Shown: one piece after another, positions 1 to 64,000 of the stretch | How positions within the stretch are numbered: the stretch's first letter is position 1 | Layout: every line of letters begins with the position of its first letter | Notes under the pieces: model-generated | Database searches by the model: none | Told to the model about the DNA's origin: nothing | The model's input: only the letters and a program-made list of their open reading frames with translations | From: a bacterium | GTDB lineage: Bacteria > SAR324 > JACQKK01 | Length of the DNA: 64,000 nt | Direction of reading: 5' to 3' | NCBI GenBank assembly: GCA_965205845.1 | Contig: CBDBIG010000003.1 | Span: 212,453 to 276,452 of the forward strand | Program-made: the position numbers and the translations under genes

Positions 1-2219
1 GTGATTCGACCAAAGGTTGGGTTTTAGGGCATTTAGCCCACGCTGAGATTTTTGAGAAATTTTTGCATATCAAGTTTGTAGGGCAAAAGCGCTTTTCTTT
101 AGAAGGTGCTGAATCACTCATTGTGATGCTAAATGGCATGGTGAATGAAGCCATTGAAACGGGGGTCGAAGACGTGGTGCTCGGGATGCCACATCGTGGC
201 CGCTTAAACACGTTGTTCAATGTAATGCAAAAAGCACCAGAGCAGATTTTTGCCGAATTTGATGACACCCAAGAGGTAAATGAACTCACCGGTTCGGGGG
301 ATGTAAAATACCACAAGGGGTATTCCAGCGATTCCGTGCGCAACGGTAAAAAAGTCCACCTCACCCTAACCTTTAACCCTTCTCACTTAGAGGTGGTCAA
401 CCCTGTTGCCCTGGGCAATGTGCGTGCCAAGCAAGACTTCCGCCACGATACCCAAAGAAAACGCATCATTCCCGTGATTATGCACGGTGACGCAGCATTT
501 GCAGGCCAAGGTTTGGTTATGGAAACCATGAACCTTGCCAATTTAGAGGGCTATACCACGGGTGGGACCATCCATGTTATCGTCAACAACCAAATTGGTT
601 TTACCACCTTGCCTCACGATTCGCGCTCCACAGTGTACGCGAGCGATGCGTGCAAAATGCTAAATGCCCCCGTTTTTCACGTGAATGGCGATGATCCAGA
701 AGCCGTGTTACGGGTATCACAACTGGCCGTACAATACCGTCAAGACTTTGGGGCGGATGTGTATATTGACATGTATTGCTATCGTCGTTTTGGCCATAAT
801 GAAGGCGATGAGCCCGGTTTTACCCAACCCCACATGTACCATCTCATTAAAAACCGTCCTTCCACCTTGCAGCTCTACACTGAGAAATTGCAAAGCGAAG
901 GCGTGGTAAGTCCCGCTCAAGTGAAGGAAATTCACGACAGTTATCGCCAAAAATTAGAAGATGCCCTTAGCTTCGAACGCGCAGGGAGTGCACCCAAAAT
1001 AAGTACGGATCTAGAAGGGGTTTGGGAAGGGATTGAACGGAGAAATGGCGACAGCGTCGTTCCCCCTATAAGCAAGGAGGTGCTGGTTAAACTGAGTGAG
1101 GTTTTATGGCGTTTACCCAAAGGTTTTAACCTGCACCCACGCTTGAAACGCTTGATTGAATCGCGCAAAAAGATGGCTTTGGGGGAAAGCGCACTGGACT
1201 GGGGTATGGGGGAACTTTTGGCCTATGGCAGCCTTGTGTATGAGGGCTTGCATGTGCGTATCAGCGGTCAAGATAGCATGCGTGGCACCTTTAGTCACCG
1301 CCATGCAGGCTTTATTGATATGCAAAGTGCCAAACCTTTTTACCCCTTGCAGCATGTGAAGGCTGAACAAGGGGATTTTCATGTGTTCAACAGCCCCCTT
1401 TCCGAGATGGGTGTGTTGGGTTTTGAGTACGGATATTCTTTGGCTAGTCCCCAAGCTTTGGTGATTTGGGAGGCGCAGTTTGGTGACTTTGCCAATGGCG
1501 CCCAGGTGGTGATTGACCAGTTTATTTGTTGTGCTGAGCACAAATGGCGCCGCATGAGCGGCCTTGTGCTTCTCCTTCCTCATGGCTTTGAAGGCCAGGG
1601 TGCAGAACATTCGAGCGCACGCCTTGAGCGCTATTTACAACTATGTGCCGAGGACAACATCCAGGTGGTTTACCCCACCACGCCCGCACAGTGCTTTCAC
1701 ATGATGCGCCGCCAGATGCACGGCAGAGCGCGCAAACCCCTGATTGTCATGTCGCCTAAAAGCTTGCTGCGTCATCCCCGTGCCACCTCGCCTTTGTCCA
1801 GTTTTGCACAAGGGGAATTTCAAAAGGTGATTTGTGATCATGCGCCCGATCCCGCTAACATCAAACGTGTGCTGCTTTGCTCGGGTAAGGTTTACTATGA
1901 CTTGCTGCAAAAAATAGAAGCCGAAAACAGACAAGACGCCATTTTGATGCGCGTTGAACAGCTCTACCCCTTTCCAAGTCAAGAAATTGTGGCGGGGCTA
2001 AACGCTTTCCCCAATTTGCAAACCGTGTATTGGGCACAAGAGGAACCCCAAAATATGGGTGGTTGGACCTATGTTGCTCCACACTTGCACAAGTGTTTGC
2101 CCAAGCAGATAGTGGGAGTCCAATACGTAGGGCGCAAGGCTGCAGCTGCAGTCGCCGTGGGTTCACACCGTGTACACCAGCATGAACAAGAACAATTATT
2201 GACAGATGCTTTGGCATAA
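1..2219 (+). CDS. sucA: 2-oxoglutarate dehydrogenase E1 component, 5'-partial (frame continues from position 3; ATG at 63 is internal)
   Basis: In-frame translation from position 3 gives ...GHLAHAEIFEKFLHIKFVGQKRFSLEGAESLIVML..., the hallmark E1o central region. The C-terminal transketolase-like region follows. The gene is immediately followed by sucB and lpd. Confidence 0.85.
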   Translation, partial: DSTKGWVLGHLAHAEIFEKFLHIKFVGQKRFSLEGAESLIVMLNGMVNEAIETGVEDVVLGMPHRGRLNTLFNVMQKAPEQIFAEFDDTQEVNELTGSGDVKYHKGYSSDSVRNGKKVHLTLTFNPSHLEVVNPVALGNVRAKQDFRHDTQRKRIIPVIMHGDAAFAGQGLVMETMNLANLEGYTTGGTIHVIVNNQIGFTTLPHDSRSTVYASDACKMLNAPVFHVNGDDPEAVLRVSQLAVQYRQDFGADVYIDMYCYRRFGHNEGDEPGFTQPHMYHLIKNRPSTLQLYTEKLQSEGVVSPAQVKEIHDSYRQKLEDALSFERAGSAPKISTDLEGVWEGIERRNGDSVVPPISKEVLVKLSEVLWRLPKGFNLHPRLKRLIESRKKMALGESALDWGMGELLAYGSLVYEGLHVRISGQDSMRGTFSHRHAGFIDMQSAKPFYPLQHVKAEQGDFHVFNSPLSEMGVLGFEYGYSLASPQALVIWEAQFGDFANGAQVVIDQFICCAEHKWRRMSGLVLLLPHGFEGQGAEHSSARLERYLQLCAEDNIQVVYPTTPAQCFHMMRRQMHGRARKPLIVMSPKSLLRHPRATSPLSSFAQGEFQKVICDHAPDPANIKRVLLCSGKVYYDLLQKIEAENRQDAILMRVEQLYPFPSQEIVAGLNAFPNLQTVYWAQEEPQNMGGWTYVAPHLHKCLPKQIVGVQYVGRKAAAAVAVGSHRVHQHEQEQLLTDALA

Positions 2220-2289
2220 ATGCTGAGCACCCACGATGCGTGATGGAACACTTATTTTTTAAAGTTTTTAATTTGGCGATTGTAAAAGC

Positions 2290-3504
2290 ATGGCTATAAA
2301 TATTGTTGTCCCTACCATGGGTGAATCGATCTCTGAGGCAACCGTCTCCTCATGGTTAAAATCAAAAGGCGATGTGGTTGCGGAGGGGGATGTTTTGGTT
2401 GAATTAGAAACCGATAAGGTGATGGTTGAGGTCCCCGCACCTTGCTCGGGTCGGTTAAGTGACATTGCAAAAGACGAAGGAGAAATCGTTGGCCTCGAAG
2501 ACATCCTGGGCAGTATCGAAGAGGGTGCAACGGTTGCCACCACAGCAGCCCCTGCTTCCCCCCCGGCGGCGTCTGGTGCGCCTGAAGCCCTTGAGGCTTT
2601 GGTGCCCAAAGGGGTGGGACCCGCGGTAAAGCGCATTGCCGCAGAAACAGACCTTAACCCCGCCAATGTACGGGGCACAGGGCCCGGTGGCCGGGTTACC
2701 AAAGGGGATATGCTCCAGCAAGGAGCCACACCCAGGACAACACCACCCGCCCAAGCGCCACCGGCCTCCATCATGCCACCCGCACCGCACCGCACCGCAG
2801 GTGAGCGTACCGAAGAGCGTGTTCCCATGAGTCGCTTACGCCTGCGCATTGCGGAGAGGCTCGTGGAAGCACAACACACGGCTGCCATGCTCACCACTTT
2901 TAACGAAATTGACATGCGCGAGGTAATGACCGTAAGAAGCCTTTACAAGGAAAAGTTTCGTGAACACTATGGCGTTGGCTTAGGGTTTATGTCTTTCTTT
3001 GCCAAAGCTTGCGTGCAAGCATTAAAGGAAGTGCCCGCAATGAATGCCGAGCTCGATGGCAAAGACTTGATCTACAAAAAATACTACGACATGGGTGTTG
3101 CCGTAGGCACTGAGCGCGGCTTGGTGGTCCCTGTGGTCCGTGACTGCGACCTCCTCTCCCCCAGTGAGATTGAAATCGAAATTGCTCGCCTCGCTCAAAA
3201 AGCACGCAATGGCAACCTTTCGGTGGATGATTTAAGCGGTGGGACCTTTACCATTACCAATGGCGGCGTCTATGGCTCGATGATGTCAACCCCCATTTTA
3301 AACCCCCCACAAGTGGGTATTTTGGGCATGCACAACATTGTGAAACGTGCTGTGGCGGTGGGCGACAAAATAGAGATCCACCCCATGATGTACGTGGCTC
3401 TCTCGTACGATCACCGTGTGATTGATGGCAGGCAAGCCGTTGAGTTTTTGGTGAAAGTAAAGGAGCGCATTGAAGCACCCGCCAGATTGCTCTTGGAAAT
3501 ATAA
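2290..3504 (+). CDS. sucB: dihydrolipoyllysine-residue succinyltransferase (E2o)
   Basis: N-terminal lipoyl domain (VELETDKVMVEVPAPCSG) and a Pro/Ala-rich linker. The C-terminal catalytic domain ends ...SYDHRVIDGRQAVEFL. Synteny with sucA and lpd. Confidence 0.9.
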   Translation: MAINIVVPTMGESISEATVSSWLKSKGDVVAEGDVLVELETDKVMVEVPAPCSGRLSDIAKDEGEIVGLEDILGSIEEGATVATTAAPASPPAASGAPEALEALVPKGVGPAVKRIAAETDLNPANVRGTGPGGRVTKGDMLQQGATPRTTPPAQAPPASIMPPAPHRTAGERTEERVPMSRLRLRIAERLVEAQHTAAMLTTFNEIDMREVMTVRSLYKEKFREHYGVGLGFMSFFAKACVQALKEVPAMNAELDGKDLIYKKYYDMGVAVGTERGLVVPVVRDCDLLSPSEIEIEIARLAQKARNGNLSVDDLSGGTFTITNGGVYGSMMSTPILNPPQVGILGMHNIVKRAVAVGDKIEIHPMMYVALSYDHRVIDGRQAVEFLVKVKERIEAPARLLLEI

Positions 3505-3609
3505 GCCTGATAATCGCGTCGACACACCCTGCAATAGCCAGGGCAGCCACCACACTTGGGTTGGATATAACCTCTTGATTTTTTGTTAGCAAAGAAGGGC
3601 CATTCACTT

Positions 3610-5037
3610 ATGGCAGAAAACACATTTGACTTGGTGATTATTGGAGGGGGGCCTGCGGGATATGTGGGGGCTATTCGTGCAAGCCAGTTGGGTTTAAAAA
3701 CCGCTTGTGTCGAGATGCGCCCCGCCCTCGGGGGCACCTGCTTAAACGTGGGGTGTATTCCCAGCAAATGCCTCCTCGAATCCAGTGAACATTACCACAA
3801 TGCCCTCGAAAATCTTTCTACCCATGGGGTCGTGGTGGGCAAGGTGTCTTTAAACCTAGACACCATGCAAAAACGCAAAGAGCAGGTGGTAAACGATACT
3901 ACCAAGGGGGTTGCATTTTTGCTAAAAAAGAACGGGGTGGAACACTTTGAGGGTAAGGGGCGCATTGTTTCTGCCACCCAGGTTGAGGTAACGGCGCATG
4001 AGATGGGGGAGGAAGTTCCCACTGCCAACACGCAAATGCTCACCGCGCGCAAAATTCTCATTGCTACAGGCAGTGAACCAACCCCACTCCCCATGGCTCC
4101 TTTTGATGGAAAACGGATCATCAGTTCAACCGAGGCTTTAAACCTCAACAGCCCCCCTAAGCACCTGCTCGTGATTGGGGCAGGCGTGATTGGGCTTGAG
4201 TTGGGTTCGGTGTGGTTGCGCTTGGGTTCCCAGGTAAGCGTATTTGAGATGTTTCCCAAAATATGCGGCAATTTAGACCCACAACTGAGCAAAATGGCCC
4301 AGCGGAGCTTTGAACGCCAAGGCTTTCACTTTCACCTAGGGGTGAAAGTGGTCGCGGTAAACACCACTGCCGACAGCGTAACGGTGGTGGCTGAAGATTT
4401 CAAGGGCAAGCGGTTTGAACGCACGGGCGATGTGTTGCTGACGTCGATTGGGCGCAGACCTTACTGCGATTCCCTTGGGGCAGCGGTGGTGGGCGTGAAA
4501 TTTGATGATCGCAAGCGCATCGTTACGGACCCCCATTACCAAACCAGCGTTCCTGGGATTTATGCCGTGGGCGATGTGATTGCGGGTCCTATGCTGGCCC
4601 ATAAAGCTTCTGAAGAAGCCATTGCTGCAATCGAAGGCATGGTGAAAGGCTACGGACATATGTGCTATGACGCCATTCCTTTTGTTGTGTACACATGGCC
4701 TGAAATTGCCTGGGTTGGCAAAGGAGAGGAGGAACTCAAGCAAGAAGGCCGCGCTTACAAGGTAGGCTCTTATCCATTTTCAGCCTGCCCGAGGGCACGT
4801 ACCATGGCAGAAAAAGAGGGCATGGTCAAAATTTTGGCCGATGCCAAAACCGATACCCTGCTCGGGGTGCTCATTTTTGGGGCAAGAGCTTCTGACATGA
4901 TTGCAGAAGCTGCAGTGGCCGTAGAGTTTGGTGCCAGTGCCGAGGACCTTGCACGCTCAGTACACGCCCATCCCACCTTGGCAGAAGCCGTGAAAGAAGC
5001 TGCGCTAGCGGTAGATAAACGCGCCATCCACATGTAA
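3610..5037 (+). CDS. lpdA: dihydrolipoyl dehydrogenase (E3); an alternative start lies at 3583
   Basis: FAD-binding motif DLVIIGGGPAGY and the redox-active disulfide LGGTCLNVGCIPSK. The C-terminal dimerisation motif HAHPTLAE is present. Confidence 0.9.
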   Translation: MAENTFDLVIIGGGPAGYVGAIRASQLGLKTACVEMRPALGGTCLNVGCIPSKCLLESSEHYHNALENLSTHGVVVGKVSLNLDTMQKRKEQVVNDTTKGVAFLLKKNGVEHFEGKGRIVSATQVEVTAHEMGEEVPTANTQMLTARKILIATGSEPTPLPMAPFDGKRIISSTEALNLNSPPKHLLVIGAGVIGLELGSVWLRLGSQVSVFEMFPKICGNLDPQLSKMAQRSFERQGFHFHLGVKVVAVNTTADSVTVVAEDFKGKRFERTGDVLLTSIGRRPYCDSLGAAVVGVKFDDRKRIVTDPHYQTSVPGIYAVGDVIAGPMLAHKASEEAIAAIEGMVKGYGHMCYDAIPFVVYTWPEIAWVGKGEEELKQEGRAYKVGSYPFSACPRARTMAEKEGMVKILADAKTDTLLGVLIFGARASDMIAEAAVAVEFGASAEDLARSVHAHPTLAEAVKEAALAVDKRAIHM

Positions 5038-5180
5038 TCCATGCAAAGGGAAACAAAAACGCTTTTGCTTTGGCAAGGTGCGTGGTTAGATCTCATGCCA
5101 CCCGTGTTTGTTTACAGACCGGGAGCATCATTTTTTTTCAAATGATAGGCACGCAAAAAAACCATTCTTCAGAGTAAGCC

Positions 5181-5885
5181 ATGAACTGGATTGGACACTA
5201 CCTTTGTGCATTACCTCAACCCCCTTTATTGCGTGCGGGGTCCGTGTTGGCAGACCTCGTGGGTATTCTCGACCGAAAACTTAAGCCACGCAACATAAAG
5301 CGCTGGGTGGCCCAATCTTCCATCAAACCCTCCGATGAAGTGCTGGCTTTGCTCAACGGCATGGTTTGGCATGAGGAGATTGATCGGCATTTTCATCGGC
5401 AAAATTTTTTTGTGCGCACCCAGTCCACCCTTTTTAAAACACTGCTCCAGGCTAATGGCCCTGCCAAACTCAAGCGGTTATTGCCTGCCCACGTGCTGGC
5501 AGAATTTTGGTTTGACTGCTATTTGGTAACCCAACATCCCGCCGTGCTCGTACATATACAACATGTGCTTCAACAGGCACATGAACCTTTACAAGCAATG
5601 CTATTGTGCGCACCCCACATTCAATGCCATGATGTTCTTACGCTACAAAAACGGATTGAACACAGCAATTTTGGCCAGGATTTTTGCTGCGAGCAAGGCC
5701 CTTTGCGACGGATGAATCGGATGTTGCCGCGCTTTGGCATGCGTGTGCTAACCCCCCAAGAAGAAAAGGCCACCTACGCATGCTGGATCTCCGTAAAAAT
5801 GGATGTGAGTGCCCACTTAGATGATTTTGTGATGCGCATGCAACGCTTGGCACTAACACAGGGCTGTGGCTTAACAACCCGTTAG
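5181..5885 (+). CDS. hypothetical protein with weak resemblance to acyl carrier protein phosphodiesterase (AcpH)
   Basis: N-terminus MNWIGHYLCA...AGSVLADLVG resembles AcpH (MNFLAHLHLA...SGNLLADFVRG). Beyond that the resemblance is weak. The 3' end runs into a 76-bp tandem array. Confidence 0.4.
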   Translation: MNWIGHYLCALPQPPLLRAGSVLADLVGILDRKLKPRNIKRWVAQSSIKPSDEVLALLNGMVWHEEIDRHFHRQNFFVRTQSTLFKTLLQANGPAKLKRLLPAHVLAEFWFDCYLVTQHPAVLVHIQHVLQQAHEPLQAMLLCAPHIQCHDVLTLQKRIEHSNFGQDFCCEQGPLRRMNRMLPRFGMRVLTPQEEKATYACWISVKMDVSAHLDDFVMRMQRLALTQGCGLTTR

Positions 5886-6203
5886 CATCGCATTGGATGA
5901 TTTTGTGATGCGCATGCAACGCTTGGCACTAACACAGGGCTGTGGCCTAAAAACCCATTAGCATCGCATTAGATGATTTTGTGATGCGCATGCAACGCTT
6001 GACACTAACACAGGGCTGTGGCTTAAAAACCCATTAGCATCGCATTGGATGATTTTGTGATGCGCATGCAACGCTTGACACTAACACAGGGCTGTGGCCT
6101 AAAAACCCATTAGCATTGCATTGGATGATTTTGTGATGCGCATGCAACGCTTGACACTAACACAGGGCTGTGGCTTAAAAACCCATTAGCATCGCATTGG
6201 ATG
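5820..6203. repeat. tandem repeat: 76-bp unit x5 plus a partial copy
   Basis: The unit gatgattttgtgatgcgcatgcaacgcttg[g/a]cactaacacagggctgtggc[t/c]taa[c/a]aaccc[g/a]ttagcatcgcatt[g/a]g recurs at 5820, 5896, 5972, 6048 and 6124. The first copy forms the last ~22 codons of the upstream ORF. Confidence 0.9.
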
Positions 6204-6255
6204 CGGAACCGCTGTTAAGGGCTTCCCCCCCTTTAAAAAGGAACCCAATTCAAGC

Positions 6256-7755
6256 ATGACCCACGCTTTAGCGCCCGATCCAAAAAATTTGTCTCCACCA
6301 GCAAAAACCCTCCTCGTGGGTACATTGCCGCGCACCCTTGGGGAACTCAAAAAGCGAGGCTGGCGCTCCATGAGTGTGCGCGAGGAGTTGCGGGGAAATT
6401 TAATGCTCAAACTCAAGACCAAGCAACCTCTTTTGCCTGGGGTGTTGGGCTACGAAAATAGCGTGATGCCTCAGTTATGCAATGCCATTTTGTCGGGGCA
6501 CGACCTTATTTTACTGGGGGAACGTGGGCAGGGCAAAACGCGGATTGTGCGCTTGCTTCTTGGTTTGCTTAACCCTTATGTGCCCTACCTCGAAGGGAGC
6601 GAGGTACGCGACAACCCCCTTGCACCCATTAGTGCCTACGGCCGCCAGCGCATTGCCAGTTGTGGTGACGAATCTCCCATTGCATGGGCAAGGCCAGCGG
6701 AACGCTATAGCGAAAAACTGGCCACCCCCGATACCTCATCTGCTGAACTGCTGGGGGATATCGACCCTGTTCGCATGGCCGAAGGCATTCGTATGTCGAG
6801 CGAGCTGGCTTTGCATTATGGCATGATTCCCCGCGCCAACCGCGGTTTGTTTGTGGTGAACGAACTTCCCGATCTCCCTGAGCGGGTACAGGTAAGTTTG
6901 TTCAACTTGCTTGAGGAGCGAGACGTTCAAATTCGCGGTCACCAATTGCGCCTTCACCTCGACCTCTTTATTGTGGCCACCGCCAACCCTGAGGACTACA
7001 CCAACCGTGGACGAATTATCACCCCACTCAAGGATCGTTACGCATCCCTTATTCGGACCCATTACCCCCAGACGCGTTCCATCGAAAATGCCATTGTACG
7101 GCAAGAAAGCGCGTTAAAACGCTCTTTGCCCATTACCATCCCACCCTTCCTCCAAGATGTGGTCACTGAAATCACCTTTCAAGCACGCCGCACCGAGAAA
7201 ATTAATCAAATCTCAGGGGTGAGTGTAAGAATGTCGATTGACAATCTTGAGAGCGTGGTAAGCAACGCTGAACGCCGTGCCATTTTGTTGCAAGAAGCCG
7301 AAATTGGGCCGCGGATTTCCGATCTTTATGCGGTCATTCCTACCAGCCAGGGGAAGTTGGAATGGGAGTTTGATGAGGAAGGCAATACTTTCGAGGAAAG
7401 CATGCACCAGCTCATTGGTCAGGCCGTTAAAACGGTTTTCGATGAGCGCGTTGCACGCGACAGTCTCGATAGCCTACTGGGGGCATTTGAAGAGGGCTGG
7501 TGGGTCGAAGCTTCCGATGCCATGCCTGTGTCCGTGTATTTATCTGCCTTAAAAACCCTAAAGGGCCTGCAAGCAGGTTTACGCCAGCTAAACATGGGTG
7601 AATCGCCCAACGAGATGGTGGCGGGCATGGAGTTTATTTTGGAAGGCTTGCATCAGCATCGGCTCTTAGAGCGCAAGGAATCAGAAAAAGGGTGGGTGTA
7701 TGCCACCAGCAAAAATGCTTTCAACCCCTCCCTACCCGCACAACCCTTTACGTAA
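6256..7755 (+). CDS. AAA+ ATPase, Mg-chelatase ChlI/BchI-like (MoxR/CoxD-class)
   Basis: Walker A LLGERGQGKTRIVR matches the ChlI LLGDRGTGKST pattern. Walker B and sensor regions GLFVVNELPDLPERVQVSLFNLLEERDVQIRG and the arginine-finger region FIVATANPEDY...PLKDRY are present. Confidence 0.7.
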   Translation: MTHALAPDPKNLSPPAKTLLVGTLPRTLGELKKRGWRSMSVREELRGNLMLKLKTKQPLLPGVLGYENSVMPQLCNAILSGHDLILLGERGQGKTRIVRLLLGLLNPYVPYLEGSEVRDNPLAPISAYGRQRIASCGDESPIAWARPAERYSEKLATPDTSSAELLGDIDPVRMAEGIRMSSELALHYGMIPRANRGLFVVNELPDLPERVQVSLFNLLEERDVQIRGHQLRLHLDLFIVATANPEDYTNRGRIITPLKDRYASLIRTHYPQTRSIENAIVRQESALKRSLPITIPPFLQDVVTEITFQARRTEKINQISGVSVRMSIDNLESVVSNAERRAILLQEAEIGPRISDLYAVIPTSQGKLEWEFDEEGNTFEESMHQLIGQAVKTVFDERVARDSLDSLLGAFEEGWWVEASDAMPVSVYLSALKTLKGLQAGLRQLNMGESPNEMVAGMEFILEGLHQHRLLERKESEKGWVYATSKNAFNPSLPAQPFT

Positions 7756-7847
7756 AAGCCATTCCCCTCTAACCCCAACCCCTCTCCTTATGTGCTAAGG
7801 GCGTTTTTTCAGCGCACCATTTTTTAGAAAAAAAAAAGGTCGATTCA

Positions 7848-9536
7848 ATGACCATGCAAGGCGTGCTAAGACGCTATTTTAGGGGAAAAGACCCCGGCGT
7901 ACGTCAAAAAAAACAAGACAGCACTGCATTAAGTCAAGCGGTGTTTGATGCCATGAGTCATTTGCTGCATGGCGGTCTTAACGTTCAAGAGGCAACCGAT
8001 TGGATGATTCGTCAAGGCATCCCTTTTTCCCAACAAGCGGGGATGCACCTCATTGGTGCAGAAAGCCTGCTGCAAGCCTTGCAACAACAGCGCAACCTTG
8101 CCTACTCTCAATACCATTTTGCAGATGCTTTTAAAGAACTTGCCAAAGATCTAAAAAATATTGTCCATCAAGAACGACAATCCATCTCCTCAAGCACGCT
8201 TTCTGCTAGGCAAAAGGAGGAGCGTCTCGCAGCCTTGCCTGCTTTGCAACCTCCACAACCCCCCCAAAAAACCCTGCACAGTTTGTTGCAATACAACAAA
8301 AAGAAGGGCTTTTTAGGGGCCAACGCGCAAAAACATACCCAGCAATGGGCTGACCATATGCAAGAGATTGTGCGCCTAGAACGCTTTAACCTCCGCCATG
8401 GCACCCAGTTTTATGGGCCAGAAAAGGTCGGTTTTCGAGGCGCATTGGCATTAAGCCAGCAGTTTGAGCAAATGCTTCAATTAAGCGAAGCCCTGCGTAC
8501 AGGCACCTGGGAGCAGGCCAATCCGAAAGAGATGGAGAATATCCTCGAAGAGGACGCCTTGCGTTCCTTGCAAATTATTTCCTCCCTCACCAAAATGCTT
8601 CATGACGAGGGCTGGTTAAAGCATGCTCCAGGAAATCGCTTCCGCCTTACCGCCAAAGGGGTCCGACGGGTGGGTAAAAATGCCTTAAAAGCACTTTCAC
8701 TACAAGCACCCGTCGAAGGACGACACGGAAAATTCACACTTAGCAACGCTTTTGGACGGGGTTTTCTTGATAAGGAGGTCAGCAAACGCTATCAATTTGG
8801 CGATAGCCTAGAACATCTTCATCCCGTAAACACCCTTAAAAATGCCCTGATTCGCCGTGGAAAAAATGCGTTTGGCCCAGCAAAATCGCACACTTTGTGG
8901 TTAGCGCCCGAGGATTTTGAGGTATGGCATGACAGAAAAACCGTTCGTTCTGCCACAGTATTGCTGCTCGATATGAGTTGGTCCATGGCGCGCCAAGGGC
9001 GCTTTGCTGCCGCCAAGCAGGTGGCCTTAGCCTTGGATTGCCTAATCCACTCACAACAATCCCAAGATGCCTACTACGTGGTGGGATTTAGCACCCGTGC
9101 GCATGTCATAAAACCTTCCCAACTGGCAGAAATTTCATGGGATACAAAGGACCCATTCACCAACTTGCAAGAAGGTTTGGCACTGGCACGCCAATTATTG
9201 ACCAAACATAAAAATGAGAAGGGCAATATTTTGGTGATTACCGATGGAAAACCCACCGCCGCCACCATCAACCGCAAAACCACCACCAGTTGGTCAGGGT
9301 TTATGGGTGCGATTCCACCCAAAATATTGCATGCCACTTTGCACGAAGTACGCTTGTGCACCCGCAAAGGGCTGCACATTAATGTGTTTATGCTCGATGA
9401 TAATCCAATTTTGATGCGTTTTGTCGAAAAACTCGCTAAAATTAACGCGGGGCGTGTTTTTTATAGCCACCCCAGTGCGCTACACCGATGCGTGCTCGTC
9501 GATTATTGGCGAAAACAGCGTCGGCGCATCGCTTAA
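7848..9536 (+). CDS. VWA-domain protein, CoxE-like (partner of the upstream AAA+ ATPase)
   Basis: The C-terminal VWA domain carries the MIDAS motif VLLLDMSWSM and ...ILVITDGKPTA. The EDFEVWHDRK stretch before it is CoxE-like. Confidence 0.75.
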   Translation: MTMQGVLRRYFRGKDPGVRQKKQDSTALSQAVFDAMSHLLHGGLNVQEATDWMIRQGIPFSQQAGMHLIGAESLLQALQQQRNLAYSQYHFADAFKELAKDLKNIVHQERQSISSSTLSARQKEERLAALPALQPPQPPQKTLHSLLQYNKKKGFLGANAQKHTQQWADHMQEIVRLERFNLRHGTQFYGPEKVGFRGALALSQQFEQMLQLSEALRTGTWEQANPKEMENILEEDALRSLQIISSLTKMLHDEGWLKHAPGNRFRLTAKGVRRVGKNALKALSLQAPVEGRHGKFTLSNAFGRGFLDKEVSKRYQFGDSLEHLHPVNTLKNALIRRGKNAFGPAKSHTLWLAPEDFEVWHDRKTVRSATVLLLDMSWSMARQGRFAAAKQVALALDCLIHSQQSQDAYYVVGFSTRAHVIKPSQLAEISWDTKDPFTNLQEGLALARQLLTKHKNEKGNILVITDGKPTAATINRKTTTSWSGFMGAIPPKILHATLHEVRLCTRKGLHINVFMLDDNPILMRFVEKLAKINAGRVFYSHPSALHRCVLVDYWRKQRRRIA

Positions 9537-9626
9537 AAAGCAAACGACCCGATGAGACTAAGGACAAAAAGTGACAACAGACGCCTTATAAAAACGTTAA
9601 AAATTCAAAAAAGTGACATGTAGGCT

Positions 9627-10019
9627 ATGGATCTCGATCAAATTGGTCGCAGTGATTTAAAGGTTATTTTGATATTTGCTCTTCATATCGCCAAAGTCGA
9701 TGACGACTTTGCGGACGGTGAAAAACAGGTGCTTAAGCGCTTGTTTGAGGTTTTGCACTTGTCTGAGGACGAAAAAAACGCTTTGGTCAAAAACAAACAT
9801 AGTTTAAACGCCGAATTACGTACGATTGAGAGCGATTTTTCCAAAGAGATGCTGGTCAAAGTGCTGTGCGCCGTGGCCCACGCCGATCATCACGAAGGCA
9901 GCGGGGAAGTCGATTTTATTCGCAAGGTCAATAAGTCGTTAAACAATCAGGTAAACTTGCTCCCTATCGAGGACTGGGAGGTGTACGAGTATGAAGTGCT
10001 CTCCCAATTGCGTATTTAA
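9627..10019 (+). CDS. hypothetical protein, TerB-like (tellurite-resistance TerB / DjlA N-terminal fold?)
   Basis: The pattern LIFALHIAKVDDDFADGEKQVLKRLFEVLHLSEDEK is typical of TerB-family helical proteins. This is a weak call. Confidence 0.35.
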   Translation: MDLDQIGRSDLKVILIFALHIAKVDDDFADGEKQVLKRLFEVLHLSEDEKNALVKNKHSLNAELRTIESDFSKEMLVKVLCAVAHADHHEGSGEVDFIRKVNKSLNNQVNLLPIEDWEVYEYEVLSQLRI

Positions 10020-10167
10020 AGCCCCCTCTTTTTTTGAAAAACGCTTTGCTTAACCACCAAGCCACCACCTTGATGAACACAGCACCGAGTGGCGCAGTTT
10101 TTCAGGGCTGTCGATCCGTGGGCTGTGCCCCTTGGGATTGCTAAACATAGGATTTTTTAAAAAAAGA

Positions 10168-11445
10168 ATGCGTTTGGATGTTTTTGCAGCGTTGCGGTTT
10201 TTGCGGACACCCTCAAACCAAAAATCCCTTTCCGTCTTGTCTTGGTTTTCGATTGGGGGAGCGGCCTTAGGGGTCGCTTCGCTCATCTTAGCGGTTGCTA
10301 TACTCAATGGTTTTCGCCATGCTTGGCAGCAGGCCATTCAAGCAACTAGCCCTCATATTCGTGTTGAATCGCCCCATGGTGCTATCCCTGCCGCAGAAAT
10401 AAAAAAAATTCTGGGACAACTCCAAGATATCTCGGTGGTGCAAAGTGCAGCACCCTATGCACAACGCCAAACTTTCCTGCGCACACCCTATCGCTATCGT
10501 CCCATGACCTTGCATGGGGTCTACCCCCATTTAGAAGAAAAAACCACCCGGCTGACCCAGCATTTGCTAAGCAACCAAGGCCCTTGGGAAACGCCTAAAC
10601 CCCAGGGTTTTTCGAGGCATTTAAAAAGCTTAAGGCAGCTCGAACACAAAAAACGCGGGGTTTTTTTGGGGCAAAGTGCCGCCGCCGCTTTGGGGGTATT
10701 TCCTGGGGATAGCGTCGAGGCTATCTCAACCCATCAACGCTTAACCCCACTGGGCCCCTTACCCTTGGTGGCACGTCTTGAGGTGCTGGGGGTGTTTTCC
10801 ACGGGTTTGGACTATGTCGATGACTGGCTCGCCATTACCCATCACGAGACCGTGAGCAATTTGCATCGTATGGGAAATACCAGCGATGGGGTGGGTTTGC
10901 GCTTAAAAAGCGATGGAAGGGTTGCAAAATCAACCCTCGCGTTGCTCCAAAAAACGTTGCCCCATGTTGTGTTGCACCCTTGGAGTGAGGAACACGGTGC
11001 ACTGTTTAAAGTGATGCGCTTGGAAAAGGTGGGTATTTCTGCCTTGTTGGGGTTGGTTGGTTTGGTAGGCCTGTTTAATATCATGGCTGTGCTGCTCATT
11101 CAAGCCCGTACCAAACAGCGTGCCATGGCCGCGTGGATGGCCATTGGAGCCAGCCCAGCCTTGGTTAAGCGCACGTTTTTACTGCAAGGTGCCTGCCTTG
11201 GTTTTGTGGGGAGTACCACAGGCATGTTCCTTGGCTTGCTGGGGTGTTGGGCTTTTGCAACCTTTAACATCATCCCCATTCCGCAAGCGGTTTTTCCTCA
11301 CTTGAACCGCCTGCCTATCATGATGGACTGGCGGGATTTGGCATGGATTTTAGGTGGTGCTTGGGGGGTTTCGTTAGTGGCAACACCCTTGCCGATGCGC
11401 ATTGCCATGCGAACACCCCTTGTGGAGCTCCTCCGCAATGAGTAA
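10168..11445 (+). CDS. LolC/LolE-family lipoprotein-releasing ABC transporter permease (FtsX-like)
   Basis: The N-terminus MRLDVFAALRFLRTPSNQKSLSVLSWFSIGGAALGVASLILAVAILNGF resembles LolC/E. A large periplasmic loop is followed by the C-terminal FtsX 3-TM region. Confidence 0.75.
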   Translation: MRLDVFAALRFLRTPSNQKSLSVLSWFSIGGAALGVASLILAVAILNGFRHAWQQAIQATSPHIRVESPHGAIPAAEIKKILGQLQDISVVQSAAPYAQRQTFLRTPYRYRPMTLHGVYPHLEEKTTRLTQHLLSNQGPWETPKPQGFSRHLKSLRQLEHKKRGVFLGQSAAAALGVFPGDSVEAISTHQRLTPLGPLPLVARLEVLGVFSTGLDYVDDWLAITHHETVSNLHRMGNTSDGVGLRLKSDGRVAKSTLALLQKTLPHVVLHPWSEEHGALFKVMRLEKVGISALLGLVGLVGLFNIMAVLLIQARTKQRAMAAWMAIGASPALVKRTFLLQGACLGFVGSTTGMFLGLLGCWAFATFNIIPIPQAVFPHLNRLPIMMDWRDLAWILGGAWGVSLVATPLPMRIAMRTPLVELLRNE

Positions 11446-11514
11446 GGTTTTTACCTTGACTGGGGAAGGCACTGGATGTTCGAGCATGTTTAAAGGCTTT
11501 TTTTAGAAATTCTT

Positions 11515-12258
11515 TTAAAGTTCAAGCACCACGGGGCAATGGTCCGACCCCAGCACCTGAGGCTGGAGGTAACAGTTTTTTATCTCCGCTTTGAATTGGC
11601 TCGAAACCCCAAAATAATCAATGCGCCAACCAATGTTGCGCTCACGCACCCCCGCACGCTGACTCCACCACGTATAATGCCCGCCCTCACTCACAAACAT
11701 CCGAAAAGCATCCCTATAACCCGCCTCGATAAAGGCATCAAAACCCGCCCGTTCTTGGCTGGTAAACCCTGGGTTTTTAGTGTTGGTCTTGGGGTTTGCC
11801 AAATCAATCTCTCGGTGGGCCACGTTCAAGTCTCCGCAAAAAATAACGGGCTTTTCTTTCTCAAGGTTTTGCAGGTGCTTCAAAAACGCTTTATCCCAAC
11901 GGATGCGATAAGGCAATCGCGAAAGCCCATGTTTAGCATTGGGAGTGTACACATTTACCAGCCAAAAAGGGCCAAAATCGAGGGACATCACCCGCCCTTC
12001 CCCCTCATCCAAATCCAGCCCCAAACGCATTTGCAAGGGGGTATGTCGTGTCAATACAGCCGTTCCCGAATACCCAGGTCGTTGTGCTGAATTCCACAAC
12101 AGCGCATAGTGAGGCAACTCGAGCGGTGCCACTTGTTCGGGCTTGGCCTTAATTTCTTGCAAGCATAAAACGTCGGGTTCCGCTTGGCGCACATAGTCCA
12201 ACAAACCTTTGCGAATGGCTGCGCGAATTCCATTGACATTCCATGTAATCAGTTTCAT
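11515..12258 (-). CDS. xth: exodeoxyribonuclease III
   Basis: MKLITWNVNGIRA..., LCLQEIK and a C-terminal SDHCPV motif identify an EEP-fold AP endonuclease. Confidence 0.9.
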   Translation of the reverse strand: MKLITWNVNGIRAAIRKGLLDYVRQAEPDVLCLQEIKAKPEQVAPLELPHYALLWNSAQRPGYSGTAVLTRHTPLQMRLGLDLDEGEGRVMSLDFGPFWLVNVYTPNAKHGLSRLPYRIRWDKAFLKHLQNLEKEKPVIFCGDLNVAHREIDLANPKTNTKNPGFTSQERAGFDAFIEAGYRDAFRMFVSEGGHYTWWSQRAGVRERNIGWRIDYFGVSSQFKAEIKNCYLQPQVLGSDHCPVVLEL

Positions 12259-12483
12259 GGCACCCTTTGGTATGGTTCATTTCATGCTTGTCAGAAATAG
12301 ATCTATGAGATCCACCCACGCAAACCTTGTGGCTAAAAGGCGTGCGGCTCCAGGTGTTTTTTGCTAGCCATTGCAAACACCTAACCCAAGCTCGGGTAAA
12401 ACCGCTGCTTAGAGGAAGCATGCCATTTTTTGCCTGCACAACAAACATGCTTATAAGTCGATATTAAAGGATTGTATTCATCG

Positions 12484-12845
12484 CCCAGCCCTTTTTATCA
12501 CTGGGTGCCCCTTGCAAAGCACTGGGGGACCCTTTTTATCACTGGGTGCCCCTTGCAAAGCACTGGGGGACCCTTTTTATCACTGGGTGCCCCTTGCAAA
12601 GCACTGGGTGACCCTTTTTATCACTGGGTGCCCCTTGCAAAGCACTGGGGGACCCTTTTTATCACTGGGTGACCCTTTTTATCACTGGGTGACCCTTTTT
12701 ATCACTGGGTGACCCTTTTTATCACTGGGTGACCCTTTTTATCACTGGGTGACCCTTTTTATCACTGGGTGACCCTTTTTATCACTGGGTGACCCTTTTT
12801 ATCACTGGGTGACCCTTTTTATCACTGGGTGACCCTTGCAAAGCA
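12484..12845. repeat. complex tandem array: 41-bp unit x4 followed by a derived 20-bp unit x~9
   Basis: The 41-bp unit is cactgggtgccccttgcaaagcactggggga-ccctttttat. It is followed by runs of cactgggtgaccctttttat, which is an internal-deletion derivative. The array lies immediately upstream of and overlaps the alr start region. Confidence 0.9.
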
Positions 12846-12867
12846 CTCCCAAAAAAATCGACCCCCC

Positions 12868-14136
12868 ATGCAACACCAAGCCACCAAGCAACGTCCAACC
12901 GTTGCAGAAATTCATTTAGACCGTTTAGAAGCAAATTGGCAATGTTTGCGCCAGGTGCACGGGAAAGGTCGCTTGATGGCCGTGGTGAAGGCCAACGCCT
13001 ACGGCCATGGGTTAGCAACCACAGCCCTATTTTTGCAAGGCTTAGGGCAGCACTATTTTGGAGTTGCTTTGCTTGATGAAGCCTTAACCCTGCGCCAAGC
13101 AGGCATTACGGGGCGTATTTTGGTGCTTGGACCGCCAGAACCCATGCGTTGGCATGACTATCAAACCCACAATATTGAGGCAACCATCCCTTCTCTAGCA
13201 CACCTGCAGCAAGCAGCCGCCCATTTAAACCCGCTGCGCAACAAGCCTGAAGCCACGCACACACCGAGCCAAATGGGCAGTGCATCCGCTTTGCGCATTC
13301 ATTTAAAGGTGGATACGGGGATGCACCGCGTTGGCTGGACGACCCCCCCAGATACACCACTGGTGACGTTACTCAAAGAAACCCCCAATTTGGTTGTGCA
13401 AGGTGTGTACTCGCACCTCGCTTGCGCAGACAACGTGAGGGCAACCCAAAACCAAGCCCAATACACGGCTTTCTTAAACTGGGTCGAGGCTTTTTTGCAC
13501 ATCAGCCAAGGGTTTTTTTCCCCCGAACTGCATTTTGCCAACAGCGCAGGCCTATTACAAAACCCTCGGTTTCATTTTGACTACGCCAGGGTGGGGTACG
13601 CATTGTGGGGGCCGTTGGCGTTTGCAACCTCTCAAAACCAGCCTCAAGCAAATGGGCAACTACGCAACGTGCTCGCTTGGCGTACACGAATCTCGCATCT
13701 AAAATGCCTCCCCCACCCAGGCAGGGTAGGTTATGGGGCCTTGCAAGAGGTAGATGCGGGTACATGGGTGGCCACACTGCCTGTGGGCTATGCAGATGGA
13801 TACCCGCGCAATATGTACCCCAAAGCCAAGGTCCTTATTCACGGAATACGTTGGCCTTTGGTGGGCATGGTCAGCATGGATCAAACCTGTGTGGTTCTGC
13901 CCGCACCCACACAATCTTCCACCACGGCCCATGCGCCTCAACATATTGCCTTGGGCGATGAGGTTGTTTTGCTTGGGGGACAAGGTGGGCAAACCATTTC
14001 ACCTCATGAAGCAGCACAGTGGTGCCATGAAATTGGCTATACCCTGCTATGTGGCATTCGAAGTCGTGTGCCTCGCGCATACCTTTACAACGGCAAACCT
14101 TGGATGCCGCCGCCATCACAGCCCCTCTCAGGGTAA
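12868..14136 (+). CDS. alr: alanine racemase
   Basis: PLP-binding motif AVVKANAYGHG. The C-terminal region has the pattern ...VSMDQ... and YGxxQ. An alternative upstream start lies at 12829. Confidence 0.85.
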   Translation: MQHQATKQRPTVAEIHLDRLEANWQCLRQVHGKGRLMAVVKANAYGHGLATTALFLQGLGQHYFGVALLDEALTLRQAGITGRILVLGPPEPMRWHDYQTHNIEATIPSLAHLQQAAAHLNPLRNKPEATHTPSQMGSASALRIHLKVDTGMHRVGWTTPPDTPLVTLLKETPNLVVQGVYSHLACADNVRATQNQAQYTAFLNWVEAFLHISQGFFSPELHFANSAGLLQNPRFHFDYARVGYALWGPLAFATSQNQPQANGQLRNVLAWRTRISHLKCLPHPGRVGYGALQEVDAGTWVATLPVGYADGYPRNMYPKAKVLIHGIRWPLVGMVSMDQTCVVLPAPTQSSTTAHAPQHIALGDEVVLLGGQGGQTISPHEAAQWCHEIGYTLLCGIRSRVPRAYLYNGKPWMPPPSQPLSG

Positions 14137-14690
14137 ACGTGCACATGCTTTGCGCCTTTCGTTTCCATGCTTTGCCACCGTTCGTTTCGCCGTTTATTTT
14201 TAAATGAAATATTTTTTGTTTTTTGCGTATTGACGCTGCCCTCAACCGCTTACCTCCCTTTTAAGAGCCGTGCAGGCTTGCTTAAAGGCTTTTTAGGGCT
14301 TGGAAGCTTGGGTGACGGGGCTTTTCTTGAGTAGCCAAACTGCATGGTTAAGTTATTGTAAAGACATTTTGTGCAGACAGTAAAAGCGTTGAGCACGCTA
14401 AATGTCGGTCATGGTTTGGGGGTCTTGTTTTCGCAAGTTTTCAAATACCTCTCGAGCGCGTAGCCCCCATTCCAAGCCCTGCAAAAAACAGCCTTGTGGT
14501 GTTTAAGCACGCGAAATGGGTTCACCAACTTGCCATCGATACCACCTTTGTACCTCGGAAATAGTGCGTGTGCGTTGTCGCGCAAAAAGCACCTGGGCTG
14601 CCCCCATAAAGGGCTCGCAATAGCATGTGTGTGGCACGGCATCAATAATACCCGCCAACCTTTTTTAAAAAAGCCTATGCGCTTAGCACT
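14137..14690 (-). pseudogene. dam-methylase-derived repeat element, copy d (inverted; 5'-truncated and frameshifted dam remnant plus conserved 3' flank)
   Basis: The reverse complement reads ...GIIDAVPHTCYCEPFMG.., ..DGKLVNPFRVLKHHK.. The same strand is about 90% identical to 43.9-44.4 kb and homologous to the dam gene at 32483-33250. The element ends against the alr stop codon. Confidence 0.7.
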
Positions 14691-15103
14691 GCTTTATCTC
14701 CGCCTTACCCGCCCCAACGCCCGCGCCGTTAATCTGTGCCTTGCGCCTCAATGGGGTGCTCCCGCGAAGGTCGGGAAAGGTGAAGATACCCTCTTTGAAC
14801 ATCACGGGTTGCCCTGTGCTTTGAATGTGGTGGCAAAGCATGGGAACGGTTACAGTCAAAATGGTGGGCATGAAAAGGGTAGCACTGTGCTTGGTCATAG
14901 GAGGGATTTTAAAAAAATTGGCCTAGCGTGTGCACTACACCATGCACATCAAAAATAACAAAACCTTTGATCCGGAATACTCAATTTACGACACGCTAGC
15001 GGTTTTTAAAGATAAGGATACAATTTTGGCTAAAAGACAAACCCAAGGCAGCAGGAATGGGAGTGTGGGGCAGACCATAAAACGAATCGCGCAATGGGGT
15101 AAA

Positions 15104-16138
15104 ATGCGGATGCCGTTCCCACAAACCCCAGACAAACTTGCCACAACCTGCTCTCGGGTGGGGTTGTTGTTGTTGTGCGCTGCAGTACTTGATGCTTGTT
15201 TAGGCGTGCAAGGACCTCCGCGTTTTGGCGCCAAAGGCCCTTTTGGTGTACCTCAAAACCATCTTATGGGGGGTTTTCAAGGTGATCGTTCGAATGAGGC
15301 CACGAGCAACGCAAATCCTTGGGGAAAACAAAGCCAAATCGCGCCATCCCTAAAAGATACCAACCCCAACTTGTGGCGTTCTAACCACCTGTGGATACGC
15401 CACTTTAGGCGGCATTATGGGACAAATAATACGGTGGCCCATGCTTTGCGAGCAGGAAAACCTTATTTGCCCACCATCCGCAAAATATTTCGCTCCCAAG
15501 GTTTACCCGAAGAACTTGCTTATTTGCCCATGCTTGAGTCCCTTTACGACGTAAACGCCAATTCGGGCAGTGCCGTGGGCATGTGGCAATTTACCCTACA
15601 GACGGCACGGCACGTGGGTCTAAAAGTGGGCTATGGCGTGGACGAACGCCGCGATTGGCGCAAAGCCACTGCAGCCGCCGCATACTACCTTAACCAGCTC
15701 GGAGCACGTTTTCATTATGACTGGGCACTGGCACTGGCCGCCTACAATTGTGGGCCTGGGTGCATTGAAAAAGCCATCAAAAAGCAAGGCAAACGCCGTT
15801 TTTTTCAGCTGCGTTTGCGCAAAGAAACCAGCGAGTATGTACCGCGCTTTGTGGCCATGTTGCAAGTGGCAAAAAGCAAACATCCCACTTTGCTGCTGGC
15901 AAAAGTTAGCCATTGTTGCCAGGGTGCTTGCCCCAAACAGGTATACAGGCAATGCCTTCTATCATGCAGGCAAACATACTTGTTAAAGGCTTTTGGCAAA
16001 ACCACCAGTCGCATCCCATGTGAACGAAAATCGCAAAGGATCGCAAAGGATCGCAAAAGGGATGCGAATGTTTACAGCCAGCCCCGCTTGCACAAAAACA
16101 AAAGGTTCGGCTCACTCCAATGGGTGTTGTTGGCATAA
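15104..16138 (+). CDS. lytic transglycosylase-domain protein (MltD/Slt-like); start uncertain (ORF opens at 14930), 3' end probably a run-on
   Basis: SLT catalytic region YLPMLESLYDVNANSGSAVGMWQF..AAYNCGPG. A signal-peptide-like MRMPFPQ..LLLLCAAVLDAC is present. Confidence 0.65.
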   Translation: MRMPFPQTPDKLATTCSRVGLLLLCAAVLDACLGVQGPPRFGAKGPFGVPQNHLMGGFQGDRSNEATSNANPWGKQSQIAPSLKDTNPNLWRSNHLWIRHFRRHYGTNNTVAHALRAGKPYLPTIRKIFRSQGLPEELAYLPMLESLYDVNANSGSAVGMWQFTLQTARHVGLKVGYGVDERRDWRKATAAAAYYLNQLGARFHYDWALALAAYNCGPGCIEKAIKKQGKRRFFQLRLRKETSEYVPRFVAMLQVAKSKHPTLLLAKVSHCCQGACPKQVYRQCLLSCRQTYLLKAFGKTTSRIPCERKSQRIAKDRKRDANVYSQPRLHKNKRFGSLQWVLLA

Positions 16139-16912
16139 AGCCAACTCTTCTTGCCCATTGGTCACATGCACACAACGCACCGCCAAAGAGACGCGCGTGG
16201 CAGGGCTTAAATGCTTCCACAAGTGCCCTGCCACGCCTTGCGCTTGATGGCTTTTGATGGGCAGCAGCAGCGGTTCCCCGCTAAAAGAAGGCAAGGGGTT
16301 TCCGTCCCTTGCATAGGTGCTAATGTACCATGCTGCCCCCAAAGGCAGATGTTCGTAGCCATGCAACGCATGCTGGCGTGCAGGAGCAAAGGCTGCCTTC
16401 CAAGGCACACTGGCTTTTACCAGGGCCAGCCAGCCACTTTGCTGGCTTAAGTGAATGCCCCCTGCAATCCGCGGGGTGTAATGGGGAGCATCGGGTTCGT
16501 AGCACAAGCCCTGCAGGGCTGCAAGCGGTATGTTGGTACTTGTATCAAGCGCACGGGCCAAAGTGGTGGTGTGGGTCCCATTGGTGGCCAACAGCCAGCC
16601 CGCAACCCGTTGCATGGCGGGGTATATAATCAAGGAGGGGTCCTCTACCTTACCCATATCCACGGGTTCAGTGCGCAACACACCGTTTTTGAACACAAAG
16701 CGGCGGTTTTGGCTGTTGCTGCTGCGTCCCATAATCCAATACGCTTGCACTGCCCATTGACCACAAGGTGAAAGCCCAATGGCAATCCCTCGCCCAGGGT
16801 AAGGGTTTTGCGCAAGGGCCTGCAAATTACGTTGGGCGGGCAAACAATGCTGAACTCCTTCGCTGGGGGTCGGCATCTGGGGTCTTCCTTGTTTAAAAAT
16901 GGCAAAATGCAA
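16112..16912 (-). CDS. IMP cyclohydrolase-like protein (archaeal PurO family)
   Basis: YPGRGIAIGLSPCGQWAVQAYWIMGRSSNSQNRRFV...DPSLIIYPAMQRV...ATNGTHTT parallels PurO (YLGRILAVGRNSNG...GYRVSSRSFPNR...NGSHTD). Confidence 0.55.
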   Translation of the reverse strand: MHFAIFKQGRPQMPTPSEGVQHCLPAQRNLQALAQNPYPGRGIAIGLSPCGQWAVQAYWIMGRSSNSQNRRFVFKNGVLRTEPVDMGKVEDPSLIIYPAMQRVAGWLLATNGTHTTTLARALDTSTNIPLAALQGLCYEPDAPHYTPRIAGGIHLSQQSGWLALVKASVPWKAAFAPARQHALHGYEHLPLGAAWYISTYARDGNPLPSFSGEPLLLPIKSHQAQGVAGHLWKHLSPATRVSLAVRCVHVTNGQEELALCQQHPLE

Positions 16913-17068
16913 CGGGGATCAAATACAACGGGAAACACAGAGACCGCGGCAAAGTGCAATCCACAGCACACACTCAATCAGGTGGTGATGGCGTGTTGCA
17001 AAGCCAGGCCTGGTGATTTATGCCCTTGGCCTAAAAGGGGTTCGGCTCCGTGATGTGCCTGCCATGGT

Positions 17069-18742
17069 TTAAGCGATGCTATCTCCCTCAAACAGTGGTT
17101 CAGCCATGTCATCATCCAAAGGCAGACCAAGCAACACTAAATCGGTGGCAGCCAAGTTAGCCAGTGTGTTGGGGTTTTGTTGTTGCAGTGGGCGCAAACG
17201 AACCCCCTTTAGGCGTCCCAGGGGGTCGACCACATACAAGGGGACGGGGTTCACGGAATGTTTGGTGCTGGGTTCGCGACGTTGGGTTTTAGAGTTGTGG
17301 ACCACCATTTCCTCGGCATTGCCGTGATCTGCAGTGATGAGCATCACCCCACCCACCTGTTGCAATACGGGCAAAATGTGCGCCAAGGCTTTGTCCACAG
17401 CTTGCACTGCCTGAATAACGGCTTGTAAATTGCCCGTGTGCCCCACCATGTCAGCATTGGCAAAATTAATAAGACCAAAGCGTGCGTCACTCTGCACGAG
17501 GAGCTGCGTGGTTTTTTGGGCAATTTGGAGGGCTTGCATTTTTGGGGCTTGGGCATAGGAATCTATTTTGTCAGAGGGAATAAGGTGGTGCACCTCTTTT
17601 TGCGCATCCAAGGGAGTGCGCTGACCTCCGTTAAAAAAGAAGGTTACGTGGGCGTATTTTTGGGTTTCTGCCAGCCGAAACTGCCCCAAACCATGCTCCA
17701 AAATGCGCTCACCCAGGGGGCGTTTTACGCGGATGGCAGGGGTAAGTACGTGCTTGGGCAAGTTGGTATCTTCATCATAGGTGGTCATACCAACGTAAAA
17801 CATTTTAGGCAAAGGACCCCGTTCAAACTGCGTAAAATGGGTCTGGGTCATGGCTTGGCTGAGTTCAATGACGCGATCGCTCCTAAAATTCATGCACACC
17901 ACCACCGCACCGTCTTCAATAGCCCCCACAGGATGGCCATTGGCATGTTGCACCACAAAGGGAGGCATGTCTTGGTCGCTGGCCTGAGGCATTTGCTGGC
18001 GAAACGCTTTAAGGGCCTTGCTGGCACTTGAAAAACGCCGCCATCCCTTGCCTTGTACGTGGGTTTGCCAGCCCAACGCTATTTTATTCCAATTTTGGTC
18101 GCGGTCCATGGTGATGGTTTCGCGTCCGCCGCCGCTGGCAATGGCATAGAGCCAGCCGGGGTGTTGCTGGCAAATACCTTGTAGATGGGCTTCGAGGGGG
18201 TGAATGTAGTCCTCTGCCGACTGATACCCCACGTCGCGACCATCGAGCAAAGCATGGACGTACAACCGTTGGACTTCCCTTTGCACGGCCTCGTGAATCA
18301 CCGCATAAAAATGCTGTATATGGCTATGTACGTTGCCATCGGACACCAAGCCAATCAGGTGCAAGGGTGCGCCCTCCTGGCAGCGCGCAAACATTTGTTG
18401 GGCCACTTGGCTTTGAAAAAACAAACCCTTTTGGAGCAGTGTGTGAATCCGGGTGGAACCTTGCTGTAAAATGCGCCCCGCACCCATGGTCATGTGCCCT
18501 ACCTCTGAGCCACCTATATCTTTTGCGGCAGGCAAACCCACATGGTGCCCGTGGGTGTATAAAGTGGTATGGGGGTGTTGGCGGGTAAAGGCATCGAGGG
18601 TGGGCGTGTGAGCTTTTGCAATGGCGTCGCCTTCGTCACCGCTACCTATTCCCCAACCGTCGAGCACAATGTGCAGCAGGGGACCTGCTTGGCTAAATTT
18701 TTGGGCTAGGCGCTGATGGGCACTGGCTGTTTGGAGGCGCAT
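17069..18742 (-). CDS. gpmI: 2,3-bisphosphoglycerate-independent phosphoglycerate mutase
   Basis: 557 aa. iPGM motifs are present: LLHIVLDGWGI, ...HLIGLVSDGNVHSH.., ..ADHGNAEEM. Confidence 0.9.
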   Translation of the reverse strand: MRLQTASAHQRLAQKFSQAGPLLHIVLDGWGIGSGDEGDAIAKAHTPTLDAFTRQHPHTTLYTHGHHVGLPAAKDIGGSEVGHMTMGAGRILQQGSTRIHTLLQKGLFFQSQVAQQMFARCQEGAPLHLIGLVSDGNVHSHIQHFYAVIHEAVQREVQRLYVHALLDGRDVGYQSAEDYIHPLEAHLQGICQQHPGWLYAIASGGGRETITMDRDQNWNKIALGWQTHVQGKGWRRFSSASKALKAFRQQMPQASDQDMPPFVVQHANGHPVGAIEDGAVVVCMNFRSDRVIELSQAMTQTHFTQFERGPLPKMFYVGMTTYDEDTNLPKHVLTPAIRVKRPLGERILEHGLGQFRLAETQKYAHVTFFFNGGQRTPLDAQKEVHHLIPSDKIDSYAQAPKMQALQIAQKTTQLLVQSDARFGLINFANADMVGHTGNLQAVIQAVQAVDKALAHILPVLQQVGGVMLITADHGNAEEMVVHNSKTQRREPSTKHSVNPVPLYVVDPLGRLKGVRLRPLQQQNPNTLANLAATDLVLLGLPLDDDMAEPLFEGDSIA

Positions 18743-18923
18743 ATTATTGTATAATAACTGAAGAGGGTTTTGGTTGATGGTCTCGAAAGAAAGGCTAGGG
18801 GAGAGCCTGAACGGATGTGTGGGGTATGCCCACGCCTACGCCATATTTAAAGATCCAGGCACATTGCTCCCAAACATGGTTTTGCCATCCCACCGTGGTT
18901 AGGATATACCATACTGGTGTTCC

Positions 18924-19952
18924 GTGATACGCATAGGGATCGTTGTGCCACGAAAAAAGCCCCACAAACTATTGTTGGCTCACAAGCGCCAGGCCCCGCA
19001 AAAGACATTTAAGAATCATCCCCAAAAAGCACGCTCTATTCCAGCACTCAGCAACGCTTCCTTTGCCCTTATGACCACGCCAGCAACCACCTTACCAAAC
19101 ATTGAATTCCACCCTGTGCTTGCGCTGCGTCCCACAGAAAAAATTCGCTTTCATGAATACCCCGAGCAAGCGCGCACCCAACGTCTCACAAAGCGCTTGA
19201 CCAAAGATGGCCTCCTACGCCATCCCCCCATTGTGAGCGATATTGGCGGTGGCGATTTGCTGCTTCTCGACGGTGCCAACCGCGTAAGCGCCTTAAAAGC
19301 CTTGGGGTGTGAAGAAATACCCGTGCAACTGGTGAACTATGTCAGCCCTCGCATTATGCTTAAAGGCTGGCATCACTTGCTGCTTGAAGCAGAAGAATTG
19401 AACTTACGCCAGGCATTCGAGAACCTCCCAAATTGTCAGTTAAAAGCCATTAGGGCCGATCAGGTCGATGCCAAACTGGCTTTTCATCAAGCCCTGGCTG
19501 TGCTGGTCGAAGCCAATGGGAGCTGCTGGGCTCTGCAAGCGCAACCAGGCCTACCAAACCAAACCAACACCCTCATGCAACGGGTGAATACCATGCACCA
19601 AGTGGTAACCTGCTACGAAGGCAAAACCCACCTAGAACGCATCAAATTGGCCGACTACACCACCTTAACACAAGCCATGGAAGGCAGCACGACACGTAGT
19701 GTGGTGTTGTTTCCCACGCTACACAAAGAAGAATTGATGCAATTGGTACGCAACAATGCCATGATGCCGACGGGTCTCACGCGCCACCTTATTCCCGGGC
19801 GTGCACTGGGCTGCAACCTGCCGTTAACATTTTTGCTCCCTCCTTCCACCCAATCCAGCCGCCACGACTTCTTCAATGCATGGTGTAATACTTTAATAAG
19901 CAAAAGCCGCATGCGCTTTTATGAGGAATCGGTTTTTTTACTCGACGAATAA
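18924..19952 (+). CDS. ParB/sulfiredoxin-like nuclease-domain protein (start probably downstream, near 19069)
   Basis: PPIVSDIGGGDLLLLDGANRVSALKALGCEEIPVQLVNY is a ParB N-terminal-type motif (cf. DGHHRxxA). The remainder has no recognisable domain. Confidence 0.45.
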   Translation: MIRIGIVVPRKKPHKLLLAHKRQAPQKTFKNHPQKARSIPALSNASFALMTTPATTLPNIEFHPVLALRPTEKIRFHEYPEQARTQRLTKRLTKDGLLRHPPIVSDIGGGDLLLLDGANRVSALKALGCEEIPVQLVNYVSPRIMLKGWHHLLLEAEELNLRQAFENLPNCQLKAIRADQVDAKLAFHQALAVLVEANGSCWALQAQPGLPNQTNTLMQRVNTMHQVVTCYEGKTHLERIKLADYTTLTQAMEGSTTRSVVLFPTLHKEELMQLVRNNAMMPTGLTRHLIPGRALGCNLPLTFLLPPSTQSSRHDFFNAWCNTLISKSRMRFYEESVFLLDE

Positions 19953-20234
19953 CCTCCCTCTTATCGCCAAAATGTGATTGCAGGCAAAACCAGTGCCTCC
20001 CTTTTTACCAACGTGGTCGCTTAGGGCTAAGGGAGGTTTTAAAAAAGGGGATCAGAAACAACCCTACAAGCACAGCCAAAGCCCGATCAAAAAACCACGG
20101 CCACGGCATCGCTGCTGCACGGCGCTTTGCAGGCAGCATTCCCTTCAATGGACAGTGCCAACCACGGCGGGCGCTAAACAAACCCCCTTAAAAACACCGT
20201 TTCATACAGGTATACAGAACTCCTTATCAGCAAT

Positions 20235-20386
20235 TTAAACTTCCCTGCCAACCAAGCGGCCTAACAAAGGAAGTAAGCGATTGATGACAACATCAAAACG
20301 CAAAAAATATCCCGTTCAAGATTAACACCAAAGCAACCAGTCGCACGCCATGTGTCTCAAAGTCGCAAACCATGTGTCCCTTTACA
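20235..20386 (+). repeat. dam-derived repeat element, copy a (3'-terminal ~150 bp only)
   Basis: gtaagcgattgatgacaacatcaaaacgcaaaaaatatccc...ccatgtgtctcaaagtcgcaaaccatgtgtccctttaca matches the 3' flanks at 44248-44425 and 33316-33331. The copy ends 11 bp before the stop of the ExbB-like gene. Confidence 0.65.
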
Positions 20387-20396
20387 CCGCGACCCT

Positions 20397-20984
20397 CTAC
20401 AAGGGGTTTGTCATAAAAATAATTTTGGTGAGGCGTTGGGCTTGGGCTTGCCAATGTTGACCAAGGCGTTCGAACAAGTGATGAAAGGCGAGAAGCGGGA
20501 GGGCACCGACAAGCCCTGCTTGGGTCGTGGAAAGTGCATAGCCTAGACCTTGGGCAAGGGCTTCGCGTGAGGTGTGATGGCTAAGTACTTGAAAAGACTG
20601 GGCGAGGCCAATGACAGTGCCTAGCAAGCCAAGCAAAGGCAAAATGCTAGCCAGCCAGCCAATGGTCGAAACGCGTGTTTCTACTTGGGCTAAGGCAGTG
20701 CAAAAGGCGTTTTCGGCGGTGATTTGTTGGTTTTGTGGATGCGGACCAGCTTGCCATGTGGCATGCAGCATTTGATGCAAAGGGCTAGGTTGGCGGCGTT
20801 GATTTGGTGGATTATGATTGAGCCAGTCCAGTAAATTCTGGCGTTCTTTAATGCGACGCAAAGGGGCGTCCATGCGTTGCCAGCGCAGCCACATCCAAAG
20901 GCGCTCAACAGCCAAGGCAAAACCCAAGCCTGCCAAAAGTGCAATCAGCGGCAATACCCAGCCATTGTTCAACCATTCTCTCAT
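20397..20984 (-). CDS. MotA/TolQ/ExbB-family proton-channel protein, orphan (alternative start 21077)
   Basis: IGWLASILPLLGLLGTVIGLAQSFQVL...AQGLGYALSTTQAGLVGALP aligns with the ExbB IGAISPFVGLFGTVWGIMNSF...PGIAEALLATAIGLVAAIP region. No ExbD/TolR/MotB partner ORF lies downstream. Confidence 0.7.
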   Translation of the reverse strand: MREWLNNGWVLPLIALLAGLGFALAVERLWMWLRWQRMDAPLRRIKERQNLLDWLNHNPPNQRRQPSPLHQMLHATWQAGPHPQNQQITAENAFCTALAQVETRVSTIGWLASILPLLGLLGTVIGLAQSFQVLSHHTSREALAQGLGYALSTTQAGLVGALPLLAFHHLFERLGQHWQAQAQRLTKIIFMTNPL

Positions 20985-21163
20985 TTTTGCTACTCTAACG
21001 TATGAACCCCTCGCCCACTGGTAAATTGTGACTTGCATCGCGAACATAACCGCCTTTTTTGCTGGGCAGCAGTGCAACCAAAAAGGATACGGTGTCGCAA
21101 TACCTCATGCTCTGGGGTAGTAATGAGAAGACAAGCCTTTCGAAGCGCAGCAACATAGGGGGT

Positions 21164-22639
21164 TTACGTGCGGTGGCCTAAAAATAAACGGCGTAGTTGA
21201 TGAAGTTCCATGCGTGTTTGGGGTTGGTTTTCAAGCATTTTTGCTTGCGTTTGGGAAGCCCCCACAACGGTCGATGCGCTGCGCCCACCCAGCAAAGCAG
21301 CAATTTCTTGGTAGGGCAAATGGCTAAATTGGCGCAAGCAATAAATGGCCATGCGCCTTGCGCGGGTAATGTTTGCACCCCGTTTACGGCTGCTTAGGTC
21401 TTGTGCTTGCACCTGAAAATGCTTGCAGATGATGCCCATAATATGCTGTGGGGCAAGGGGTGCCAAATGGGTTTGTCGTTTACGGTCGCGTAAGAAGCCT
21501 TGACACAAAGTTTTGACCTGCTGCAAAGAAAACGGCGACCACGCCGCTTCAAGCCGTTGTTGTGCACTTAGCCGTACCACTGCACCATGAATTTGGCGTA
21601 CATCCTCTGCAAGGTGTTCTTCAAGGTAGCGTAAGGCCTCGGGGTGAATTTTGACGCGCTCTTTTTCGAAAAAAGCGTGCAAAAGTTGGCTTCGCCCTTG
21701 CTGATTGGGGGGGTGAATGGGAAGCACCAACCCCATGTTAAGGCGCGAGTACAAGGCCTCACTTAGGTGTGGGAGGGCATCGGGCAAGCAAGTGCTGGTG
21801 AGTACCAATTGGCGCCGCGCCGCATGCAGGGTATCGATGCAATGCAGTAGGGTTTCTTGCGAGGTCGGGCTAATGAGCAGGTTTTCAATGCCATCGAGCA
21901 AAAGCACTTGAACTTGCTGTAAGGTGTGCTGCCATATATGGCTCCGGCGGCGGCGAATTGCCTCCAGTGTGCGGAGCTTAAAGTGCTCGGCACTCATCAG
22001 CATGAGGTGCTCGGGGTGAGCGGGCCGTAAAGTACTGCTTAAAGCATGGCGCATCGCATAGAGCAGATGGGTTTTGCCCACCCCTGGGGGACCGTAAAAC
22101 ACCAGGGGGTTCCATAACGCAGCTTGTTGTTGGCAAACATCCATGGCGATGCTTAGGGCATTTTGGCTACCTTCGTGGGCAATAAAGGAATCGAAACGCA
22201 ACTTTTCAAGCCAGGCGGGGTGCTCTTGGCCGCTGCCAGCAAAAAGGGAGGCACTGGTTCGAGGGTGCGTTTGGGGGGGAGGGCTTGCAGGCAGTTTGGG
22301 CACAGTCTCAACGGACCCAGAGTTGGCTGCATCCCTCTCACCCCAGCAAAGGGTAACGGGCGGCGCAACCTGCCATTGAGGAAATCCGACCTTCAGTGCC
22401 TCAACCAGCAAAGGGATATACAGGTTTTTAATGCGCTCGCGCAAAAATGGACTATCAATGCCAGACAAACCCACCGCACTGGGCGCAAGAGACACCAGGC
22501 GCAAAGGCGCAAGCCAGGCGTTTTTCTCCTCGGCATCGAGCTTAACAGCCAGCACACCCAATGCTTCCCGCCAGCCTGCAGCCAAAGTCGGCGCATCGCA
22601 TAACACAGCAGATGTCACCCCCCTTTTACCGTCACCCAT
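21164..22639 (-). CDS. dnaA: chromosomal replication initiator protein DnaA
   Basis: Domain I (WREALGVLAVKLDAEEKNAWLAPLRLVSL). AAA+ Walker A NPLVFYGPPGVGKTHLL and box VII/sensor regions. Domain IV HTH ANITRARRMAIYCLRQFSHLPYQEIAALLGGRSASTV. Confidence 0.85.
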   Translation of the reverse strand: MGDGKRGVTSAVLCDAPTLAAGWREALGVLAVKLDAEEKNAWLAPLRLVSLAPSAVGLSGIDSPFLRERIKNLYIPLLVEALKVGFPQWQVAPPVTLCWGERDAANSGSVETVPKLPASPPPQTHPRTSASLFAGSGQEHPAWLEKLRFDSFIAHEGSQNALSIAMDVCQQQAALWNPLVFYGPPGVGKTHLLYAMRHALSSTLRPAHPEHLMLMSAEHFKLRTLEAIRRRRSHIWQHTLQQVQVLLLDGIENLLISPTSQETLLHCIDTLHAARRQLVLTSTCLPDALPHLSEALYSRLNMGLVLPIHPPNQQGRSQLLHAFFEKERVKIHPEALRYLEEHLAEDVRQIHGAVVRLSAQQRLEAAWSPFSLQQVKTLCQGFLRDRKRQTHLAPLAPQHIMGIICKHFQVQAQDLSSRKRGANITRARRMAIYCLRQFSHLPYQEIAALLGGRSASTVVGASQTQAKMLENQPQTRMELHQLRRLFLGHRT

Positions 22640-23506
22640 CTGCTTCCATTTTGTTTTCTGGTATTTGATTGTCCTGCCATCACAAAGGTATCGTGCACCC
22701 CGCGGGGCAAAATGCTCGCCGAATTCATAGGCCCACGCAAGTGGTTGCGCGATACCTCAAAAACCGTTGCCCCCACGTTAGGGCGCAACGATTTGCCACC
22801 CTCGATGCTAGCACGGGAGCTTGCAAAAGCCTTCATGTTTTTCACTATCTTCCTTTTTTTCACCAGATGCATCCCTCTTTTTATCGTTCCATTTTGGGCC
22901 TTGCCTAGCAGAGCATGTCTTTAGAGAGGATTGTGCCCGGACACTTGCTTTGACACTGGTCAAAAAGAAATGGTTTTATGTGGTTTTTCAACAGTTTACG
23001 GGCAGTGTGTTTGCGCCAAAAGGGTGGTGTAAATTGTCCCGCCAAAAAAACGGTGTAATGCGGGTTTGCGCGTTTTTGGGACACATGGGCTTACACTCGG
23101 TACGCGCTTCATTCGAAGGGTTTTAGAAGGGGGCAAACTGCGTTCGATAAGGGTAAGTTCAAATGCCGCTTTGCAATTCGCAAAAAGGCTTACCACCAAA
23201 TGGAAAGGGTTCTTCCCTTTAGGGTGGTCATAAACCCCTTGGCGCGCAGCGCTCTGGCAGCAGATAACCCCGCATGGCGGTTAGGGGGGTGCAAAATGCA
23301 GCCCTTCGACCCACGCTCTCGCTCTGCCCCGGCTTGTTTTAAGGCGGTTTGGGTAAAGTTTGCGCTTATGCTTCGCCAGCCTGCCGCAATGCCCCCTGCC
23401 AAGGTGCTTTTGCTGTGCGCCAGCATTATAACCAGCAAGGTTTCCGCGCCGCGCCACACCAAAATGCCAAGGGTGGCACCCCCCAGTGCCCATAAAAACC
23501 CTTGGC

Positions 23507-23551
23507 GCAACTGGGGCAACTGGGGCAACTGGGGCAACTGGGGCAACTGGG
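23507..23551. repeat. simple sequence repeat (GCAACTGGG)x5
   Basis: Five perfect 9-bp repeats are followed by a degenerate sixth (gcaacgata). They sit in the region upstream of dnaA. Confidence 0.9.
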
Positions 23552-23583
23552 GCAACGATAGCATTAACTTGCATTAACGCGCA

Positions 23584-24057
23584 TTAAATGCGCCACAAAG
23601 GCATACAAACCAAGGCTTGCCTCGCATTGGGGGGCTTGGCGCTGGGGGTGTAACACGCCCAACCCTTGCTGGCTAAGCCATTTGGCAGCATCTTTGCCAT
23701 GTCTTTGCCATCTGCGCATACGCTGGCGTGCAGGCTGCGGTTTTTGCGCTTTGTGTTTACTAAAAAAATATCATCGGCGCGTTCAAGCAGGCCACGCATG
23801 GCATCGCGCGCGCTGCTGGCCTTGCTTAAGGTGGGTTCGCGTAGTTTTGGCGTTTGCAACCCCACAATTTGCACCTGAACCCCCTCGCCTAAAATGGGGT
23901 GGTGACTGGGCAGGGTAAACCTGCAGGTGTTGCCATCATAACAACCGACTATGTGCGCCTTAAACACCCTTAAAGAGCGGTTTTGGCTTAACCAAATCTC
24001 TGCAAATACAAGGCTTAATGTTATAAAAGCCAGTAAAAACAACGCTATATCTCGCAT
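23584..24057 (-). CDS. SNase-like (staphylococcal/thermonuclease-type) nuclease, secreted
   Basis: N-terminal signal/TM segment. HIVGCYDGNTCRF...VQVQIVGLQTPKLREP matches the SNase active-site region (D..GDT...R..GIDAPE). Confidence 0.6.
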   Translation of the reverse strand: MRDIALFLLAFITLSLVFAEIWLSQNRSLRVFKAHIVGCYDGNTCRFTLPSHHPILGEGVQVQIVGLQTPKLREPTLSKASSARDAMRGLLERADDIFLVNTKRKNRSLHASVCADGKDMAKMLPNGLASKGWACYTPSAKPPNARQALVCMPLWRI

Positions 24058-24199
24058 GTGCCACCCACCTTACCCACGCTAGGTTTTTTTACCCCAGTGT
24101 GACCGTAAAGTGGTGCCAACAATGTAGCGATTTTGTGAAATTTCTAAGGAATAATGCGTTTGAAGCGTAAAACCAAACCCCCAAAACCACCCCGTAAAA

Positions 24200-24228
24200 G
24201 TTCAAAGCTAGGTGCTCTAGCTTTGAAC
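24200..24228. promoter_or_regulatory. perfect 12-bp inverted repeat with 5-bp spacer (GTTCAAAGCTAG-gtgct-CTAGCTTTGAAC), followed by a direct repeat of agctttgaactc
   Basis: Seen directly in the sequence between the SNase gene start and the Mu B-like gene. It resembles an operator or terminator. Confidence 0.4.
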
Positions 24229-24477
24229 TCAGCTTTGAACTCAATTTTTCGCCCTTTTCATGGATCAAACCCTTGTTTTGAAAATACTTTTGCGTGATTG
24301 GCCTAGAGATAAAAAATAATCTACCATTGCCACTCCTTTTTTTTTAAACCGCCCTGGGTTGCACGTAAATCACGGGCACAACCTGTTCTATTTCGTCCAT
24401 GTTTTCTTACAAGGTGTAGGGTTTTCGCTCCCCGGTTTTGGGGTCGGGGTCGTCCCATTTTTGGAGCACCAGCCAGG

Positions 24478-25450
24478 TTGCCCCCCCTTCTTTGCGCTTT
24501 AATTCTTTCACCAATCCCAAACGGGCAAGGCTGTTCGGCTTTAGCACAAACACCACATCGCCAAGCCCAGCAGTGCCTGTCCCAAGCCGATGCGGCCAAG
24601 CGGATTGGGTGCGGGGCAACAGCGCTTTCGCGCTGGCTTAACGGCAAGTACACGGGCGATAACGCCGCCCTTGAAGCCAAGGTTTGCCAATGGCTAGAAG
24701 ACCAAGCCTGCCAAACCGCCTTTTTGCCCAGCAAGGGCGCAGACTGGATAGAAACCCCCACAGCCCGCCAAATCGGCATGGCCATTGCCTACGCCCACCT
24801 AAGCCGCGACATCGCGGTGGTGTGCGGTGGCGCAGGGGTTGGCAAAACCATCACCGCCCAGCACTACGCCCAAACCCGCCCTAATTGCTGGGTGTGCACA
24901 ATGGTGCCCAGTTTTGCCAGCGCCCCTGCCTGCCTTAAAGCCCTTTTGTTTGCCCTTGCCCCAAGCCAGCGCGCGGACGGACGCGGGGGAGATGTGGTTT
25001 ACCGCATGCTTCTCAGCCTATCTCTCAAAAAAAGACGCCCTGCTGATTATAGACGAGGCACAGCACCTTACCCGCCCCGCCTTGGAATGCCTACGCGCTT
25101 TGCACGATGCCACTGCTTGCGCCCTGGTGTTCATGGGCAACGAGAGCGTCTACACCCGGATGAGCGGCCCGCGCTCGGCAGAGTATGCCCAGTTGTTTAG
25201 CCGCGTTGGCAAGGTGTTAAACCCCAAAAAAGCCCGCCGTGCCGATGTAGAGGCCATTGCCCAAGCATGGGGAGTAAGCGAGCAGAAAGCCCTTGGCTTT
25301 TTAATCAAAATTGGTCACGGCCACGGCGCACTGCGTGAGGTTACCAAAACCCTACGCTTGGCCAGCCTGGCGGCAAACGGGGCACGGCAGGCCCTTAGCC
25401 TAAGCCACCTTAAAACCGCTTATTCCGAGCGGGGAGGAGTTAGCGAATGA
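24478..25450 (+). pseudogene. Mu B-like DNA transposition ATPase, frameshifted near 24990-25020
   Basis: Frame 1 holds the N-terminal HTH (GKYTGDNAALEAKVCQWLED, cf. Mu B DKYNGDNERVSQMLQRWLE) and Walker A (IAVVCGGAGVGKTITAQHY). Frame 2 holds Walker B (LLIIDEAQHL), VFMGNESVYTRMSG and EYAQLFSRV...KKARRADVEAIAQAW. All of these track Mu B. Confidence 0.75.
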
Positions 25451-26186
25451 ACCCGATCAAGCCCAAAAACAGGCGTCTGCGTGCACCTGCCTGTTCGCAT
25501 TTATACGCGGCACACAAGCAGCCCCATGTTTTGCTTAAATAAATAAAGGAGACCCGTCATGAAAATTGACATCAACAGTTTAAGCGCAGCACGACAAAAA
25601 TGGCATCTCAAAGGGGAGACGCGCCTATAAGGCATGGGTAAAAAACCTCTTTTTTTTGCGTGGCCAAGGCAGGAGGGGGTTTGTTCGCCCCAGCAACCGA
25701 CCCCGCGCAGGGCTACAACGCTGGCAAGGAGGGCTATAGATGAAAACGCCAAAGGTTTATGTTGGCGCACGCTTAGAAAAAGGGATGCCCCCCCTTTAAA
25801 CCACACCCTGACACCCTTAATAAGGAGTCCCCACATGCAAGCCCAAACCATCCCCCAGGTTGGAATATGCATCACGCTATAAAAAAAGCGACCCTTGCGC
25901 ATGAGGTGGCGCTATGAGTTTTTTGCAAACGCTTTGCGACGCCGTAGTGAGCGGATTTGGGTTTTTTATGGGTGGGTTCGCTGCCTACGGCATGTTGGAA
26001 ATGTGCGAGGAGGGCCCATGAAAACCAAATCCTTTTGCCCCAACGAGCAAGCCTACCGCAATAAAAAATACGCGGCCCTGCACGCCCAATCGAGCAAAAT
26101 GGGCTTTCGGCGATGCCCAATACCGCGGGCTGGGTAAGCAACTACGGCGTGCGCAGCGCAAAAAACCTGAGCACCTTAAAACGGGC

Positions 26187-27143
26187 TTGCCCGTGCGCGG
26201 AGGCTTGGCTCGCGTGGCCGTTTGGAGTTACCTCTTTAAGGCCTACGCGCTCAAAGACTGGGCAGCCTTTTTAGAGGTGTTTGGGATGCCCTTGCGCATT
26301 GGGCGTTATGGGCCAGGGGCTAGCGATGAAGACAAGCGCATCCTGCGTCAAGCGGTGATCAACCTTGGGAGCGATGCGGCTGCCGTGTTGCACGAGAGCA
26401 TGCAAATAGAGTTTCAAGATGCCGTGCAGGGCCGGGGCGGGGAGGGCCTGTTTTTGGCAGCGGCCGAGTTTTGGGATAAGCAAACCAGCAAGGCGGTGCT
26501 TGGGCAAACCGCCAGCACCGAGGGCACCCCTGGCAAACTGGGCAACGATGCCGCCCAAATGGAGGTGCGCCAAGACATACTGCGCGCAGACGCCGCCGTT
26601 TTGGCAGCCACCTTAAACCGCGACCTGGTCAAGCCTTTCATTGACCTTAATTTTGGCCAGCCCCCCGATAACCGCTATCCGCGAATTGTGTTGCCTTTGC
26701 CTGAGCCCGACAAAATGGAGGCAATCGTTGATGCCATTGCCCGCCTTGTGCCCCTTGGCTTGCGCGTTGACCAGCACACCCTGTGCGAGTTGCTCGGTTT
26801 GCCCGAACCGGGCTCCGATGCCCAGTTGCTTGGTACGCCAGCCAGCGCAACCCAAGCCAGCAACCAAGCCCTAGGGCACATATTAACAGCCCTTGCCCAA
26901 GCAACACCAGCCCAAGCGCAAAGCGAATTAGATGCCTTGACAGAGGAAACAACCCAAAACTGGCAGCCCTTGCTGGCGCCCTTGCTTGATCCCTTGGTGC
27001 AAGCCCTTGGCCAAGCGAAGAGCCCAACAGACCTCGCGCGCTTGCTCGCCCAAGCCTTGCCCGAGAGCGATCCGGCCCCCCTTGCCAAGGCGATTGCCCG
27101 CGCCACCTTTAAAGCGCGTGGCATGGGTGATGGGGAAGGCTAA
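26187..27143 (+). pseudogene. Mu gp29-like portal protein (DUF935), N-terminally truncated
   Basis: Only about 318 aa, corresponding to the C-terminal half of a ~500-aa portal (WSYLFKAYALKDWAAFLEVFGMPLRIGRY..). The ORF opens with TTG directly after a stop. Confidence 0.65.
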
Positions 27144-27148
27144 AAACC

Positions 27149-29242
27149 ATGCCCACACCCAAGCCAGGCTTTCATTTTACACCCACCCCGCCCAAAGAAG
27201 CCCTTGCCTACCTCAAGGCCAAAAAACTAAAACCCGCCTTTGACTATCGCGATGTTTGGCGTGAGGAGCACGCCTTGGGCTTTAGCGTGGCCAAGGCAAT
27301 GCAGTTGGATGTGTTGCGTGCCATCCGCGATGGTCTTGCTGAGGCGCTGGCCAAGGGCAAAACCTTTGAGGGTTTTAAAAAAGACCTCATCCCCACCCTC
27401 CAACAAAAAGGATGGTGGGGCATAAAAGGCAAAAAAGACCCCAAAACGGGCAAGATAGAGCAAGTGCGCCTTGGGAGCCCGCGCCGTTTACGCACCATTT
27501 TTTGGGCCAACACGCGCACCGCCTATGCTGCGGGGCAGTGGGAACGCATTGAGCGCGAAGCAGCTACCCACCCCTACCTGCGCTATGAACTGGGCCCCAG
27601 CAAGGAGCACCGTTTGGAGCATCAGCACTGGAACGGGCTTATTTTGTCCAGCAGCGATGCTTGGTGGAACGCCCACATGCCACCCAACGGCTGGGGCTGT
27701 AAGTGCCGCGTCAGGCTTTTAAGCAAGGCCGAGGCAGGGCGCTTGGGTGGCCCAGGCAAACCGCCCACCAACAAAACCCGCCCTTGGCTTAACAAGCGCA
27801 CAGGCCAAATTGAACGCGTGCCCCAAGGCATAGACCCAGGCTGGGATACCAACCCAGGCAAGGTACGCAGCCAAGCCTTGGCCAACATGCTGGCGGCAAA
27901 AAGCGCAGATGCGCCCGTTGCAACCCTCGGCCCGATCCCCCTGCTCGAAGAGCGGGCGGTCATGAAAAAAAAGTTAAGCAAGGCCAAGGGCAGCAACCAA
28001 GGGGGCGTCTATCAAGGGGCAGACGGCATCAAGCGCTACGTCAAGTTTTACACCGACCCTGGCCAAGTCTACGGCGAGGCGGCGGTCAATGCAATCTATG
28101 CCCAGTTGGCGGTCAATGCGTCCAAAAGCGCCTTGGTTGCCCGCAAACAAGGGGGGCTTGCCCTGGCCACCGAGTGGATTGAAGGGGCAGCCCCAATCGC
28201 CTTGGACGAACTAACCCAAGCCAAGGCAAAAAAACTGCTTGACGGGGTGGCGGCAGATGCTTGGCTGGCCAACTGGGATGCCTTGGGGCAAACCTTTGAT
28301 AACGTGGTTTGGCAAAAAGGCGCCCCCGTGCGGATTGACAACAGCGGGGCGCTCTTGTTTCGAGCCAAAGCGGGGCGCAAAAATACCAAGGCACTGGCCA
28401 CAATAGGCGAAGCCGAGGGCTTTTTTCACCCTGCCACCAACCCCACTTACGCCAAGGCAATGGAAAAAGCGGGGGTGCGCATTTACGAGGCGCTGGGGGA
28501 TCACTGGCTTAAGACCGAGCGAGCGATTAGCAACCTAAGCAAAAAAACCAACGCCTTTGCCGACCTCTTGCCCCCCGTGCCAGGGGTGCCCGAGCCCGAG
28601 CGCCTTGCCATGCTACAAACCTTGCAAAAGCGTGCTATGCTCCTCAAGGGGGTGTCGCGCAAGGTGCGTGCCTTTGCCAAATTGCCCGTCCACGAGCAGG
28701 GTTTGATGAACCTCAAAGGCTATCAATACCAAATCTTGCTTGGGCAGGCGAACACAAGGGCGAAGGAATCGGGTGTCGTGCACCGTTTCTCCGAGCCCGA
28801 GTTGGCTGCCTTGCACGGCTACACGGTCATCGATTATAAACCGATTAACCAGGCCAAGCGCGGGAAACTGCCCAAAGCCCTGGGAGAGGAATACGCCCAC
28901 TACACCAAAACCATCATCGCGGGGCTGGCAAAACTCCCCAACTACCGGGGGAAGGTCACCCGAGGGACGACCCTGCCCGAAAGTGAACTGGCCAAAATTA
29001 AGCCAGGCAAGGTTTGGACACCCAAAGGCTTTACCAGCACATCCACGGGTAAAGCCTTTGGTGGGCCGCATCGGCTGAAAATACAGAGCCGCACGGGCAA
29101 GGAGGTATCTTGGATATCCCGGCACGCGCACGAAAAAGAGGTCCTCTTTAAACCAGGAACCAGGTTTCTCGTTAAGGAACGAGTACGAAACGGCAAAACA
29201 ACTTTGATAAAACTTGAAGAGGTTAAAGACGATGATAAGTGA
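27149..29242 (+). CDS. MuF-family head-morphogenesis protein fused to a C-terminal ADP-ribosyltransferase (R-S-E class) toxin domain; intact 697-aa ORF
   Basis: The N-terminal Phage_Mu_F region is FWANTRTAYAAGQWERIE...HQHWNGL...PPNGWGCKCRV. The C-terminal ~170 aa carry the catalytic triad of C2/C3/iota-type ARTs: YRGKVTRG (Arg), GFTSTSTGK (STS) and HAHEKEVLFKPGTRFLV (ExE followed by LF..G..F.V). Confidence 0.8.
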   Translation: MPTPKPGFHFTPTPPKEALAYLKAKKLKPAFDYRDVWREEHALGFSVAKAMQLDVLRAIRDGLAEALAKGKTFEGFKKDLIPTLQQKGWWGIKGKKDPKTGKIEQVRLGSPRRLRTIFWANTRTAYAAGQWERIEREAATHPYLRYELGPSKEHRLEHQHWNGLILSSSDAWWNAHMPPNGWGCKCRVRLLSKAEAGRLGGPGKPPTNKTRPWLNKRTGQIERVPQGIDPGWDTNPGKVRSQALANMLAAKSADAPVATLGPIPLLEERAVMKKKLSKAKGSNQGGVYQGADGIKRYVKFYTDPGQVYGEAAVNAIYAQLAVNASKSALVARKQGGLALATEWIEGAAPIALDELTQAKAKKLLDGVAADAWLANWDALGQTFDNVVWQKGAPVRIDNSGALLFRAKAGRKNTKALATIGEAEGFFHPATNPTYAKAMEKAGVRIYEALGDHWLKTERAISNLSKKTNAFADLLPPVPGVPEPERLAMLQTLQKRAMLLKGVSRKVRAFAKLPVHEQGLMNLKGYQYQILLGQANTRAKESGVVHRFSEPELAALHGYTVIDYKPINQAKRGKLPKALGEEYAHYTKTIIAGLAKLPNYRGKVTRGTTLPESELAKIKPGKVWTPKGFTSTSTGKAFGGPHRLKIQSRTGKEVSWISRHAHEKEVLFKPGTRFLVKERVRNGKTTLIKLEEVKDDDK

Positions 29243-29414
29243 GGAAATGAAGCAATTTATTGAAGAGTCACGGGAATATGACCGCCTGCTTAAAGAAGGC
29301 AAACTCAAGCCTGTGTCAAGGCACCTGCAGGCCAAAATGGACAGTGGTGGGCCCTTTGCGGACGAAATTCACGATGCTCCCCCCGCCAAACCCAAACCGG
29401 GCAAAAAAGGCTAA
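29232..29414 (+). CDS. small ORF, translationally coupled to the MuF-ART gene; candidate immunity/antitoxin protein
   Basis: Its ATG overlaps the toxin stop (gATGAtaagTGA). It encodes 60 aa, acidic at the N-terminus and basic at the C-terminus (MISEEMKQFIEESREYDRLLKEGK...). No homology is recognised. Confidence 0.35.
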   Translation: MISEEMKQFIEESREYDRLLKEGKLKPVSRHLQAKMDSGGPFADEIHDAPPAKPKPGKKG

Positions 29415-29516
29415 GGCAAGTGTGGTTATTCACCCCAAAGGCCTTTCTTTCTATTGTGGCGCACACAGACGACCCCGCCAACTTGCGCCTGGTGCGTGCC
29501 CGCCGCCCTGGTGAGA

Positions 29517-29690
29517 TTGAGGCGCTTTTTCCTGTTGCGCTCGTGCACACCACTCCCGACGCCGATTTATCCCTATTGAGGCGCTTTTTCCTGTTGCGCT
29601 CGTGCACACCCCCAATGCCGATTTATCCCTATTGAGGCGCTTTTTCCTGTTGCGCTCGTGCACACCACTCCCGACGCCGATTACCCCTTT
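29517..29690. repeat. tandem repeat: ~57-60 bp unit x3
   Basis: The unit ttgaggcgctttttcctgttgcgctcgtgcacacc[actcccgac/cccaat]gccgatttatccctat recurs at 29517, 29576 and 29632. Confidence 0.85.
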
Positions 29691-29908
29691 CGCGCATGCC
29701 TGCCAGCCCAGCAAAGCGCCTGCCTTGCACAGCGTCTGGGCTGTAATGGCCAACCAATACGAGCAAGGGCGCTAAAACGCTTTTAAGCCCTTTATCCCCC
29801 TCCTCTAGCCCAACTCCCCAGCCAAACATTTTGCAACGCTTTTCAACGCGTTTAAACGGGGTTTAAACGGGGGTATTTACCCCTGGCAAAAGTTTGCAAA
29901 GGGGGTAG

Positions 29909-30497
29909 TTGCCCCTGGCAAAAGGGTGCACTAGCGTAGCCTTTTTTTGTGTGTTTTGCATGGCTAAACTAAAAGGCATGGAAACACAAATCCCCCAACA
30001 AGCCGAAATCCCAGCCCTTTGCATGGCGTTGGATGGTGCCCTAGCCGCCATCGGGCAGGGCGAAGTGCCCGAGTGGATACCGCTTTTGCCCAAGGGGCCG
30101 CGCATTCAAGGGCGCACAGGGCGTGAGTGGCAGTTGGCAGATGTACAAAAGGTGATAGCCGCCAGTTTTCGCAATTTGCCCAAAATCCCAGTTGACTGGA
30201 ACCATGCCACCGAGAAGTATGGCGCAACCAGCCCGCAAACCCAGAAAGCTGCGGGGTGGATTGTGGCGATGGAAGCGCGCCCTGATGGGGTATGGGGCAA
30301 AGTGGAATGGACAAACGGGGGGGCGCATGACAGAAGAGATTGGCGACAGGCGCAAAGAGCGCGTCCAATGGCTCGGGCAGGTGGCAAGGGGCCTGATCAG
30401 CCTAGGGGCAGCGATTGAAGAGCCCCGTTCAGGAGGCGCGCCTGCGGTGCAAAGCACGCCCCGCCAGTTGACAAGAGACGCTTTGCGAGGGCTTTAA
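29909..30497 (+). pseudogene. Mu gpI-like protease/scaffold protein, frameshifted at a G7 homopolymer (30315-30321) and C-terminally truncated
   Basis: The frame-1 ORF (29909-30418) and the frame-3 ORF (30192-30497) overlap. The N-terminal region (WQLADVQKVIAASFRNL..PVDWNHAT..AAGWIVAMEARPDGVWGKVEWT) is Mu-I-like. The frame switches at acaaacGGGGGGGcgc. Confidence 0.5.
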
Positions 30498-30501
30498 AAA
30501 A

Positions 30502-31143
30502 ATGGCAGGCGTGCAAATTGAGGCCGACCTAAGCGGGCTAAAAACACTAAACCAGCGCATTGCACGCTTGGGCAAGGTGGATAAGCGTAAACTGCTAAAC
30601 GCCTTGGGCGCAGAGATGGAAAGCCAAACCAGGCGCAGGTTGGCGGAGGAGAAAGAGAGCCCCGAGGGAGAACCGTGGAAGGCGTGGTCGCCAAAACATG
30701 CCCAAACACGCCACGGCGGGCAGGGCTTGTTGCTGGGCGAAGGGGCGTTATTGGATAGCATCACCTTTGCCGTGCCCAACGATGGGGCGGTGTTGGTGGG
30801 TAGCAACCTTGTCTACGCTGCCATTTTGCAGTTTGGCGGGGCGGAGGTGGGCAAACCAGGCCTGCCAGCGCGCCCCTACCTTGGGCTTAGCGCCGCCAAT
30901 CGCCGTGGCTGGTGGGGTGGATGTAGCGGCAGTGGCATTTGGCAACACACCCGCGCCAAAAACACCCAGGCCAATGCCCTTGCCCTCGCCGATGAAGCCC
31001 GCCAAGCCCTAGCATGGCTCACCAAAGACGGCCTCGCCACCAGTTTGGAAGTGGAAGCGGTGAGGCAAGCAGGGCAGATTGCCTTGCAGGTGCGTGTAAA
31101 GGGCGTTGCAAGCGCGTTTAAAGGAGGTGTGTATGCCGTTTAA
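30502..31143 (+). CDS. Mu gpG-like phage virion morphogenesis protein (N-terminal ~150 aa), with an unrelated C-terminal extension
   Basis: IEADLSGLKTLNQRIARLGKVDKRKLLNALGAEMESQTRRRLAEEKESPEGEPWKAWSP...VYAAILQFGG is the virion-morphogenesis (PF05069-type) pattern. Confidence 0.6.
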   Translation: MAGVQIEADLSGLKTLNQRIARLGKVDKRKLLNALGAEMESQTRRRLAEEKESPEGEPWKAWSPKHAQTRHGGQGLLLGEGALLDSITFAVPNDGAVLVGSNLVYAAILQFGGAEVGKPGLPARPYLGLSAANRRGWWGGCSGSGIWQHTRAKNTQANALALADEARQALAWLTKDGLATSLEVEAVRQAGQIALQVRVKGVASAFKGGVYAV

Positions 31144-31834
31144 AATCCCCAGCCTTGGCGATTTACGCGCCCGCAGCCGTGGTGATATGGAAGCCGCGTT
31201 GCCAGGGGTTTCTGCCCAACAGACGAGCATGGCGCAAACCTTGGCAGACAGCCACGCTGCCGCCATGCGCGGGCTTTACCTCCACCAACAAACCCTAGCC
31301 CAAGACCTCTTCCCCGACACCGCCCAAGCAGACGCCCTTGAACGCTGGGCAGGCATTTGGGGTGTCACCCGCACCCCAGCAGCCAGGGCAGTCGGTCAAG
31401 TGGTGTTTCAAGGTCAAGCAGGCGCTTGGGTGCCCCTTGGCTTAGGCTTGCAAAGCCAGCGCAACCAAACCTACACCACCAGCCAAAGCGGGGTGCTGGC
31501 CACCAACGGGCAAGCGACCCTCGCCGTGCGTGCTGATAAAGGCGGGGCGGCAGGCAACCTAGCAACAGGTAGCACGCTCACCCTAAGCAGCACCGTGCTC
31601 GGGGTTGAACCCGAGGCAAGGGTCGCAACAGGCGGGCTTGTCGGTGGCGCACCCCAAGAGACGGATGATGCCCTGCGCGCACGCCTGCTGGCACGCATTC
31701 GCGCCCAAGAACGCCTTGGCAGCGTAGCCGACTACAAAGCCTGGGCTTTGGCCGTCCCTGGCGTTGATCGCGCCTGGGCTTTTGCCCATTACGCGGGCGA
31801 ACCCCCATTGGGGCCGGGCAAGGGGAAGGCTTAA
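31135..31834 (+). pseudogene. baseplate J-like protein (Mu gp47 / P2 gpJ family), C-terminally truncated
   Basis: ...DLFPDTAQADALERWAGIWGVTRTPAARAVGQVVFQG... and ..ADYKAWALAVPGVDRAWAF are baseplate_J motifs. Only about 230 aa are present, against ~350-380 expected. Confidence 0.5.
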
Positions 31835-32062
31835 CGCTGCGGGCGTTGGGCATACAAGGCGGGGATGAGGAAATGCAGGAGCATAGGCACTCATATCAGA
31901 TTGGGGATCGTCCAGTAAACGGGGGAACCCGATCTTACGTGGGGTGGGAAGATGTACCTTATGGGCCACTTTACACTGACAACTACGGACTAGGCCAAAG
32001 CGGGAACATGCAGCCCTACCTGCCGCTTCACTACATCATCAAAACTTAGTAAAGGTTTTTTT

Positions 32063-32470
32063 ATGGAACTCATCATTACCCAAAGCACGATTACCCTGGG
32101 CGAATACACGGCCAGTTTAGCCGACTTTGCCCAAGACTACGGCCAGCGAGCCCCAGCCCCTGCGCATCCCGACAGTGCCCGTTCCTATCATCGAGGCGTG
32201 CGCCACGCATCCCACACCAAGCACGGGCAAACCGCTGGCGGGCCACTGGTTTGGGCCCAAGGCGATGCCATTATCGCAGCCCTGCCGACACTGCTTGCCA
32301 AGCAAAAAGCAAGGGAAGACGCGGCACAGGCAGCAAGACAGGCCGAACAAGGGACAAGCCAAGCCGAGCAAGGGGCAAGCCAAGCCGAGCAAGGGACAAG
32401 CCAAGCCGAGCAACAAAGCCGCCAAGAACAGGGGCAAGAACAGGGGCAAGAACAAGGCGGGGATGCTTAA
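32063..32470 (+). CDS. hypothetical low-complexity protein with internal 21-bp (EQGTSQA) and 12-bp (QEQG) repeats
   Basis: An ORF inside the prophage remnant. It carries the repeat ...AEQGTSQAEQGASQAEQGTSQAEQ..QEQGQEQGQEQG. Confidence 0.3.
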   Translation: MELIITQSTITLGEYTASLADFAQDYGQRAPAPAHPDSARSYHRGVRHASHTKHGQTAGGPLVWAQGDAIIAALPTLLAKQKAREDAAQAARQAEQGTSQAEQGASQAEQGTSQAEQQSRQEQGQEQGQEQGGDA

Positions 32471-32482
32471 AGGAAGTAAATC

Positions 32483-33250
32483 ATGAAAAGTTTTTTTAGT
32501 CGGAAAGGTGGCAAGCGTCTGCTTGCAAAAAGGCTGGCGGGTATCATTGATGCCGTGCCACACACATGCTATTGCGAGCCCTTTATGGGCGCAGCCCACG
32601 TCTTTTTTGCGCGCAATCGCGAGCGCACTATTTCTGAAGTGCTAAACGATATCGACGGCGAATTGGTGAACCTATTTCGCGTGCTTAAATACCACAAGGA
32701 GGCGTTTTTGCAGGGCTTGGAATGGGGGGTCTACGCGCGGGAGGTATTTGAAAACCTCCAAAAACAAGACCCCCAAACTTTGACCGACATCCAGCGTGCC
32801 CAACGCTTTTATTGCCTGCACAAAATGTCTTTTGACAGCGAAACTAGACAGTTTGGCTACTCAAAAAAACAGCCAACAATCACCCTGCAACCCTTAAAAA
32901 TCCTTTAAGCAAGCCCACGCGGCCCTGCAAAGGGTGCATCTTGAGTGCAAACCTTGGCCAAGATGTGCTCACCCGCTACGATTCAAAAAACACCCCCTTC
33001 TACCTCGACCCACCCCACCACGGGCACGAAAACGACGATGGCAAGGTTTTTTGTTGAGCGAGACTTTGAAAGTCTCGCAACGGTTAAAGGGCAAGGCAAG
33101 TTTCTCCTGAGCATCAACGACACACCCAAAATGCGCGCGTATTTTGCGCGGTTCGACCGCTACCAGATTAAAACGCACTACACCCTAGGCTTGCATGCTG
33201 TTGTCGGGAAAAAACAGGTACGCGAATTGCTATACACAAACTTAGCACCT
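32483..33250 (+). pseudogene. Dam-like N6-adenine DNA methyltransferase (D12 class), disrupted by at least two frameshifts or stops
   Basis: The N-terminal part (32483-32908) has GGKRLLAKRL..YCEPFMGAAHVFF and NDIDGELVNLFRV. The DPP(Y/H) region is TPFYLDPPHH (~32990-33020). The C-terminal part lies in another frame (33040-33250: ERDFESLATVKGQGKFLLSINDTP). Confidence 0.75.
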
Positions 33251-33571
33251 GAGGCCATGAAAACCGTAAAAGTGGCCTCGCCATACTCACAACATCGCAA
33301 GGATAAGGAAAAAAACATGTGTCCCTTTACACCCGCAAGCCCCTTTCATCGCCGTGGGTCATTGAATATTTTACGCAAAAAACATGCCGAAACAAAGAGA
33401 CCCCAGAATGACCAGTGTAAAAGCATGTGGCCCAAAGTGTAAAAGCAAGTGAACGTTTACAAGGATACTATTTTGTATGGTCAAGACCCAGGGTTTGCTC
33501 AGACCATAGGAGGTGAGCATTCACAACGGGGGCAACACCTTGCAGGTTCGAGTTTGGTAGGGTAGGGATGT

Positions 33572-34570
33572 TTAAAAACGCTGATGAGGGCCCGTGTGTA
33601 AAAGGCGTAGCCAAGGGCGATGCTGAAAACGTTTGGGTAGGATAGGGGGCGATGCTGCGCCTTGCAAAAGGGGAGTGTGGCCTTGATTGCGTACCAAAAA
33701 AAGCGGGTTTGGTGGTGCGTACGTCGGTTCCCCTGGCCATAAGCAGCTGGCGGGTGCATAGCGGAGGCACAATAAAACGGCAGGGCTCTGCGCAAGGGGG
33801 TTGAACCGATACATGACGTGAGGGCTGTACAGGTTTAGACAGCCCTTTTCCAACCAACTCGTTTTAAGGTCTGCATGGGGTGCCTCCCGCGGCATATCTT
33901 GGACGGCATTTTGGAGAACCTCGAAAGCCGAGGCATGTAAGGGCCCATGACGGTGCGAACTTGCGACATATTGAAAAAGTGCGTGGGTGCTACCTTGCAA
34001 AGCCATCATTACACAACAGCCCTGGGATGGTTGTAAGGGCCAGCGGGGAATGCCTTGATCGGTCGCTGTGCTATCTTGCTGCCATGTATGCAGCAGGGAT
34101 TGTTTTGCGGGGTTGATTAACAGCGTGCTCCCCCAAAACAAAATGTCCTCCCCCAACACGCTTTCCACCATATCGATCACGCTGGGCAGGGTAGCGTAAT
34201 GCAACCAGGCCTGGGCAATGCGCTGGGGGTTAAGACCGTGCACAGCAGGTTGTTGATGCAAGGTATGAGGGTTTGGAATGCACAAAAAATCGTCAAAAGC
34301 ATCTTGTTTAAGATCTGCTGGCATTGGGGGAGTGCTTGATGGATTGACAAGGGCCACGCTGGCTTTTAGCAAACTGTGCAAGTTGTCAATACTCGCACGA
34401 GCAAGGCGGTAATCAGGACACAACAGTCCCCTTTTTTGGTATAAGGTGTATTCCAAGGGTAGCAAAGGGCGCATTTGGCGCACTTTTTCAACGCTCCGGT
34501 GGGCAAACAGGGGTTGGTATGATGACACCTGTTTCATAGATATGCTAATCGTGGTTTGGTTTTTGCGCAT
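33572..34570 (-). CDS. phytanoyl-CoA dioxygenase (PhyH)-family 2OG-Fe(II) oxygenase-like protein; C-terminal ~80 codons may be a run-on
   Basis: ..GEDILFWGSTLLINPAKQSLLHTWQQD.. carries the HxD iron-binding motif, and a later ..GSTHALF.. His is present. Confidence 0.45.
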   Translation of the reverse strand: MRKNQTTISISMKQVSSYQPLFAHRSVEKVRQMRPLLPLEYTLYQKRGLLCPDYRLARASIDNLHSLLKASVALVNPSSTPPMPADLKQDAFDDFLCIPNPHTLHQQPAVHGLNPQRIAQAWLHYATLPSVIDMVESVLGEDILFWGSTLLINPAKQSLLHTWQQDSTATDQGIPRWPLQPSQGCCVMMALQGSTHALFQYVASSHRHGPLHASAFEVLQNAVQDMPREAPHADLKTSWLEKGCLNLYSPHVMYRFNPLAQSPAVLLCLRYAPASCLWPGEPTYAPPNPLFLVRNQGHTPLLQGAASPPILPKRFQHRPWLRLLHTGPHQRF

Positions 34571-34831
34571 GTGCAGCGCCCTCGTGCAACCTTTGCCGCC
34601 ATCAAGGCCAAAAGCATAAACACCTCAAAGCTTGTATAATCGAAGGAGTTTGCTCGCCTTGCGCTCTAGGCTTATGGCTGCGCAAAGCACTGCCTGCAAT
34701 GCCTGCCAGGTTACACACAAAAGACAACAATTATATGGCCCTTTTGTTGGGCTTGTGCAACAGTGCATGCACAAAAAGCAACCACGGGGCTTTGAAATGA
34801 ATGCTGCGCGTAGGCGTAGCTATAAGCCCCA

Positions 34832-36325
34832 CTAACCCCGTGCTTTTTGTAGGACCTCAGCCATGCTGTTTACATCACCCACATCGCCTGGAAATATCAC
34901 GTAGGCCATGCCAGGAAATCGGCTTTCGGAACCCAAACGCCATACAGGTACCCCAGGGATGGCAGGGCCTAGCACCATGGCACGCTTGACACCAAGACCT
35001 TTGGTGGCAACATTGCTTGAGGTAATTCCCCCCTTGGCAATTAAAAAGCGTGGTGGGGCGGAGAGTGTGTGCACAACATAACATAAAGCACTTGAAATGC
35101 TGGCTGCGATACCCAGCAATTCTTCCTTATTCGAAGAAGGACCGAGGCCGCTGCTCACGTAGAGCACAGCATCATCCCCTTTTTTCATGCAAGTTTCCAC
35201 CTGTGCCACCAGTTGATCCATGGTGGCTTTGCGCGTAGTGCTGTCGAGCAGCAACGACGCATTGGCCTCAATCCCTTGAACCCCTTCGACCTGTAGCAGT
35301 ACTTCGAGTTGTTTGGCGGAGAATTGGGTGTGAGATCCAAACACCACCAAGCCCCCCGACATGGCATTCTGAAGAGGGGCATATTCACTTTCAAATAGGG
35401 GATCTCTCGCCTCTAACCCTGCACGCACCCTCACAAAGGAAGCAGAGCTCCGGTAGACAAACTTTCTTCCTTGCATTATGGCATCCAACAAACCGCACAC
35501 AAACACCTCTTGATCGCGATAAGAAAGCGAGTCTACCACGGCTGTACTGCCAGGCTTTAAGGCTAACAAGGTCTCACACACCCGCAAGGCACCCCCTTGG
35601 CGCAACAGGTTAATGTCGATACTAACCACGTCTTTCGCCTTGGTTGCCCCTTTGGTTTTCTCTTCAACCCATTTCCGCAAGTCGCTGTTTTTGTACCCAA
35701 AATATGTGTCTTTGCCATATTCGGTTTGTGCGGCAGGAATAAAATCGCTTCCTTGGGTGACATAGTGAATGCCTCTTAGGGTATAACGCCTACCTTCCTT
35801 GAAAAACGGGATGAACAGGCGCGGAGCGTTTTGCAGATCCAAGGCGTTTGTTATTGCGTCGATTTCTTCAGCAAAATGACCGCGTAAAGTTGAATCGCTG
35901 CAGCTAACCACGTCGAGATCATAGCCCGTTTCTTGGGTGGCGGCATGTAACGATTCGCAAATTTTGTGCATCAGGGCACGGGCATCGCGGGTGGGCAGGC
36001 TGCGCGAATTGGTCAGCACGTAAAACACGGAAGAATGGCGCATCTCTTCGGCAAATTCGTGGGTATCCCAGGTGGTGAGTACGGGCACATTGTGTACGGT
36101 TTGGGTCCCCGTTGGGTCATCATCGAGCACCACCAGACGTGTATTGGGTAGTCCCTCCATGCGAGCCTGAATTTTATCGAGCATATAGCCAGGCCACTCG
36201 CTAGGGACACCTTGAAGTGCTTCGGTTTCTAAAAGGGTCTTTTCGGGATTCACTGTAAGTATGGGTATCCTCTTTTGGGGCAGGTGTGTATAGGTCGGAA
36301 TTGATGTTTTGCTTTTTTTAAGCAC
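34832..36325 (-). CDS. four-carbon acid sugar kinase family protein (OtnK/DUF1537-DUF4392)
   Basis: N-terminal RLVVLDDDPTGTQTVHNVPVL...YVLTNSRSL, with the C-terminal nucleotide-binding half following. Confidence 0.7.
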   Translation of the reverse strand: MLKKSKTSIPTYTHLPQKRIPILTVNPEKTLLETEALQGVPSEWPGYMLDKIQARMEGLPNTRLVVLDDDPTGTQTVHNVPVLTTWDTHEFAEEMRHSSVFYVLTNSRSLPTRDARALMHKICESLHAATQETGYDLDVVSCSDSTLRGHFAEEIDAITNALDLQNAPRLFIPFFKEGRRYTLRGIHYVTQGSDFIPAAQTEYGKDTYFGYKNSDLRKWVEEKTKGATKAKDVVSIDINLLRQGGALRVCETLLALKPGSTAVVDSLSYRDQEVFVCGLLDAIMQGRKFVYRSSASFVRVRAGLEARDPLFESEYAPLQNAMSGGLVVFGSHTQFSAKQLEVLLQVEGVQGIEANASLLLDSTTRKATMDQLVAQVETCMKKGDDAVLYVSSGLGPSSNKEELLGIAASISSALCYVVHTLSAPPRFLIAKGGITSSNVATKGLGVKRAMVLGPAIPGVPVWRLGSESRFPGMAYVIFPGDVGDVNSMAEVLQKARG

Positions 36326-36620
36326 GCCTATAGTCTACAAAGCATATTGTATCTCAATATTCCTAAGCAATCATGGGATGCATGGCTGGCGCACGCACCA
36401 TCCACAGGCTATCATGGATTTATGTATCTTGGCTACTATGCAAGTTACTATGTAAAAATGGGGTCTGCAATCCAGCGTTGCAGCGATGCGTGTTGCCAAA
36501 GCTCAGCGCACTTCCACGCGCCAATGGGCAAGAACAACCCTTCACAAGCAACACGCCACGCGCCAATGGGCAATACGCTACACGGCGAACGTTAACCATA
36601 CTACACAAAAAGATATGTCC

Positions 36621-37103
36621 ATGCCTTCATTTGACATTGTTTCAGAACTAGACAAGCAAGAAGTACGCAACGCAGTTAACCAAACCACCCGCGAGGTCGG
36701 CACACGTTATGACCTTAAAGATGCAGATCCAGCCCTTGTGCTAGAGGACGATTGCATTAAAATTTCTGCCAAAGAGCCGTTTCACCTCCAGCAAATTCTG
36801 CCCCTTCTCCAAGGGCGCTTAAGCAAACGTGGGGTCGATTTGCGCGCCCTAGACGCGAAAGAACCCGTGGTTACAGGCTCTACGGCCCGCCAGGAGATAA
36901 TGCTGCGCTCTGGAATTGAAAGTGTTTTGGGCAAGAAATTGATAACACGCATCAAAGCTTCCAAAATTAAAGTGCAAACCCAAATAATGGGCAATCAATT
37001 GCGGGTAAGCGGTAAAAAATACGATCTCCTACAAGAGGTCATTGCCCTATTACACGCAAAAGACTTTGGCTTACCCTTGCAGTTTGTCAATTTTCGCGAT
37101 TAA
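36621..37103 (+). CDS. yajQ: YajQ-family (UPF0234) cyclic-di-GMP-binding protein; alternative start 36615
   Basis: MPSFDIVSELDKQEVRNAVNQTTREVGTRYDLK... is 161 aa and collinear with E. coli YajQ. Confidence 0.8.
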   Translation: MPSFDIVSELDKQEVRNAVNQTTREVGTRYDLKDADPALVLEDDCIKISAKEPFHLQQILPLLQGRLSKRGVDLRALDAKEPVVTGSTARQEIMLRSGIESVLGKKLITRIKASKIKVQTQIMGNQLRVSGKKYDLLQEVIALLHAKDFGLPLQFVNFRD

Positions 37104-37446
37104 AAAAAGCCCCTCGCTTGATTTCTCGTCGCCGCAAAGCGTGAGGCAGTTGTAAACCGCTTACATGCCTTTACACGGGTTGCCCACTTGGGGTTTTTTA
37201 ACCCGCCGCTTCACTTGGCAGCCATGCCGTGAATACGCTACGCTGGGGGGAATGGTGTTTGCGCTTGAACGCTGTGCGCGGGTGGACGCCCGTAGAGCCG
37301 CGGGTTCGCTGCGGTCACGCAGCATCGCTTTTGTGCATGCACCTCTCGTCATGAGCGCGCGTTCGTTCGAGGCTCTCGCTTGCAAAAGCAAAAATGCCAA
37401 CCCTCCCCCAATCGCTAAGGATGGCGCTGCGGGCTTATCAACATGG

Positions 37447-37881
37447 ATGTTTTCTGTGCTTTCTCCCAAACCACAAAGCCCCGTGCCCATACGCACCAGA
37501 CCCCTTTTGCGGGCTGCAAGCAGTCCTTTTGTGACAAAACGCGCCACACCTGGGACGGGCAACAGGTTCTCACTGCGTTGGCTGCTCTGGGGAGTACTTG
37601 CAGCGTGCACGTTAACCGCGCTGGCAGTGCTCCACATTTGGGAACAACAACGCTACGTTTCCTTGGGCTATGCCGTACAGCAATTACGCCTTGAACGCCA
37701 GCAATTGCTCCAGCAAATTGGACCGTTACGCGCCGAAATTGCCCACCTTGAACGACCGCAACGACTCATGAGGATAGGCAAAGCTCTTGGGTTTGCCCCC
37801 CCCTTGCCCGAGCAAATGCGCACCCTTGCCCTGCCCACCCTGAAAAAAACGACCCAACATAAACCCACGCGTCTAAAGTGA
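37447..37881 (+). CDS. ftsL: cell division protein FtsL (septum formation initiator family); start inferred
   Basis: A single TM segment (LRWLLWGVLAACTLTALAVLHIW) is followed by a coiled coil (VQQLRLERQQLLQQIGPLRAEIAHLERPQRL). The gene sits immediately upstream of ftsI. Confidence 0.55.
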   Translation: MFSVLSPKPQSPVPIRTRPLLRAASSPFVTKRATPGTGNRFSLRWLLWGVLAACTLTALAVLHIWEQQRYVSLGYAVQQLRLERQQLLQQIGPLRAEIAHLERPQRLMRIGKALGFAPPLPEQMRTLALPTLKKTTQHKPTRLK

Positions 37882-37899
37882 GAGGCTTGAGCCACCACA

Positions 37900-39675
37900 A
37901 TGCCTTTGGAATCGATACAAAAGCGCCTGGCACAAAAGCGCACCCCATTTAGGGTGGCCACCCCAAAGCCACCGTTGGAGCGTCAACGCTTTAAGATACG
38001 CCTAACGGTGGTGTTGGTGTTACTGGCTACTTTTTTTTGCACGGCCATTGGGCGTGTGTGGCAGCTCCAAATCCTACAGCATCAACACCTTAGTCGCTTA
38101 GGGTTACAACAAAGCCAGCGCACTTTGGACGTGCGAGGCAAGCGTGGTAGCGTTTACGATCGCAATGGCGTGCTGCTTGCTCTGTCCATTGAAAGCCGCT
38201 CGTTTTATGTGCACCCTTCCCAGGTAAAGCATCCAAAATCCTTGGCCAAAACCCTCGCCCCCGCACTGAACATGTCTGCCCAACAGCTCCTTAAGCGCAT
38301 TGAGACCAAACGCCCTTTCTCTTGGCTTAAACGCCAAAGTTCCCCTGCCGAAACCACTGCAGTACAAGCCTTAAACTTACCCGAAGTGCGCAGCGTCCAA
38401 GAATATAAACGCGTGCACCCCGCAGAAGAACTGGGGGGGACCTTGCTGGGTTTTACGGGCACCGATCATCAAGGGCTGGCAGGTTTGGAATATGCCTATG
38501 ATTTTTATTTGCAAGGGCAAACCCAACACCGCGTTGTACACCGCGATGCGATTGGGAGGTTGGTGCTCAGTGGTCGAGAACGCCCTTTGCGTAAAGGGGG
38601 GGATATACGCTTAAGCATTGACACCACTATTCAGCACTATGCCGAACAGGCATTGCGCACAGCGGTCGAAAAAAGCGAGGCAGAATTTGCCGTTGCGGTG
38701 GTATTACACGCGCCTAGCAGTGAAGTACTGGCCATGGCCCAATACCCTCCGTTTAATCCCAACCGCTCTTTTAGCGCAAACAACCGCTATGTAAATCATG
38801 CCTTAACCAGCGGCTTCGAACCGGGTTCCACCATGAAAACCTTTACTCTAGCAGCGGCTCTGGAGGAGCAAAGTGTGGGGGTCGAACAAATGGAATACTG
38901 TGAAAACGGTTTGTGGAAGGTCCACAATGCCATTATTCACGATACCGCCCCCCATGATTGGTTGAGTTTGGAAGACATGTTACGCGTTTCTTCTAACATT
39001 TGCGTTGCAAAAATTGGACTGCGGGTAAGGGCACAAAAATTTTACCAGCACTTAAATCGGTTGGGGTTTGGCAAGCGCTTGGGGGTGTATCAAGACAAGT
39101 TCGGGCGTCAACTGGCGGGGGAAGCCCAGGGACGCTTGCCCAAACCACAGCATTGGACACCCGTCGACCACATCGCGATTGCCTTTGGGCACGGCCTGCT
39201 TGCCTCCCCATTGCAAATGGCAGCGGCCATGAATACGATTGCCAACAACGGCATTTGGCGCTTGCCGCGCCTGGTGCTCGAGATGCGCTCGGGTAAAGGT
39301 CGCGTGCAGCCCAAAAAACCCAAAGCACGTAGGGTATTTAGCGTGCAAACCACCCAGTATTTACGCCAATTTTTGCAAGCCGCCACCTCTAAGCAAGGCA
39401 CGGGGTTTCGCGCGGTTCCCCAAGGCTATTCAGTGGCAGGAAAAACGGGGACCACCGAGGTGTACGATATCCAAGCAAAGGGTTACTCCAAAACCCGCCA
39501 TTTGGCCAGTTTTGTGGGGTTTGCGCCCATTGAAAAACCTGAACTTACCGTGTTTGTGTTAGTTTCTGAGCCCAAACATGCGCGGGTGCGTTTTGGTGGG
39601 CAAGCTCCAGCTCAGGCGTTTCGCAGTATTTTACGCCAGAGCCTACCGTTGTTAGGTGTGTGGCCCACGCCTTAA
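37900..39675 (+). CDS. ftsI: peptidoglycan D,D-transpeptidase FtsI (PBP3)
   Basis: N-terminal TM segment and dimerisation domain. SxxK (GSTMKTF), SxN (SSNICV) and KTG (AGKTGTTE) motifs are present. Confidence 0.9.
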   Translation: MPLESIQKRLAQKRTPFRVATPKPPLERQRFKIRLTVVLVLLATFFCTAIGRVWQLQILQHQHLSRLGLQQSQRTLDVRGKRGSVYDRNGVLLALSIESRSFYVHPSQVKHPKSLAKTLAPALNMSAQQLLKRIETKRPFSWLKRQSSPAETTAVQALNLPEVRSVQEYKRVHPAEELGGTLLGFTGTDHQGLAGLEYAYDFYLQGQTQHRVVHRDAIGRLVLSGRERPLRKGGDIRLSIDTTIQHYAEQALRTAVEKSEAEFAVAVVLHAPSSEVLAMAQYPPFNPNRSFSANNRYVNHALTSGFEPGSTMKTFTLAAALEEQSVGVEQMEYCENGLWKVHNAIIHDTAPHDWLSLEDMLRVSSNICVAKIGLRVRAQKFYQHLNRLGFGKRLGVYQDKFGRQLAGEAQGRLPKPQHWTPVDHIAIAFGHGLLASPLQMAAAMNTIANNGIWRLPRLVLEMRSGKGRVQPKKPKARRVFSVQTTQYLRQFLQAATSKQGTGFRAVPQGYSVAGKTGTTEVYDIQAKGYSKTRHLASFVGFAPIEKPELTVFVLVSEPKHARVRFGGQAPAQAFRSILRQSLPLLGVWPTP

Positions 39676-39999
39676 AAAGGCATCCTCTTGATCAACAGCT
39701 TGGCTCAGCATTAATGGCAAGGATGGTTTAAGCTTTTTTTGAAAAAAAGCATCACCCCTTCCAAAGAACCGCTTTTCCTCCCTCATTTTTCCTCCCCATT
39801 GTTACACTTATTGTAACCTTAAAGAAGGCCTATTTAGCGGGGGTCGTTTTTGATTGGCGCATCTATACCAAGTAAGGCCTGAAAATTGCTTTGCCTAGGG
39901 AGACTAAGGTCAATCTGGAGAAAGCAATAAACCGATGCGCACAAAATGCGTTTTTTAAAATCACACAAATCAAATGCTGGAGGCAAAGTGAACAGGGTG

Positions 40000-41124
40000 A
40001 TGAATAAACAACATAGTAAAATAATGATTTTGGGGCTAAGTGCTGCCTTGTTGACGGGTTGTACATGGGTGCGTGGCGTTAATTCTGCGGATTTAAAGCG
40101 TTATTCCCCCTCAAAACCCAGCGCAGCAATGGAGACAAAGAATACACCTACCCCCGTGCCTGGAGCCACCTTTAACGCAGCACCCGACCGGATACCGCAA
40201 AACACAGCACTGCACCCTATGGACCGGCAAGCACTGATTGCGGAGAACAATAACCTACGTAAGCAGCAAGCAAGCAACACCAAGCGCTTGATGGCATTGG
40301 AAAAGCAATTGCGGTTTGAGCAACAGGCGCATCAACAATTTAGAACGCGCATGAGCAGCAATTTAGAATTGCTCGAAACCTCATTGGCAAACCGACTTCA
40401 AGGTCAACAAACTTCTGCCAGCCCAGCATATTCAAACAATGGCACGTCGGGTGCGCCCAAATCACGCCAAACATACCGCGCCACGGGAAGTTCTCAAGGA
40501 AGTTCAATGTCGGCTAAGGCTCAGCAGCTTAATGGACACAGCCAATTGGCCATTGCCAGAGCAAAACGCCGTGTTCAAGGTGCGCGCCCACTGCCACCGG
40601 GGGCCTACACCAAATCGATGGCCGGCACACTCAACGCCAGGGTTATGGGCATTGTAAACAACCCTAATGACGATCCTGATTTAACGCCGCCTCTTCACCC
40701 ACGAACCCTAAGCCATGATACCGCAGCCAAGGCGATGTATGAGCGAGGTTTTGCGCTGTTTGCCCAAAAACGCAGCAAAGCTGCCCTAACGCAATTTAAC
40801 CGTTTGCTCCAAAAATATCCTAGCGATGTCTACAGCGACAACGCGCAGTTCTGGGTGGGTGAGTTGTATTATCGCCAAGGGAATAAGGATGCTGCCGAAG
40901 CCGCATGGCGTAAAGTTTTGCGCCACTATGCGCATCGCAGTACCCTCGAGGGCTATAAAACTCCCGATGCTCTATATCGCCTGGGCCAAGTGCATTTAGA
41001 GCGCAAGGACACAGTGCGTGCAAGGCAATTTTTGGAAGCAGCCGTCCAACGCTTTCCTGAGAGCATTGCCTCCAAAAAAGCCGCACGTACCCTAAGTAGG
41101 ATTCCAGCAACCGCGGCGCGTTAA
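40000..41124 (+). CDS. YbgF/CpoB-like Tol-Pal-associated TPR lipoprotein
   Basis: Lipobox LSAALLTGC. A Gln-rich coiled coil is followed by C-terminal TPR repeats (YERGFALFAQKRSKAALTQFNRLLQKYPSDVYSDNAQFWVGELYY...ALYRLGQVHLE). Confidence 0.6.
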   Translation: MNKQHSKIMILGLSAALLTGCTWVRGVNSADLKRYSPSKPSAAMETKNTPTPVPGATFNAAPDRIPQNTALHPMDRQALIAENNNLRKQQASNTKRLMALEKQLRFEQQAHQQFRTRMSSNLELLETSLANRLQGQQTSASPAYSNNGTSGAPKSRQTYRATGSSQGSSMSAKAQQLNGHSQLAIARAKRRVQGARPLPPGAYTKSMAGTLNARVMGIVNNPNDDPDLTPPLHPRTLSHDTAAKAMYERGFALFAQKRSKAALTQFNRLLQKYPSDVYSDNAQFWVGELYYRQGNKDAAEAAWRKVLRHYAHRSTLEGYKTPDALYRLGQVHLERKDTVRARQFLEAAVQRFPESIASKKAARTLSRIPATAAR

Positions 41125-41456
41125 ATAAAAAACCAAAAACGTTGGATGCACTGTCGTCTTCCGTGTGGGGTATCCTCTCAAAATGCTTCAAGATGCTTTA
41201 AGGACCAAAAGTGAAAAAAAACCATACCTCATGGTGTGGTTTGTGTGTTGCAACGTGTATCAACGGGTGGCACGCCGTCTGGAGGTAAAGCATTATGTGG
41301 CCCGCTGTCCACGCTGCTTACGGGCGATGCGCATTCGCGTTGACCCCAAGGCGGGCGTGGGCAAACGTGCTTTTATGGTGGGCTAGGAGCCTATGACAAA
41401 AAACGGCCTTGGGTATGGATGCTGCTAAAGACGAATCAGTGCTAGTAAAGTAAGGG

Positions 41457-42377
41457 TTGGCAACCGTGTTGATGTTTATGGAGGCGCACCATTGGGAACC
41501 TGTACGAGCCGATGTTCTTAGTGCGGGTTTAGCCTTGCTTTCTGCGGTTATTTTTGGTGCTTCAAGCCATGTAATAAGTCTTGGTCTTGTGCATACCTCC
41601 GCCTTACGGGGATCCTTGCTTGCGGTGTTTGGCTCGGCCTTTGTATTTTGGGTTATGGGACCTTTTGGGATTGAAGGGCATTTTTTCTCCTCACCTGCAT
41701 TGCTGGTTTTTTTGGTGGTGGGCTTGTTCAGGCCTGCCCTTTCTGCAAATTTATCTAACTTGGGTTTGCAAAAACTGGGACCTTCTTTAAACGAAACCCT
41801 GGCTGCATTCGCCCCCATTTTCTCCGTACTGGCGGGCGTTTTTTGGCTTAACGAGCATTTGAACTTACAAGGCTATGTGGGCGTGGCAGGTGCGTTAGCA
41901 GGGGTTATTCTGCTTTCATGGACGGGTAAACTACAGCGGCAATGGCCAGTAAGCGCCTTGCTGCTACCCTTAGGAGCAGCGTTGGTACGCGGTTGGGCAC
42001 ACGCTGCCATGCGCCAGGGTTTACGCGTGTTACCCAATGCCGCTTTTGCAGGCTTGGTGGGCAACACCACCTCGCTGATCACCTTGCTATTGCTAAACTT
42101 CATTCAAGGGAAAGTGCCATTGCGCAACATGCTGCGTGGCCGTGGTACATGGTGGCTACTGCTGGCGGGGGTTATGAATGGGCTGGGAATTTTCACCCTA
42201 AACAGCGCATTGAGTCTGGGACGGGTGGTGGTGGCTGCGCCCATTTCTTCAACCAGCCCCATTTTTACCATGCTGTTTGGCGTCGTGTTGTTTAAACGTG
42301 AACGCATTAACAAGCGCTCCATTCTCGCCGCCATGCTGATTGTACCCAGCATTATGTTACTGGCGTCCAGCCGCTAA
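41457..42377 (+). CDS. EamA/DMT-family transporter
   Basis: 10-TM profile with two EamA-like halves. Confidence 0.65.
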   Translation: MATVLMFMEAHHWEPVRADVLSAGLALLSAVIFGASSHVISLGLVHTSALRGSLLAVFGSAFVFWVMGPFGIEGHFFSSPALLVFLVVGLFRPALSANLSNLGLQKLGPSLNETLAAFAPIFSVLAGVFWLNEHLNLQGYVGVAGALAGVILLSWTGKLQRQWPVSALLLPLGAALVRGWAHAAMRQGLRVLPNAAFAGLVGNTTSLITLLLLNFIQGKVPLRNMLRGRGTWWLLLAGVMNGLGIFTLNSALSLGRVVVAAPISSTSPIFTMLFGVVLFKRERINKRSILAAMLIVPSIMLLASSR

Positions 42378-42627
42378 ACTTGGCAGACAATAACGGCCGC
42401 AAACGGTGTTAGAATTCACGCCTTTGACAATATGGGGACCTCCCCACAGTGATATCCGTGGGGGTTTTGTTCGCATATTTCTCCTGCGTGACTAAATGTT
42501 TTTCTGGTACGCTGGCAGTCTTGGATTTTTGCGTAGCAAAAACAATGCTGATGAAGGGCATTCTCTTTAGAGTTAAGGGTGTGTGGGTACGCCACACCAA
42601 CCCAATTTTTGTCAAAACCCCTACTCT

Positions 42628-43227
42628 ATGGAAGCGTTCATCGTGGAATCGCTCATCGTCACCACCGTATTTTGGTTAATCTACACCGCTACCCCCGGAG
42701 CTTTTTGGCTGGCTCTGGCGGAAGCCGCCCGCACCACCCCCCTCAGCGGGTTGTTTAAGCAGTTTGCCATTTTCCAATTTGTGGGCTGGGGCCCGCAAGT
42801 GGTTTTTATAACGCTGTTTGTGGGCGAGATTGCTGCGTTGCACCATGGCGTGTTGACGGCCTTGTATTTTGCGGGCAGTGCGGTGATTGCTTGGCTGGCT
42901 TACCAAACCTGGACAGCAGTCAAAAAAAGACAGGTGTTTGACTTTAACTGGCGTAAAATGGCACTGGTTTCTTGGAGCAATCCCAAGCCATGGGTTACCA
43001 TACCTGCGGGCTCGCTGGGGGCAAACTATGTCGAGGCCATTTGGCTAAATGCCATTTTATTTTTTGCGGTTAGTATGCCACTCCTTTTTGGCGGGCTGTT
43101 TATGTGGGGCTATTTGGGCAAACTAGGTGCCAAGGTTGGTGCCGGTTGGTTTTCTTACGTTACCGCCACCTTGCTGGCAGGTTATGGGGTGTATTTGTTA
43201 ATACAAGGGATGATGAGAATTGGATAG
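42628..43227 (+). CDS. LysE/RhtB-family amino-acid exporter
   Basis: MEAFIVESLIVTTVFWLIYTATPGAFW... is ~200 aa with a 6-TM profile. Confidence 0.65.
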   Translation: MEAFIVESLIVTTVFWLIYTATPGAFWLALAEAARTTPLSGLFKQFAIFQFVGWGPQVVFITLFVGEIAALHHGVLTALYFAGSAVIAWLAYQTWTAVKKRQVFDFNWRKMALVSWSNPKPWVTIPAGSLGANYVEAIWLNAILFFAVSMPLLFGGLFMWGYLGKLGAKVGAGWFSYVTATLLAGYGVYLLIQGMMRIG

Positions 43228-43822
43228 CATGGCAATCGAAGCATGGATTACGACCGCCGTATTTTGGGCTACATTTGAATTGACCCCCGGACCTTTTTGG
43301 GTAGCTTTCATGCAGGCGGTACGCAGCAACTCTTTTCGTGTACTATTAAAGCAGTATGCTCTATTTGTCTTGCTGGGATCGGGCTTGCAAATTATATTTA
43401 TTGCACTGTTCGTGGGCAAAGTGGCTACTTTGCACCCATGGATATACACAGCCCTAAACTTTGTAGGTGCTGGGGTGGTTTTTAGCATGGCTTACCAAAC
43501 GCTGTCCACAGTGCACCGCCAACAAACCATGGATTTTAATTGGTTCAAGATGAGTCTCATCTCTTGGGGTAGTCCCAAGGCATGGAGTGTGATTCCTGTA
43601 GGAGCACTTAACGCCACCTATACCGATTATGTGCTGCCAAATGCTGCCCTATTTTTTGCCGTTAGTCTGCCTTTTTCGATAGTCTCGGTTTTTGTGTGGG
43701 GGTATTTGGGGGTGCTCGGTGCTAAAATAGAGATAAAAAAATTTTCCTGTGCAACCACTGCCGTGCTAACGGGTTATGGAGTGTATTTGTTGACGCAAGG
43801 GCTGGCTAGGGTATTTGATTAG
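43220..43822 (+). CDS. LysE/RhtB-family exporter, tandem paralog of the preceding gene
   Basis: MDSMAIEAWITTAVFWATFELTPGPFW... is collinear with the upstream paralog over the full length. The ATGs overlap in ATGA fashion. Confidence 0.65.
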   Translation: MDSMAIEAWITTAVFWATFELTPGPFWVAFMQAVRSNSFRVLLKQYALFVLLGSGLQIIFIALFVGKVATLHPWIYTALNFVGAGVVFSMAYQTLSTVHRQQTMDFNWFKMSLISWGSPKAWSVIPVGALNATYTDYVLPNAALFFAVSLPFSIVSVFVWGYLGVLGAKIEIKKFSCATTAVLTGYGVYLLTQGLARVFD

Positions 43823-43874
43823 GCGAGCAATGATGCTTAACACAACACTTTTGGCTGTTTATAGATTACAGGTG

Positions 43875-44425
43875 CACGCAAAAAGGGCTCTGTATGGGGG
43901 CAGCCCAGGTGCTTTTTGCGCGACAACGCACACGCACTATTTCCAAGGTACAAAGGTGGTATCGATGGCGAATTGATGAACCCATTTCGGGTGCTTAAAT
44001 ACCACAAGACTGCGTTTTTGCAGGGCTTGGAAATGGGGGGCTACTCACTCTAGAGAGTGTTAAAATACCCCCCAAAAAAAACCAACCCATGATCGACATC
44101 CAGCGTGCTCAACGGTTTTATTGCCTGCACAAAATGCCTTTATAATAGCCTAACCCGCGAGTTTGGCTACTCAAAAAAACAGCCACCGTCCAAGCTTCTC
44201 AAACCCCAAAAAGCCCTTGAGCAAGCCCACGCGGCCCTGCAAAGGAGGTAAGCGATTGATGGCAAGATCAATACGCAAAAAACATCCCCTTTAAAAATAA
44301 ATGGCGAAACGGACGGTGGCAAAGCATGGAAACGATTACACGTGTAAAAACTGCCATTAGCCACAAAAAATTGCCGGTGGCAAAGCCATGTGTCTCACAA
44401 GGCGCAAACCATGTGTCCCTTTACA
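43875..44425 (+). pseudogene. dam-derived repeat element, copy c (5'-truncated dam remnant plus conserved 3' flank)
   Basis: ..GELMNPFRVLKYHKTAFLQGLEMGG.., ..IDIQRAQRFYCLHKMP.. and ..FGYSKKQPP.. track Dam residues ~30-140. The flank gtaagcgattgatggcaagatcaatacgcaaaaaacatccc...ccatgtgtctcacaaggcgcaaaccatgtgtccctttaca is shared with copies a, b and d. Confidence 0.7.
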
Positions 44426-44609
44426 TGCACATTTACACCCAATTTGGGCTATATTCGAAGGAATGCGGGTGGAAGTTTAACAATGATGCGCCGTCCACCC
44501 ATTTATCGTAACTTAAAACAATGGGTTTGGCATCTATCTGAGATAGTGATCGTAGGTTAGCCCCTTATTTGATGCCCTTTACAACACGAAGGTGAAAAAG
44601 AACCAGTCG

Positions 44610-45467
44610 ATGAAAGGCGTTATTTTAGCGGCAGGATATGGCAGTCGTTTTTTGCCAATCACCAAATCTTTGCCCAAGGAGATGTTACCGCTTGGCGGTA
44701 TTCCCGCTTTGCAGTGGATTGTGGACGAGATGTCAAGTGCGGGCATTACCGATATTTTGGTGGTGACTTCAAGGCGCAAAAAAGCATTGGAAGACTACTT
44801 TGACCGCGACCCAGAACTGGAGATCGCCTTTGCAAATAGCCCCCACAAAATGGCCCTCATCATGCCGTCAAGTGCCAATTTGTTTTTTGTGCGCCAGCAG
44901 CGTATGGCAGGGGCGGGCGATGCTTTATTGCTATGCGAACCTTTTGTAGGCAACAGCCCCTTTGTAGTGGCGTATCCAGACGATGTGCATTTTGGCACAC
45001 CATCGCTTACAGCACAGCTACAAGCAGTGTATCACCAAACCAAAACCTGTGTGCTAGCGTTACGACCAGCGGAACAAGCGGAAAATCTCTCGCGCTACGG
45101 CATCGTTGCTACCAAAACTGTCGATGGGATTGAATGGGTAGAAAAAATGGTGGAAAAACCTGCAAAAGGGAAAGAACCCGGCAAACTTATTAGCCATGGA
45201 CGCTACCTTTACACCCCCGAGATTTTCTTGGCACTTAAAACCAGCCGCGCCCAGCACCAAGCAGATCAAGGGGAATTCACCCAAACGTCAGCACTCGTAG
45301 AGATGATTTCCAAAGGCAAGGTAGCAGGTCAGCGCATTCAAGGAAACATGATGGATGTCGGAGAACCAGAAGGTTATTTGCGATCTGTCATGGCCTGTGC
45401 ACTACAAGGTCCGCACCGCAAGGCCATGCTTGAGTGGATGCGCAAAGAACTTGCGCACAGCGAATAA
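44610..45467 (+). CDS. galU: UTP--glucose-1-phosphate uridylyltransferase
   Basis: KGVILAAGYGSRFLPITKSLPKEMLPLGGIPALQWIVDE matches the GalU N-terminal motif. Confidence 0.8.
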   Translation: MKGVILAAGYGSRFLPITKSLPKEMLPLGGIPALQWIVDEMSSAGITDILVVTSRRKKALEDYFDRDPELEIAFANSPHKMALIMPSSANLFFVRQQRMAGAGDALLLCEPFVGNSPFVVAYPDDVHFGTPSLTAQLQAVYHQTKTCVLALRPAEQAENLSRYGIVATKTVDGIEWVEKMVEKPAKGKEPGKLISHGRYLYTPEIFLALKTSRAQHQADQGEFTQTSALVEMISKGKVAGQRIQGNMMDVGEPEGYLRSVMACALQGPHRKAMLEWMRKELAHSE

Positions 45468-45662
45468 CCAAATATGCAAAACCCATATAATCCACCCCTA
45501 GTAGACCAAGGGTGCAGAGGAACACCCACGCCAACTCTGCCATGCCTGCGCACAATCCGTAACCGCCCCAGCAGACAATCAAGCAAGCACCTTGTTGCAA
45601 TCGGATGAGGTTGTTGCGGGTTAAATTTCAAGCAGGGTCAAACACTTTCCTATTTTCTAGGT

Positions 45663-46526
45663 CTACCCTTTGGTAGCACCAGAAGTGAGACCGGATATGT
45701 AGTAATCCATTAAAAAAGCATAGATAATAACGGGGGGTGCGGCGGCCAACAAAGCTCCAGCCATTAGACCACCCCAGTGGTAAACGTCTCCGCGAATAAG
45801 CGTGGTGACAGTACCCACTGTAAGCACAAGTTGGTCATCGGTAAAAGTGAAGGCAAGCGGGTACAGAAAACCAGACCAGCACACGGTGAAAGCAAAGATA
45901 ATCGCTGCAATAATTCCTGGCATGGCCACGGGAATAAAAATTTTGGTCAACATTTGCATGTGACTTGCGCCGTCAATCAAGGCCGCTTCGTCTAGTTCTT
46001 TAGGGATTGAGCCAAAATATCCGATCATAATCCATGTACAAAAGGGCACCGCCAGGGTTGGAAAAACAAGGACCAAAGAAAATTTGGATCCTATTATCCC
46101 AAAGCCGCCAAGCAGCTCGAACAAGGGAATAAACAGCAAGGTTTCAGGCACAAGATAGGTTAAAAAAACACCCGTAGCCAAAACACCCGAGCCCCAAAAT
46201 TTCATGCGTGCAAGGGAGTATGCCGCAAGCACGCTAATAACAATACTAATGCTGACCGCCATTACCGTAACAATGATCGTATTAAGAAAATACACAGGAT
46301 ATTTGGTGCTAGTGAGCAAGTTGATATAGTGATGCAGCGTTGGTTTGCCACTGATAATGAGAGGGGTTGTATCGAGTGAGGCGATTTCTCGATTGTTTTT
46401 GAGTGATGTAATCAGCATGTAGTACGGCGGAAAAAGGTAAAATATAATAAATAATACCAAAAAGAAGTACGCCGATATAAGAATCCATTGCTTTTGTGTG
46501 CTCGTGCCGCCGAATAACTTGCCCAT
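45663..46526 (-). CDS. carbohydrate ABC transporter permease (CUT1, UgpE/MalG-like)
   Basis: EAA loop region DEAALIDGASHMQMLTKIFIPVAMPG. Confidence 0.85.
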   Translation of the reverse strand: MGKLFGGTSTQKQWILISAYFFLVLFIIFYLFPPYYMLITSLKNNREIASLDTTPLIISGKPTLHHYINLLTSTKYPVYFLNTIIVTVMAVSISIVISVLAAYSLARMKFWGSGVLATGVFLTYLVPETLLFIPLFELLGGFGIIGSKFSLVLVFPTLAVPFCTWIMIGYFGSIPKELDEAALIDGASHMQMLTKIFIPVAMPGIIAAIIFAFTVCWSGFLYPLAFTFTDDQLVLTVGTVTTLIRGDVYHWGGLMAGALLAAAPPVIIYAFLMDYYISGLTSGATKG

Positions 46527-46632
46527 AAAAAATACTCTGCTTTTAGAAATGAATATGAAACAAAAGAAATGGGAAGGCCATCAGCGATTTTAAACACGAC
46601 CCAAGTCCAGCGCATCAAGGCATGCAAAACGC

Positions 46633-47550
46633 TCAAAGATCAGCCACACGCTCACGCACCTTGCGTAAAATAATAAAGGCCAAAACAGCCAACAAGGGGA
46701 ACATGAACAAAGATACCGCTGCTGCTTGTGGAATATTCCCCGATTCAATTCCCAGCACAAAAGAATAGGTGCCAAAAAGGTGGGTGGTGTTTCTGGGACC
46801 ACCCGCGGTAAGCACTCGGACAATATCGAAATTGGCAAAAGTAACAATGGTGGAAAACAGCATGGTAATCGCAATGATATTACCCATCATAGGCAAGGTA
46901 ACATACCAAAGCCTCTGTACACGGGAGGCACCGTCAATTTCTGCCGCCTCGTATAGATCTTGAGGAACCGACTTCAACCCCGCTAAATACATGATAAGGA
47001 AAAAGGGCGACCCATACCATATATTCACCAAAATCACCGAAAAACGCGCCCAAAAAGGCTCGCCTAACCAAGGGATGTCAATGCCAAAAAGCCCTTTCAA
47101 AACCCAGTTCAAAGCACCGTGACTGGTATCAAACAGCCACAAAAAACTAAGGGTGCTAAGCACAGGAGGCATCACCCAAGGGACCAGCGCCAAACCACGC
47201 CAAATCCGCTGGCGTTTATTGGGTAGCACGTTGATGAGATGCGCCATAACAAAGCCAATAATGGCTTTAAAAAACACGGCGGTTAGGGCAAACAAAATAG
47301 ACTGCCTAAGTACCATCCAAAAGGTGGGTGTGCTCAGTAGGTCGCGATAGTTTTGCAGGCCTACAAAAGCCGTTTCTTTTTTATTGAGCAGGCTTAAAAA
47401 AATAGAATAGAAAAATGGGTAAATCACCAAACCAATCACCACCGCCAACAAGGGCACAACGAGTACAAAGGCAAGGGTAGAACGCTTTTGTGCAACACGT
47501 TTTAAAATAGAGGGTGGGTTTTGCAAGGGGGTAGATGAAGCCTCGCTCAT
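46633..47550 (-). CDS. carbohydrate ABC transporter permease (CUT1, UgpA/MalF-like)
   Basis: EAA loop YEAAEIDGASRVQRLWYVTLPMM, with 6 TM segments. Confidence 0.85.
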   Translation of the reverse strand: MSEASSTPLQNPPSILKRVAQKRSTLAFVLVVPLLAVVIGLVIYPFFYSIFLSLLNKKETAFVGLQNYRDLLSTPTFWMVLRQSILFALTAVFFKAIIGFVMAHLINVLPNKRQRIWRGLALVPWVMPPVLSTLSFLWLFDTSHGALNWVLKGLFGIDIPWLGEPFWARFSVILVNIWYGSPFFLIMYLAGLKSVPQDLYEAAEIDGASRVQRLWYVTLPMMGNIIAITMLFSTIVTFANFDIVRVLTAGGPRNTTHLFGTYSFVLGIESGNIPQAAAVSLFMFPLLAVLAFIILRKVRERVADL

Positions 47551-47780
47551 AAGATGGTAATCCCGAATTTAAAAGCATTTGCTATAGTCAACAGCACACG
47601 AAGACACAAGCCCGCAAAATAAGCGATAGGCCGTGCCATATCCAAATATAATCTGTGTAAAATCTATATCAACTCATGACACGCCGCTCCACAAAGCAAC
47701 GGAGAACGGGCAACGCATGGCCAACATCCTTGTTTCAAAGCATGCGAGCCATGCATCAAGCCTTACAAACTTTGAGGTGG

Positions 47781-49148
47781 CTACGCGCTTTTCACATAGC
47801 CTTCCAAGGTTTGAACACCCCACTTGATCACTTCTTCCATGCTCTCTTCGTCTTGGCAGAACTTACCAATCATCACGGGCATAAACGCTTGTGCGTAAAT
47901 TTGCGCTGCAATGGCTGGAGGCGCAGGCATACCGCCCACATTGGTTTGCTCGTCACCGCGAACAGGGTAGTTATACTGCCCGCCCACCGGTGGCTCAACG
48001 GTCTCCCATATATCAAACTTGGTAAAAGATTTGAACAACGGAATATCATACCCGCGCGAGGCTTCCACAAGTTGCTTTTGTTGTGTTTCCTCATTCAAGT
48101 GTACCAACAATGCCTTGGCAGCAGACTTGTTTTTGGAGAACTTCCAAATGGCAGCACTACGCGGCAAGGTTGGACGGAAATGACCGCCTGGGCCAACTGG
48201 CATGTCGCAGTGCCATATTTGCTCTGCAACTTCTGGTTTGTCGCGCTTGGCCACAGCCCATGCAGAAGGAGGATTCATAATGGCAGAGCCTTTGCCCGAG
48301 ATGATCCACTTATTATTGCCACCGTCATCCCATGAATAAACATCACGAGGCATCACGGCGGTCAATTTCTTCATGTACTCGAGCACCATGCGGGTCCCGT
48401 CAGAGTCGATGGTGATGTTGCCCTTGGCATCTACGGGAATGGCACCAAAAGAGCGGAACAAGCCCCCTGTCCAGTCTTGGGCATCGCTGGGTCCATTGCT
48501 GAGTTGATTGCCAAAAGGATAACCCGCTGCATGCAGTTTTTCCGCTGCGGCTAAAAAGGTCTCCCATGTCCAGTCTTGGGCAAGTGCGTTGGATGCACTG
48601 GTGCGTGGACCTGCAGGAAACATGGCTTGGAGGTCGATACCCGCATGCTCTTTAAACAGGTCCATGCGCGCCACGACAGGGTAGCTGTGGTTGCCACCCG
48701 CCGGGGAGGGCAAAGCCAGCCAAGTGCCTTCTTGTTTAAAGAGGTACTCACCGTCTGCGGTTATATTCCCATATTTACCGATGAGGTACTTGTACTCTTC
48801 ATCCACAGGCTCAAGGGCGTCAGCATGAAAGATGTTGTCCCAAGTGGGCATGGCAATAAAGTCATGACCGCTTTTGGCGCGTTTTTCGGCAGCGGCGGTC
48901 AATTGAATCTTCTTACCCGAGGAAGTGATGTAGTCAATTTGAACCTCAACTTTTTCTTTTTCTGCCCAGGCCTCAATCAACTTGGTCAGTGCTTCGTTGG
49001 CCCCAGGCACCCAGTGGTCCCAAAAGCCCACCTTTAATTTACCTGCCGACTTACTGGTGCAGGCATAAGGTGCCCCAGCAATCACGGTCGAGACCGCCGC
49101 CGCTTTTAGCAAGCCGCGCCTGGTGATTTTTTTGATGTTTTGTTTCAT
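47781..49148 (-). CDS. ABC transporter extracellular solute-binding protein (sugar/glycerol-3-phosphate type)
   Basis: Signal peptide RRGLLKAAAVSTVIAGAPYAC, either Tat-like or a lipoprotein signal. SBP_bac_1-like length of 455 aa. Confidence 0.8.
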   Translation of the reverse strand: MKQNIKKITRRGLLKAAAVSTVIAGAPYACTSKSAGKLKVGFWDHWVPGANEALTKLIEAWAEKEKVEVQIDYITSSGKKIQLTAAAEKRAKSGHDFIAMPTWDNIFHADALEPVDEEYKYLIGKYGNITADGEYLFKQEGTWLALPSPAGGNHSYPVVARMDLFKEHAGIDLQAMFPAGPRTSASNALAQDWTWETFLAAAEKLHAAGYPFGNQLSNGPSDAQDWTGGLFRSFGAIPVDAKGNITIDSDGTRMVLEYMKKLTAVMPRDVYSWDDGGNNKWIISGKGSAIMNPPSAWAVAKRDKPEVAEQIWHCDMPVGPGGHFRPTLPRSAAIWKFSKNKSAAKALLVHLNEETQQKQLVEASRGYDIPLFKSFTKFDIWETVEPPVGGQYNYPVRGDEQTNVGGMPAPPAIAAQIYAQAFMPVMIGKFCQDEESMEEVIKWGVQTLEGYVKSA

Positions 49149-49196
49149 ACGTCTCCTTTTATAAATTGGGAGGGGGTGGAATGGGTGAACATGACC

Positions 49197-49400
49197 TTGG
49201 TTACTACGCGTTTTTTACAAAGCCTTCCAAAGTTTGAACACCCCATTTGATTACTTCTTCCATGCCTTCTCCGCCATGGCAGAACTTAGCAATCATTATC
49301 GGAGTTAAGTGCCTGTGCGTAAACTTGCGCCACAATAGCCGGAGGTGCAAGCATGCCACCTATGGTCGCCACTTCATCTTTTTCTAATGGGGACGAAACA
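49197..49400 (-). pseudogene. 3'-terminal remnant of a second, paralogous solute-binding-protein gene
   Basis: The reverse strand encodes ...IMIAKFCHGGEGMEEVIKWGVQTLEGFVKNA*, which parallels the C-terminus of the intact SBP (VMIGKFCQDEESMEEVIKWGVQTLEGYVKSA*). Nucleotide identity with 47781-47960 is about 80%. Confidence 0.6.
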
Positions 49401-49621
49401 CCCTCAAGTACGCGCAACAAAAGCCCACCACGAATTTTGAAAAAAGGCGCGAGGCGTCTCAAAAATGCGAGCGCTTTCTATAAAAAAACCCACCTTTAGC
49501 CAAGCACCCTAGCAAAAACCAACACCTCCTATTACACATTTTTTCTGTCAAGAAGCACGCCCTGCAGCCGCAGCGCAAATAATTCCCCACCACGAGGGAA
49601 CCACTCCAATCCAACCCTTTT

Positions 49622-50719
49622 TTAACAACACTTTTCTGTCTCGGGGTCTATCAGGTGCATTTTACCCATGTCGATGGTGAAACCCATGGTTTGGTCAACC
49701 CCTTTTACTTCGCTCGGCGCACAACGCCCCACACACTCGTTGTTGTTAATATTTAGCAGCACCATTGTATCCATGCCCATTGGTTCAATCACCCGTACGG
49801 TATGCGAGAAATCTTCTTGCGCTTTGCTGGTGTGGGCCACTTTGTGGGTTACATGTTCAGGGCGAATGCCAAAGATCATTTTTTTACCTACATAAGGTTC
49901 GCAACGCTTGGCCATGGATTTAGGAATTTGCAAACGCAATGCGTTATCGAGCACCACTTTAAAACCCGCTCCCGATTTTTCAATGCTGCATTCCATAAAA
50001 TTCATGGCAGGAGAGCCAATAAAACCAGATACAAACAAAGTTTTGGGGGTTTCGTACAATTCTTGTGGGGTGCCAATCTGCTCAATGTACCCGTTATTCA
50101 TGACCACAATACGGTCTGCCAGCGTCATTGCTTCCACTTGATCGTGGGTTACGTACACAATGGTGGTTTTAACCCGCTGGTGAATTTTCTTAATTTCAGT
50201 GCGCATTTGCACACGCAACTTGGCATCCAAGTTACTCAAGGGCTCGTCAAACAAAAACACTTGAGGCAAACGCACAATGGCACGCCCCATGGCAACTCGC
50301 TGGCGCTGCCCACCTGAGAGTTGCTTGGGGCGCCGGGTAAGCAAATCACCAATATTCAAAATATCCGCTGCGTCGCGAACGCGCTGATCAATGATATCTT
50401 TAGGCGTTTTGCGCAACCGCAAGCCAAAACTCATATTTTCGAATACGGTCATGTGGGGGTAGAGTGCGTAGTTTTGAAACACCATCGCAATATCGCGATC
50501 CTTAGGCGGAACGTTGTTCACCACCCGATCCCCAATCACAATCTCACCGCCCGTAATGTCCTCCAACCCTGCAATCATGCGGAGTGTCGTGCTTTTCCCA
50601 CAACCCGATGGGCCTACCAGCACAACAAACTCATTGTGCGCGATATCCACGTTAATCCCATGCACAACCTCGGTTTGATCATAAGATTTTCGGATATCCT
50701 TAATTTTGACTTGAGCCAT
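49622..50719 (-). CDS. ABC transporter ATP-binding protein (UgpC/MalK-like)
   Basis: Walker [10 protein letters not shown], signature LSGGQRQRV, Walker [12 protein letters not shown] and a C-terminal TOBE/MalK regulatory domain. Confidence 0.9.
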
Positions 50720-50907
50720 AAGGGTTGAGTCACACCTCCTTCACGTATACAAAAATAAGATAGGGATCTACAAAATGCCCCCAGCCTCCAAGCCTAACAA
50801 ACGGCACGCCGGCATAAAAAACGCGTCCCACTGTTTCTTCAAACCAGTTCATTGGTGCATGGTGTACTGCGTTTTTTGAAAAAAAGCAAATTAAATTTCC
50901 GTTCCCC

Positions 50908-51186
50908 TCACAAGGTCTCATTGTCAAACTTAGCAAGTTCGACCTCACCATCATACTTTCTCATCACCGTTTGCACCCGCTGTTTTGCCTCACTCAAATG
51001 TTCTTGGCAGCGTTGCCCCCAAAGCACCCCTTCTTCAAACACTTGCAGTGAATCATTTAAAGACAAATCGCCACTTTCCAAGCGTTGCACGGCTTCTTCT
51101 AGCATGGTAACAGCCCGTTCAAAACTTGCCGTTTCTGCTTGCTTCACCACATCCCCATCAAAAATTTGGTTTTTGTTTTTTGCCAT
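50908..51186 (-). CDS. xseB: exodeoxyribonuclease VII small subunit
   Basis: SFERAVTMLEEAVQRLESGDLSLNDSLQVFEEGV matches the XseB pattern. Confidence 0.75.
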   Translation of the reverse strand: MAKNKNQIFDGDVVKQAETASFERAVTMLEEAVQRLESGDLSLNDSLQVFEEGVLWGQRCQEHLSEAKQRVQTVMRKYDGEVELAKFDNETL

Positions 51187-52157
51187 TCACCGCTCCTGAT
51201 TGTTTAACACACTTTGTGCATTGCCGTTTTTAAAAAAAGACTCCCACTCAAATCATTCTACCCTACCAATCGAGTACCTTAAAGGGTGGTCAAAGTTGTT
51301 AGGTGGGTTTCATTATTGTGCCCGTTCACATGCCTTGCTACCACATGGAAATCGCGGAAAATAGCGGGTTTGCCCGTTGACATGAGTTTTACAAAAATAA
51401 AGCGCCTGGCTTTTAGTACTTGCCTGCCAGAGCCCTTTGCCTCGGCACGCTTGCGCGGTTGATTTTTCCCCAACCCAGCATCGAGGAGCATTGTCGCTGC
51501 TAAAAACCCTTGTGAATCCGTTTTCTAAATGATACGCCTAAACGCCTTTTGGCAATTGCGTGTGCAGTGAGTATAAACGTTCACATGGAATGCGACTCGT
51601 GGTTTTGTCGCAAGTATTTAATGGCGTATTTATTGCCCAGGTCATCAAGTCTCTACCTCCATTTTTGACCTCCTTTGCTAGGCTGCTTTTAGGGGAAGGG
51701 GGTTGGCATGGCTGTAAAGCCGTTCTGTGATATTTTTGTGGTGAGTGGGTGTTGGGGACACGTATGAAAAGCGTATCGAGTGGGGGATCTCATACGTATG
51801 TAATCGGTGCTGACAAGCCTCGCATCAAAAAATTGTGCGCATGCAAAAAAACAACATTTCTATGCGAATGGCTCGCTTTTGTTGGGGGCTCGGTGCGCTC
51901 TGATGAGGAGAGTTTAAGGAGGACGAGCCAGCCTCACCCCGCTCTGAGGGTAGGAAAAGGTGGTATTATGAAGCGAGGGCAGAGGATCACCTGCATGCAG
52001 GAAACCTTTAGAGGAAGCCAATCTTACTGCCCACAGACCCGAGGAGAAACCACAAAAACCATCATTTTTTTCACTGAAAAAGGATGTATCTTGGCATAGC
52101 CATTTAGGGAGACCATACCTAAAACCATGGCGTTCTTGAGCAAAGGCAAAGGTATTT

Positions 52158-52472
52158 TTATGGGAGGGCAATCGCCTCTTCCATCAGCATGACAGGAATG
52201 CCCTCGCGCACGGGATAGACCCAGTGTGTACCTTTGGCAATCAGGCCTGCATCCAACACCGTTTGAACCACATCTCCCTGACGATTTTTTGCTTGGCCTT
52301 GCAAAATACGCCGATTCACTGCTTGGAGTGCCGCCCCATTTAGCAAGGAAAGTGCTCGATGGGTTTCTGGGCACACCAGCATCTTTAGCAACCGCTCGTC
52401 CAAACCTTGCCCCTTGGTGGACGAAGGCTTGCTTTGCGCACGGCGCATCATTGGAGTGTTGCCATCGCTCAT
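52158..52472 (-). CDS. Trm112-family (UPF0434/YcaR-like) small protein
   Basis: LLKMLVCPETHRAL...IPVMLMEEAI matches the Trm112p-like Cys/Pro motif arrangement. Confidence 0.6.
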   Translation of the reverse strand: MSDGNTPMMRRAQSKPSSTKGQGLDERLLKMLVCPETHRALSLLNGAALQAVNRRILQGQAKNRQGDVVQTVLDAGLIAKGTHWVYPVREGIPVMLMEEAIALP

Positions 52473-52558
52473 GGCTGCGCTCTGGTGTACATGGTCATCT
52501 AAGGTGGCTTGGGCTCGTTGTTAACGTGGATCAAGGGGAGGGGGGGTGAGAAAAAACA

Positions 52559-54691
52559 CTATTGAAACCCAGGGGCATAGACCGCCTCAATGCGAGCCTT
52601 CCCCGGAACTTTGCGCAACGCACCAATGTAATCACGCATAATGGCCAAGACTTCTTTAAGGACAGGGTCTTTTTTCGGCGTTTCTTCGGCGTTTACGCCC
52701 TTCGTTTGTTTACCCTTCTTTTTTGTATATTCCTTCGCCTCGACCAACATTTCCTTGGCGCTAATGTACGCTTTGTTTTTTCGGTTTGCCAAGTACTTTT
52801 TCACATCCACTTCCATCTGCTTAAAATAATCTACCTGAGCCCTACGCTGCTTAGATTTCTGGTTTAATTTGGCAATAAACACGGGCGGGTGTGGGAAAGT
52901 GACGCGGTATTTGGCCGTCCTAATGGCATCCCAGGGCAAGGGATTTTCGAGTGCCGCCTCCCCAATGTCAAGGTGGTTGTTTAAAGAAGGCAGCGTGATA
53001 TCGGAGGTCACGCCACGGTGCTGGGTCGATTTTCCACTGGGCAAATAAAATTTTTGCACTGTGGTTTTAAGGGCACCGAGTTTTTGTGGCAATTCAATGA
53101 TGTTTTGGACCGTCCCCTTGCCAAAAGTTGCACGTTCGCCCACAACCACTGCGCGCCCATAATCTTGCAAGGCGCCCGCCACAATTTCTGATGCAGATGC
53201 CGAATAACGATTGACCAGCACAATTAAGGGGCCTCGATAAAGAGGCTTTTCGGCAGGGCTGTTATGTATATCCACCTTGCTAATGCTACGCACCTGCACC
53301 ACAGGTCCACTGGGAATAAACAAACCCGCCACGGCAATCGATTCACCCAAGCCACCACCACCGTTGTTACGTAGATCCAAAATAACCCCTTGCACATTTT
53401 GAATGTGCTGATGAAGCAATCGGGCAACATCACGCGAGGCACTTTTGTAGTCTTTTCCCGCACGTCGCTCGGAAAAATCCACATAAAAAGAAGGCAATTC
53501 AATGACCAACACGGGTTGCTTGGCGGTTTTAGGCTTGGCTGCGTTGTATACCTTGGCCTTCGCCTCGCCATCACGAAGCACAATTTTTTCGCGGGTAATC
53601 GAAAACTCTTTGCGCAAACTACGCCTACCCTCGGTCGATGGGCGCAATACGGCAATGTGCACCACGGTTCCACGAGGCCCGCGAATCCGCTTCACCACCT
53701 CAGTCAAACGCATGTTGGTTACGTCTTCGAAGCGACCTTTTTTCTGGGCCACTTCAACAATCACATCTTCTGTTTTTAATCCCCCGTGATTGGCCGCAGC
53801 ACCCCCATGGATAATGGAAGCAATCACCGTACGCCCATCCTCCCAGCGTAAAGTCGCCCCTATGCCTTCCAGGGATAGACGCATCGAGATATAGAAATTT
53901 TCTAAATCGTCCCCCGTCAAATAGGCCGAATGTGGATCGTAGGCACTGGTAAATGCATTTAAAAAAGCGGCTAAAATATCGCCTTGCGTGTAGCCTCGAA
54001 TGCGGCTGTGCAAGTTGGCATAACGCCTTTGAAACGCCTGTTTGCTCTTTTTGAGCGTTTGTCCGTCCGCCATGCGCTCAAGCACTTGAAAACTAAGGCG
54101 CAAACGCCAGTGTTCTTCCGCCTCTTGGCGTGTCTTAGGGTTTTTTAGTTTTCGCCAATTGGCGGGGAAACGCTGACTGGGGGATATTTTAAACGAGGTT
54201 TTTAAAAGTTTTGCCAAAAAGCGTTCGCGCACCTCGATACGCTGCAATAAACGCTGATATATGTTGTTTGCCAATCCAATGCGCCCCTGAAGCACGTCGC
54301 GGGTAAGGTATTTGGCTTGAGCCAAAAAGGTGTCCAAATCCTCTTGCAAAAAATAAATACGTTCGGGATCAAAATTATTGACGTAGTGCTTAAGCATCAG
54401 GTTGGCATGATCAATTTCAAACTTTTCGCGAAGCACATGGCTGCGTAAAAAAACGCGGGCAATTTCTGCCACATGCCCCCCACTTAGCTGGGGTTGCTTC
54501 GTGCCTTGGGCGGATGCTGGCAACCACCATGCAGCACCTTGCATGATGCAGGCAACAAGGCTTGGTAAAACATACCTTCGTAACAAGCGATTCTTGGCGA
54601 AGCAAACAAACCCATTTTGCACCCTGGCAAAGCGTGGCAAGGCAGTAAATGAGCGTAGATTTTTGATGGGATGCAAAAAAGCGATGTTCAT
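52559..54691 (-). CDS. prc: carboxy-terminal processing (tail-specific) protease, S41A
   Basis: 710 aa with a PDZ region (GGAAANHGGLKTEDVIVEV). S41 catalytic region VLVIELPSFYVDF...GVILDLRNNGGG..LIVLVNRYSASASEIVAGAL. Confidence 0.85.
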   Translation of the reverse strand: MNIAFLHPIKNLRSFTALPRFARVQNGFVCFAKNRLLRRYVLPSLVACIMQGAAWWLPASAQGTKQPQLSGGHVAEIARVFLRSHVLREKFEIDHANLMLKHYVNNFDPERIYFLQEDLDTFLAQAKYLTRDVLQGRIGLANNIYQRLLQRIEVRERFLAKLLKTSFKISPSQRFPANWRKLKNPKTRQEAEEHWRLRLSFQVLERMADGQTLKKSKQAFQRRYANLHSRIRGYTQGDILAAFLNAFTSAYDPHSAYLTGDDLENFYISMRLSLEGIGATLRWEDGRTVIASIIHGGAAANHGGLKTEDVIVEVAQKKGRFEDVTNMRLTEVVKRIRGPRGTVVHIAVLRPSTEGRRSLRKEFSITREKIVLRDGEAKAKVYNAAKPKTAKQPVLVIELPSFYVDFSERRAGKDYKSASRDVARLLHQHIQNVQGVILDLRNNGGGGLGESIAVAGLFIPSGPVVQVRSISKVDIHNSPAEKPLYRGPLIVLVNRYSASASEIVAGALQDYGRAVVVGERATFGKGTVQNIIELPQKLGALKTTVQKFYLPSGKSTQHRGVTSDITLPSLNNHLDIGEAALENPLPWDAIRTAKYRVTFPHPPVFIAKLNQKSKQRRAQVDYFKQMEVDVKKYLANRKNKAYISAKEMLVEAKEYTKKKGKQTKGVNAEETPKKDPVLKEVLAIMRDYIGALRKVPGKARIEAVYAPGFQ

Positions 54692-54918
54692 AGGGGACTG
54701 TATGAATTAGGGCGACGGGTAGAAAAAGGGTAGATAAGGGTACTCTATATTAAAGGCTTGCCAATTGTGGACTGATTGTCCCATCATACACAGGCAAGGA
54801 TGTTTGGTGTAAATTTTTCTCTAAAATGCTGGCTTTCGTGATGCTGGCGCATATGGTATGAGTCGCGGTAGACTTTGCTTGTTTTCGCATAAGGGTTTAT
54901 CTAATGCAATCTGCACTA

Positions 54919-55260
54919 ATGGAATGGGTACACAGTACTTTCAGGCGCGAAGATCGCCAAATGCCACGGGTGGGTGCTCAAATTAAGGTTGACTACCGCA
55001 TTCGTGAAGGAACCCGCGAACGCATTCAAACGTTTGAGGGCGTGGTAATCCGCTGCCATCGCGGTGCAAGTAACTTGAATGCGACCTTTACGGTACGCAA
55101 AATATCGCAAGGTTTTGGCGTGGAACGCATTTTTCCTTTGCATTCCCCTTTAATGGAAAACATTAAAACGATGCGCCGAGGGGCTGTACGACGCTCGAAA
55201 CTGTACTATTTGCGCAACCTGCGCGGTAAAAAAGCGCGCTTGCGTGAGATAAATGCCTGA
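54919..55260 (+). CDS. rplS: 50S ribosomal protein L19
   Basis: [42 protein letters not shown]...[14 protein letters not shown] is collinear with E. coli L19. Confidence 0.85.
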
Positions 55261-56254
55261 TTTTGCACTGGAGCAAGATCTGCTCGTCAACCAAAAAAAT
55301 GTTCGGGTGGTACGCTGGGTGGCTGGGGTTGATGAAGCAGGGCGGGGCCCCCTTGCAGGTCCTGTGGTGGCCGCAGCCGTAATGCTGCCCATGGATTGGC
55401 CATCCCATTTACGTCTCGATGACTCGAAGCGTTTGAGCCCAGCCGCACGTGAGATGCTTTACAAAGAGATATGCAAGCGTGCTATTGGCTGGCGCATCCA
55501 AGCGGCGTCCCCGGCACAAGTGGATGGCATGGGAGTGCTCAATGCCACTTTTTGGGCCATGTCGCGTTGTTTACAGCGACTAAGGCCCAGACCCGACTGG
55601 GCATTGATTGACGGTCCCCAGGTTCCCCTCGCCGTGTGCCCATGTAAGGCGGTTGTTAAGGGAGACAGCCGAAGCAACTCGATTGCTGCTGCTTCTATCT
55701 TGGCCAAAACCTCGCGCGATCGGGTGATGCGGGTGTATGGTGCACGCTTTCCTTTGTGGAACTTTGCTCAACACAAAGGCTACCCCACCAGGGGGCATCG
55801 CGTTGCCATTGCACAGCACGGGCTAAGCCCGATTCATCGGCGCAGTTTTCGCGCACTGCCTGCCAATGGGTTGCCACAAAAGCCAACCCGTGTCCCCAAG
55901 AGCAAATCGCAGCTACGCGGTCGATGGGGAGAAGCCTTGGCCGCAGACTATTTGAGCCAACTTGGTGCCACCGTTGTCGCCAAAAATTACGTTTGTCGCG
56001 AAGGAGAGATTGACATTGTGGCACAGCTTGAGTCATTCATGGTGTTTGCAGAGGTTAAAAATAGGGCAAGCGACCAGGTGGCTTACCACCCATCGCTGGC
56101 AGTAAATCGTAGAAAACAGTGCCACCTCCGCCTTGCAGCGGAGCGTTATTTGCTTGAACACGACGTGGAACACCTGCAACCGCGCTTTGATGTTATTTGC
56201 ATCTGTGGCAAGAAGGATAACCCCAGGCTTGAACATATTCCCAATGCATTTTAG
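55253..56254 (+). CDS. rnhB: ribonuclease HII fused in-frame to a YraN/UPF0102-family endonuclease domain
   Basis: Residues ~20-215 are RNase HII ([21 protein letters not shown]...DDSKRLS...). The C-terminal ~120 aa match YraN ([33 protein letters not shown]...FAEVKNRAS...RFDVICI). No stop codon separates them. Confidence 0.75.
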
Positions 56255-56383
56255 CATGGTGATAAGGCATGTTTTTAAGAGATGCGGCTTATGCCACCGC
56301 GCTGTTGTTTGGCGTAAACCCCCTCGCCCTTGTCCCTTACTTATCACAGCAAGACTTTGAAAGAGAGTATATAAGTTTACATC

Positions 56384-56647
56384 ATGGCCCATCATCTTTC
56401 TGCCAAAAAACGCATTCGTCAAACCGCCAAGCGCAATCTGCGTAACCGCATGCTACGTTCCAGTTTGCGTACCTGCCTTAAAGGCTTTCAAACCGTGTTA
56501 AAAGAGGGCAATGTAGACACCATTCAAGGGAGTTACCCCGCCGTACAAAAACAGATCGATCGTGCGGTGACCAAGGGTATTTTGCATCGCAATACCGCCA
56601 AGCGCTATAAATCGCGCCTAAGTGCTGCTGTGGCCAAAAATATTTAA
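56384..56647 (+). CDS. rpsT: 30S ribosomal protein S20
   Basis: MAHHLSAKKRIRQTAKRNLRNR... is 87 aa and collinear with S20. Confidence 0.85.
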   Translation: MAHHLSAKKRIRQTAKRNLRNRMLRSSLRTCLKGFQTVLKEGNVDTIQGSYPAVQKQIDRAVTKGILHRNTAKRYKSRLSAAVAKNI

Positions 56648-56785
56648 AGAGCAGGGTGTGTTTACAGGCCAGCACCTTTGTTGACAAACCACGCCGTGGT
56701 TGCAAAATACCATAAGAATCTTTGCCCCGTTTGCAATGGGGTTGTGTGTGCCGTTTATTTTAAAAAAAAGGACCGTAGAAACGCC

Positions 56786-57415
56786 ATGATACAGGGCTTG
56801 TTAGGCCGCAAAATTGGGATGACGCAAATTTTTACCGATGAGGGTGTGTGCTTGCCGGTAACAATTGTGCAGGCGGGACCCGTCAAAGTGGTCCAGGTAA
56901 AAACCAAAGAGACCGATGGCTATGCCGCCGTGCAGGTGGGTTTTCAAGAAGAAACCAAAAGGAAGCGTGTGACGAAACCGGCCCTTGGGCATTTTAGGCA
57001 GTTGCCTCCTTTTCGCCATTTGCGCGAATTTAAGTTGCAAGATGAACACGCAGCACCACCTAGCATAGGCCAAGCCATCGACCTAAGTGTGTTTAGTGAG
57101 GGTGAGGTAATTTGGGTGAGTGCCAACTCAAAAGGGCGAGGTTTTCAAGGGGTTATCAAACGCTACGGATTTTCGGGCGGGCCCGCCGCCCATGGGTCGC
57201 AATTTCACCGTTCCCCGGGTTCGATTGGCAACCGCACGGATCCAGGACGCGTGTTTAAGGGCAAAAAACTTCCGGGGCGGATGGGTGCGCGGCGGATTAC
57301 GACCAAGAACCTTAAAATTGCTAAAATCGCTCCCGAAAAAGGCTTAATCTTAATTCACGGCCCCGTACCTGGACCCAACGGTGCGGTGGTTGAGGTGCGC
57401 AAGCCCACCGCTTAA
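56786..57415 (+). CDS. rplC: 50S ribosomal protein L3
   Basis: MIQGLLGRKIGMTQIFTDEGVCLPVTIVQAGP... and ...FHRSPGSIGNRTDPGRVFKGKKLPGRMG are collinear with E. coli L3. The ORF opens upstream at 56678, but the ATG at 56786 matches the L3 N-terminus. Confidence 0.85.
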   Translation: MIQGLLGRKIGMTQIFTDEGVCLPVTIVQAGPVKVVQVKTKETDGYAAVQVGFQEETKRKRVTKPALGHFRQLPPFRHLREFKLQDEHAAPPSIGQAIDLSVFSEGEVIWVSANSKGRGFQGVIKRYGFSGGPAAHGSQFHRSPGSIGNRTDPGRVFKGKKLPGRMGARRITTKNLKIAKIAPEKGLILIHGPVPGPNGAVVEVRKPTA

Positions 57416-57715
57416 AAGCTCGATTTTCCACGAAAACCATTGCTCTTACGGCCACTGAACCCAACGGTGCGGTGGTTGAGGTGCGCAAAGCCCACCGCTT
57501 AAAAGCTCGATTTTCCACAAAAACCATTGCTCTTACGGCCACTGAACCCAACGGTGCGGTGGTTGAGGTGCGCAAAGCCCACCGCTTAAAAGCTCGATTT
57601 TCCACAAAAACCATTGCTCTTACGGCCACTGAACCCAACGGTGCGGTGGTTGAGGTGCGCAAAGCCCACCGCTTAAAAGCTCGATTTTCCACAAAAACCA
57701 TTGCTCTTACGGCCA
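57374..57715. repeat. tandem repeat: 86-87-bp unit x4, beginning inside the 3' end of rplC
   Basis: Unit starts are at 57374, 57460, 57547 and 57634. Each unit re-creates the last 13 codons of rplC (PNGAVVEVRKPTA), the stop codon and ~45 bp of downstream sequence. Confidence 0.9.
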
Positions 57716-57869
57716 AAAGCACCGGCTCCGCTTATCCCATGGGGAATAAGACGGCAGCCGAGGCGAACCGGGCCCCTTTCTGTGCCTGGTGAAGTACACA
57801 AAAGGATGGCCCCCAGGGAACGCTGCGCGGGGATCCACCACGCTTTACGAGATGCAGCCTGCTAACGGG

Positions 57870-58331
57870 CTAAACCGCCGCCATCATCTCCACCTCTGTG
57901 GACACCCCGGAGGGTAACTGGCTGGTCCCCACCGCGGCACGTGCATGATGCCCTTTGTCGCCAAATACCTCCACAATTACATCCGAGGCACCGTTAATTA
58001 CCTGCGGGTGCTGGGTAAAGTCTTCGGTGCTATTCACAAAGCCACCCACACGCACAATTTGCTTCACTTTGTCGAGGCTGCCCAAATAACGCTTAAGCTG
58101 GGCTAGGCAATTTAGTGCGCACAGTCGTGCCGAGGCATAGCCTTCTTCCACGCTGATGTTACGCCCCAACTTGCCGACGTATTTTAGACCATCATCCCCC
58201 TTGGGTACTTGACCTGAAACAATAATGAGCCCATTGATTTCAATACAGGGGACGTAGTTTGCCATAGGGACTGGGGCCGAGGGCAAGACGATGCCCAATT
58301 CTTGCAGCCGTTCATCAATGCTTTTTGCCAT
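57870..58331 (-). CDS. ridA: RidA/YjgF-family reactive-intermediate deaminase (alternative starts at 58343 and 58367)
   Basis: YjgF/chorismate-mutase-like fold signature ...ANYVPCIEINGLIIVSGQVP...ARAAVGTSQLPSGVSTEVEMMAAV. Confidence 0.75.
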   Translation of the reverse strand: MAKSIDERLQELGIVLPSAPVPMANYVPCIEINGLIIVSGQVPKGDDGLKYVGKLGRNISVEEGYASARLCALNCLAQLKRYLGSLDKVKQIVRVGGFVNSTEDFTQHPQVINGASDVIVEVFGDKGHHARAAVGTSQLPSGVSTEVEMMAAV

Positions 58332-58652
58332 TCGTGTATTCATTCCCCTTAAAATGTGTTGTTCCATCTTGTTTTTAATTTCATCTTATTTTTCCGTCCG
58401 CTTGGGTGGTGTTCTCTTTCAAATAGGGCTACTGTTTACTCCCGCTTGTTACTTCCGCTTGCTGTTCGTAATAGCCAAGGTCAAGAACAAAAACGAGCGC
58501 GTGGACCACATCTTGGCAGACCATAGTGTACGTCTCGAGGGGGTCATTACCCATGTATACGGGGGTCTTTACCGCTATTTTTACGCTTTTTTTCACCCTC
58601 CCCAGGGTCGTTTTTGCTTGGCACCCACGCAAGATTAAGTAACCATTAACAT

Positions 58653-59249
58653 ATGATGCAGCTGTTTTGCGATGTTGATGGCGTACTATTAGACTTTGAG
58701 CGGGTTTTTATTCCTTGGGTCAACCGTTTTTGTGGGAAAAACCTACCGCCTTACTATCAATCAAAAAATTGGGATTTTACCGAGCTCCTCACCAAAGAGC
58801 AGGCATTTAACCTATGGCGGCACTTTATCGAAAGCGAACAGGCAGCCCAAATGCCCAGTACCATAGCCCCCGCAGCCTTTAATGCTGCCACCAAGCATGT
58901 ACAAGTCGAACTACTCACCAACTTTCCTCTGCAACAGTTTCATAAACGCTGGGCCAATCTACATAGCCTAGGTTTTGTGTATCAAGGGCTTTACCACGGC
59001 GGCTTGGTTAAAAGCAGCCCAGTGTCCCATCCCCCACCCACCAAAGCGCAAATCATTCACCAACTTTACGCGGGCAAAAAGGCCTTTTTTGTGGATGACC
59101 ACCCCGACAATTGCCTAGACGTGTTAAGGCATTGCCCACAGGTGGAGGTGTGGGTTATGCACCGCCATTTTAACCGCGGTTTCTACCATCGCCAAATCCA
59201 GCGTACGGCAGGATGGCCCACCTTACTAAAACGCCTCCAACACCCTTAA
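58653..59249 (+). CDS. HAD-superfamily hydrolase (5'(3')-deoxyribonucleotidase-like)
   Basis: Motif I is DVDGVLLDF at the N-terminus, and a late FFVDDHPDN resembles motif IV. Confidence 0.5.
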   Translation: MMQLFCDVDGVLLDFERVFIPWVNRFCGKNLPPYYQSKNWDFTELLTKEQAFNLWRHFIESEQAAQMPSTIAPAAFNAATKHVQVELLTNFPLQQFHKRWANLHSLGFVYQGLYHGGLVKSSPVSHPPPTKAQIIHQLYAGKKAFFVDDHPDNCLDVLRHCPQVEVWVMHRHFNRGFYHRQIQRTAGWPTLLKRLQHP

Positions 59250-59587
59250 TTGTTAAATTCAGTCGCTTAATCCATGAAAGCAATAGGCTGGGTTTTTGGC
59301 ATTGATTGGCTGCAGACGGCTGAAGAGAGCTGTGTCGCTGTGTGCACAGCACCATGCGTTTTTAGCAATATGGAGGTGTTTTTGGTCATGCTCAATAAGC
59401 AATGAGGGGTTTTCCGAGGAACGAGCAACCTATTTCCCAGTATGCACTGCAGATAAGCCCGGGCACGGTTGGGTGGCAAAGAGTGGGTGTCCTAAGTGAG
59501 GTTTGGGAGATCCATCAAAGAGACCGACCGAGTGCGTAGAAGCAACTTTGAACAGAGGCTTTCGTAAAACCCTTGGCGCGCGTACAA

Positions 59588-59930
59588 CCACAAAAAGGCA
59601 CCCATAGCAGGCTCGAATAGACCCTCGTGCAGAAACCGCCCACGAACCCAATGCCCTTGTGCCACAAACCCTCCAAGATGCACGCGACAGAATACACGTT
59701 CCACAAAAAGGCACCCATAGCAGGCTCGAATAGACCCTCGTGCAGAAACCGCCCACGAACCCAATGCCCTTGTGCTACAAACCCTCCAAGATGCACGCGA
59801 CAGAATACACGTTCCACAAAAAGGCACCCATAGCAGGCTCGAATAGACCCTCGTGCAGAAACCGCCCACGAAACCAATGCCCTTGTGCCACAAACCCTCC
59901 AAGATGCACGCGACAGAATACACGTTCCAC
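59588..59930. repeat. tandem repeat: 113-bp unit x3
   Basis: The unit ccacaaaaaggcacccatagcaggctcgaatagaccctcgtgcagaaaccgcccacgaa[c/a]ccaatgcccttgtgc[c/t]acaaaccctccaagatgcacgcgacagaatacacgtt recurs at 59588, 59701 and 59814. The array lies 3' of tRNA-Gly on its strand. Confidence 0.9.
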
Positions 59931-60093
59931 AAAACGCTCTGCCGAAGGCGCACATGCATAAAATACGCTATCGTGCTGCCTAAGGGCGTACCAGCAAACA
60001 TTCTTGGGGAAATTCTTGGAGAAAACCGGCCGCAAAATTACAGCCTCCAAAGGTTTGATCCGCTCCGCTCGCTACAAACCCCTGTAAACAAAA

Positions 60094-60165
60094 AGCGGGA
60101 AACGGGATTTGAACCCGCGACCCCAACCTTGGCAAGGTTGTGCTCTACCACTGAGCTATTCCCGC
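60094..60165 (-). tRNA. tRNA-Gly (anticodon GCC)
   Basis: Reverse complement: GCGGGAA-TA-GCTC-AGTGGTA-GAGC-A-CAACC-TTGCCAA-GGTTG-GGGTC-GCGGG-TTCAAAT-CCCGT-TTCCCGC-T. This is a canonical cloverleaf with a T-loop TTCAAAT. No CCA is encoded. Confidence 0.85.
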
Positions 60166-60422
60166 AGATTGCCATGCAAGTATCTTTAGCATGGCAAAAA
60201 GGTCGTTCCTTTAAAAAAACCCCCTAACTTATAGCACAATTTATGCGGTGAAAAACAAGCCATCGATTTGTGTTTGACGCTTTTAACACCCTTTTTTGGT
60301 GAACCATAGCGTAGACCTGCTACTTTGGTATGGTGTATGCGTACTGGGTGCCGGCAAGTATAATAGGCTTGTTCAAAAAGATACGGTATCGTACCGTGAT
60401 GCTTTAAGGAGAATGTAAGATT

Positions 60423-61340
60423 ATGGTGCAACAATGGCTCGCCCTCGCGGAATTTTTCCTATACACGGCAATTGGTGCCATGGCATTGGGACTTTGGTGG
60501 TTGGTAAACGACCGTGTGCTGACCCCAGGCGTTTCAATTCGTGCCGAGATTTTTGGTGAAAAACCCAATTTAGCCGTGGCTTTTGACGTCCTGGGAGGCT
60601 TTTTGGCTCTGGGCATCGTGGTACACACCACTTTAGAGCTCCCACCTCAAGTGTCTTTGTTACAAGATGTGGAGGCTGTGGTGTTAAGTATGGTTACCAT
60701 GGTGTTGTTACTGGCGATATTACGCCTGATTGCAGCTGGTTTTATTCGTTTTTGGTTTCGTAATGAAAAAGACGAGCATGGTGACACCATCAGCATTAAC
60801 AACGAACTGTTTGCCCAACACAACACCGCAACAGGGCTGTTTTCTGCGGCATTATACCTGCTATTGGCTGCGGGGTTGGCGCGCTTTAACCCCTTGAGTG
60901 CAAGCGACCTTGGTTTGGTTTCCCTTGCCGATTCTGCCGCTGTGTGGGTGTTTGGGGTTGGGGTCATTCAGGTGCATTCATGGACACACTTAGGCATAGG
61001 CCCTAAACACAATATATTGCGTGAATGCTTTTATTTTAATAACCCAGGGGCATCTCTCTCGATGCTTGGATTAATGCTGGGCATGGTTTGGACTTTTGAG
61101 CGCTTGCTCGATTCCCTTCCCATCGCATCTGCTTGGACACACTGGGAGCCATGGGCTTACACAGGCCTTGCTTTGCTGGCTGTTTTGTTAATAAACGGCA
61201 TTGTGTGGCTTATTTTAAAGGGCTTTTTTGGGCTTAACCTCCGCAAAGAACTCCTTGCCAACAAAAACCCTGCCTGGGGAGTGTTGGATGGCGGATTGAT
61301 GTTTACCTTGTCAATGGTAGCCCACGCCCTTGTGTATTAA
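60423..61340 (+). CDS. hypothetical polytopic membrane protein (DUF350-like repeats?)
   Basis: Multi-TM hydrophobic profile with no catalytic motif. Confidence 0.45.
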   Translation: MVQQWLALAEFFLYTAIGAMALGLWWLVNDRVLTPGVSIRAEIFGEKPNLAVAFDVLGGFLALGIVVHTTLELPPQVSLLQDVEAVVLSMVTMVLLLAILRLIAAGFIRFWFRNEKDEHGDTISINNELFAQHNTATGLFSAALYLLLAAGLARFNPLSASDLGLVSLADSAAVWVFGVGVIQVHSWTHLGIGPKHNILRECFYFNNPGASLSMLGLMLGMVWTFERLLDSLPIASAWTHWEPWAYTGLALLAVLLINGIVWLILKGFFGLNLRKELLANKNPAWGVLDGGLMFTLSMVAHALVY

Positions 61341-61419
61341 AGCTGGCTTTCGGCTTTGAGCAATCTTTTGGGCATCGGTGTTAGTCCCGCCTTTCCTGTG
61401 GTCAAGGGTCGAAGTGTGT

Positions 61420-62055
61420 TTAGTTAAACGGAATAAACACGCCAATCGAGCGTATACGACGCTCAATCACCGCACGTTGCACGGCAAACTCGCGTACGGC
61501 TTTTTGCCTGTTGAACTCCGCACGAATGCCCAAACGTTTCCATCTGTATTGCCAACCTGCAAAAAAAGATCTGGTACTCATGGCATGGTGCAAATCTGGA
61601 TTCGAATCAATCCTGCCGTTACGCCTGCGCCCGTAGTTGGTTTCGCCGATGCCCGTTCCCAAAAAAAAACTACCCCCCCCCATGTCACGCACTTTAGAGT
61701 ACAGGCTTACACGAATGAGTTTGTTAACCAGATCTTCTTCAATGGGCTCACCCATTGCGTTAGGCGATTTCTGGCTCGCCTTCCCATAAGCATAGCCTAC
61801 CCCAACACGACTCCAAACCACTTCGAGGCCAAGCGTTTTGTGGGTTAGGTTGGTGTTTGCACCTTGGGTTGCTTCCTCCGTGGAATTTGCAATGCGCACG
61901 CTGCCCCATTTGGCATAATGCAAATCCCAATGCGCACCGGGGTGGGCGTGCACACGGGTTTCGGCAAAGGGCAAGGTGTATAACACGCACCCTCCCAGCA
62001 CACATACCATGCGCCAAAAAATGTTTCCAAGGGGGCGAATCATATTGCCCTTCAA
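61420..62055 (-). CDS. hypothetical secreted/outer-membrane protein
   Basis: N-terminal signal-like segment and alternating beta-strand-like pattern. This is a weak call. Confidence 0.3.
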   Translation of the reverse strand: MKGNMIRPLGNIFWRMVCVLGGCVLYTLPFAETRVHAHPGAHWDLHYAKWGSVRIANSTEEATQGANTNLTHKTLGLEVVWSRVGVGYAYGKASQKSPNAMGEPIEEDLVNKLIRVSLYSKVRDMGGGSFFLGTGIGETNYGRRRNGRIDSNPDLHHAMSTRSFFAGWQYRWKRLGIRAEFNRQKAVREFAVQRAVIERRIRSIGVFIPFN

Positions 62056-62279
62056 AAAAAAGCCCCTTGATAACGCAAAGCATCAGGCAAGACGACTAAG
62101 GGGAAGGAAGACCTTGCGCGGATATCTCTATGTGATACCACGACAAAAAAATACTGCATTCAAAGGCGCACTTACCAAAGCCCTGGATAACGCACCCCCT
62201 TTGACAACGCACCGCACACCACAGGCACACACAGCACAACGGTTTTTGCATCACCCTGGCAGATTGGTTTTTAGCCTTC

Positions 62280-63590
62280 TTACATGCTTCGTGGAGACAA
62301 GGAGGGAGATGGCAAAACCGACTCGGGCAGCAGCTGCCCAACCACGTTTTGTGAGAGGTAAAACGGCTTGATGTGGAAAGGGTCCTCTTTGATTTTGGCT
62401 GCCCATTCTCCCAAAGGGGCCTGTACCTGAACCAGCCCTTTTAGCATACCCATTTCATTCCCCGCCCAAGTTTCATGAGAGGGGCTTACAAGAATAACAC
62501 CCATGAGACGGTTGTTTTTAAGCAGTAGTTTGCGATGATGATAGCGCTCTGGCCTGGTTGCCTCAATCACCTCGGCACTCGCATCATTCCAAGCACCAAA
62601 GCTGGCGGCGTCGAGGCCTGCGACACCCACGATGTTCATGAGCAAGCTCCCTTTGTATACGGTTGTTTTGCCGGCCAAATTTGCCCCAATCACGCGCCCA
62701 TGCTCCATGGCAGTCGTTTCAATGGCGTGCACTTCTTGCTTGCCATCAATGCGATTCGCGCCTTGGGCTACATCCCCCGCAGCATATACATTGTCGAGGT
62801 TACTCTCGAGTTTGTCGTTGACCAAAATGCCGTGGTCTATGGTCAAACCGCTCCCCTGGGCCCAATCCAAATTGGGCTTGACACCCGTCGCCATAATCAC
62901 CAAATCGGCGTCGACGCTCCCACCATCAGAAAACGTTAGTGCTGCCCTTTCGCCACGAGCCTCAATGCGTTCCAAGCGCTGACCACAGAAAAACGTCACC
63001 CCTTTGCCTTTGAGCCATTCATGCACCAAACCAGCCCCTGTCGCATCAATCATGCGTGGCAAAATGCGCGGCTCAGCCTCCACCACGGTCAGTGAAGCAC
63101 TGCGTTTAAGCACGCCATTGAGAATGGTAAATGAGATAAATCCAGCACCTACCATCACCGCGCGGGAATCGGGTTTAAGCAGGGCGTGCACCCGCTGGGC
63201 ATCTTCCATCGTCCAAAAACGATGCACCATTGGCAAATCCACCCCCGCAATGGGCGGCTTAACGGCAGAGGAACCCGTGGCAATTACAAGGTTGTCGTAA
63301 CTCACACTTTCATCGTTATCGAGTACAACGCACTTGCCCTGCCCATCCAAGCTTTTTACACGCCGCCCAAAACGGTGCAAAACCCCCCATTGCTCAAGTT
63401 GGTCAAAGGACAAGGTTTGTGTGTGCCCCTCGCTAATACCGCGCTCCAAATAGTAAGGCAACACCATTCTTGAGTAAGGTGGTTCCTTGGCGATTAATAC
63501 CACGGGATCATCGCATCCCATTTGCCGCATGGTACGAATGGCATTCACCGAAGCGGTCCCCGCACCTAAAAACACATGCCGTTTTTCCAT
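62280..63590 (-). CDS. FAD-dependent pyridine nucleotide-disulfide oxidoreductase (NADH-dependent reductase family)
   Basis: N-terminal FAD site HVFLGAGTASVNAI and a second NAD(P)-binding Rossmann site AVMVGAGFISF. ..AAGDVAQG.. matches the conserved FAD motif near the C-terminus. Confidence 0.75.
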   Translation of the reverse strand: MEKRHVFLGAGTASVNAIRTMRQMGCDDPVVLIAKEPPYSRMVLPYYLERGISEGHTQTLSFDQLEQWGVLHRFGRRVKSLDGQGKCVVLDNDESVSYDNLVIATGSSAVKPPIAGVDLPMVHRFWTMEDAQRVHALLKPDSRAVMVGAGFISFTILNGVLKRSASLTVVEAEPRILPRMIDATGAGLVHEWLKGKGVTFFCGQRLERIEARGERAALTFSDGGSVDADLVIMATGVKPNLDWAQGSGLTIDHGILVNDKLESNLDNVYAAGDVAQGANRIDGKQEVHAIETTAMEHGRVIGANLAGKTTVYKGSLLMNIVGVAGLDAASFGAWNDASAEVIEATRPERYHHRKLLLKNNRLMGVILVSPSHETWAGNEMGMLKGLVQVQAPLGEWAAKIKEDPFHIKPFYLSQNVVGQLLPESVLPSPSLSPRSM

Positions 63591-63807
63591 GTTTTTCTCT
63601 CTTTAGCCTTCACTCAAAAATAGAAGTTCTTATGACCATAGCTTTTTCAAGGCACGCATCAGCCATGCACTAAAACATAAACGCTTGCCGCGTCAGCACA
63701 AAACAATCAGCCAGGCACTAAAACATAAACGCTTGCCGCGCCAGCACAAAACAACCCGCACCTCAAAACACCATCATGCGGCACATCAACAATTGAGGAA
63801 ACGCTTT

Positions 63808-64000
63808 TCAAGCTTTCCCACTAAGGGCGTAGGACGAGCGCTTTTTAGCAAACTCACCTAGCCAGTCTTGGGGGCTGTCTTCCACGTATTCAATGGCAGC
63901 CGTTGGGCAGGCACGCGCACACGCTGGCTCGCCCGCGCACAGATCGCATTTGGTGGCTTTTTTGCGTTCGGTATCCATAAAAATGGTGCCATAAGGGCAA
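63808..64000 (-). CDS. 4Fe-4S ferredoxin-type iron-sulfur protein, 3'-terminal portion (5' end lies beyond the window)
   Basis: The reverse strand reads ...CPYGTIFMDTERKKATKCDLCAGEPACARACPTAAIEYVED...*, with CxxCxxxCxxxCP cluster motifs. Confidence 0.6.
   Translation of the reverse strand, partial: CPYGTIFMDTERKKATKCDLCAGEPACARACPTAAIEYVEDSPQDWLGEFAKKRSSYALSGKA

Follow-up and report, generated by a model that had tools for sequence, protein, structure and literature searches.

Dispersed dam-derived repeats in a SAR324-related genome are probable right-end relics of a Mu-like transposable prophage family

TG/CA ends are typical of phage Mu, which further combines inverted arrays of ~22-bp sites, insertion at unrelated places and a right end whose last gene, mom, is a DNA-modification gene; usually, one to three such prophages are found per genome. 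A 5-bp target duplication is the hallmark of Mu (PMC8705779). In the Mu-like prophages FluMu of Haemophilus influenzae and Pnme1 of Neisseria meningitidis, an adenine methylase occupies the mom position at the extreme right end (PMC3299994). Besides, engineered mini-Mu units, in which the ends are kept and A and B are absent, need the L and R ends plus MuA/MuB supplied in trans, and nothing more (PMC3145075). On a smaller scale, MITEs and solo-end IS relics are short, non-coding, multi-copy leftovers of DDE elements that reside in intergenic DNA, some of them beside gene ends.

Here, we followed up a repeat family in the window, i.e. the whole 64-kb stretch of DNA that was analysed. The repeats, each derived from the dam pseudogene and attR, very probably represent the right end of a family of Mu-like transposable prophages that was repeatedly inserted in the chromosome. 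This phage family is previously uncharacterised, Mu-type transposition itself being of a known kind. An initial annotation had listed four dam-derived copies, and these (A to D in the following) do exist, at 77-82% identity and with an exact 16-mer at three places. In a self-BLAST of the window, A at 14159-14614 (minus strand) matched C at 43887-44335 with 82.1% identity over 464 bp, A at 14256-14665 matched B at 32527-32934 with 81.8% over 417 bp, and B at 32578-32933 matched C at 43887-44245 with 77.4% over 363 bp; D aligned to C in two pieces, 20252-20325 (82%) and 20347-20386 (95%). The 16-mer, CATGTGTCCCTTTACA, is located at 20371-20386, 33316-33331 and 44410-44425, and none out of 100 shuffles yielded four or more matches to it at three or fewer mismatches. 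Outside the copies, the self-BLAST revealed no mutual similarity, and the orientations differ (A is inverted), which argues for dispersed copies and not for segmental duplication. Duplication of a single locus, the finding that the initial annotation had named as one that would speak against its reading, is thus ruled out by the unrelated flanks, and this explanation can, together with chance similarity, practically be dismissed given E-values between family copies of 1e-73 to 1e-123 and the enrichment of the terminal motif over shuffles.

The reference copy, B (22932-33461, plus strand), is a 10.5-kb, internally deleted, Mu-like prophage that was delineated with Pfam and PHROGs and has both ends yet no transposase; its right end is the copy formerly listed as the dam pseudogene. 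B begins with TGTGCCCG... at 22932 and closes with ...CGTTTACA at 33461, i.e. its termini are of the TGT...ACA type. A search for target-site duplications, as proposed in the initial annotation, returned a perfect 5-bp duplication around B: AGGAT was read directly at 22927-22931 and, identically, at 33462-33466. As the termini had been fixed before the flanks were read, a 5-bp match is expected by chance at a rate of ~1/1024. The left end (22932-23095, plus strand), defined by minus-strand matches to a weight matrix (PWM) and by alignment, consists of L1 (22932-22955; TGTGCCCGGACACTTGCTTTGACA) and two site-like stretches at ~22997-23020 and ~23072-23095. It is followed by a gene for a MuB-type transposition ATPase (24478-25450, plus strand), which a frameshift has split into two adjacent ORFs (PF09077, Phage-MuB_C, at 4.3e-23; phrog_296 at 5e-39 and 3e-30 on the two ORFs). 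Fragments of late genes then occupy 26187-31834 on the plus strand, namely a partial Mu portal, a fusion of MuF with an ADP-ribosyltransferase domain (ART), a partial Mu I, a fusion of tail-completion protein and gp46, and a truncated baseplate J. Their domains (Portal_Mu, Phage_Mu_F, Mu-like_Pro, Phage_tail_S/GP46, Baseplate_J) are in Mu order on the plus strand, with F alone not partial. The last gene before the right end is a pseudogene of dam, a D12 adenine methyltransferase (32483-33300, plus strand; PF02086, three-frame translation). The GC content of the prophage block amounts to 0.55-0.61 versus ~0.50 outside.

With MuB plus portal, F, I, tail-completion, gp46 and baseplate-J genes in Mu order, with TG...CA termini, inverted ~22-bp site arrays, a 5-bp duplication, unrelated insertion sites and a DNA-modification gene as the last right-end gene, the family is akin to Mu and Mu-like prophages. 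The initial suggestion that a Mu-type prophage end is the source of the repeats is hence upheld by the gene content and order, the TGT...ACA ends and the 5-bp duplication of B. Unlike Mu, however, the window copy is full of deletions, many separate internal ones with no single polar deletion among them, and its terminal gene is a dam pseudogene and not mom. Neither MuA nor rve or Mu-transposase domains were detected in ORFs or six-frame translations of 22932-24620. Devoid of a MuA-type domain, the window copy B is therefore a non-autonomous derivative, and in having both ends and no transposase it displays the architecture of a non-autonomous mini-Mu element.

The right end of B extends further than previously assumed. 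The initial annotation had placed the terminus of B at 33331, which is the edge of an internal transposase-type site (33308-33331, plus strand; GAAAAAAACATGTGTCCCTTTACA; PWM score 22.6). The true right end, as supported by alignment, z-scores and PWM, spans 33366-33461 on the plus strand and comprises a ACGCAAAAAAC box, R2 (33416-33439) and R1 (33438-33461), so that B terminates with ...GAACGTTTACA at 33461 and not at 33331. This segment is colinear with the last ~100 bp of A, of D and of a relative (65-69% identity; z = 7.6-10.2, above every shuffle). The claim that the copies diverge right after the common motif must be abandoned for B: this copy continues beyond it, the dam ORFs of other copies cross the point corresponding to 33331, and 33366-33461 of B aligns with A and D. 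The common 3' motif itself is exact at B, C and D, whereas the terminus of A has diverged (CATGTGCACGTTTACC) and the motif is internal in B. The initial view that this shared motif belongs to a transposon terminus is upheld.

In A, B, C and D, the right end is laid out as two abutting ~22-bp direct repeats, R2 (...CAAAG) and R1 (...TTTACA), which have the core GCAAA(G/C)CATGTG in common and are preceded by the ACGCAAAAAAC box. Relic C retains three sites, and A and D each lack a different one. The PWM, built from 11 right-end sites, also recovered sites in inverted orientation on which it had not been trained, namely at 22932 (TGTGCCCGGACACTTGCTTTGACA), at 51317 (TGTGCCCGTTCACATGCCTTGCTA) and at 14854 (reverse complement, TGTAACCGTTCCCATGCTTTGCCA). 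These left-end-type sites are mutually alignable and share TGT(G/A)(C/A)CCG..CATGC.TTGC, with the alignment of the A and F1 left ends being borderline for such short sites (score 43 versus a shuffle maximum of 42). B is therewith flanked by TGT...ACA ends and by inverted arrays of ~22-bp predicted transposase sites. Together, the sites, the TGT...ACA termini and the 5-bp duplication define the ends of a Mu-like phage family in an uncultured lineage related to SAR324 / Lambdaproteobacteria.

The dam gene of B is indeed a pseudogene, as had been stated initially. It belongs to PF02086 and is 51% identical to an intact homolog (P0002), yet the reading frame changes twice, a stop codon interrupts it in frame, and the DPPY of intact relatives is replaced by DPPH. 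In A and C, dam is frameshifted and its C-terminal half is missing, leaving no intact ORF. These two copies had been described as running to the end of dam; instead, their similarity to B breaks off near codon 150 (B 32936-32945) and is regained only at B 33366-33461. A, C and D have one ~420-bp deletion in common, with the same junction (...GCGGCCCTGCAAAGG joined to AGGTAAGCGATTGATGG...), through which dam has lost its C-terminal half and the internal site at 33308-33331 has disappeared as well. Besides, a single inserted nucleotide in dam is common to A and C and absent from B and from intact homologs. The shared deletion and the shared frameshift point to a progenitor in which dam was already dead. 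On the inner side, by contrast, the boundaries differ: A reaches back to about codon 5 of dam (14695), C to about codon 30 (43883-43887) and D to ~20234. Nine further C-terminal dam fragments, from seven distinct ORFs of the same genome, cross the 33331 point and read ...KNMCPFT followed by PASPFHRRGSLNIL...MWPKV.

Relic A (14132-14695, minus strand) comprises dam codons ~5-150 with the frameshift, the deletion junction, R2 (14154-14177) and R1 (14132-14155). Facing it, 135 bp past the dam fragment, is a left-end-type terminus (14790-14854, minus strand; TGGCAAAGCATGGGAACGGTTACA on the plus strand at 14831-14854) that scored 24.6 with the PWM, of whose training set it was not part, and has ~40 bp of similarity to the site at 51317. 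Judged from its sequence, relic A probably retains both ends, and what looked like a 5' truncation is then probably an internal deletion. With the facing site included, A spans 14132-14854. A candidate target duplication around this highly diverged element matches at three of five positions (CTCAG versus GTCAA), and a protein search with the 154-aa ORF across the left junction of A returned the query itself and no sister copies. Relic D (20234-20386, plus strand; profile E = 1.9e-13) consists of the deletion junction, the box, R2 (20341-20364) and R1 (20363-20386). Relic C (43883-44425, plus strand) has the most complete right end in the window, with sites at 44317-44340, 44378-44401 and 44402-44425 next to dam codons ~30-150, the frameshift of A and the deletion junction; it ends 166 bp upstream of galU. 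A seeming left end at the inner boundary of C was rejected by eye against the L1 consensus.

The family is larger than the four members listed at first, since profile scans of the window add two right-end relics, G and F2, as well as the left-end-type relics at 14854 and 51317. Relic G (15963-16076, plus strand; nhmmer E = 2e-5, untrained) is a right end only, bears a small internal tandem duplication and lies in the 3' end of the mltD-like ORF; its comparison with F gave z = 14.6. Relic F1 (51317-51381, plus strand; TGTGCCCGTTCACATGCCTTGCTACC...) is of the left-end type, as judged by PWM and alignments, and F2 (51572-51733, minus strand) is a right end with its terminus at 51572 (PWM score 20.2, untrained; nhmmer E = 1e-3; ~150-nt alignment to D). 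No left end was found near C, D, G or F2, whose inner boundaries are all different. In total, the right ends in the window thus number six, belonging to A, G, D, B, C and F2, and sites of the left-end type are present at three places, i.e. opposite A, in B and at F1. There is no uniform short length: the relics measure 723, 543, 153, ~114 and ~160 bp, and B 10.5 kb. Two further PWM matches (15428-15451 and 15533-15548) fall inside the part of the mltD-like gene that encodes the conserved SLT domain and were taken as chance.

Regarding the neighbourhood, the initial annotation had placed the copies in gaps of ~800 bp and next to gene ends. The former applies to the alr/mltD-like gap (793 bp) and to the gap upstream of galU (769 bp) but not to the one with D (444 bp). 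The latter holds: the alr stop codon (TAA, 14134-14136) falls within the terminus of A, and D terminates 10 bp short of the exbB-like stop codon (20397-20399). The gene labels "lysE" and "parB-like" have no Pfam support. Across the window, Rfam reported only a tRNA (60094-60165), and neither promoters nor terminators were predicted above background around A and G.

Several searches extended beyond the window. Blastn with relic C found no counterpart among 50,697 phage records; genome contigs scanned for AAMCATGTGTCCCTTTACA yielded a single, unrelated match in Bacteroidales; and viral contigs scanned for the 16-mer gave two matches, one of which (L002) is AT-rich and unrelated. At the protein level, P0002 and P0003 are the nearest intact homologs of Dam, with 51% and 46% identity, respectively, and both stem from ENA metagenome ERZ26693861. 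On one relative's contig (L005), dam and then mom come downstream of Mu I, gp36 and gp44-like genes and are themselves succeeded by R2 plus R1 (...TTTTTTACA), with the terminus reading ...CAGTCGCAAAGCATTTGCGTCAAAG TCGCAAAGCATTTGCTTTTTTACA (right-end profile E = 1.2e-8). This terminus adjoins an inverted Mu relic that has kept a left-type end (...GAGCACA at 11638), so that relatives show the same sort of graveyard. On another contig (L004), a com-like zinc-finger ORF, recognised by eye from the sequence, precedes mom and dam. Among the 80 nearest Dam homologs in IMG/VR, 48 lie at most 1.5 kb from the downstream contig end and four from the upstream end, and this polarity implies that a Dam of this clade is typically encoded by the last gene of its phage. 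FluMu and Pnme1 likewise carry an adenine methyltransferase at the extreme right end, the enzymes being likened here by position and not by subfamily; unlike in these prophages, every dam copy seen in the present genome is a pseudogene, and the relatives L004 and L005 have dam plus mom. As for the host, the window belongs to a contig of 877,621 bp. Its GpmI is ~60% identical to proteins of Candidatus Lambdaproteobacteria / SAR324 MAGs, the nearest relatives with a name, and 78% identical to a protein on contig L006 of ERZ26693861, which spans gpmI and not the relic loci.

Across the genome, exact-sequence look-ups uncovered at least 14 MuF-ART paralogs with an identity of 90% or higher, which are spread over four large contigs and of which 13 are full-length. 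The family is therefore multi-copy, as anticipated in the initial annotation, with the figure of at least 14 counting young prophage copies at the protein level. This number, to which the dense older relics are to be added, is far above the one to three copies usual for Mu. GpmI has no second copy at 90% identity or more in the assembly, which identifies the MuF copies as paralogs within one genome and not as co-assembled strains. The 152-aa C-terminal MuB ORF of the window is identical on three contigs. The junction of the tail-completion/gp46 fusion (...YLGLSAAN joined to RRGWWGG...) is common to four paralogs, where intact 152-aa tail-completion versions run on with ...NQDLESVIEDF, and the baseplate-J truncation is identical in two. 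Such shared deletion junctions indicate, as the data show in part, that internally deleted derivatives were propagated, be it by transposition in trans or by gene conversion among copies.

How, then, did copies with a constant outer end and variable inner ends arise? The initial annotation had put forward two generators, neither of which agrees with the best-preserved element. In one-ended or rolling-circle transposition (IS91/ISCR-like or Tn3-type), copying from a fixed end with variable stops would produce nested 5' truncations, and C, D, G and F2 do have a constant end, a variable inner boundary and no recognisable second end. However, IS91/ISCR elements are not known to carry terminal inverted repeats or to leave target duplications, and their constant end abuts a fixed tetranucleotide of the target. 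B, on the other hand, is bounded by two inverted ends and flanked by a 5-bp duplication, which speaks for ordinary two-ended DDE transposition; the constant-end flanks (AGGAT, CCGCG, TGCAC, GCCAG) disclose no common target tetranucleotide; no transposase or Rep-type (HUH) family was found among the scanned ORFs of the window (at least about 110 aa); and the copied sequence is a phage late region. We hence regard rolling-circle copying as extremely unlikely. "Adjacent deletions" made by a Mu-type transposase from one prophage end would be in line with elements that are Mu-like and constant at one end. Yet when Mu transposes within one molecule, the DNA that is deleted or inverted lies outside the element and the element itself stays whole, and this is at odds with truncated elements next to intact alr, exbB-like and galU genes as well as with the many separate internal deletions in B, leaving adjacent deletions a very improbable source of the truncations. 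Truncation in the style of retrotransposition was also considered and rejected, as there is neither a reverse transcriptase nor a 3' tail and the sequence is the late region of a DNA phage with DDE-type ends.

A further alternative, which we hold to be possible though rather doubtful, is that the short copies are, or descend from, non-autonomous, MITE-like mini-Mu elements of at most ~0.7 kb (left end, dam fragment, right end) that were moved in trans by MuA/MuB and never were 35-40-kb prophages. A defective progenitor was evidently copied, given the one deletion junction of A, C and D and the one frameshift of A and C; A has both end types inside 723 bp; B, although lacking a transposase, has intact ends and a perfect duplication; identical internal deletion junctions recur in four and in two paralogs on different contigs; relics are dense, with six right ends in 64 kb; and mobilisation of engineered units requires ends and MuA/MuB in trans only (PMC3145075). 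In contrast, a left end is missing from the vicinity of C, D, G and F2, no two of which share an inner boundary, the duplication of A matches at 3/5 positions only, no second copy with the left junction of A was retrieved by the protein search with the spanning ORF, and a dead accessory gene can ride on a phage, so that shared dam defects do not demand a mini element. B, and possibly A, is built like laboratory mini-Mu; the derivatives here would be natural ones, though, and their mobilisation is suggested by shared deletion junctions. With MITEs and solo-end relics, the copies have in common that they are short, non-coding, multi-copy and intergenic, with some of them beside gene ends, but their source would be a 35-40-kb phage and not an IS, their lengths are heterogeneous and most of them are one-ended.

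In the reading that we prefer, i.e. repeated insertion of Mu-like prophages followed by decay, the elements would have moved by two-ended DDE transposition of the MuA/MuB type. Since the window holds no transposase gene, the transposase is something we infer; it would bind arrays of ~22-bp sites (core GCAAAGCATGTG) that are inverted at both ends, as predicted from the site sequences, and cleave after the terminal ...ACA, with the ends being joined to the target with a 5-bp stagger. A, C, D, G and F are probably fossils of older insertions, derived from a sub-lineage in which dam was already broken. Decay through many internal deletions is directly visible in B. Each short relic may have been worn down by internal and one-sided deletions, and the outermost termini may have been kept because deletions across them would harm adjoining host genes. 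Termini pressed on host genes (the alr stop, the exbB-like stop, the mltD 3' end) would account for copies that are truncated to different degrees on the inner side and unchanged on the outer one, so that internal decay plus constraint at the edge could make any special polar mechanism unnecessary. In addition, deleted derivatives without a transposase appear to have been copied to new loci themselves, which the shared junctions support in part, presumably in trans like laboratory mini-Mu.

Some observations sit less comfortably with this preferred reading. The six right versus three left ends amount to a mild excess that edge protection does not predict, with detection power differing by end. 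Had all six relics in 64 kb begun at full length, phages of 35-40 kb would have had to insert extraordinarily often. The shared deletion junctions could come from gene conversion and not from transposition of deleted elements. As a tentative extension, about which we are sceptical, the transposable phage might act as a high-copy transposon family that spawns natural mini-Mu derivatives (10 kb to ~0.7 kb), which are amplified in trans and then fossilised, with the dam-attR repeats being phage MITEs that take up a good part of the long gaps between genes. If the junctions reflect trans-mobilisation, they would represent natural mini-Mu amplification, which bears on the route from a phage to a simple transposon. 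The window contains an unusually dense, otherwise ordinary mobile-element graveyard that is notable mainly for its copy number, its dense end-relics and the evidence for copying of defective derivatives.

For the host chromosome, the relics account for long intergenic gaps: of the 793 bp that separate alr from the mltD-like gene, A takes up 723, and of the 769 bp in front of galU, C takes up 543. In annotation, they should be masked as mobile-element debris and not be called dam genes. Besides, phage termini have remodelled the ends of host genes, in that the alr stop codon lies inside one relic and the mltD-like ORF reads through another.

Two relics of the Mu-like family, each carrying a decayed right end, have remodelled the ends of host genes. 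The stop codon of alr (TAA, 14134-14136; region 14132-14137) lies inside the terminal GGTAAAC of relic A (14132-14695, minus strand), and the final ~45 codons of a mltD-like ORF run through relic G (15963-16076, plus strand; region 16000-16138). At its other end, the annotated start of alr (12829) is reached by an array of 17 tandem copies of a 20-bp unit, CCCTTTTTATCACTGGGTGA (12489-12837).

Relic A and the further right-end relic C (43883-44425, plus strand) share a ~77-nt tract (~14532-14608 on the minus strand in A, ~43893-43969 on the plus strand in C) with a single mismatch, whereas their alignment outside this tract is ~80% identical. This disparity suggests either gene conversion between the relics or a mosaic phage ancestry. 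Besides, the terminal motif recurs in the 12 bp directly beyond the terminus of C (44426-44437, TGCACATTTACA), which may be what is left of an earlier right end that served as the target of C's insertion. The nested pattern of decay in the window is the same as that in L005, a metagenomic contig carrying a related Mu-like prophage: at L005:9215-11638, the right end of one such prophage adjoins an inverted, heavily deleted Mu relic, comprising a portal fragment and a retained left-type terminus (...GCATTTGCTTGAGCACA).

The degraded Mu-like prophage B (22932-33461, plus strand) encodes a MuF minor-head protein with a toxin-like ADP-ribosyltransferase domain fused at its C-terminus (27149-29242, plus strand; PF04233 plus PF03496/PF01129), with at least 14 paralogs of this fusion at ≥90% identity in the source genome. 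A long-period tandem array (56 bp, three units; 29516-29682) also falls within the prophage, and others are found at 5820-6203 (76 bp, five units), 57369-57715 (87 bp, four units) and 59588-59934 (113 bp, three units); across all four, units match at 90-98%. The start of a DnaA-like gene (21164-22639, minus strand; Bac_DnaA plus DnaA_C domains) lies ~290 bp from the left end of the prophage.

As for the remaining host loci, the initial annotation had labelled as 'lysE' two tandem paralogous membrane-protein ORFs (42583-43227 and 43220-43822) and as 'parB-like' the gene at 18924-19952, yet none of these three genes matched any Pfam family at the thresholds applied, leaving both labels provisional. 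Finally, in a solute-binding-protein gene on the minus strand (47781-49148), the 5' part is flanked by a 157-bp direct repeat (47781-47936 and 49204-49360; 81.5% identity), which is unrelated to the Mu family.

Follow-up and report, generated by a model that had tools for sequence, protein, structure and literature searches.

The window analysed here, a stretch of DNA 64,000 nt in length, carries an intact 697-aa open reading frame (hereafter the toxin) in which a phage head-morphogenesis (MuF) module is followed by a kinase-like domain and an ADP-ribosyltransferase (ART) domain. The toxin gene overlaps a 60-aa downstream gene (hereafter the partner), and both lie within a defective Mu-like transposable prophage (mini-Mu), which comprises the following features:

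22927–22931 (no strand): left copy of the 5-bp target-site duplication AGGAT, identical to 33462–33466
22932–33461 (no strand): defective Mu-like transposable prophage, 10,530 bp, with 5'-TG...CA-3' termini (terminal repeats, sequence reading)
24478–25450 (+): gene for the MuB transposition ATPase, frameshifted into overlapping ORFs 24478–25200 and 24827–25450 (Pfam)
26214–27143 (+): portal (gp29-like) C-terminal fragment, Portal_Mu profile positions 137–335 of 336 (E 5.6e-61)
27149–29242 (+): intact MuF / kinase-like / ART protein, 697 aa (ORF, Pfam, family alignment, AF2, PHROG)
29232–29414 (+): 60-aa partner gene, candidate inhibitor or immunity gene (ORF, conserved in relatives)
29492–29662 (no strand): three direct repeats of ~57 bp, directly 3' of the partner gene
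29909–30418 (+): gpI (protease/scaffold) N-terminal fragment, Mu-like_Pro profile positions 2–87 of 330
30502–31143 (+): chimera formed by deletion between a virion-morphogenesis (Phage_tail_S) gene and a GP46 gene, with an identical junction at four loci
31133–31834 (+): baseplate J N-terminal fragment, Baseplate_J profile positions 2–159 of 255
32483–32908 (+): Dam-type methyltransferase N-terminal fragment, MethyltransfD12 profile positions 3–118 of 253
33462–33466 (no strand): right copy of the 5-bp target-site duplication AGGAT, identical to 22927–22931

The element is bounded by terminal inverted repeats (22931–22962 and 33409–33462), and a search allowing 0–1 mismatch located the end-repeat motif CACTTGCTTTNACACT in a single copy at the left end and in two copies at the right, with no further occurrence in the window; it revealed no second mini-Mu there. 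A preliminary description of this DNA had reported that the neighbouring prophage genes are damaged, and this holds for MuB, portal, gpI, the tail_S::GP46 chimera, baseplate J and Dam. The two MuB ORFs retain recognizable domains (HTH and AAA_22 in the first, AAA_22 and Phage-MuB_C, 4.3e-23, in the second; Pfam), and genes for transposase A, terminase and capsid are all absent from the mini-Mu, no A gene lying between the left end and B. With MuA missing and MuB frameshifted, the element is therefore non-autonomous, and would have to be mobilized in trans. Since the mini-Mu revealed no Mor/C activator gene and no sigma-70-like promoter was detected in 25400–30000, expression from the copy in the window is uncertain. 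Rfam and tRNA scans returned a tRNA-Gly only. The element shares with mini-Mu and defective transposable prophages the TG...CA ends, the transposase-binding repeats, the 5-bp duplication, the internal deletions and the existence of copies with a common scar, but differs from known mini-Mu in being natural, multi-copy and non-autonomous, and in having the toxin–partner pair as its largest intact cargo.

The organization of the toxin gene is as follows:

27149–27898 (+): MuF module, gpF/gp30-type minor head protein ('DNA pilot'), residues 1–250 (Pfam PF04233, phrog_220)
27932–28738 (+): atypical protein-kinase-like domain, residues 262–530
28766–29239 (+): R-S-ExE ADP-ribosyltransferase domain, residues 540–697
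28961–28963, 29036–29038, 29132–29134 and 29138–29140 (+): ART catalytic codons R605, S630, E662 and E664
28994–29068 (+): hypervariable segment 1, residues 616–640, around the STS motif (23% mean pairwise difference, 13 full-length paralogs)
29153–29239 (+): hypervariable segment 2, residues 669–697, last β-hairpin (46% mean pairwise difference, 13 full-length paralogs)

The uninterrupted reading frame and N-terminal Phage_Mu_F domain of the preliminary description were both recovered. A run of 697 open codons has a chance probability of ~9e-12 given the local base composition, and PF04233 matches residues 59–188 (E 1.9e-13, 51.6 bits against a cut-off of 29.6; Pfam); this match, like those to ADPrib_exo_Tox and ART discussed below, exceeds its curated gathering cut-off. 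The ORF also matches phrog_220, 'minor head protein and DNA pilot' (E 8.8e-83; PHROGs). Homologues of the protein occupy the gene slot between portal and gpI in intact Mu-like prophages, and the portal–MuF–gpI synteny is unbroken at two loci (L002 and L006).

At the opposite end of the protein, ADPrib_exo_Tox matches residues 543–680 (E 1.4e-6) and ART PF01129 is also detected (E 4.9e-5; Pfam). Residues 260–697 are modelled by AF2 with a pLDDT of ~80–90, and an ART fold was found for the C-terminal domain, on which the catalytic Arg, Ser-x-Ser and Glu-x-Glu appear in the correct order, as in R-S-E enzymes of the Tre1 / Alt-VIP2 / C3 clade. The R-S-E signatures originally proposed are present as regards FTSTS (S630/S632) and HEKEV (E662/E664), but the catalytic arginine is R605 in VTRG, not R600 of YRGK. 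Among 15 family members R605 and S630 never vary and at least 90% keep S632, E662 and E664; in sequence alignment the five residues line up with the catalytic motifs of Tre1, with which the domain shares detectable homology (E 5.8e-22). Pfam, the ART fold and the Tre1 alignment thus support a MuF::ART fusion with intact catalytic signatures, and the domain, judged from its sequence, is a Tre1-like enzyme predicted to act as an arginine-specific mono-ADP-ribosyltransferase.

The region between these modules had been described as matching nothing recognizable and as a possible second functional module. Pfam indeed yields no match there, and a profile search of PDB chains with this domain returned noise only, so that fold comparison was needed for its recognition. 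Compared with the atypical kinases CtkA, CotH, PI4K type II, actin-fragmin kinase and HipA, the model of residues 262–530 displays a bilobal kinase fold, which favors the second-module proposal. Conserved residues (G281/S282/G285/G286, K299, E310, D370, N375, D377, D384/N385 and D397) include a GSNxGG motif (281–286), K299, E310, D370xxxxN375 and D397 that are invariant except for S282 (≥90%) and follow the canonical kinase order, their presumed equivalence with CtkA residues being based on this order in the sequence. Identity with CtkA (JHP0940), the cell-translocating Ser/Thr kinase of Helicobacter pylori (PDB 3AKJ), is only 13%, and CtkA stands alone, whereas the domain described here sits between MuF and ART. 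On the strength of the model, the middle domain is a CtkA-like atypical kinase fold with putative activity. The domain occurs very widely (5,254 clusters at 50% identity), yet it is missing from Pfam and PHROGs. The kinase–ART cassette recurs in MuF, portal and polyvalent proteins and in viral contigs; in Yersinia phage fHe-Yen8-01 it is part of a protein of at least 2,146 aa annotated as 'phage particle associated'.

The partner gene starts with an ATG at 29232, in the +1 frame relative to the toxin, and the toxin TGA lies at 29240–29242, so that the two genes overlap by 11 nt and not through the ATGA initially reported. A Shine-Dalgarno-like GAAGAGG motif is located ~9 nt 5' of the partner ATG. 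The existence of a coupled downstream gene is nonetheless genuine: the partner is conserved 3' of toxin homologues of 42–50% identity in related prophages, six variants of it in the same apparent genome all keep the ORF and the conserved core, and in one lineage (P0011/P0136/P0137) it is fused in frame to the toxin. Variation among partners concentrates in the N-terminal ~25 aa (72% different), followed by a more conserved core, RLxxEGKLKPxxxHLQAKMDSG (22%). The partner has no Pfam match above noise, no PDB sequence match and no ADP-ribosylhydrolase (ARH) domain, and more distant toxin homologues are followed by other proteins (an Ank-repeat protein, a 147-aa protein) that share a weak N-terminal motif. 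In the AF2 model of the natural toxin–partner fusion the first partner helix reaches a pLDDT of ~90, an output from which contacts are unreadable. A putative role for the partner as an immunity protein is plausible. Its in-frame fusion in one lineage, however, is unusual for a classical immunity protein and would be just as compatible with a C-terminal module of accessory or autoinhibitory function. The fused form in P0011 also led to consideration of a programmed +1 frameshift joining toxin and partner, which is unlikely given that AAG-UGA-G offers no slippery re-pairing.

The toxin belongs to a set of 16 paralogs in what appears to be a single genome, of which 13 are full length and three (P0002, P0133 and P0134) are truncated or fused. 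The paralogs are ~99% identical except in the two ART surface segments, with a 1.1% difference outside them. Within segment 2, alternating positions (T671, F673, V675, G682, I687, L689 and E691) are kept, and among the 13 full-length paralogs the ExE segment that separates the hypervariable segments shows 0% difference and MuF residues 1–166 contain no variable positions; the conservation of MuF among paralogs argues against a change of function. Five toxin tail variants and six partner variants were identified, and the contig counts of the two match, which suggests, as judged from these counts, that tails and partners vary together; such co-variation would fit a cognate toxin–partner interface. 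A diversity-generating retroelement was considered as the source of the variable C-terminus and rejected, with no second copy of 29150–29300 in the window, no reverse transcriptase in the element, and K/E/Q/W at variable sites instead of AAY-reachable residues.

A tightly coupled, overlapping gene pair that survives several deletions in its element, with inferred cognate co-variation and a partner that is small, charged and probably partly disordered, might be taken for an addiction module, in which the ART and a labile partner would kill cells losing the mini-Mu and so secure its retention with no benefit to the host. This toxin–antitoxin-like reading appears very unlikely. The toxin retains a domain of 250 aa for incorporation into the head, which a toxin of this type would not need, no promoter was detected upstream of it, and the presence of 16 copies in five to six variants would weaken addiction through cross-protection unless pairs are strictly cognate. 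PADLOC matched neither toxin nor partner, and neither PADLOC nor Pfam links the pair to known toxin–antitoxin families.

The preliminary description had also taken an intact toxin in a wrecked prophage as a sign of selection and possible domestication. That argument is unsupported or confounded, since the mini-Mu has been amplified and a divergence of ~1% makes intactness unsurprising. Recent amplification of the defective element explains much of the intactness of the toxin: the element carries intact ends and a target duplication, 16 near-identical paralogs exist and the same scar is present at four loci, which indicates that the wreck was copied as a wreck. Against this background, it is improbable, and not clearly the case, that the toxin is host-domesticated, that is, that the host keeps the toxin–immunity pair for bacterial competition or for use against a eukaryotic host. 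The toxin is certainly unbroken where every neighbour is broken, and full-length forms make up 13 of the 16 toxin paralogs but only about 3 of 10 portals (cluster mates measure 309 or 316 aa at ~7 loci versus 514 aa at three loci) and 4 of 13 baseplate J genes. Moreover, hypervariability is confined to the surface while buried residues are kept, suggesting selection on a working protein, and the nearest solved relative, Tre1, is an antibacterial toxin. The copies are, however, non-independent, with the scar at four loci and the intact ends and duplication showing that the wreck transposed as a unit, and at ~1% divergence an unbroken frame is no surprise. Neither Pfam nor PHROG reveals an export signal or secretion-system domain in the protein, the phage head being the sole route found, and the invariance of MuF residues 1–166 is what would be expected if the head still delivers it. 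Some full-length portal, baseplate J (352–354 aa) and MuB copies also exist elsewhere in the genome, so that phage particles may still form.

Recent amplification, apparent in the 99–100% identity of the chimera ORFs across loci and the 1.1% difference among toxins outside their variable segments, could alternatively mean that this copy of the toxin has no current function and is simply not-yet-broken cargo of an amplified defective element, with the small ORF being a C-terminal domain split off from gpF that serves as an accessory or assembly module instead of an inhibitor. The three toxin copies already truncated or fused, the in-frame fusion of the P0011 lineage, as for a domain of one protein, and the failure to find a promoter are in line with this idea. 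Neutral decay, on the other hand, would hardly preserve the frame, the buried residues and an ExE segment with 0% difference beside hypervariable segments, and all six partner variants keep both ORF and conserved core. In addition, elements with a common scar apparently bear different toxin tails, which points to exchange after the element became defective. Absence of current function in this copy is considered improbable.

The reading that best accounts for these observations as a whole, and that is regarded as reasonably likely, is that of a MuF head protein with a kinase–ART effector cassette, injected into host cells, accompanied by a cognate partner and carried on a mini-Mu. The ORF would encode the minor head protein (gpF/MuF) of a transposable phage related to Mu, extended by a two-enzyme cassette consisting of a CtkA-like atypical kinase and then a Tre1-like arginine-specific mono-ADP-ribosyltransferase. 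The MuF module would carry a few copies of the protein into the capsid at the portal, from which they would pass, together with the ejected DNA, into the next cell to be infected, in the manner of T4 Alt, and kinase and ART would then modify host proteins there. The partner may be a dedicated binder of the variable ART surface, most likely acting as a cognate ('immunity-like') inhibitor that silences the enzyme in producer cells or lysogens, in a way resembling in principle the plugging of the Tre1 active site by the Tri1 N-terminal helix. The pair would be the cargo of a non-autonomous mini-Mu, copied after the loss of most phage genes. The variable pairs could also reflect kin discrimination, in which resident Mu elements, even defective ones, would express partners neutralizing only a matching virion-delivered ART, with selection maintaining and diversifying pairs in a mini-Mu swarm and the kinase acting with the ART on host targets; this extension is thought unlikely.

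Polymorphic MuF toxins of temperate phages have been described (Zhang et al., 2012, PMC3482391; Jamet et al., 2017, PMC5576092), ARTs make up 14% of 191 surveyed MuF toxins (PMC5576092), MuF-fused Alt/VIP2-type ARTs are documented (Iyer et al., 2022, PMC9503650), and packaging of MuF-fused ARTs in the head has been proposed (PMC5576092, PMC9503650), as has their injection. Like these proteins, the toxin combines an N-terminal MuF with a C-terminal toxin domain, recognized within a ~450-aa extension (minimum of 100 aa in Jamet et al., 2017); its gene adjoins portal in a prophage remnant, here with gpI and baseplate J remnants downstream, and a small ORF (60 aa, for a criterion of <150 aa) lies directly 3'. 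In contrast, a ~270-aa kinase-like domain separates MuF and ART, an arrangement unmentioned in the MuF-toxin and MuF-ART literature examined; most known MuF toxins come from Firmicutes, whereas the present host is Gram-negative and has Mu-like elements; and the 16 paralogs vary in sub-domain surface segments, not by whole-domain swaps. MuF–ART fusions are hence already known, and the new elements are the kinase–ART cassette, the partner family and the mini-Mu context.

As in the Tre1–Tri1 pair of the Serratia proteamaculans T6SS (PDB 6DRE/6DRH), the downstream gene is a candidate neutralizer. Tri1, which works partly via a short N-terminal helix in the Tre1 active site (PMC11606950), combines an ARH domain with this occluding extension, while the 60-aa partner lacks ARH, and only the principle of a short occluding helix could apply. 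Delivery would likewise differ, through a phage head and not PAAR/T6SS, whose domains are absent from the toxin, its N-terminus being MuF (Pfam, PHROG). The target of Tre1 is FtsZ. A functional analogy may be drawn with phage T4 Alt, a head-packaged, injected ADP-ribosyltransferase, in that an effector enzyme would ride the virion and enter with the DNA; T4 Alt, however, lacks a fusion to MuF, and no kinase domain is known in it. The combination of several effector domains in one polypeptide recalls the polyvalent virion proteins of phages and conjugative elements (Iyer et al., 2017, PMC5512222), in which ARTs and protein kinases are both recurring modules. Their ARTs are of the H-Y-D type, as opposed to R-S-E here, and their 'C-lobe-less' kinase family may possibly be the same domain as the kinase-like domain of the toxin.

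MuF-fused toxins are common in prophages, with host takeover, the lysogeny decision and bacterial weaponry as candidate roles, and this locus provides a compact case in which a Tre1-like ART of predictable chemistry is tightly coupled to a widespread kinase-like domain. The five to six natural variant pairs found in one genome lend themselves to the comparison of cognate and non-cognate binding and rescue. The locus is also a warning that a gene left intact in a dead prophage need not have been domesticated, and the multiplication of a defective Mu-like element together with its toxin pair is relevant to the persistence and spread of toxin genes in bacterial genomes.

The gene at the centre of this analysis encodes a protein of three modules and is followed by a small overlapping partner gene.

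27149-29242, + strand: toxin open reading frame, 697 aa, no interruption
Toxin residues 1-250: gpF/MuF minor head protein module (phrog_220 'minor head protein and DNA pilot', E 8.8e-83)
Toxin residues 59-188: Phage_Mu_F (Pfam, E 1.9e-13, above the curated cut-off)
27932-28738, + strand: predicted kinase-like domain
Toxin residues 543-680: ADPrib_exo_Tox (Pfam, E 1.4e-6, above the curated cut-off)
Toxin open reading frame: ART PF01129 (Pfam, E 4.9e-5, above the curated cut-off)
29232-29414, + strand: partner open reading frame, 60 aa

The uninterrupted frame and its Phage_Mu_F N terminus, both put forward in the preliminary description, hold (697 open codons have a chance probability of ~9e-12 at the local base composition), and the proposed ADP-ribosyltransferase (ART) C terminus is matched by two family models. 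All three R-S-E motifs are present, with the catalytic arginine at R605 (VTRG) and not at R600 as first thought, followed by S630-T-S632 and E662-K-E664; across 15 aligned family members R605 and S630 never vary, while S632, E662 and E664 are kept in at least 90%. Judged by its sequence, the gene is a genuine, intact MuF-ART 'polymorphic toxin' of a known kind. Homologues 35-50% identical over their full length lie exactly between portal and gpI in intact Mu-like prophages (loci L002 and L006). In L002 the gpF-gpI slot (12072-16684) looks like a cargo hot spot, being filled by three genes that encode an Ank-repeat protein with a partner-like N-terminal motif, a TIR-domain protein and an N6_Mtase/Eco57I restriction-modification protein.

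The central region had been suspected of being a second functional module, and a canonical series of residues invariant in the toxin family fits this: a GSNxGG Gly-rich loop (281-286; S282 in at least 90%), K299 (RYVKFY), E310, D370xxxxN375-W-D377, D384-N385 and D397 (RIDxGG). The region is predicted to be an atypical protein-kinase-like domain, probably active, for which, as for its homologues P0144-P0290, Pfam, PHROGs and PADLOC have no model. At E <= 0.001 its profile retrieves 5,254 clusters (represented at 50% identity), of which 1,641 reach E <= 1e-30. Among the best 150 of the 5,254, a narrow HMM recognises an ART after the kinase-like domain in 74, and most others have 200-280 more residues past it, with R...S...E-like motifs in several that were inspected (e.g., P0166, P0167, P0174); inteins and NUDIX neighbours are also present among these 150, and the domain often stands in tandem or in giant polyvalent proteins as long as 7,004 aa. 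The kinase-ART cassette is also found in IMG/VR viral contigs, in predicted structures of phage proteins annotated as MuF-ART fusions and, by tblastn, in six cultured phages. One of the six is Yersinia phage fHe-Yen8-01, in which the gene 129 product (at least 2,146 aa, annotated 'ADP-ribosyltransferase toxin; phage particle associated protein') has both the kinase-like domain (E 2e-47) and a C-terminal ART. Such occurrences support the view, expressed in PMC5576092, PMC5512222 and PMC9503650, that phages carry MuF-linked ARTs in the virion and inject them, as with T4 Alt. As far as searched, those papers describe no kinase between MuF and ART, and we did not find in the literature searched a description of this widespread kinase-ART cassette with its embedded kinase-like domain resembling CtkA of Helicobacter pylori.

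The partner is read in the +1 frame and starts at ATG 29232, giving an 11-nt overlap with the toxin gene (TGA 29240-29242) in place of the ATGA overlap originally reported. Comparison with relatives shows that it is a real gene. The 91-aa frame after P0003, a 50%-identical toxin homologue, has the core DRL.AEGKLKP...HLQAKMDSG in common with it (73% identity over 26 aa), and on a viral contig the frame following a homologue of 42% identity shares ANLSAEERRLL...LQAQIDS with it. A profile search yields eight family members, of which the window's own genome accounts for six. In the P0011/P0136/P0137 lineage the partner module is joined in frame to the toxin C terminus, with the former 'MA' start still in place; the AF2 model of this natural fusion, in a part where the alignment lacks depth, has a low-confidence linker and then a helix of pLDDT ~90, which suggests, short of proof, that the partner helix docks on the ART. 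More distant toxin homologues are followed by different proteins (an Ank-repeat protein, a 147-aa protein) with a weak N-terminal motif alone in common.

The surrounding prophage is wrecked, as originally described.

22927-22931 and 33462-33466: AGGAT, perfect 5-bp direct repeat flanking the element
22931-22962 and 33409-33462: inverted terminal repeats
24478-25200 (HTH+AAA) and 24827-25450 (AAA+MuB_C): MuB, split between two frames
Portal frame: profile positions 137-335 only
gpI: profile positions 2-87 of 330 left
30502-31143: Phage_tail_S/GP46 gene chimera
Baseplate J and Dam: N-terminal fragments

The element lacks genes for transposase A, terminase, capsid and tail. Its Mu-type termini are intact, with TG at 22932 and CA at 33461. 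With 0-1 mismatch allowed, the only occurrences of the motif CACTTGCTTTNACACT in the window are one at the left end and two at the right. These ends and the AGGAT duplication are the signature of Mu-type transposition, and the remnant is thus, from its sequence, a 10,530-bp non-autonomous mini-Mu. It lies 293 bp upstream of the start codon of dnaA (21164-22639, minus strand), in an intergenic region that might be expected to contain elements of a replication origin or promoter. The left arm contains about six copies of a 9-bp tandem repeat (GGGGCAACT, 23498-23568), the stretch after the partner (29420-29662) has three direct repeats of ~57 bp (29492-29662) that truncate a gene fragment encoding VWLFTPKAFLSIVAHTDDPANLRLVRARRPGEIEALFP, and a 21-bp tandem repeat (32333-32413) codes for (QAEQG[TA]S)n in the frame 32063-32470. 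Two more dam-like copies outside the element (14256-14665, minus strand; 43887-44245, plus strand) are 78-82% identical in DNA to 32527-32934 and have no Mu end repeats nearby. The flanking host proteins (12829-22639, 33572-41124) are unusually divergent, with DnaA scoring 245 bits against a TIGR00362 cut-off of 344 and a PBP that stands at the same distance from Neisseria PenA as from SpoVD; the presence of a tol-pal YbgF homologue points to a Gram-negative host.

The 16 members of the toxin cluster lie on four contigs (877,621 bp, which holds the window, 771,172, 707,169 and 540,308 bp), and the housekeeping proteins of the window's contig are singletons at 90% identity; most simply, the four contigs are one genome. 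Thirteen copies are full length, two are N-terminally truncated and one, P0134 on the 771,172-bp contig, is a MuA::toxin deletion fusion, in which ~150 residues resembling the Mu transposase C-terminal core are joined to the toxin from residue ~140 onward, which shows that another copy decayed independently. Other prophage genes are likewise multi-copy, with fragments mixed with full-length forms: portal (309/316 aa at ~7 loci versus 514 aa at three), baseplate J (129/211/233-aa fragments versus 352-354 aa at four loci), Dam and MuB. At four loci, spread over three contigs, the 213-aa tail_S::GP46 chimera has the same junction and is 99-100% identical, and at least seven loci have the 152-aa gene intact. 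This implies that a deleted derivative was copied after the deletion arose. Given the intact ends and target duplication of this copy, the simplest reading is that more complete copies mobilised it in trans. The preliminary description had taken an intact toxin within a wreck as a sign of selection, for example on a domesticated toxin. Host domestication is a rival reading, but intactness is weak evidence for it: the deleted derivative was itself copied, an unbroken 2.1-kb gene is not remarkable at ~1% divergence, and the 13 intact copies do not count as independent observations. We did not find toxin carriage on a proliferating mini-Mu described in the literature searched.

Variation among the toxin copies is sharply localized.

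Mean pairwise amino-acid difference among the 13 full-length toxin copies
Residues 1-615 (MuF, kinase-like domain, first part of ART): 1.1%
Residues 616-640 (around the STS motif): 23%
Residues 641-668 (ExE motif included): 0%
Residues 669-697 (last beta-hairpin): 46%

The last hairpin keeps alternating positions (T671, F673, V675, G682, I687, L689, E691), as would be expected if a folded protein were diversifying at its surface. Between the six partner variants the difference is 72% over the first ~25 residues and 22% over the rest, and the contig counts of these variants agree with those of the five toxin tail variants (tail 'a' and partner P0142 each on two contigs, tail 'b' and P0299 each on four). 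Pairing of toxin tails with partners is thus likely one-to-one, as judged from contig counts. A DGR is an unlikely source of the variation, with no template repeat in the window, no RT in the element and K, E, Q and W at variable sites. In another genome (4.33-Mb contig ctg6236c), two Mu-like prophages (L007 and L008, each 4001-6553) stop right after a MuF-kinase-ART gene with a fused partner, and paralogs of this toxin also vary in the last ART hairpin. We did not find such a small partner, conserved, sometimes fused and hypervariable, described in the literature searched. The toxin could instead be a functionless recent copy and the small frame merely an accessory domain, but, against pure neutrality, the elements that share the chimera's deletion scar lie on contigs without tail 'a'; either tails were exchanged after the element turned defective or gene conversion spread the scar. 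In both cases there is recombination between copies, and it is reshuffling the variable interface.

Since no sigma-70-like promoter was found upstream of the toxin and no late-activator (Mor/C) gene in the element, this copy may rely for its expression on read-through or on factors that other copies supply. The pair could also be read as a TA-like addiction module. In the mechanism we propose, the MuF module would place the protein in the capsid and, once ejected, the kinase-like and ART domains would modify host proteins; the partner would bind the variable ART surface, probably silencing the ART in the producer or lysogen, and the toxin-partner pair would here be the cargo of an amplified mini-Mu.

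Follow-up and report, generated by a model that had tools for sequence, protein, structure and literature searches.

The 3' end of rplC, the gene for ribosomal protein L3, is followed in this DNA by further tandem copies of itself, stop codon included. The locus therefore raises the question of how the end of an essential ribosomal gene came to be reiterated, and of whether the copies serve any function. The analysis covered the whole 64,000-nt stretch, referred to here as the window. We conclude that the array is most likely a locally generated minisatellite of the VNTR type and not a device, and that it is probably neutral; it is known from one assembly.

Anatomy of the array and its place at the end of rplC

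The local order of genes is given below; the array lies between rplC and the convergent RidA/YjgF-family gene, referred to as ridA.

52559-54691, minus strand: tail-specific protease
54904-55260: rplS
55253-56254: RNase HII-YraN fusion
56384-56647, plus strand: rpsT (ribosomal protein S20), directly upstream of rplC; Pfam Ribosomal_S20p, E 1.1e-27
56786-57415, plus strand: rplC (ribosomal protein L3, 209 aa), intact, last gene of the cluster; Pfam Ribosomal_L3; stop codon TAA at 57413-57415
57870-58367, minus strand: RidA/YjgF-family gene, convergent with rplC; Pfam YjgF_endoribonc, E 9e-28

The predicted rplC protein is 100% identical to the homologue P0001. In all, 7573 homologues were found, and among 5.8 billion sequences the next-best L3 after P0001 has 65% identity; in a scan of a genome collection with an L3 alignment, relatives have at most 53% identity among the matches listed. 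The C-terminus (...PNGAVVEVRKPTA, followed by the stop) aligns with those of L3 homologues, many of which end in ...K-P-x-x, and comparison with 120 homologues identifies its last residues, RKPTA, as a normal L3 end.

TRF places the array at 57369-57715, with a period of 87, 4.0 copies, 98% matches and a score of 673. A repeat search gave start-to-start spacings of 86, 87 and 87, and its register agrees with that of TRF and with an alignment of the copies and their flanks. The 87-nt array is real; three exact copies of this length are beyond chance. The four copies are as follows.

57369-57454, plus strand: array copy 1, 86 nt, with G57372, AA57401-57402 and G57432 (TRF and alignment)
57455-57541, plus strand: array copy 2, 87 nt, a non-coding pseudo-3'-end with an extra A (AAA at 57487-57489)
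57542-57628, plus strand: array copy 3, 87 nt, same sequence as copy 2
57629-57715, plus strand: array copy 4, 87 nt, same sequence as copy 2

Copy 1 comprises 44 coding nucleotides of rplC (the last ~15 codons), the TAA, and 39 nt of downstream DNA. Copies 2-4 differ from it at three sites: G57372 and G57432 are each replaced by A, and AA57401-57402 by AAA. Owing to the additional A, the PNGAVVEVRK reading of these copies no longer shares a frame with the TAA. Since copy 1, with 86 nt, is one base short, the TAAs of all four copies (57413, 57500, 57587 and 57674) nevertheless lie in the rplC frame. Thus, the anatomy given in the preliminary description, i.e., a unit that begins inside rplC, runs past the stop and occurs four times, was recovered by TRF, by the repeat search and by the alignment. 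The left edge proposed there, 57374, lies within 5 nt of the start of homology at 57369 (CTGgA in copy 1 versus CTGaA in the others). The statement that the last 13 codons and the stop are reiterated holds for the TAA, which recurs four times, but not for the codons, since copies 2-4 are inexact and their codons are shifted by the extra A. The copies lie head-to-tail, with a start-to-start spacing equal to the unit length. A CRISPR array was rejected on the same measurement: spacings of 86, 87 and 87 equal the unit length, hence there are no unique spacers.

The array thus follows the last gene of a transcription unit and occupies a convergent spacer at a break in synteny, a setting in which duplicated DNA does the least damage. 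The spacer between rplC and ridA measures 454 nt, of which copies 2-4 account for 261 nt. The order ...rplS-rnhB-(yraN)-rpsT-rplC, with rplC last, recurs in five loci of four relatives (L081, L082/L085, L083/L086 and L087), whose L3 proteins show 58-64% identity, while the DNA 3' of rplC differs among these five loci. Among 80 control loci from diverse bacteria, rplD (L4) adjoins rplC in all 80 and rpsJ (S10) in 76, as determined with phmmer; the same searches detected neither rplD nor rpsJ in the window or in any of the rpsT-rplC relatives examined. The position of rplC outside the S10 operon is a lineage trait and not a local accident, because rpsT-rplC with rplC terminal is found in all five loci of the four relatives. 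In the clade as a whole, rplC seems to have left the rpsJ-rplC-rplD arrangement that is nearly universal elsewhere, a change that deserves follow-up.

Local origin and proposed history of the repeat

The 87-nt unit is local: copy 1 is the native 3' end of rplC, and no other copy of the unit exists in the 64 kb. A metagenome scan with a 29-nt core of the unit returned 0 matches. The changes seen in copies 2-4 appear to be derived, and copy 1 to retain the ancestral state, because the CGCAAGCCCAC state of copy 1 (AAG CCC AC.., RKPT) matches the rplC DNA of L081 and K-P tails are common among L3 homologues.

We infer the order of events, a slippage mechanism and the neutrality of the array. A segment of 86/87 nt, which reached across the stop codon from the last ~15 codons of rplC to 39 nt beyond it, would have been duplicated in tandem. 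Copy 1 would then have been kept under selection as the real end of the gene, while the untranslated copy 2 gained two G>A transitions and a one-base insertion of A. In a recent step, slipped-strand mispairing or unequal sister-strand exchange would have multiplied the mutated copy into three identical ones. Alternatively, concerted evolution among the interior copies, with selection guarding copy 1, would give the same picture.

The persistence of the array is probably explained by a near-zero cost: the L3 frame and stop are preserved by copy 1, and no downstream cistron or translational coupling is hit. Tandem duplications presumably arise anywhere, and those that leave an intact gene copy survive. 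A duplication that spans a stop codon leaves such a copy and so passes this selection filter; at the end of a transcription unit with a convergent neighbor, it also disturbs nothing downstream.

Two further arrays in the window bear on the mechanism.

5820-6203, plus strand: sister array, 76 nt x 5.1, starting 21 codons before the stop of the gene at 5181-5885
59588-59934, plus strand: sister array, 113 nt x 3.1, purely intergenic

Both end in partial copies, of 4 nt (GATG) in the 76-nt array and of 8 nt (CCACAAAA) in the 113-nt array, and these are probably the footprint of microhomology-mediated duplication. The 87-nt array has neither microhomology at its junctions nor a partial copy at its end. 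A hexamer, ACGGCC, does occur at 57357-57362 and 57448-53, but it is offset: the first occurrence falls 6 nt short of the left edge, and the second ends 1 nt before the right edge. Slippage between short flanking repeats, as first proposed, is therefore borne out by the 76-nt and 113-nt arrays and not by the 87-nt array, which lacks junction microhomology. In general terms, slippage or illegitimate recombination is the best reading of how the array originated.

This pattern invites comparison with the microhomology-mediated tandem duplications (MTDs) described genome-wide in S. pombe, in which short direct repeats bound the duplication, so that n units plus a partial copy signify microhomology, and in which replication slippage drives reversion (PMC8639346). 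The 76-nt and 113-nt arrays share the MTD-type partial end copy, whereas the 87-nt array does not show the junction microhomology. Moreover, the MTDs of S. pombe are mostly subclonal and two-copy, while the rplC array is fixed and four-copy, with an older, diverged first copy.

Tandem arrays in the window and in its lineage

Six arrays of longer period were found in the window, with units of 87, 76, 113, 56, 48 and 20/40 nt. These units are mutually unrelated, the best shared word within the window being 11 nt, and none of the six has a dispersed copy in the 64 kb; a MIRU/REP-like dispersed repeat family was rejected on these grounds. A shared boundary motif was likewise discarded: CCACAAAA is present in both the 87-nt and the 113-nt units, yet it shows no enrichment elsewhere, with 13 non-array sites compared with 9.1 +/- 3.2 expected. 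Three arrays with different units are nearly equal in total length (347, 347 and 349 nt), a coincidence that might reflect an upper limit on length, whether technical or biological.

The parallel drawn earlier between the rplC array and the 76-nt array, which was said to start in the last ~22 codons of its upstream ORF, is correct; this array begins 21 codons before the stop. The ORF in question (5181-5885) is conserved, with homologues of 54-57% identity that align to the C-terminus, one of them syntenic. However, the reiteration of gene ends is not a property of the arrays, because only two of the six overlap the 3' end of a gene. It is, rather, what is left after selection has removed the duplications that break genes. 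The other four lie in promoter regions or plain intergenic DNA. Across the window, the other arrays occupy unrelated contexts, namely promoter regions, a dead prophage and the vicinity of a tRNA gene.

To quantify the array load, we ran TRF with the settings used for Wolbachia (2 7 7 80 10 50 500). The window contains 13 arrays that cover 1977 nt, or 3.1% of bases (~203 arrays per Mb), compared with 15 arrays, 0.13% of bases and 18.7 per Mb in 80 control loci (802,612 bp), a density contrast that is somewhat inflated, as the controls, taken around rplC in diverse bacteria, are gene-dense ribosomal regions. Arrays with a period of at least 40 and an identity of at least 90% number five in the window and two in these controls. 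High loads are also seen in two distant relatives. L084, a 7-kb contig syntenic with window positions 2290-5885, has three arrays that cover 576 nt in 6 kb, including intergenic arrays of 50 nt x 6.4 and 75 nt x 3.0. In L085, which belongs to a circular contig of 1.6 Mb, six arrays cover 971 nt in 21 kb; those inside genes have periods divisible by 3 (15 and 33), as would be expected from the selection filter. Relatives of the L086 type are poor in arrays. The units and sites of L084 and L085 are unlike those of the window, which implies that arrays arise and turn over independently. Overall, tandem arrays are ~10-25 times commoner in the window and the two distant relatives than in the control DNA, with the inflation already noted. 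These data point to tandem duplications that arise often, or are purged weakly, throughout the lineage.

The systems that appear closest to the one described here are the intergenic arrays of Wolbachia and Ehrlichia ruminantium (PMC3287509, PMC10710844). The Wolbachia VNTR-105 and VNTR-141 and the E. ruminantium loci resemble the window's arrays in their periods of ~50-150 nt, in their few near-identical head-to-tail copies, in their non-coding location, in the specificity of each unit for its locus, and in the many loci per genome. Slipped-strand mispairing is the accepted origin of VNTRs of this type. Wolbachia wMel has 93 arrays, which make up 1.6% of its genome (PMC3287509); the 3.1% of bases found in the window exceeds this value, in DNA whose coding fraction is at most ~80%. 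The likeness has limits. Wolbachia and Ehrlichia are obligate intracellular alphaproteobacteria, whereas the source here is a relative of SAR324/Lambdaproteobacteria-type MAGs, and the window encodes TCA-cycle, cell-wall and transport genes. In addition, the Wolbachia units contain hairpins, while the 87-nt unit has no significant structure. The absence of spacers, the period of 87, the 4.0 copies with 98% matches and the identity of copies 2-4 mark the rplC array as a minisatellite; VNTRs are defined by strain-to-strain variation in copy number, and as the array is known from one assembly we speak of a VNTR-type element only.

The MIRU-VNTRs of Mycobacterium tuberculosis, reportedly described by Supply et al. 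in 1997 and 2000, are said to be one dispersed family of related sequence with about 40 loci, located between co-transcribed genes and carrying small ORFs that couple stop and start codons. Like the rplC array, they are tandem units of 40-100 nt at gene ends, in ribosomal or housekeeping operons, and they can overlap the upstream stop codon and carry in-frame stops. Unlike them, the array units in the window are unrelated to one another, and the gene after rplC is convergent. A MIRU-type family was thus rejected, given the unrelated units, the convergent ridA, and the last position of rplC in all relatives examined.

A more far-reaching interpretation of the array load is that an unusually active, lineage-specific process of tandem duplication in a clade related to SAR324/Lambdaproteobacteria continually remodels gene ends and spacers, and that it has already moved the rplC stop, with a relic of an older L3 tail left behind at 57709-57729. 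We regard this as possible but rather unlikely. A change in replication or repair and purifying selection that is very weak are the candidate causes. If such a process were at work, it would pose a lasting hazard, or offer an opportunity: copy 1 could recombine unequally with copies 2-4, and L3 could thereby trade its short end for a long tail made of repeats. The copy number of an array might then tune the expression of terminal genes such as rplC. If the richness in arrays holds genome-wide, the lineage would offer a free-living parallel to Ehrlichia and Wolbachia in studies of tandem duplication in intergenic DNA and at gene ends. This richness is of more interest than the rplC array alone, which is a structural curiosity in which an essential ribosomal gene tolerates a reiterated pseudo-3'-end at the end of its transcription unit.

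Whether the assembly reports the correct number of copies is a separate matter. The three sites at which copy 1 departs from the rest show that no fewer than two distinct copies exist, but the number of identical interior copies is read from one assembly. A duplication that exists, but in which the number of identical interior copies (2-4) was mis-set by collapse or expansion, is an unlikely account of the array. Copies 2-4 form an exact repeat of 261 nt, which short reads are unable to span, and the near-equal totals of the three arrays mentioned above might mark a ceiling of read or insert length. Against this, a single ceiling would not account for array lengths of 384, 167 and 97 nt, variants specific to individual copies occur in order in other arrays, and the source contig spans 877,621 bp. 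Furthermore, relatives with long-read-like contig names also bear arrays of 225-320 nt. The number of identical units nevertheless calls for long-read confirmation, and a minisatellite of this kind would suit strain typing as a VNTR marker.

Function, reading frames and a possible older L3 tail

A function of the array in the 3'-untranslated region, as a multiplied terminator, a Rho-loading site, an mRNA-stability element, a source of sRNA, or a buffer against transcription from ridA, is in our estimation improbable. Some need for a signal exists: rplC is terminal, and a consensus scan found no canonical intrinsic terminator between it and the convergent ridA, so a termination signal is needed in 57416-57869. 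However, within 57369-57715 the same scan detected neither a terminator-like nor a promoter-like site on either strand. Intrinsic (Rho-independent) terminators, single or in tandem, were rejected accordingly, as no unit contains a hairpin plus U-tract on either strand.

Predicted folding gave a similar result. The fold energy of one unit, a check that the preliminary description had asked for, has a z-score of +0.30 and is no better than that of shuffled sequences. The z-scores of the whole array (-1.26) and of two units on the minus strand (-1.26) are also within background; that of the DNA after the array is -1.24. A multiplier of terminators or attenuators was rejected on the missing consensus sites together with these background z-scores. 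A known structured RNA family was rejected as well: Rfam 15 yields 0 matches at E<=1 in 56600-57900, and a tRNA-Gly is the sole match at gathering score in the window.

Rho loading was gauged crudely from the C/G ratio in windows of 78 nt. C is moderately enriched in the 3' half of the unit, and the best 78-nt window, at the end of the array, has a ratio of 2.55, in the 98th percentile. However, most 78-nt windows of the array fall below the 90th percentile of the 64 kb, and a Rho-loading site was rejected because the ratio is unexceptional. Two further observations argue against a functional element, namely that the relatives have nothing comparable 3' of rplC and that the other arrays of the window occur in unrelated contexts. 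The earlier suggestion of terminator or attenuator multipliers, or of mRNA-stability elements, thus found no backing in consensus sites, folding, Rfam matches or C/G ratios. The absence of structural and consensus signals does leave room for a function, e.g., Rho-dependent termination or protein binding.

Two reading frames run through the array.

57321-57722, minus strand: antisense ORF, 133 aa, an internally repeated peptide, artefactual; sub-threshold Pfam matches only, 0 significant stretches
57472-57792, plus strand: sense ORF, 106 aa, through copies 2-4, artefactual; sub-threshold Pfam matches only

Both frames are open because 87 nt equals 29 codons, and the sense ORF stays open through copies 2-4 because the extra A also takes the TAA out of frame. 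A real protein encoded through the array was rejected, as Pfam gives only sub-threshold noise. The antisense ORF, which exists as first described, was rightly considered artefactual, and annotators should treat both the 133-aa and the 106-aa ORFs as spurious.

The right boundary of the array resembles the coding end of a relative's rplC.

57709-57729, plus strand: right array boundary, ACGGCCAAAAGCACCGGCTCC, 21 nt; 18/21 match to the last codons and stop of L081 rplC (TAKSA, then the stop)

The local alignment between this boundary and L081 scores 27, compared with 16.4 +/- 2.2 for shuffled sequences, 4 of 4000 of which reach 27. The segment may be the relic of a longer ancestral L3 tail, but the match was noticed post hoc and is suggestive only. 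It suggests that the current TAA precedes what was once a longer tail, and that some of the unit's downstream portion is a coding relic.

A further scenario is that the AAA state is ancestral, that the repeat was originally an in-frame 29-codon repeat within a lengthy C-terminal extension of L3, and that a 1-nt deletion in copy 1 truncated the protein to its normal length. The 87-nt unit does correspond to 29 codons, and with AAA the L3 frame would be open through copies 2-4 and 25 further codons (the 106-aa sense ORF). In the AAA frame the VRK codons line up with the LTAKS relic, as in L081, and long L3 tails exist in the group (P0073, 263 aa). Nevertheless, we consider this scenario very improbable. 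The CGCAAGCCCAC of copy 1 is identical to the L081 DNA, and the K-P tail is the common state among homologues, whereas no homologue has an equivalent of the AAA reading (RKAHRLKARFSTK...). The 76-nt period of the sister array, moreover, is not divisible by 3.

Finally, an enzymatic origin of the repeat, either as the VR/TR pair of a diversity-generating retroelement or through reiteration of an att site by an integrase or transposase, can be practically dismissed: the downstream copies have A at all substitutions (2/2 in the 87-nt array, plus the A indel, and 3/3 in the 76-nt array), which superficially resembles adenine-directed mutagenesis, but only 2 of the 23 adenines of the unit differ, such elements do not arrange their template and variable repeats head-to-tail, and an unselected copy under AT-biased mutation is expected to gain G>A changes and an indel in an A-run. 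About 55 ORFs across the 64 kb were scanned with Pfam, and no reverse transcriptase, integrase or transposase was detected; a retroelement was rejected on this basis together with the adenine count and the head-to-tail layout, and an integrase or transposase origin by the lack of such genes in the window. The only mobile-element remnant found in these scans is a decayed Mu-like prophage.

Location of rplC and its stop codon

rplC has moved out of the S10 operon across the whole lineage, that is, in the window (56384-57415) and at the rplC loci of its relatives (L081, L082/L085, L083/L086 and L087, where a slash joins two handles for one relative). At these loci, as in the window, rplC is instead placed after rpsT, closing the cluster rpsP-rimM-trmD-rplS-rnhB-yraN-rpsT; neither rpsJ nor rplD is found near rplC in the window or at any of the loci named. 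Among 80 control loci around rplC from diverse bacteria, rplD adjoins rplC in all 80, and rpsJ is present in 76. Within the relocated cluster, rnhB and yraN form a single reading frame in the window and in one relative, and are two separate genes in other relatives:

55253-56254: RNase HII fused to YraN (UPF0102), single ORF, 333 aa
L085 17098-18114 (1.6-Mb circular contig): the same fusion, 338 aa

The right boundary of the 87-nt array that spans the rplC stop codon was compared with the rplC locus L081. The 21-nt segment at 57709-57729 matches L081 4461-4481, i.e., the final codons and stop of the L081 rplC gene (TAKSA*), at 18 of 21 positions. This match suggests that the stop codon of rplC in the window was shifted upstream, by an earlier indel or insertion of about 33 nt.

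Tandem arrays in the window

Besides the rplC array, the arrays of the window include the following:

5820-6203: 76-nt x 5.1 array, starting 21 codons upstream of the stop of ORF 5181-5885
12489-12847: array of a 20-nt unit, about 17 copies in two unit variants
29516-29682: 56/59-nt x 2.9 array within a Mu-like prophage, flanked by its MuF-ART gene on one side and its protease fragment on the other
59588-59934: 113-nt x 3.1 intergenic array, between the HAD-like ORF 58653-59249 and tRNA-Gly(GCC) at 60094-60165 (minus strand)

The ORF into which the 76-nt array extends is a conserved gene, without a Pfam match, with homologues P0122 and P0123 (54-57% identity), one of them syntenic, downstream of sucB-lpdA. 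At unit position 51 of this array, C and T alternate, copies 2 and 4 differing from copies 1, 3 and 5, which suggests a higher-order duplication of 152 nt; the last, partial copy is GATG. The 113-nt array likewise terminates in a partial copy, of 8 nt (CCACAAAA), and is crossed by long spurious ORFs.

The 20-nt array fills a divergent promoter region, ending about 21 nt upstream of the probable ATG (12869) of the alanine racemase gene. It consists of about 4.5 repeats of the pair CCCTTTTTATCACTGGGTGc + CCCTTGCAAAGCACTGGGGGA, followed by 9 pure copies of CCCTTTTTATCACTGGGTGc. Its role could be that of a binding array resembling iterons or operators, or it could be a further product of slippage.

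Despite their very different units, the arrays of 87 nt (57369-57715), 113 nt (59588-59934) and 20 nt (12489-12837) are nearly equal in total length, at 347, 347 and 349 nt, respectively; the 76-nt array totals 384 nt. The near-equality of the three may reflect coincidence, a ceiling set by the assembler or read length, or a biological limit.

Arrays in relatives and the state of the genome

Long-period arrays were also found in two distant relatives:

L084 (7-kb contig), 2712-3031: 50 nt x 6.4
L084, 4665-4889: 75 nt x 3.0
L085, 3579-3763: 33 nt x 5.6
L085, 4768-5017: 58 nt x 4.3
L085, 8438-8508: 16 nt x 4.4
L085, 14892-15129: 15 nt x 15.9

Their units are unrelated to those in the window, and their sites differ too. 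Because these relatives have arrays of their own, richness in tandem arrays is a trait of the clade; few arrays are present at L086 and L087.

A decayed prophage is also present in the window:

about 26187-32908: decayed Mu-like prophage
27149-29242: fusion of a MuF and an ADP-ribosyltransferase domain (MuF-ART), within the prophage

Its portal is truncated to profile positions 137-335, and the Mu protease I, baseplate J and Dam methylase are likewise truncated fragments. Coding sequence makes up no more than about 80% of the whole window, which has 21 gaps of at least 250 nt. Along with the arrays and the decayed prophage, these values suggest relaxed streamlining. At 21164-22639 (minus strand) there is a DnaA-family gene with a weak score.
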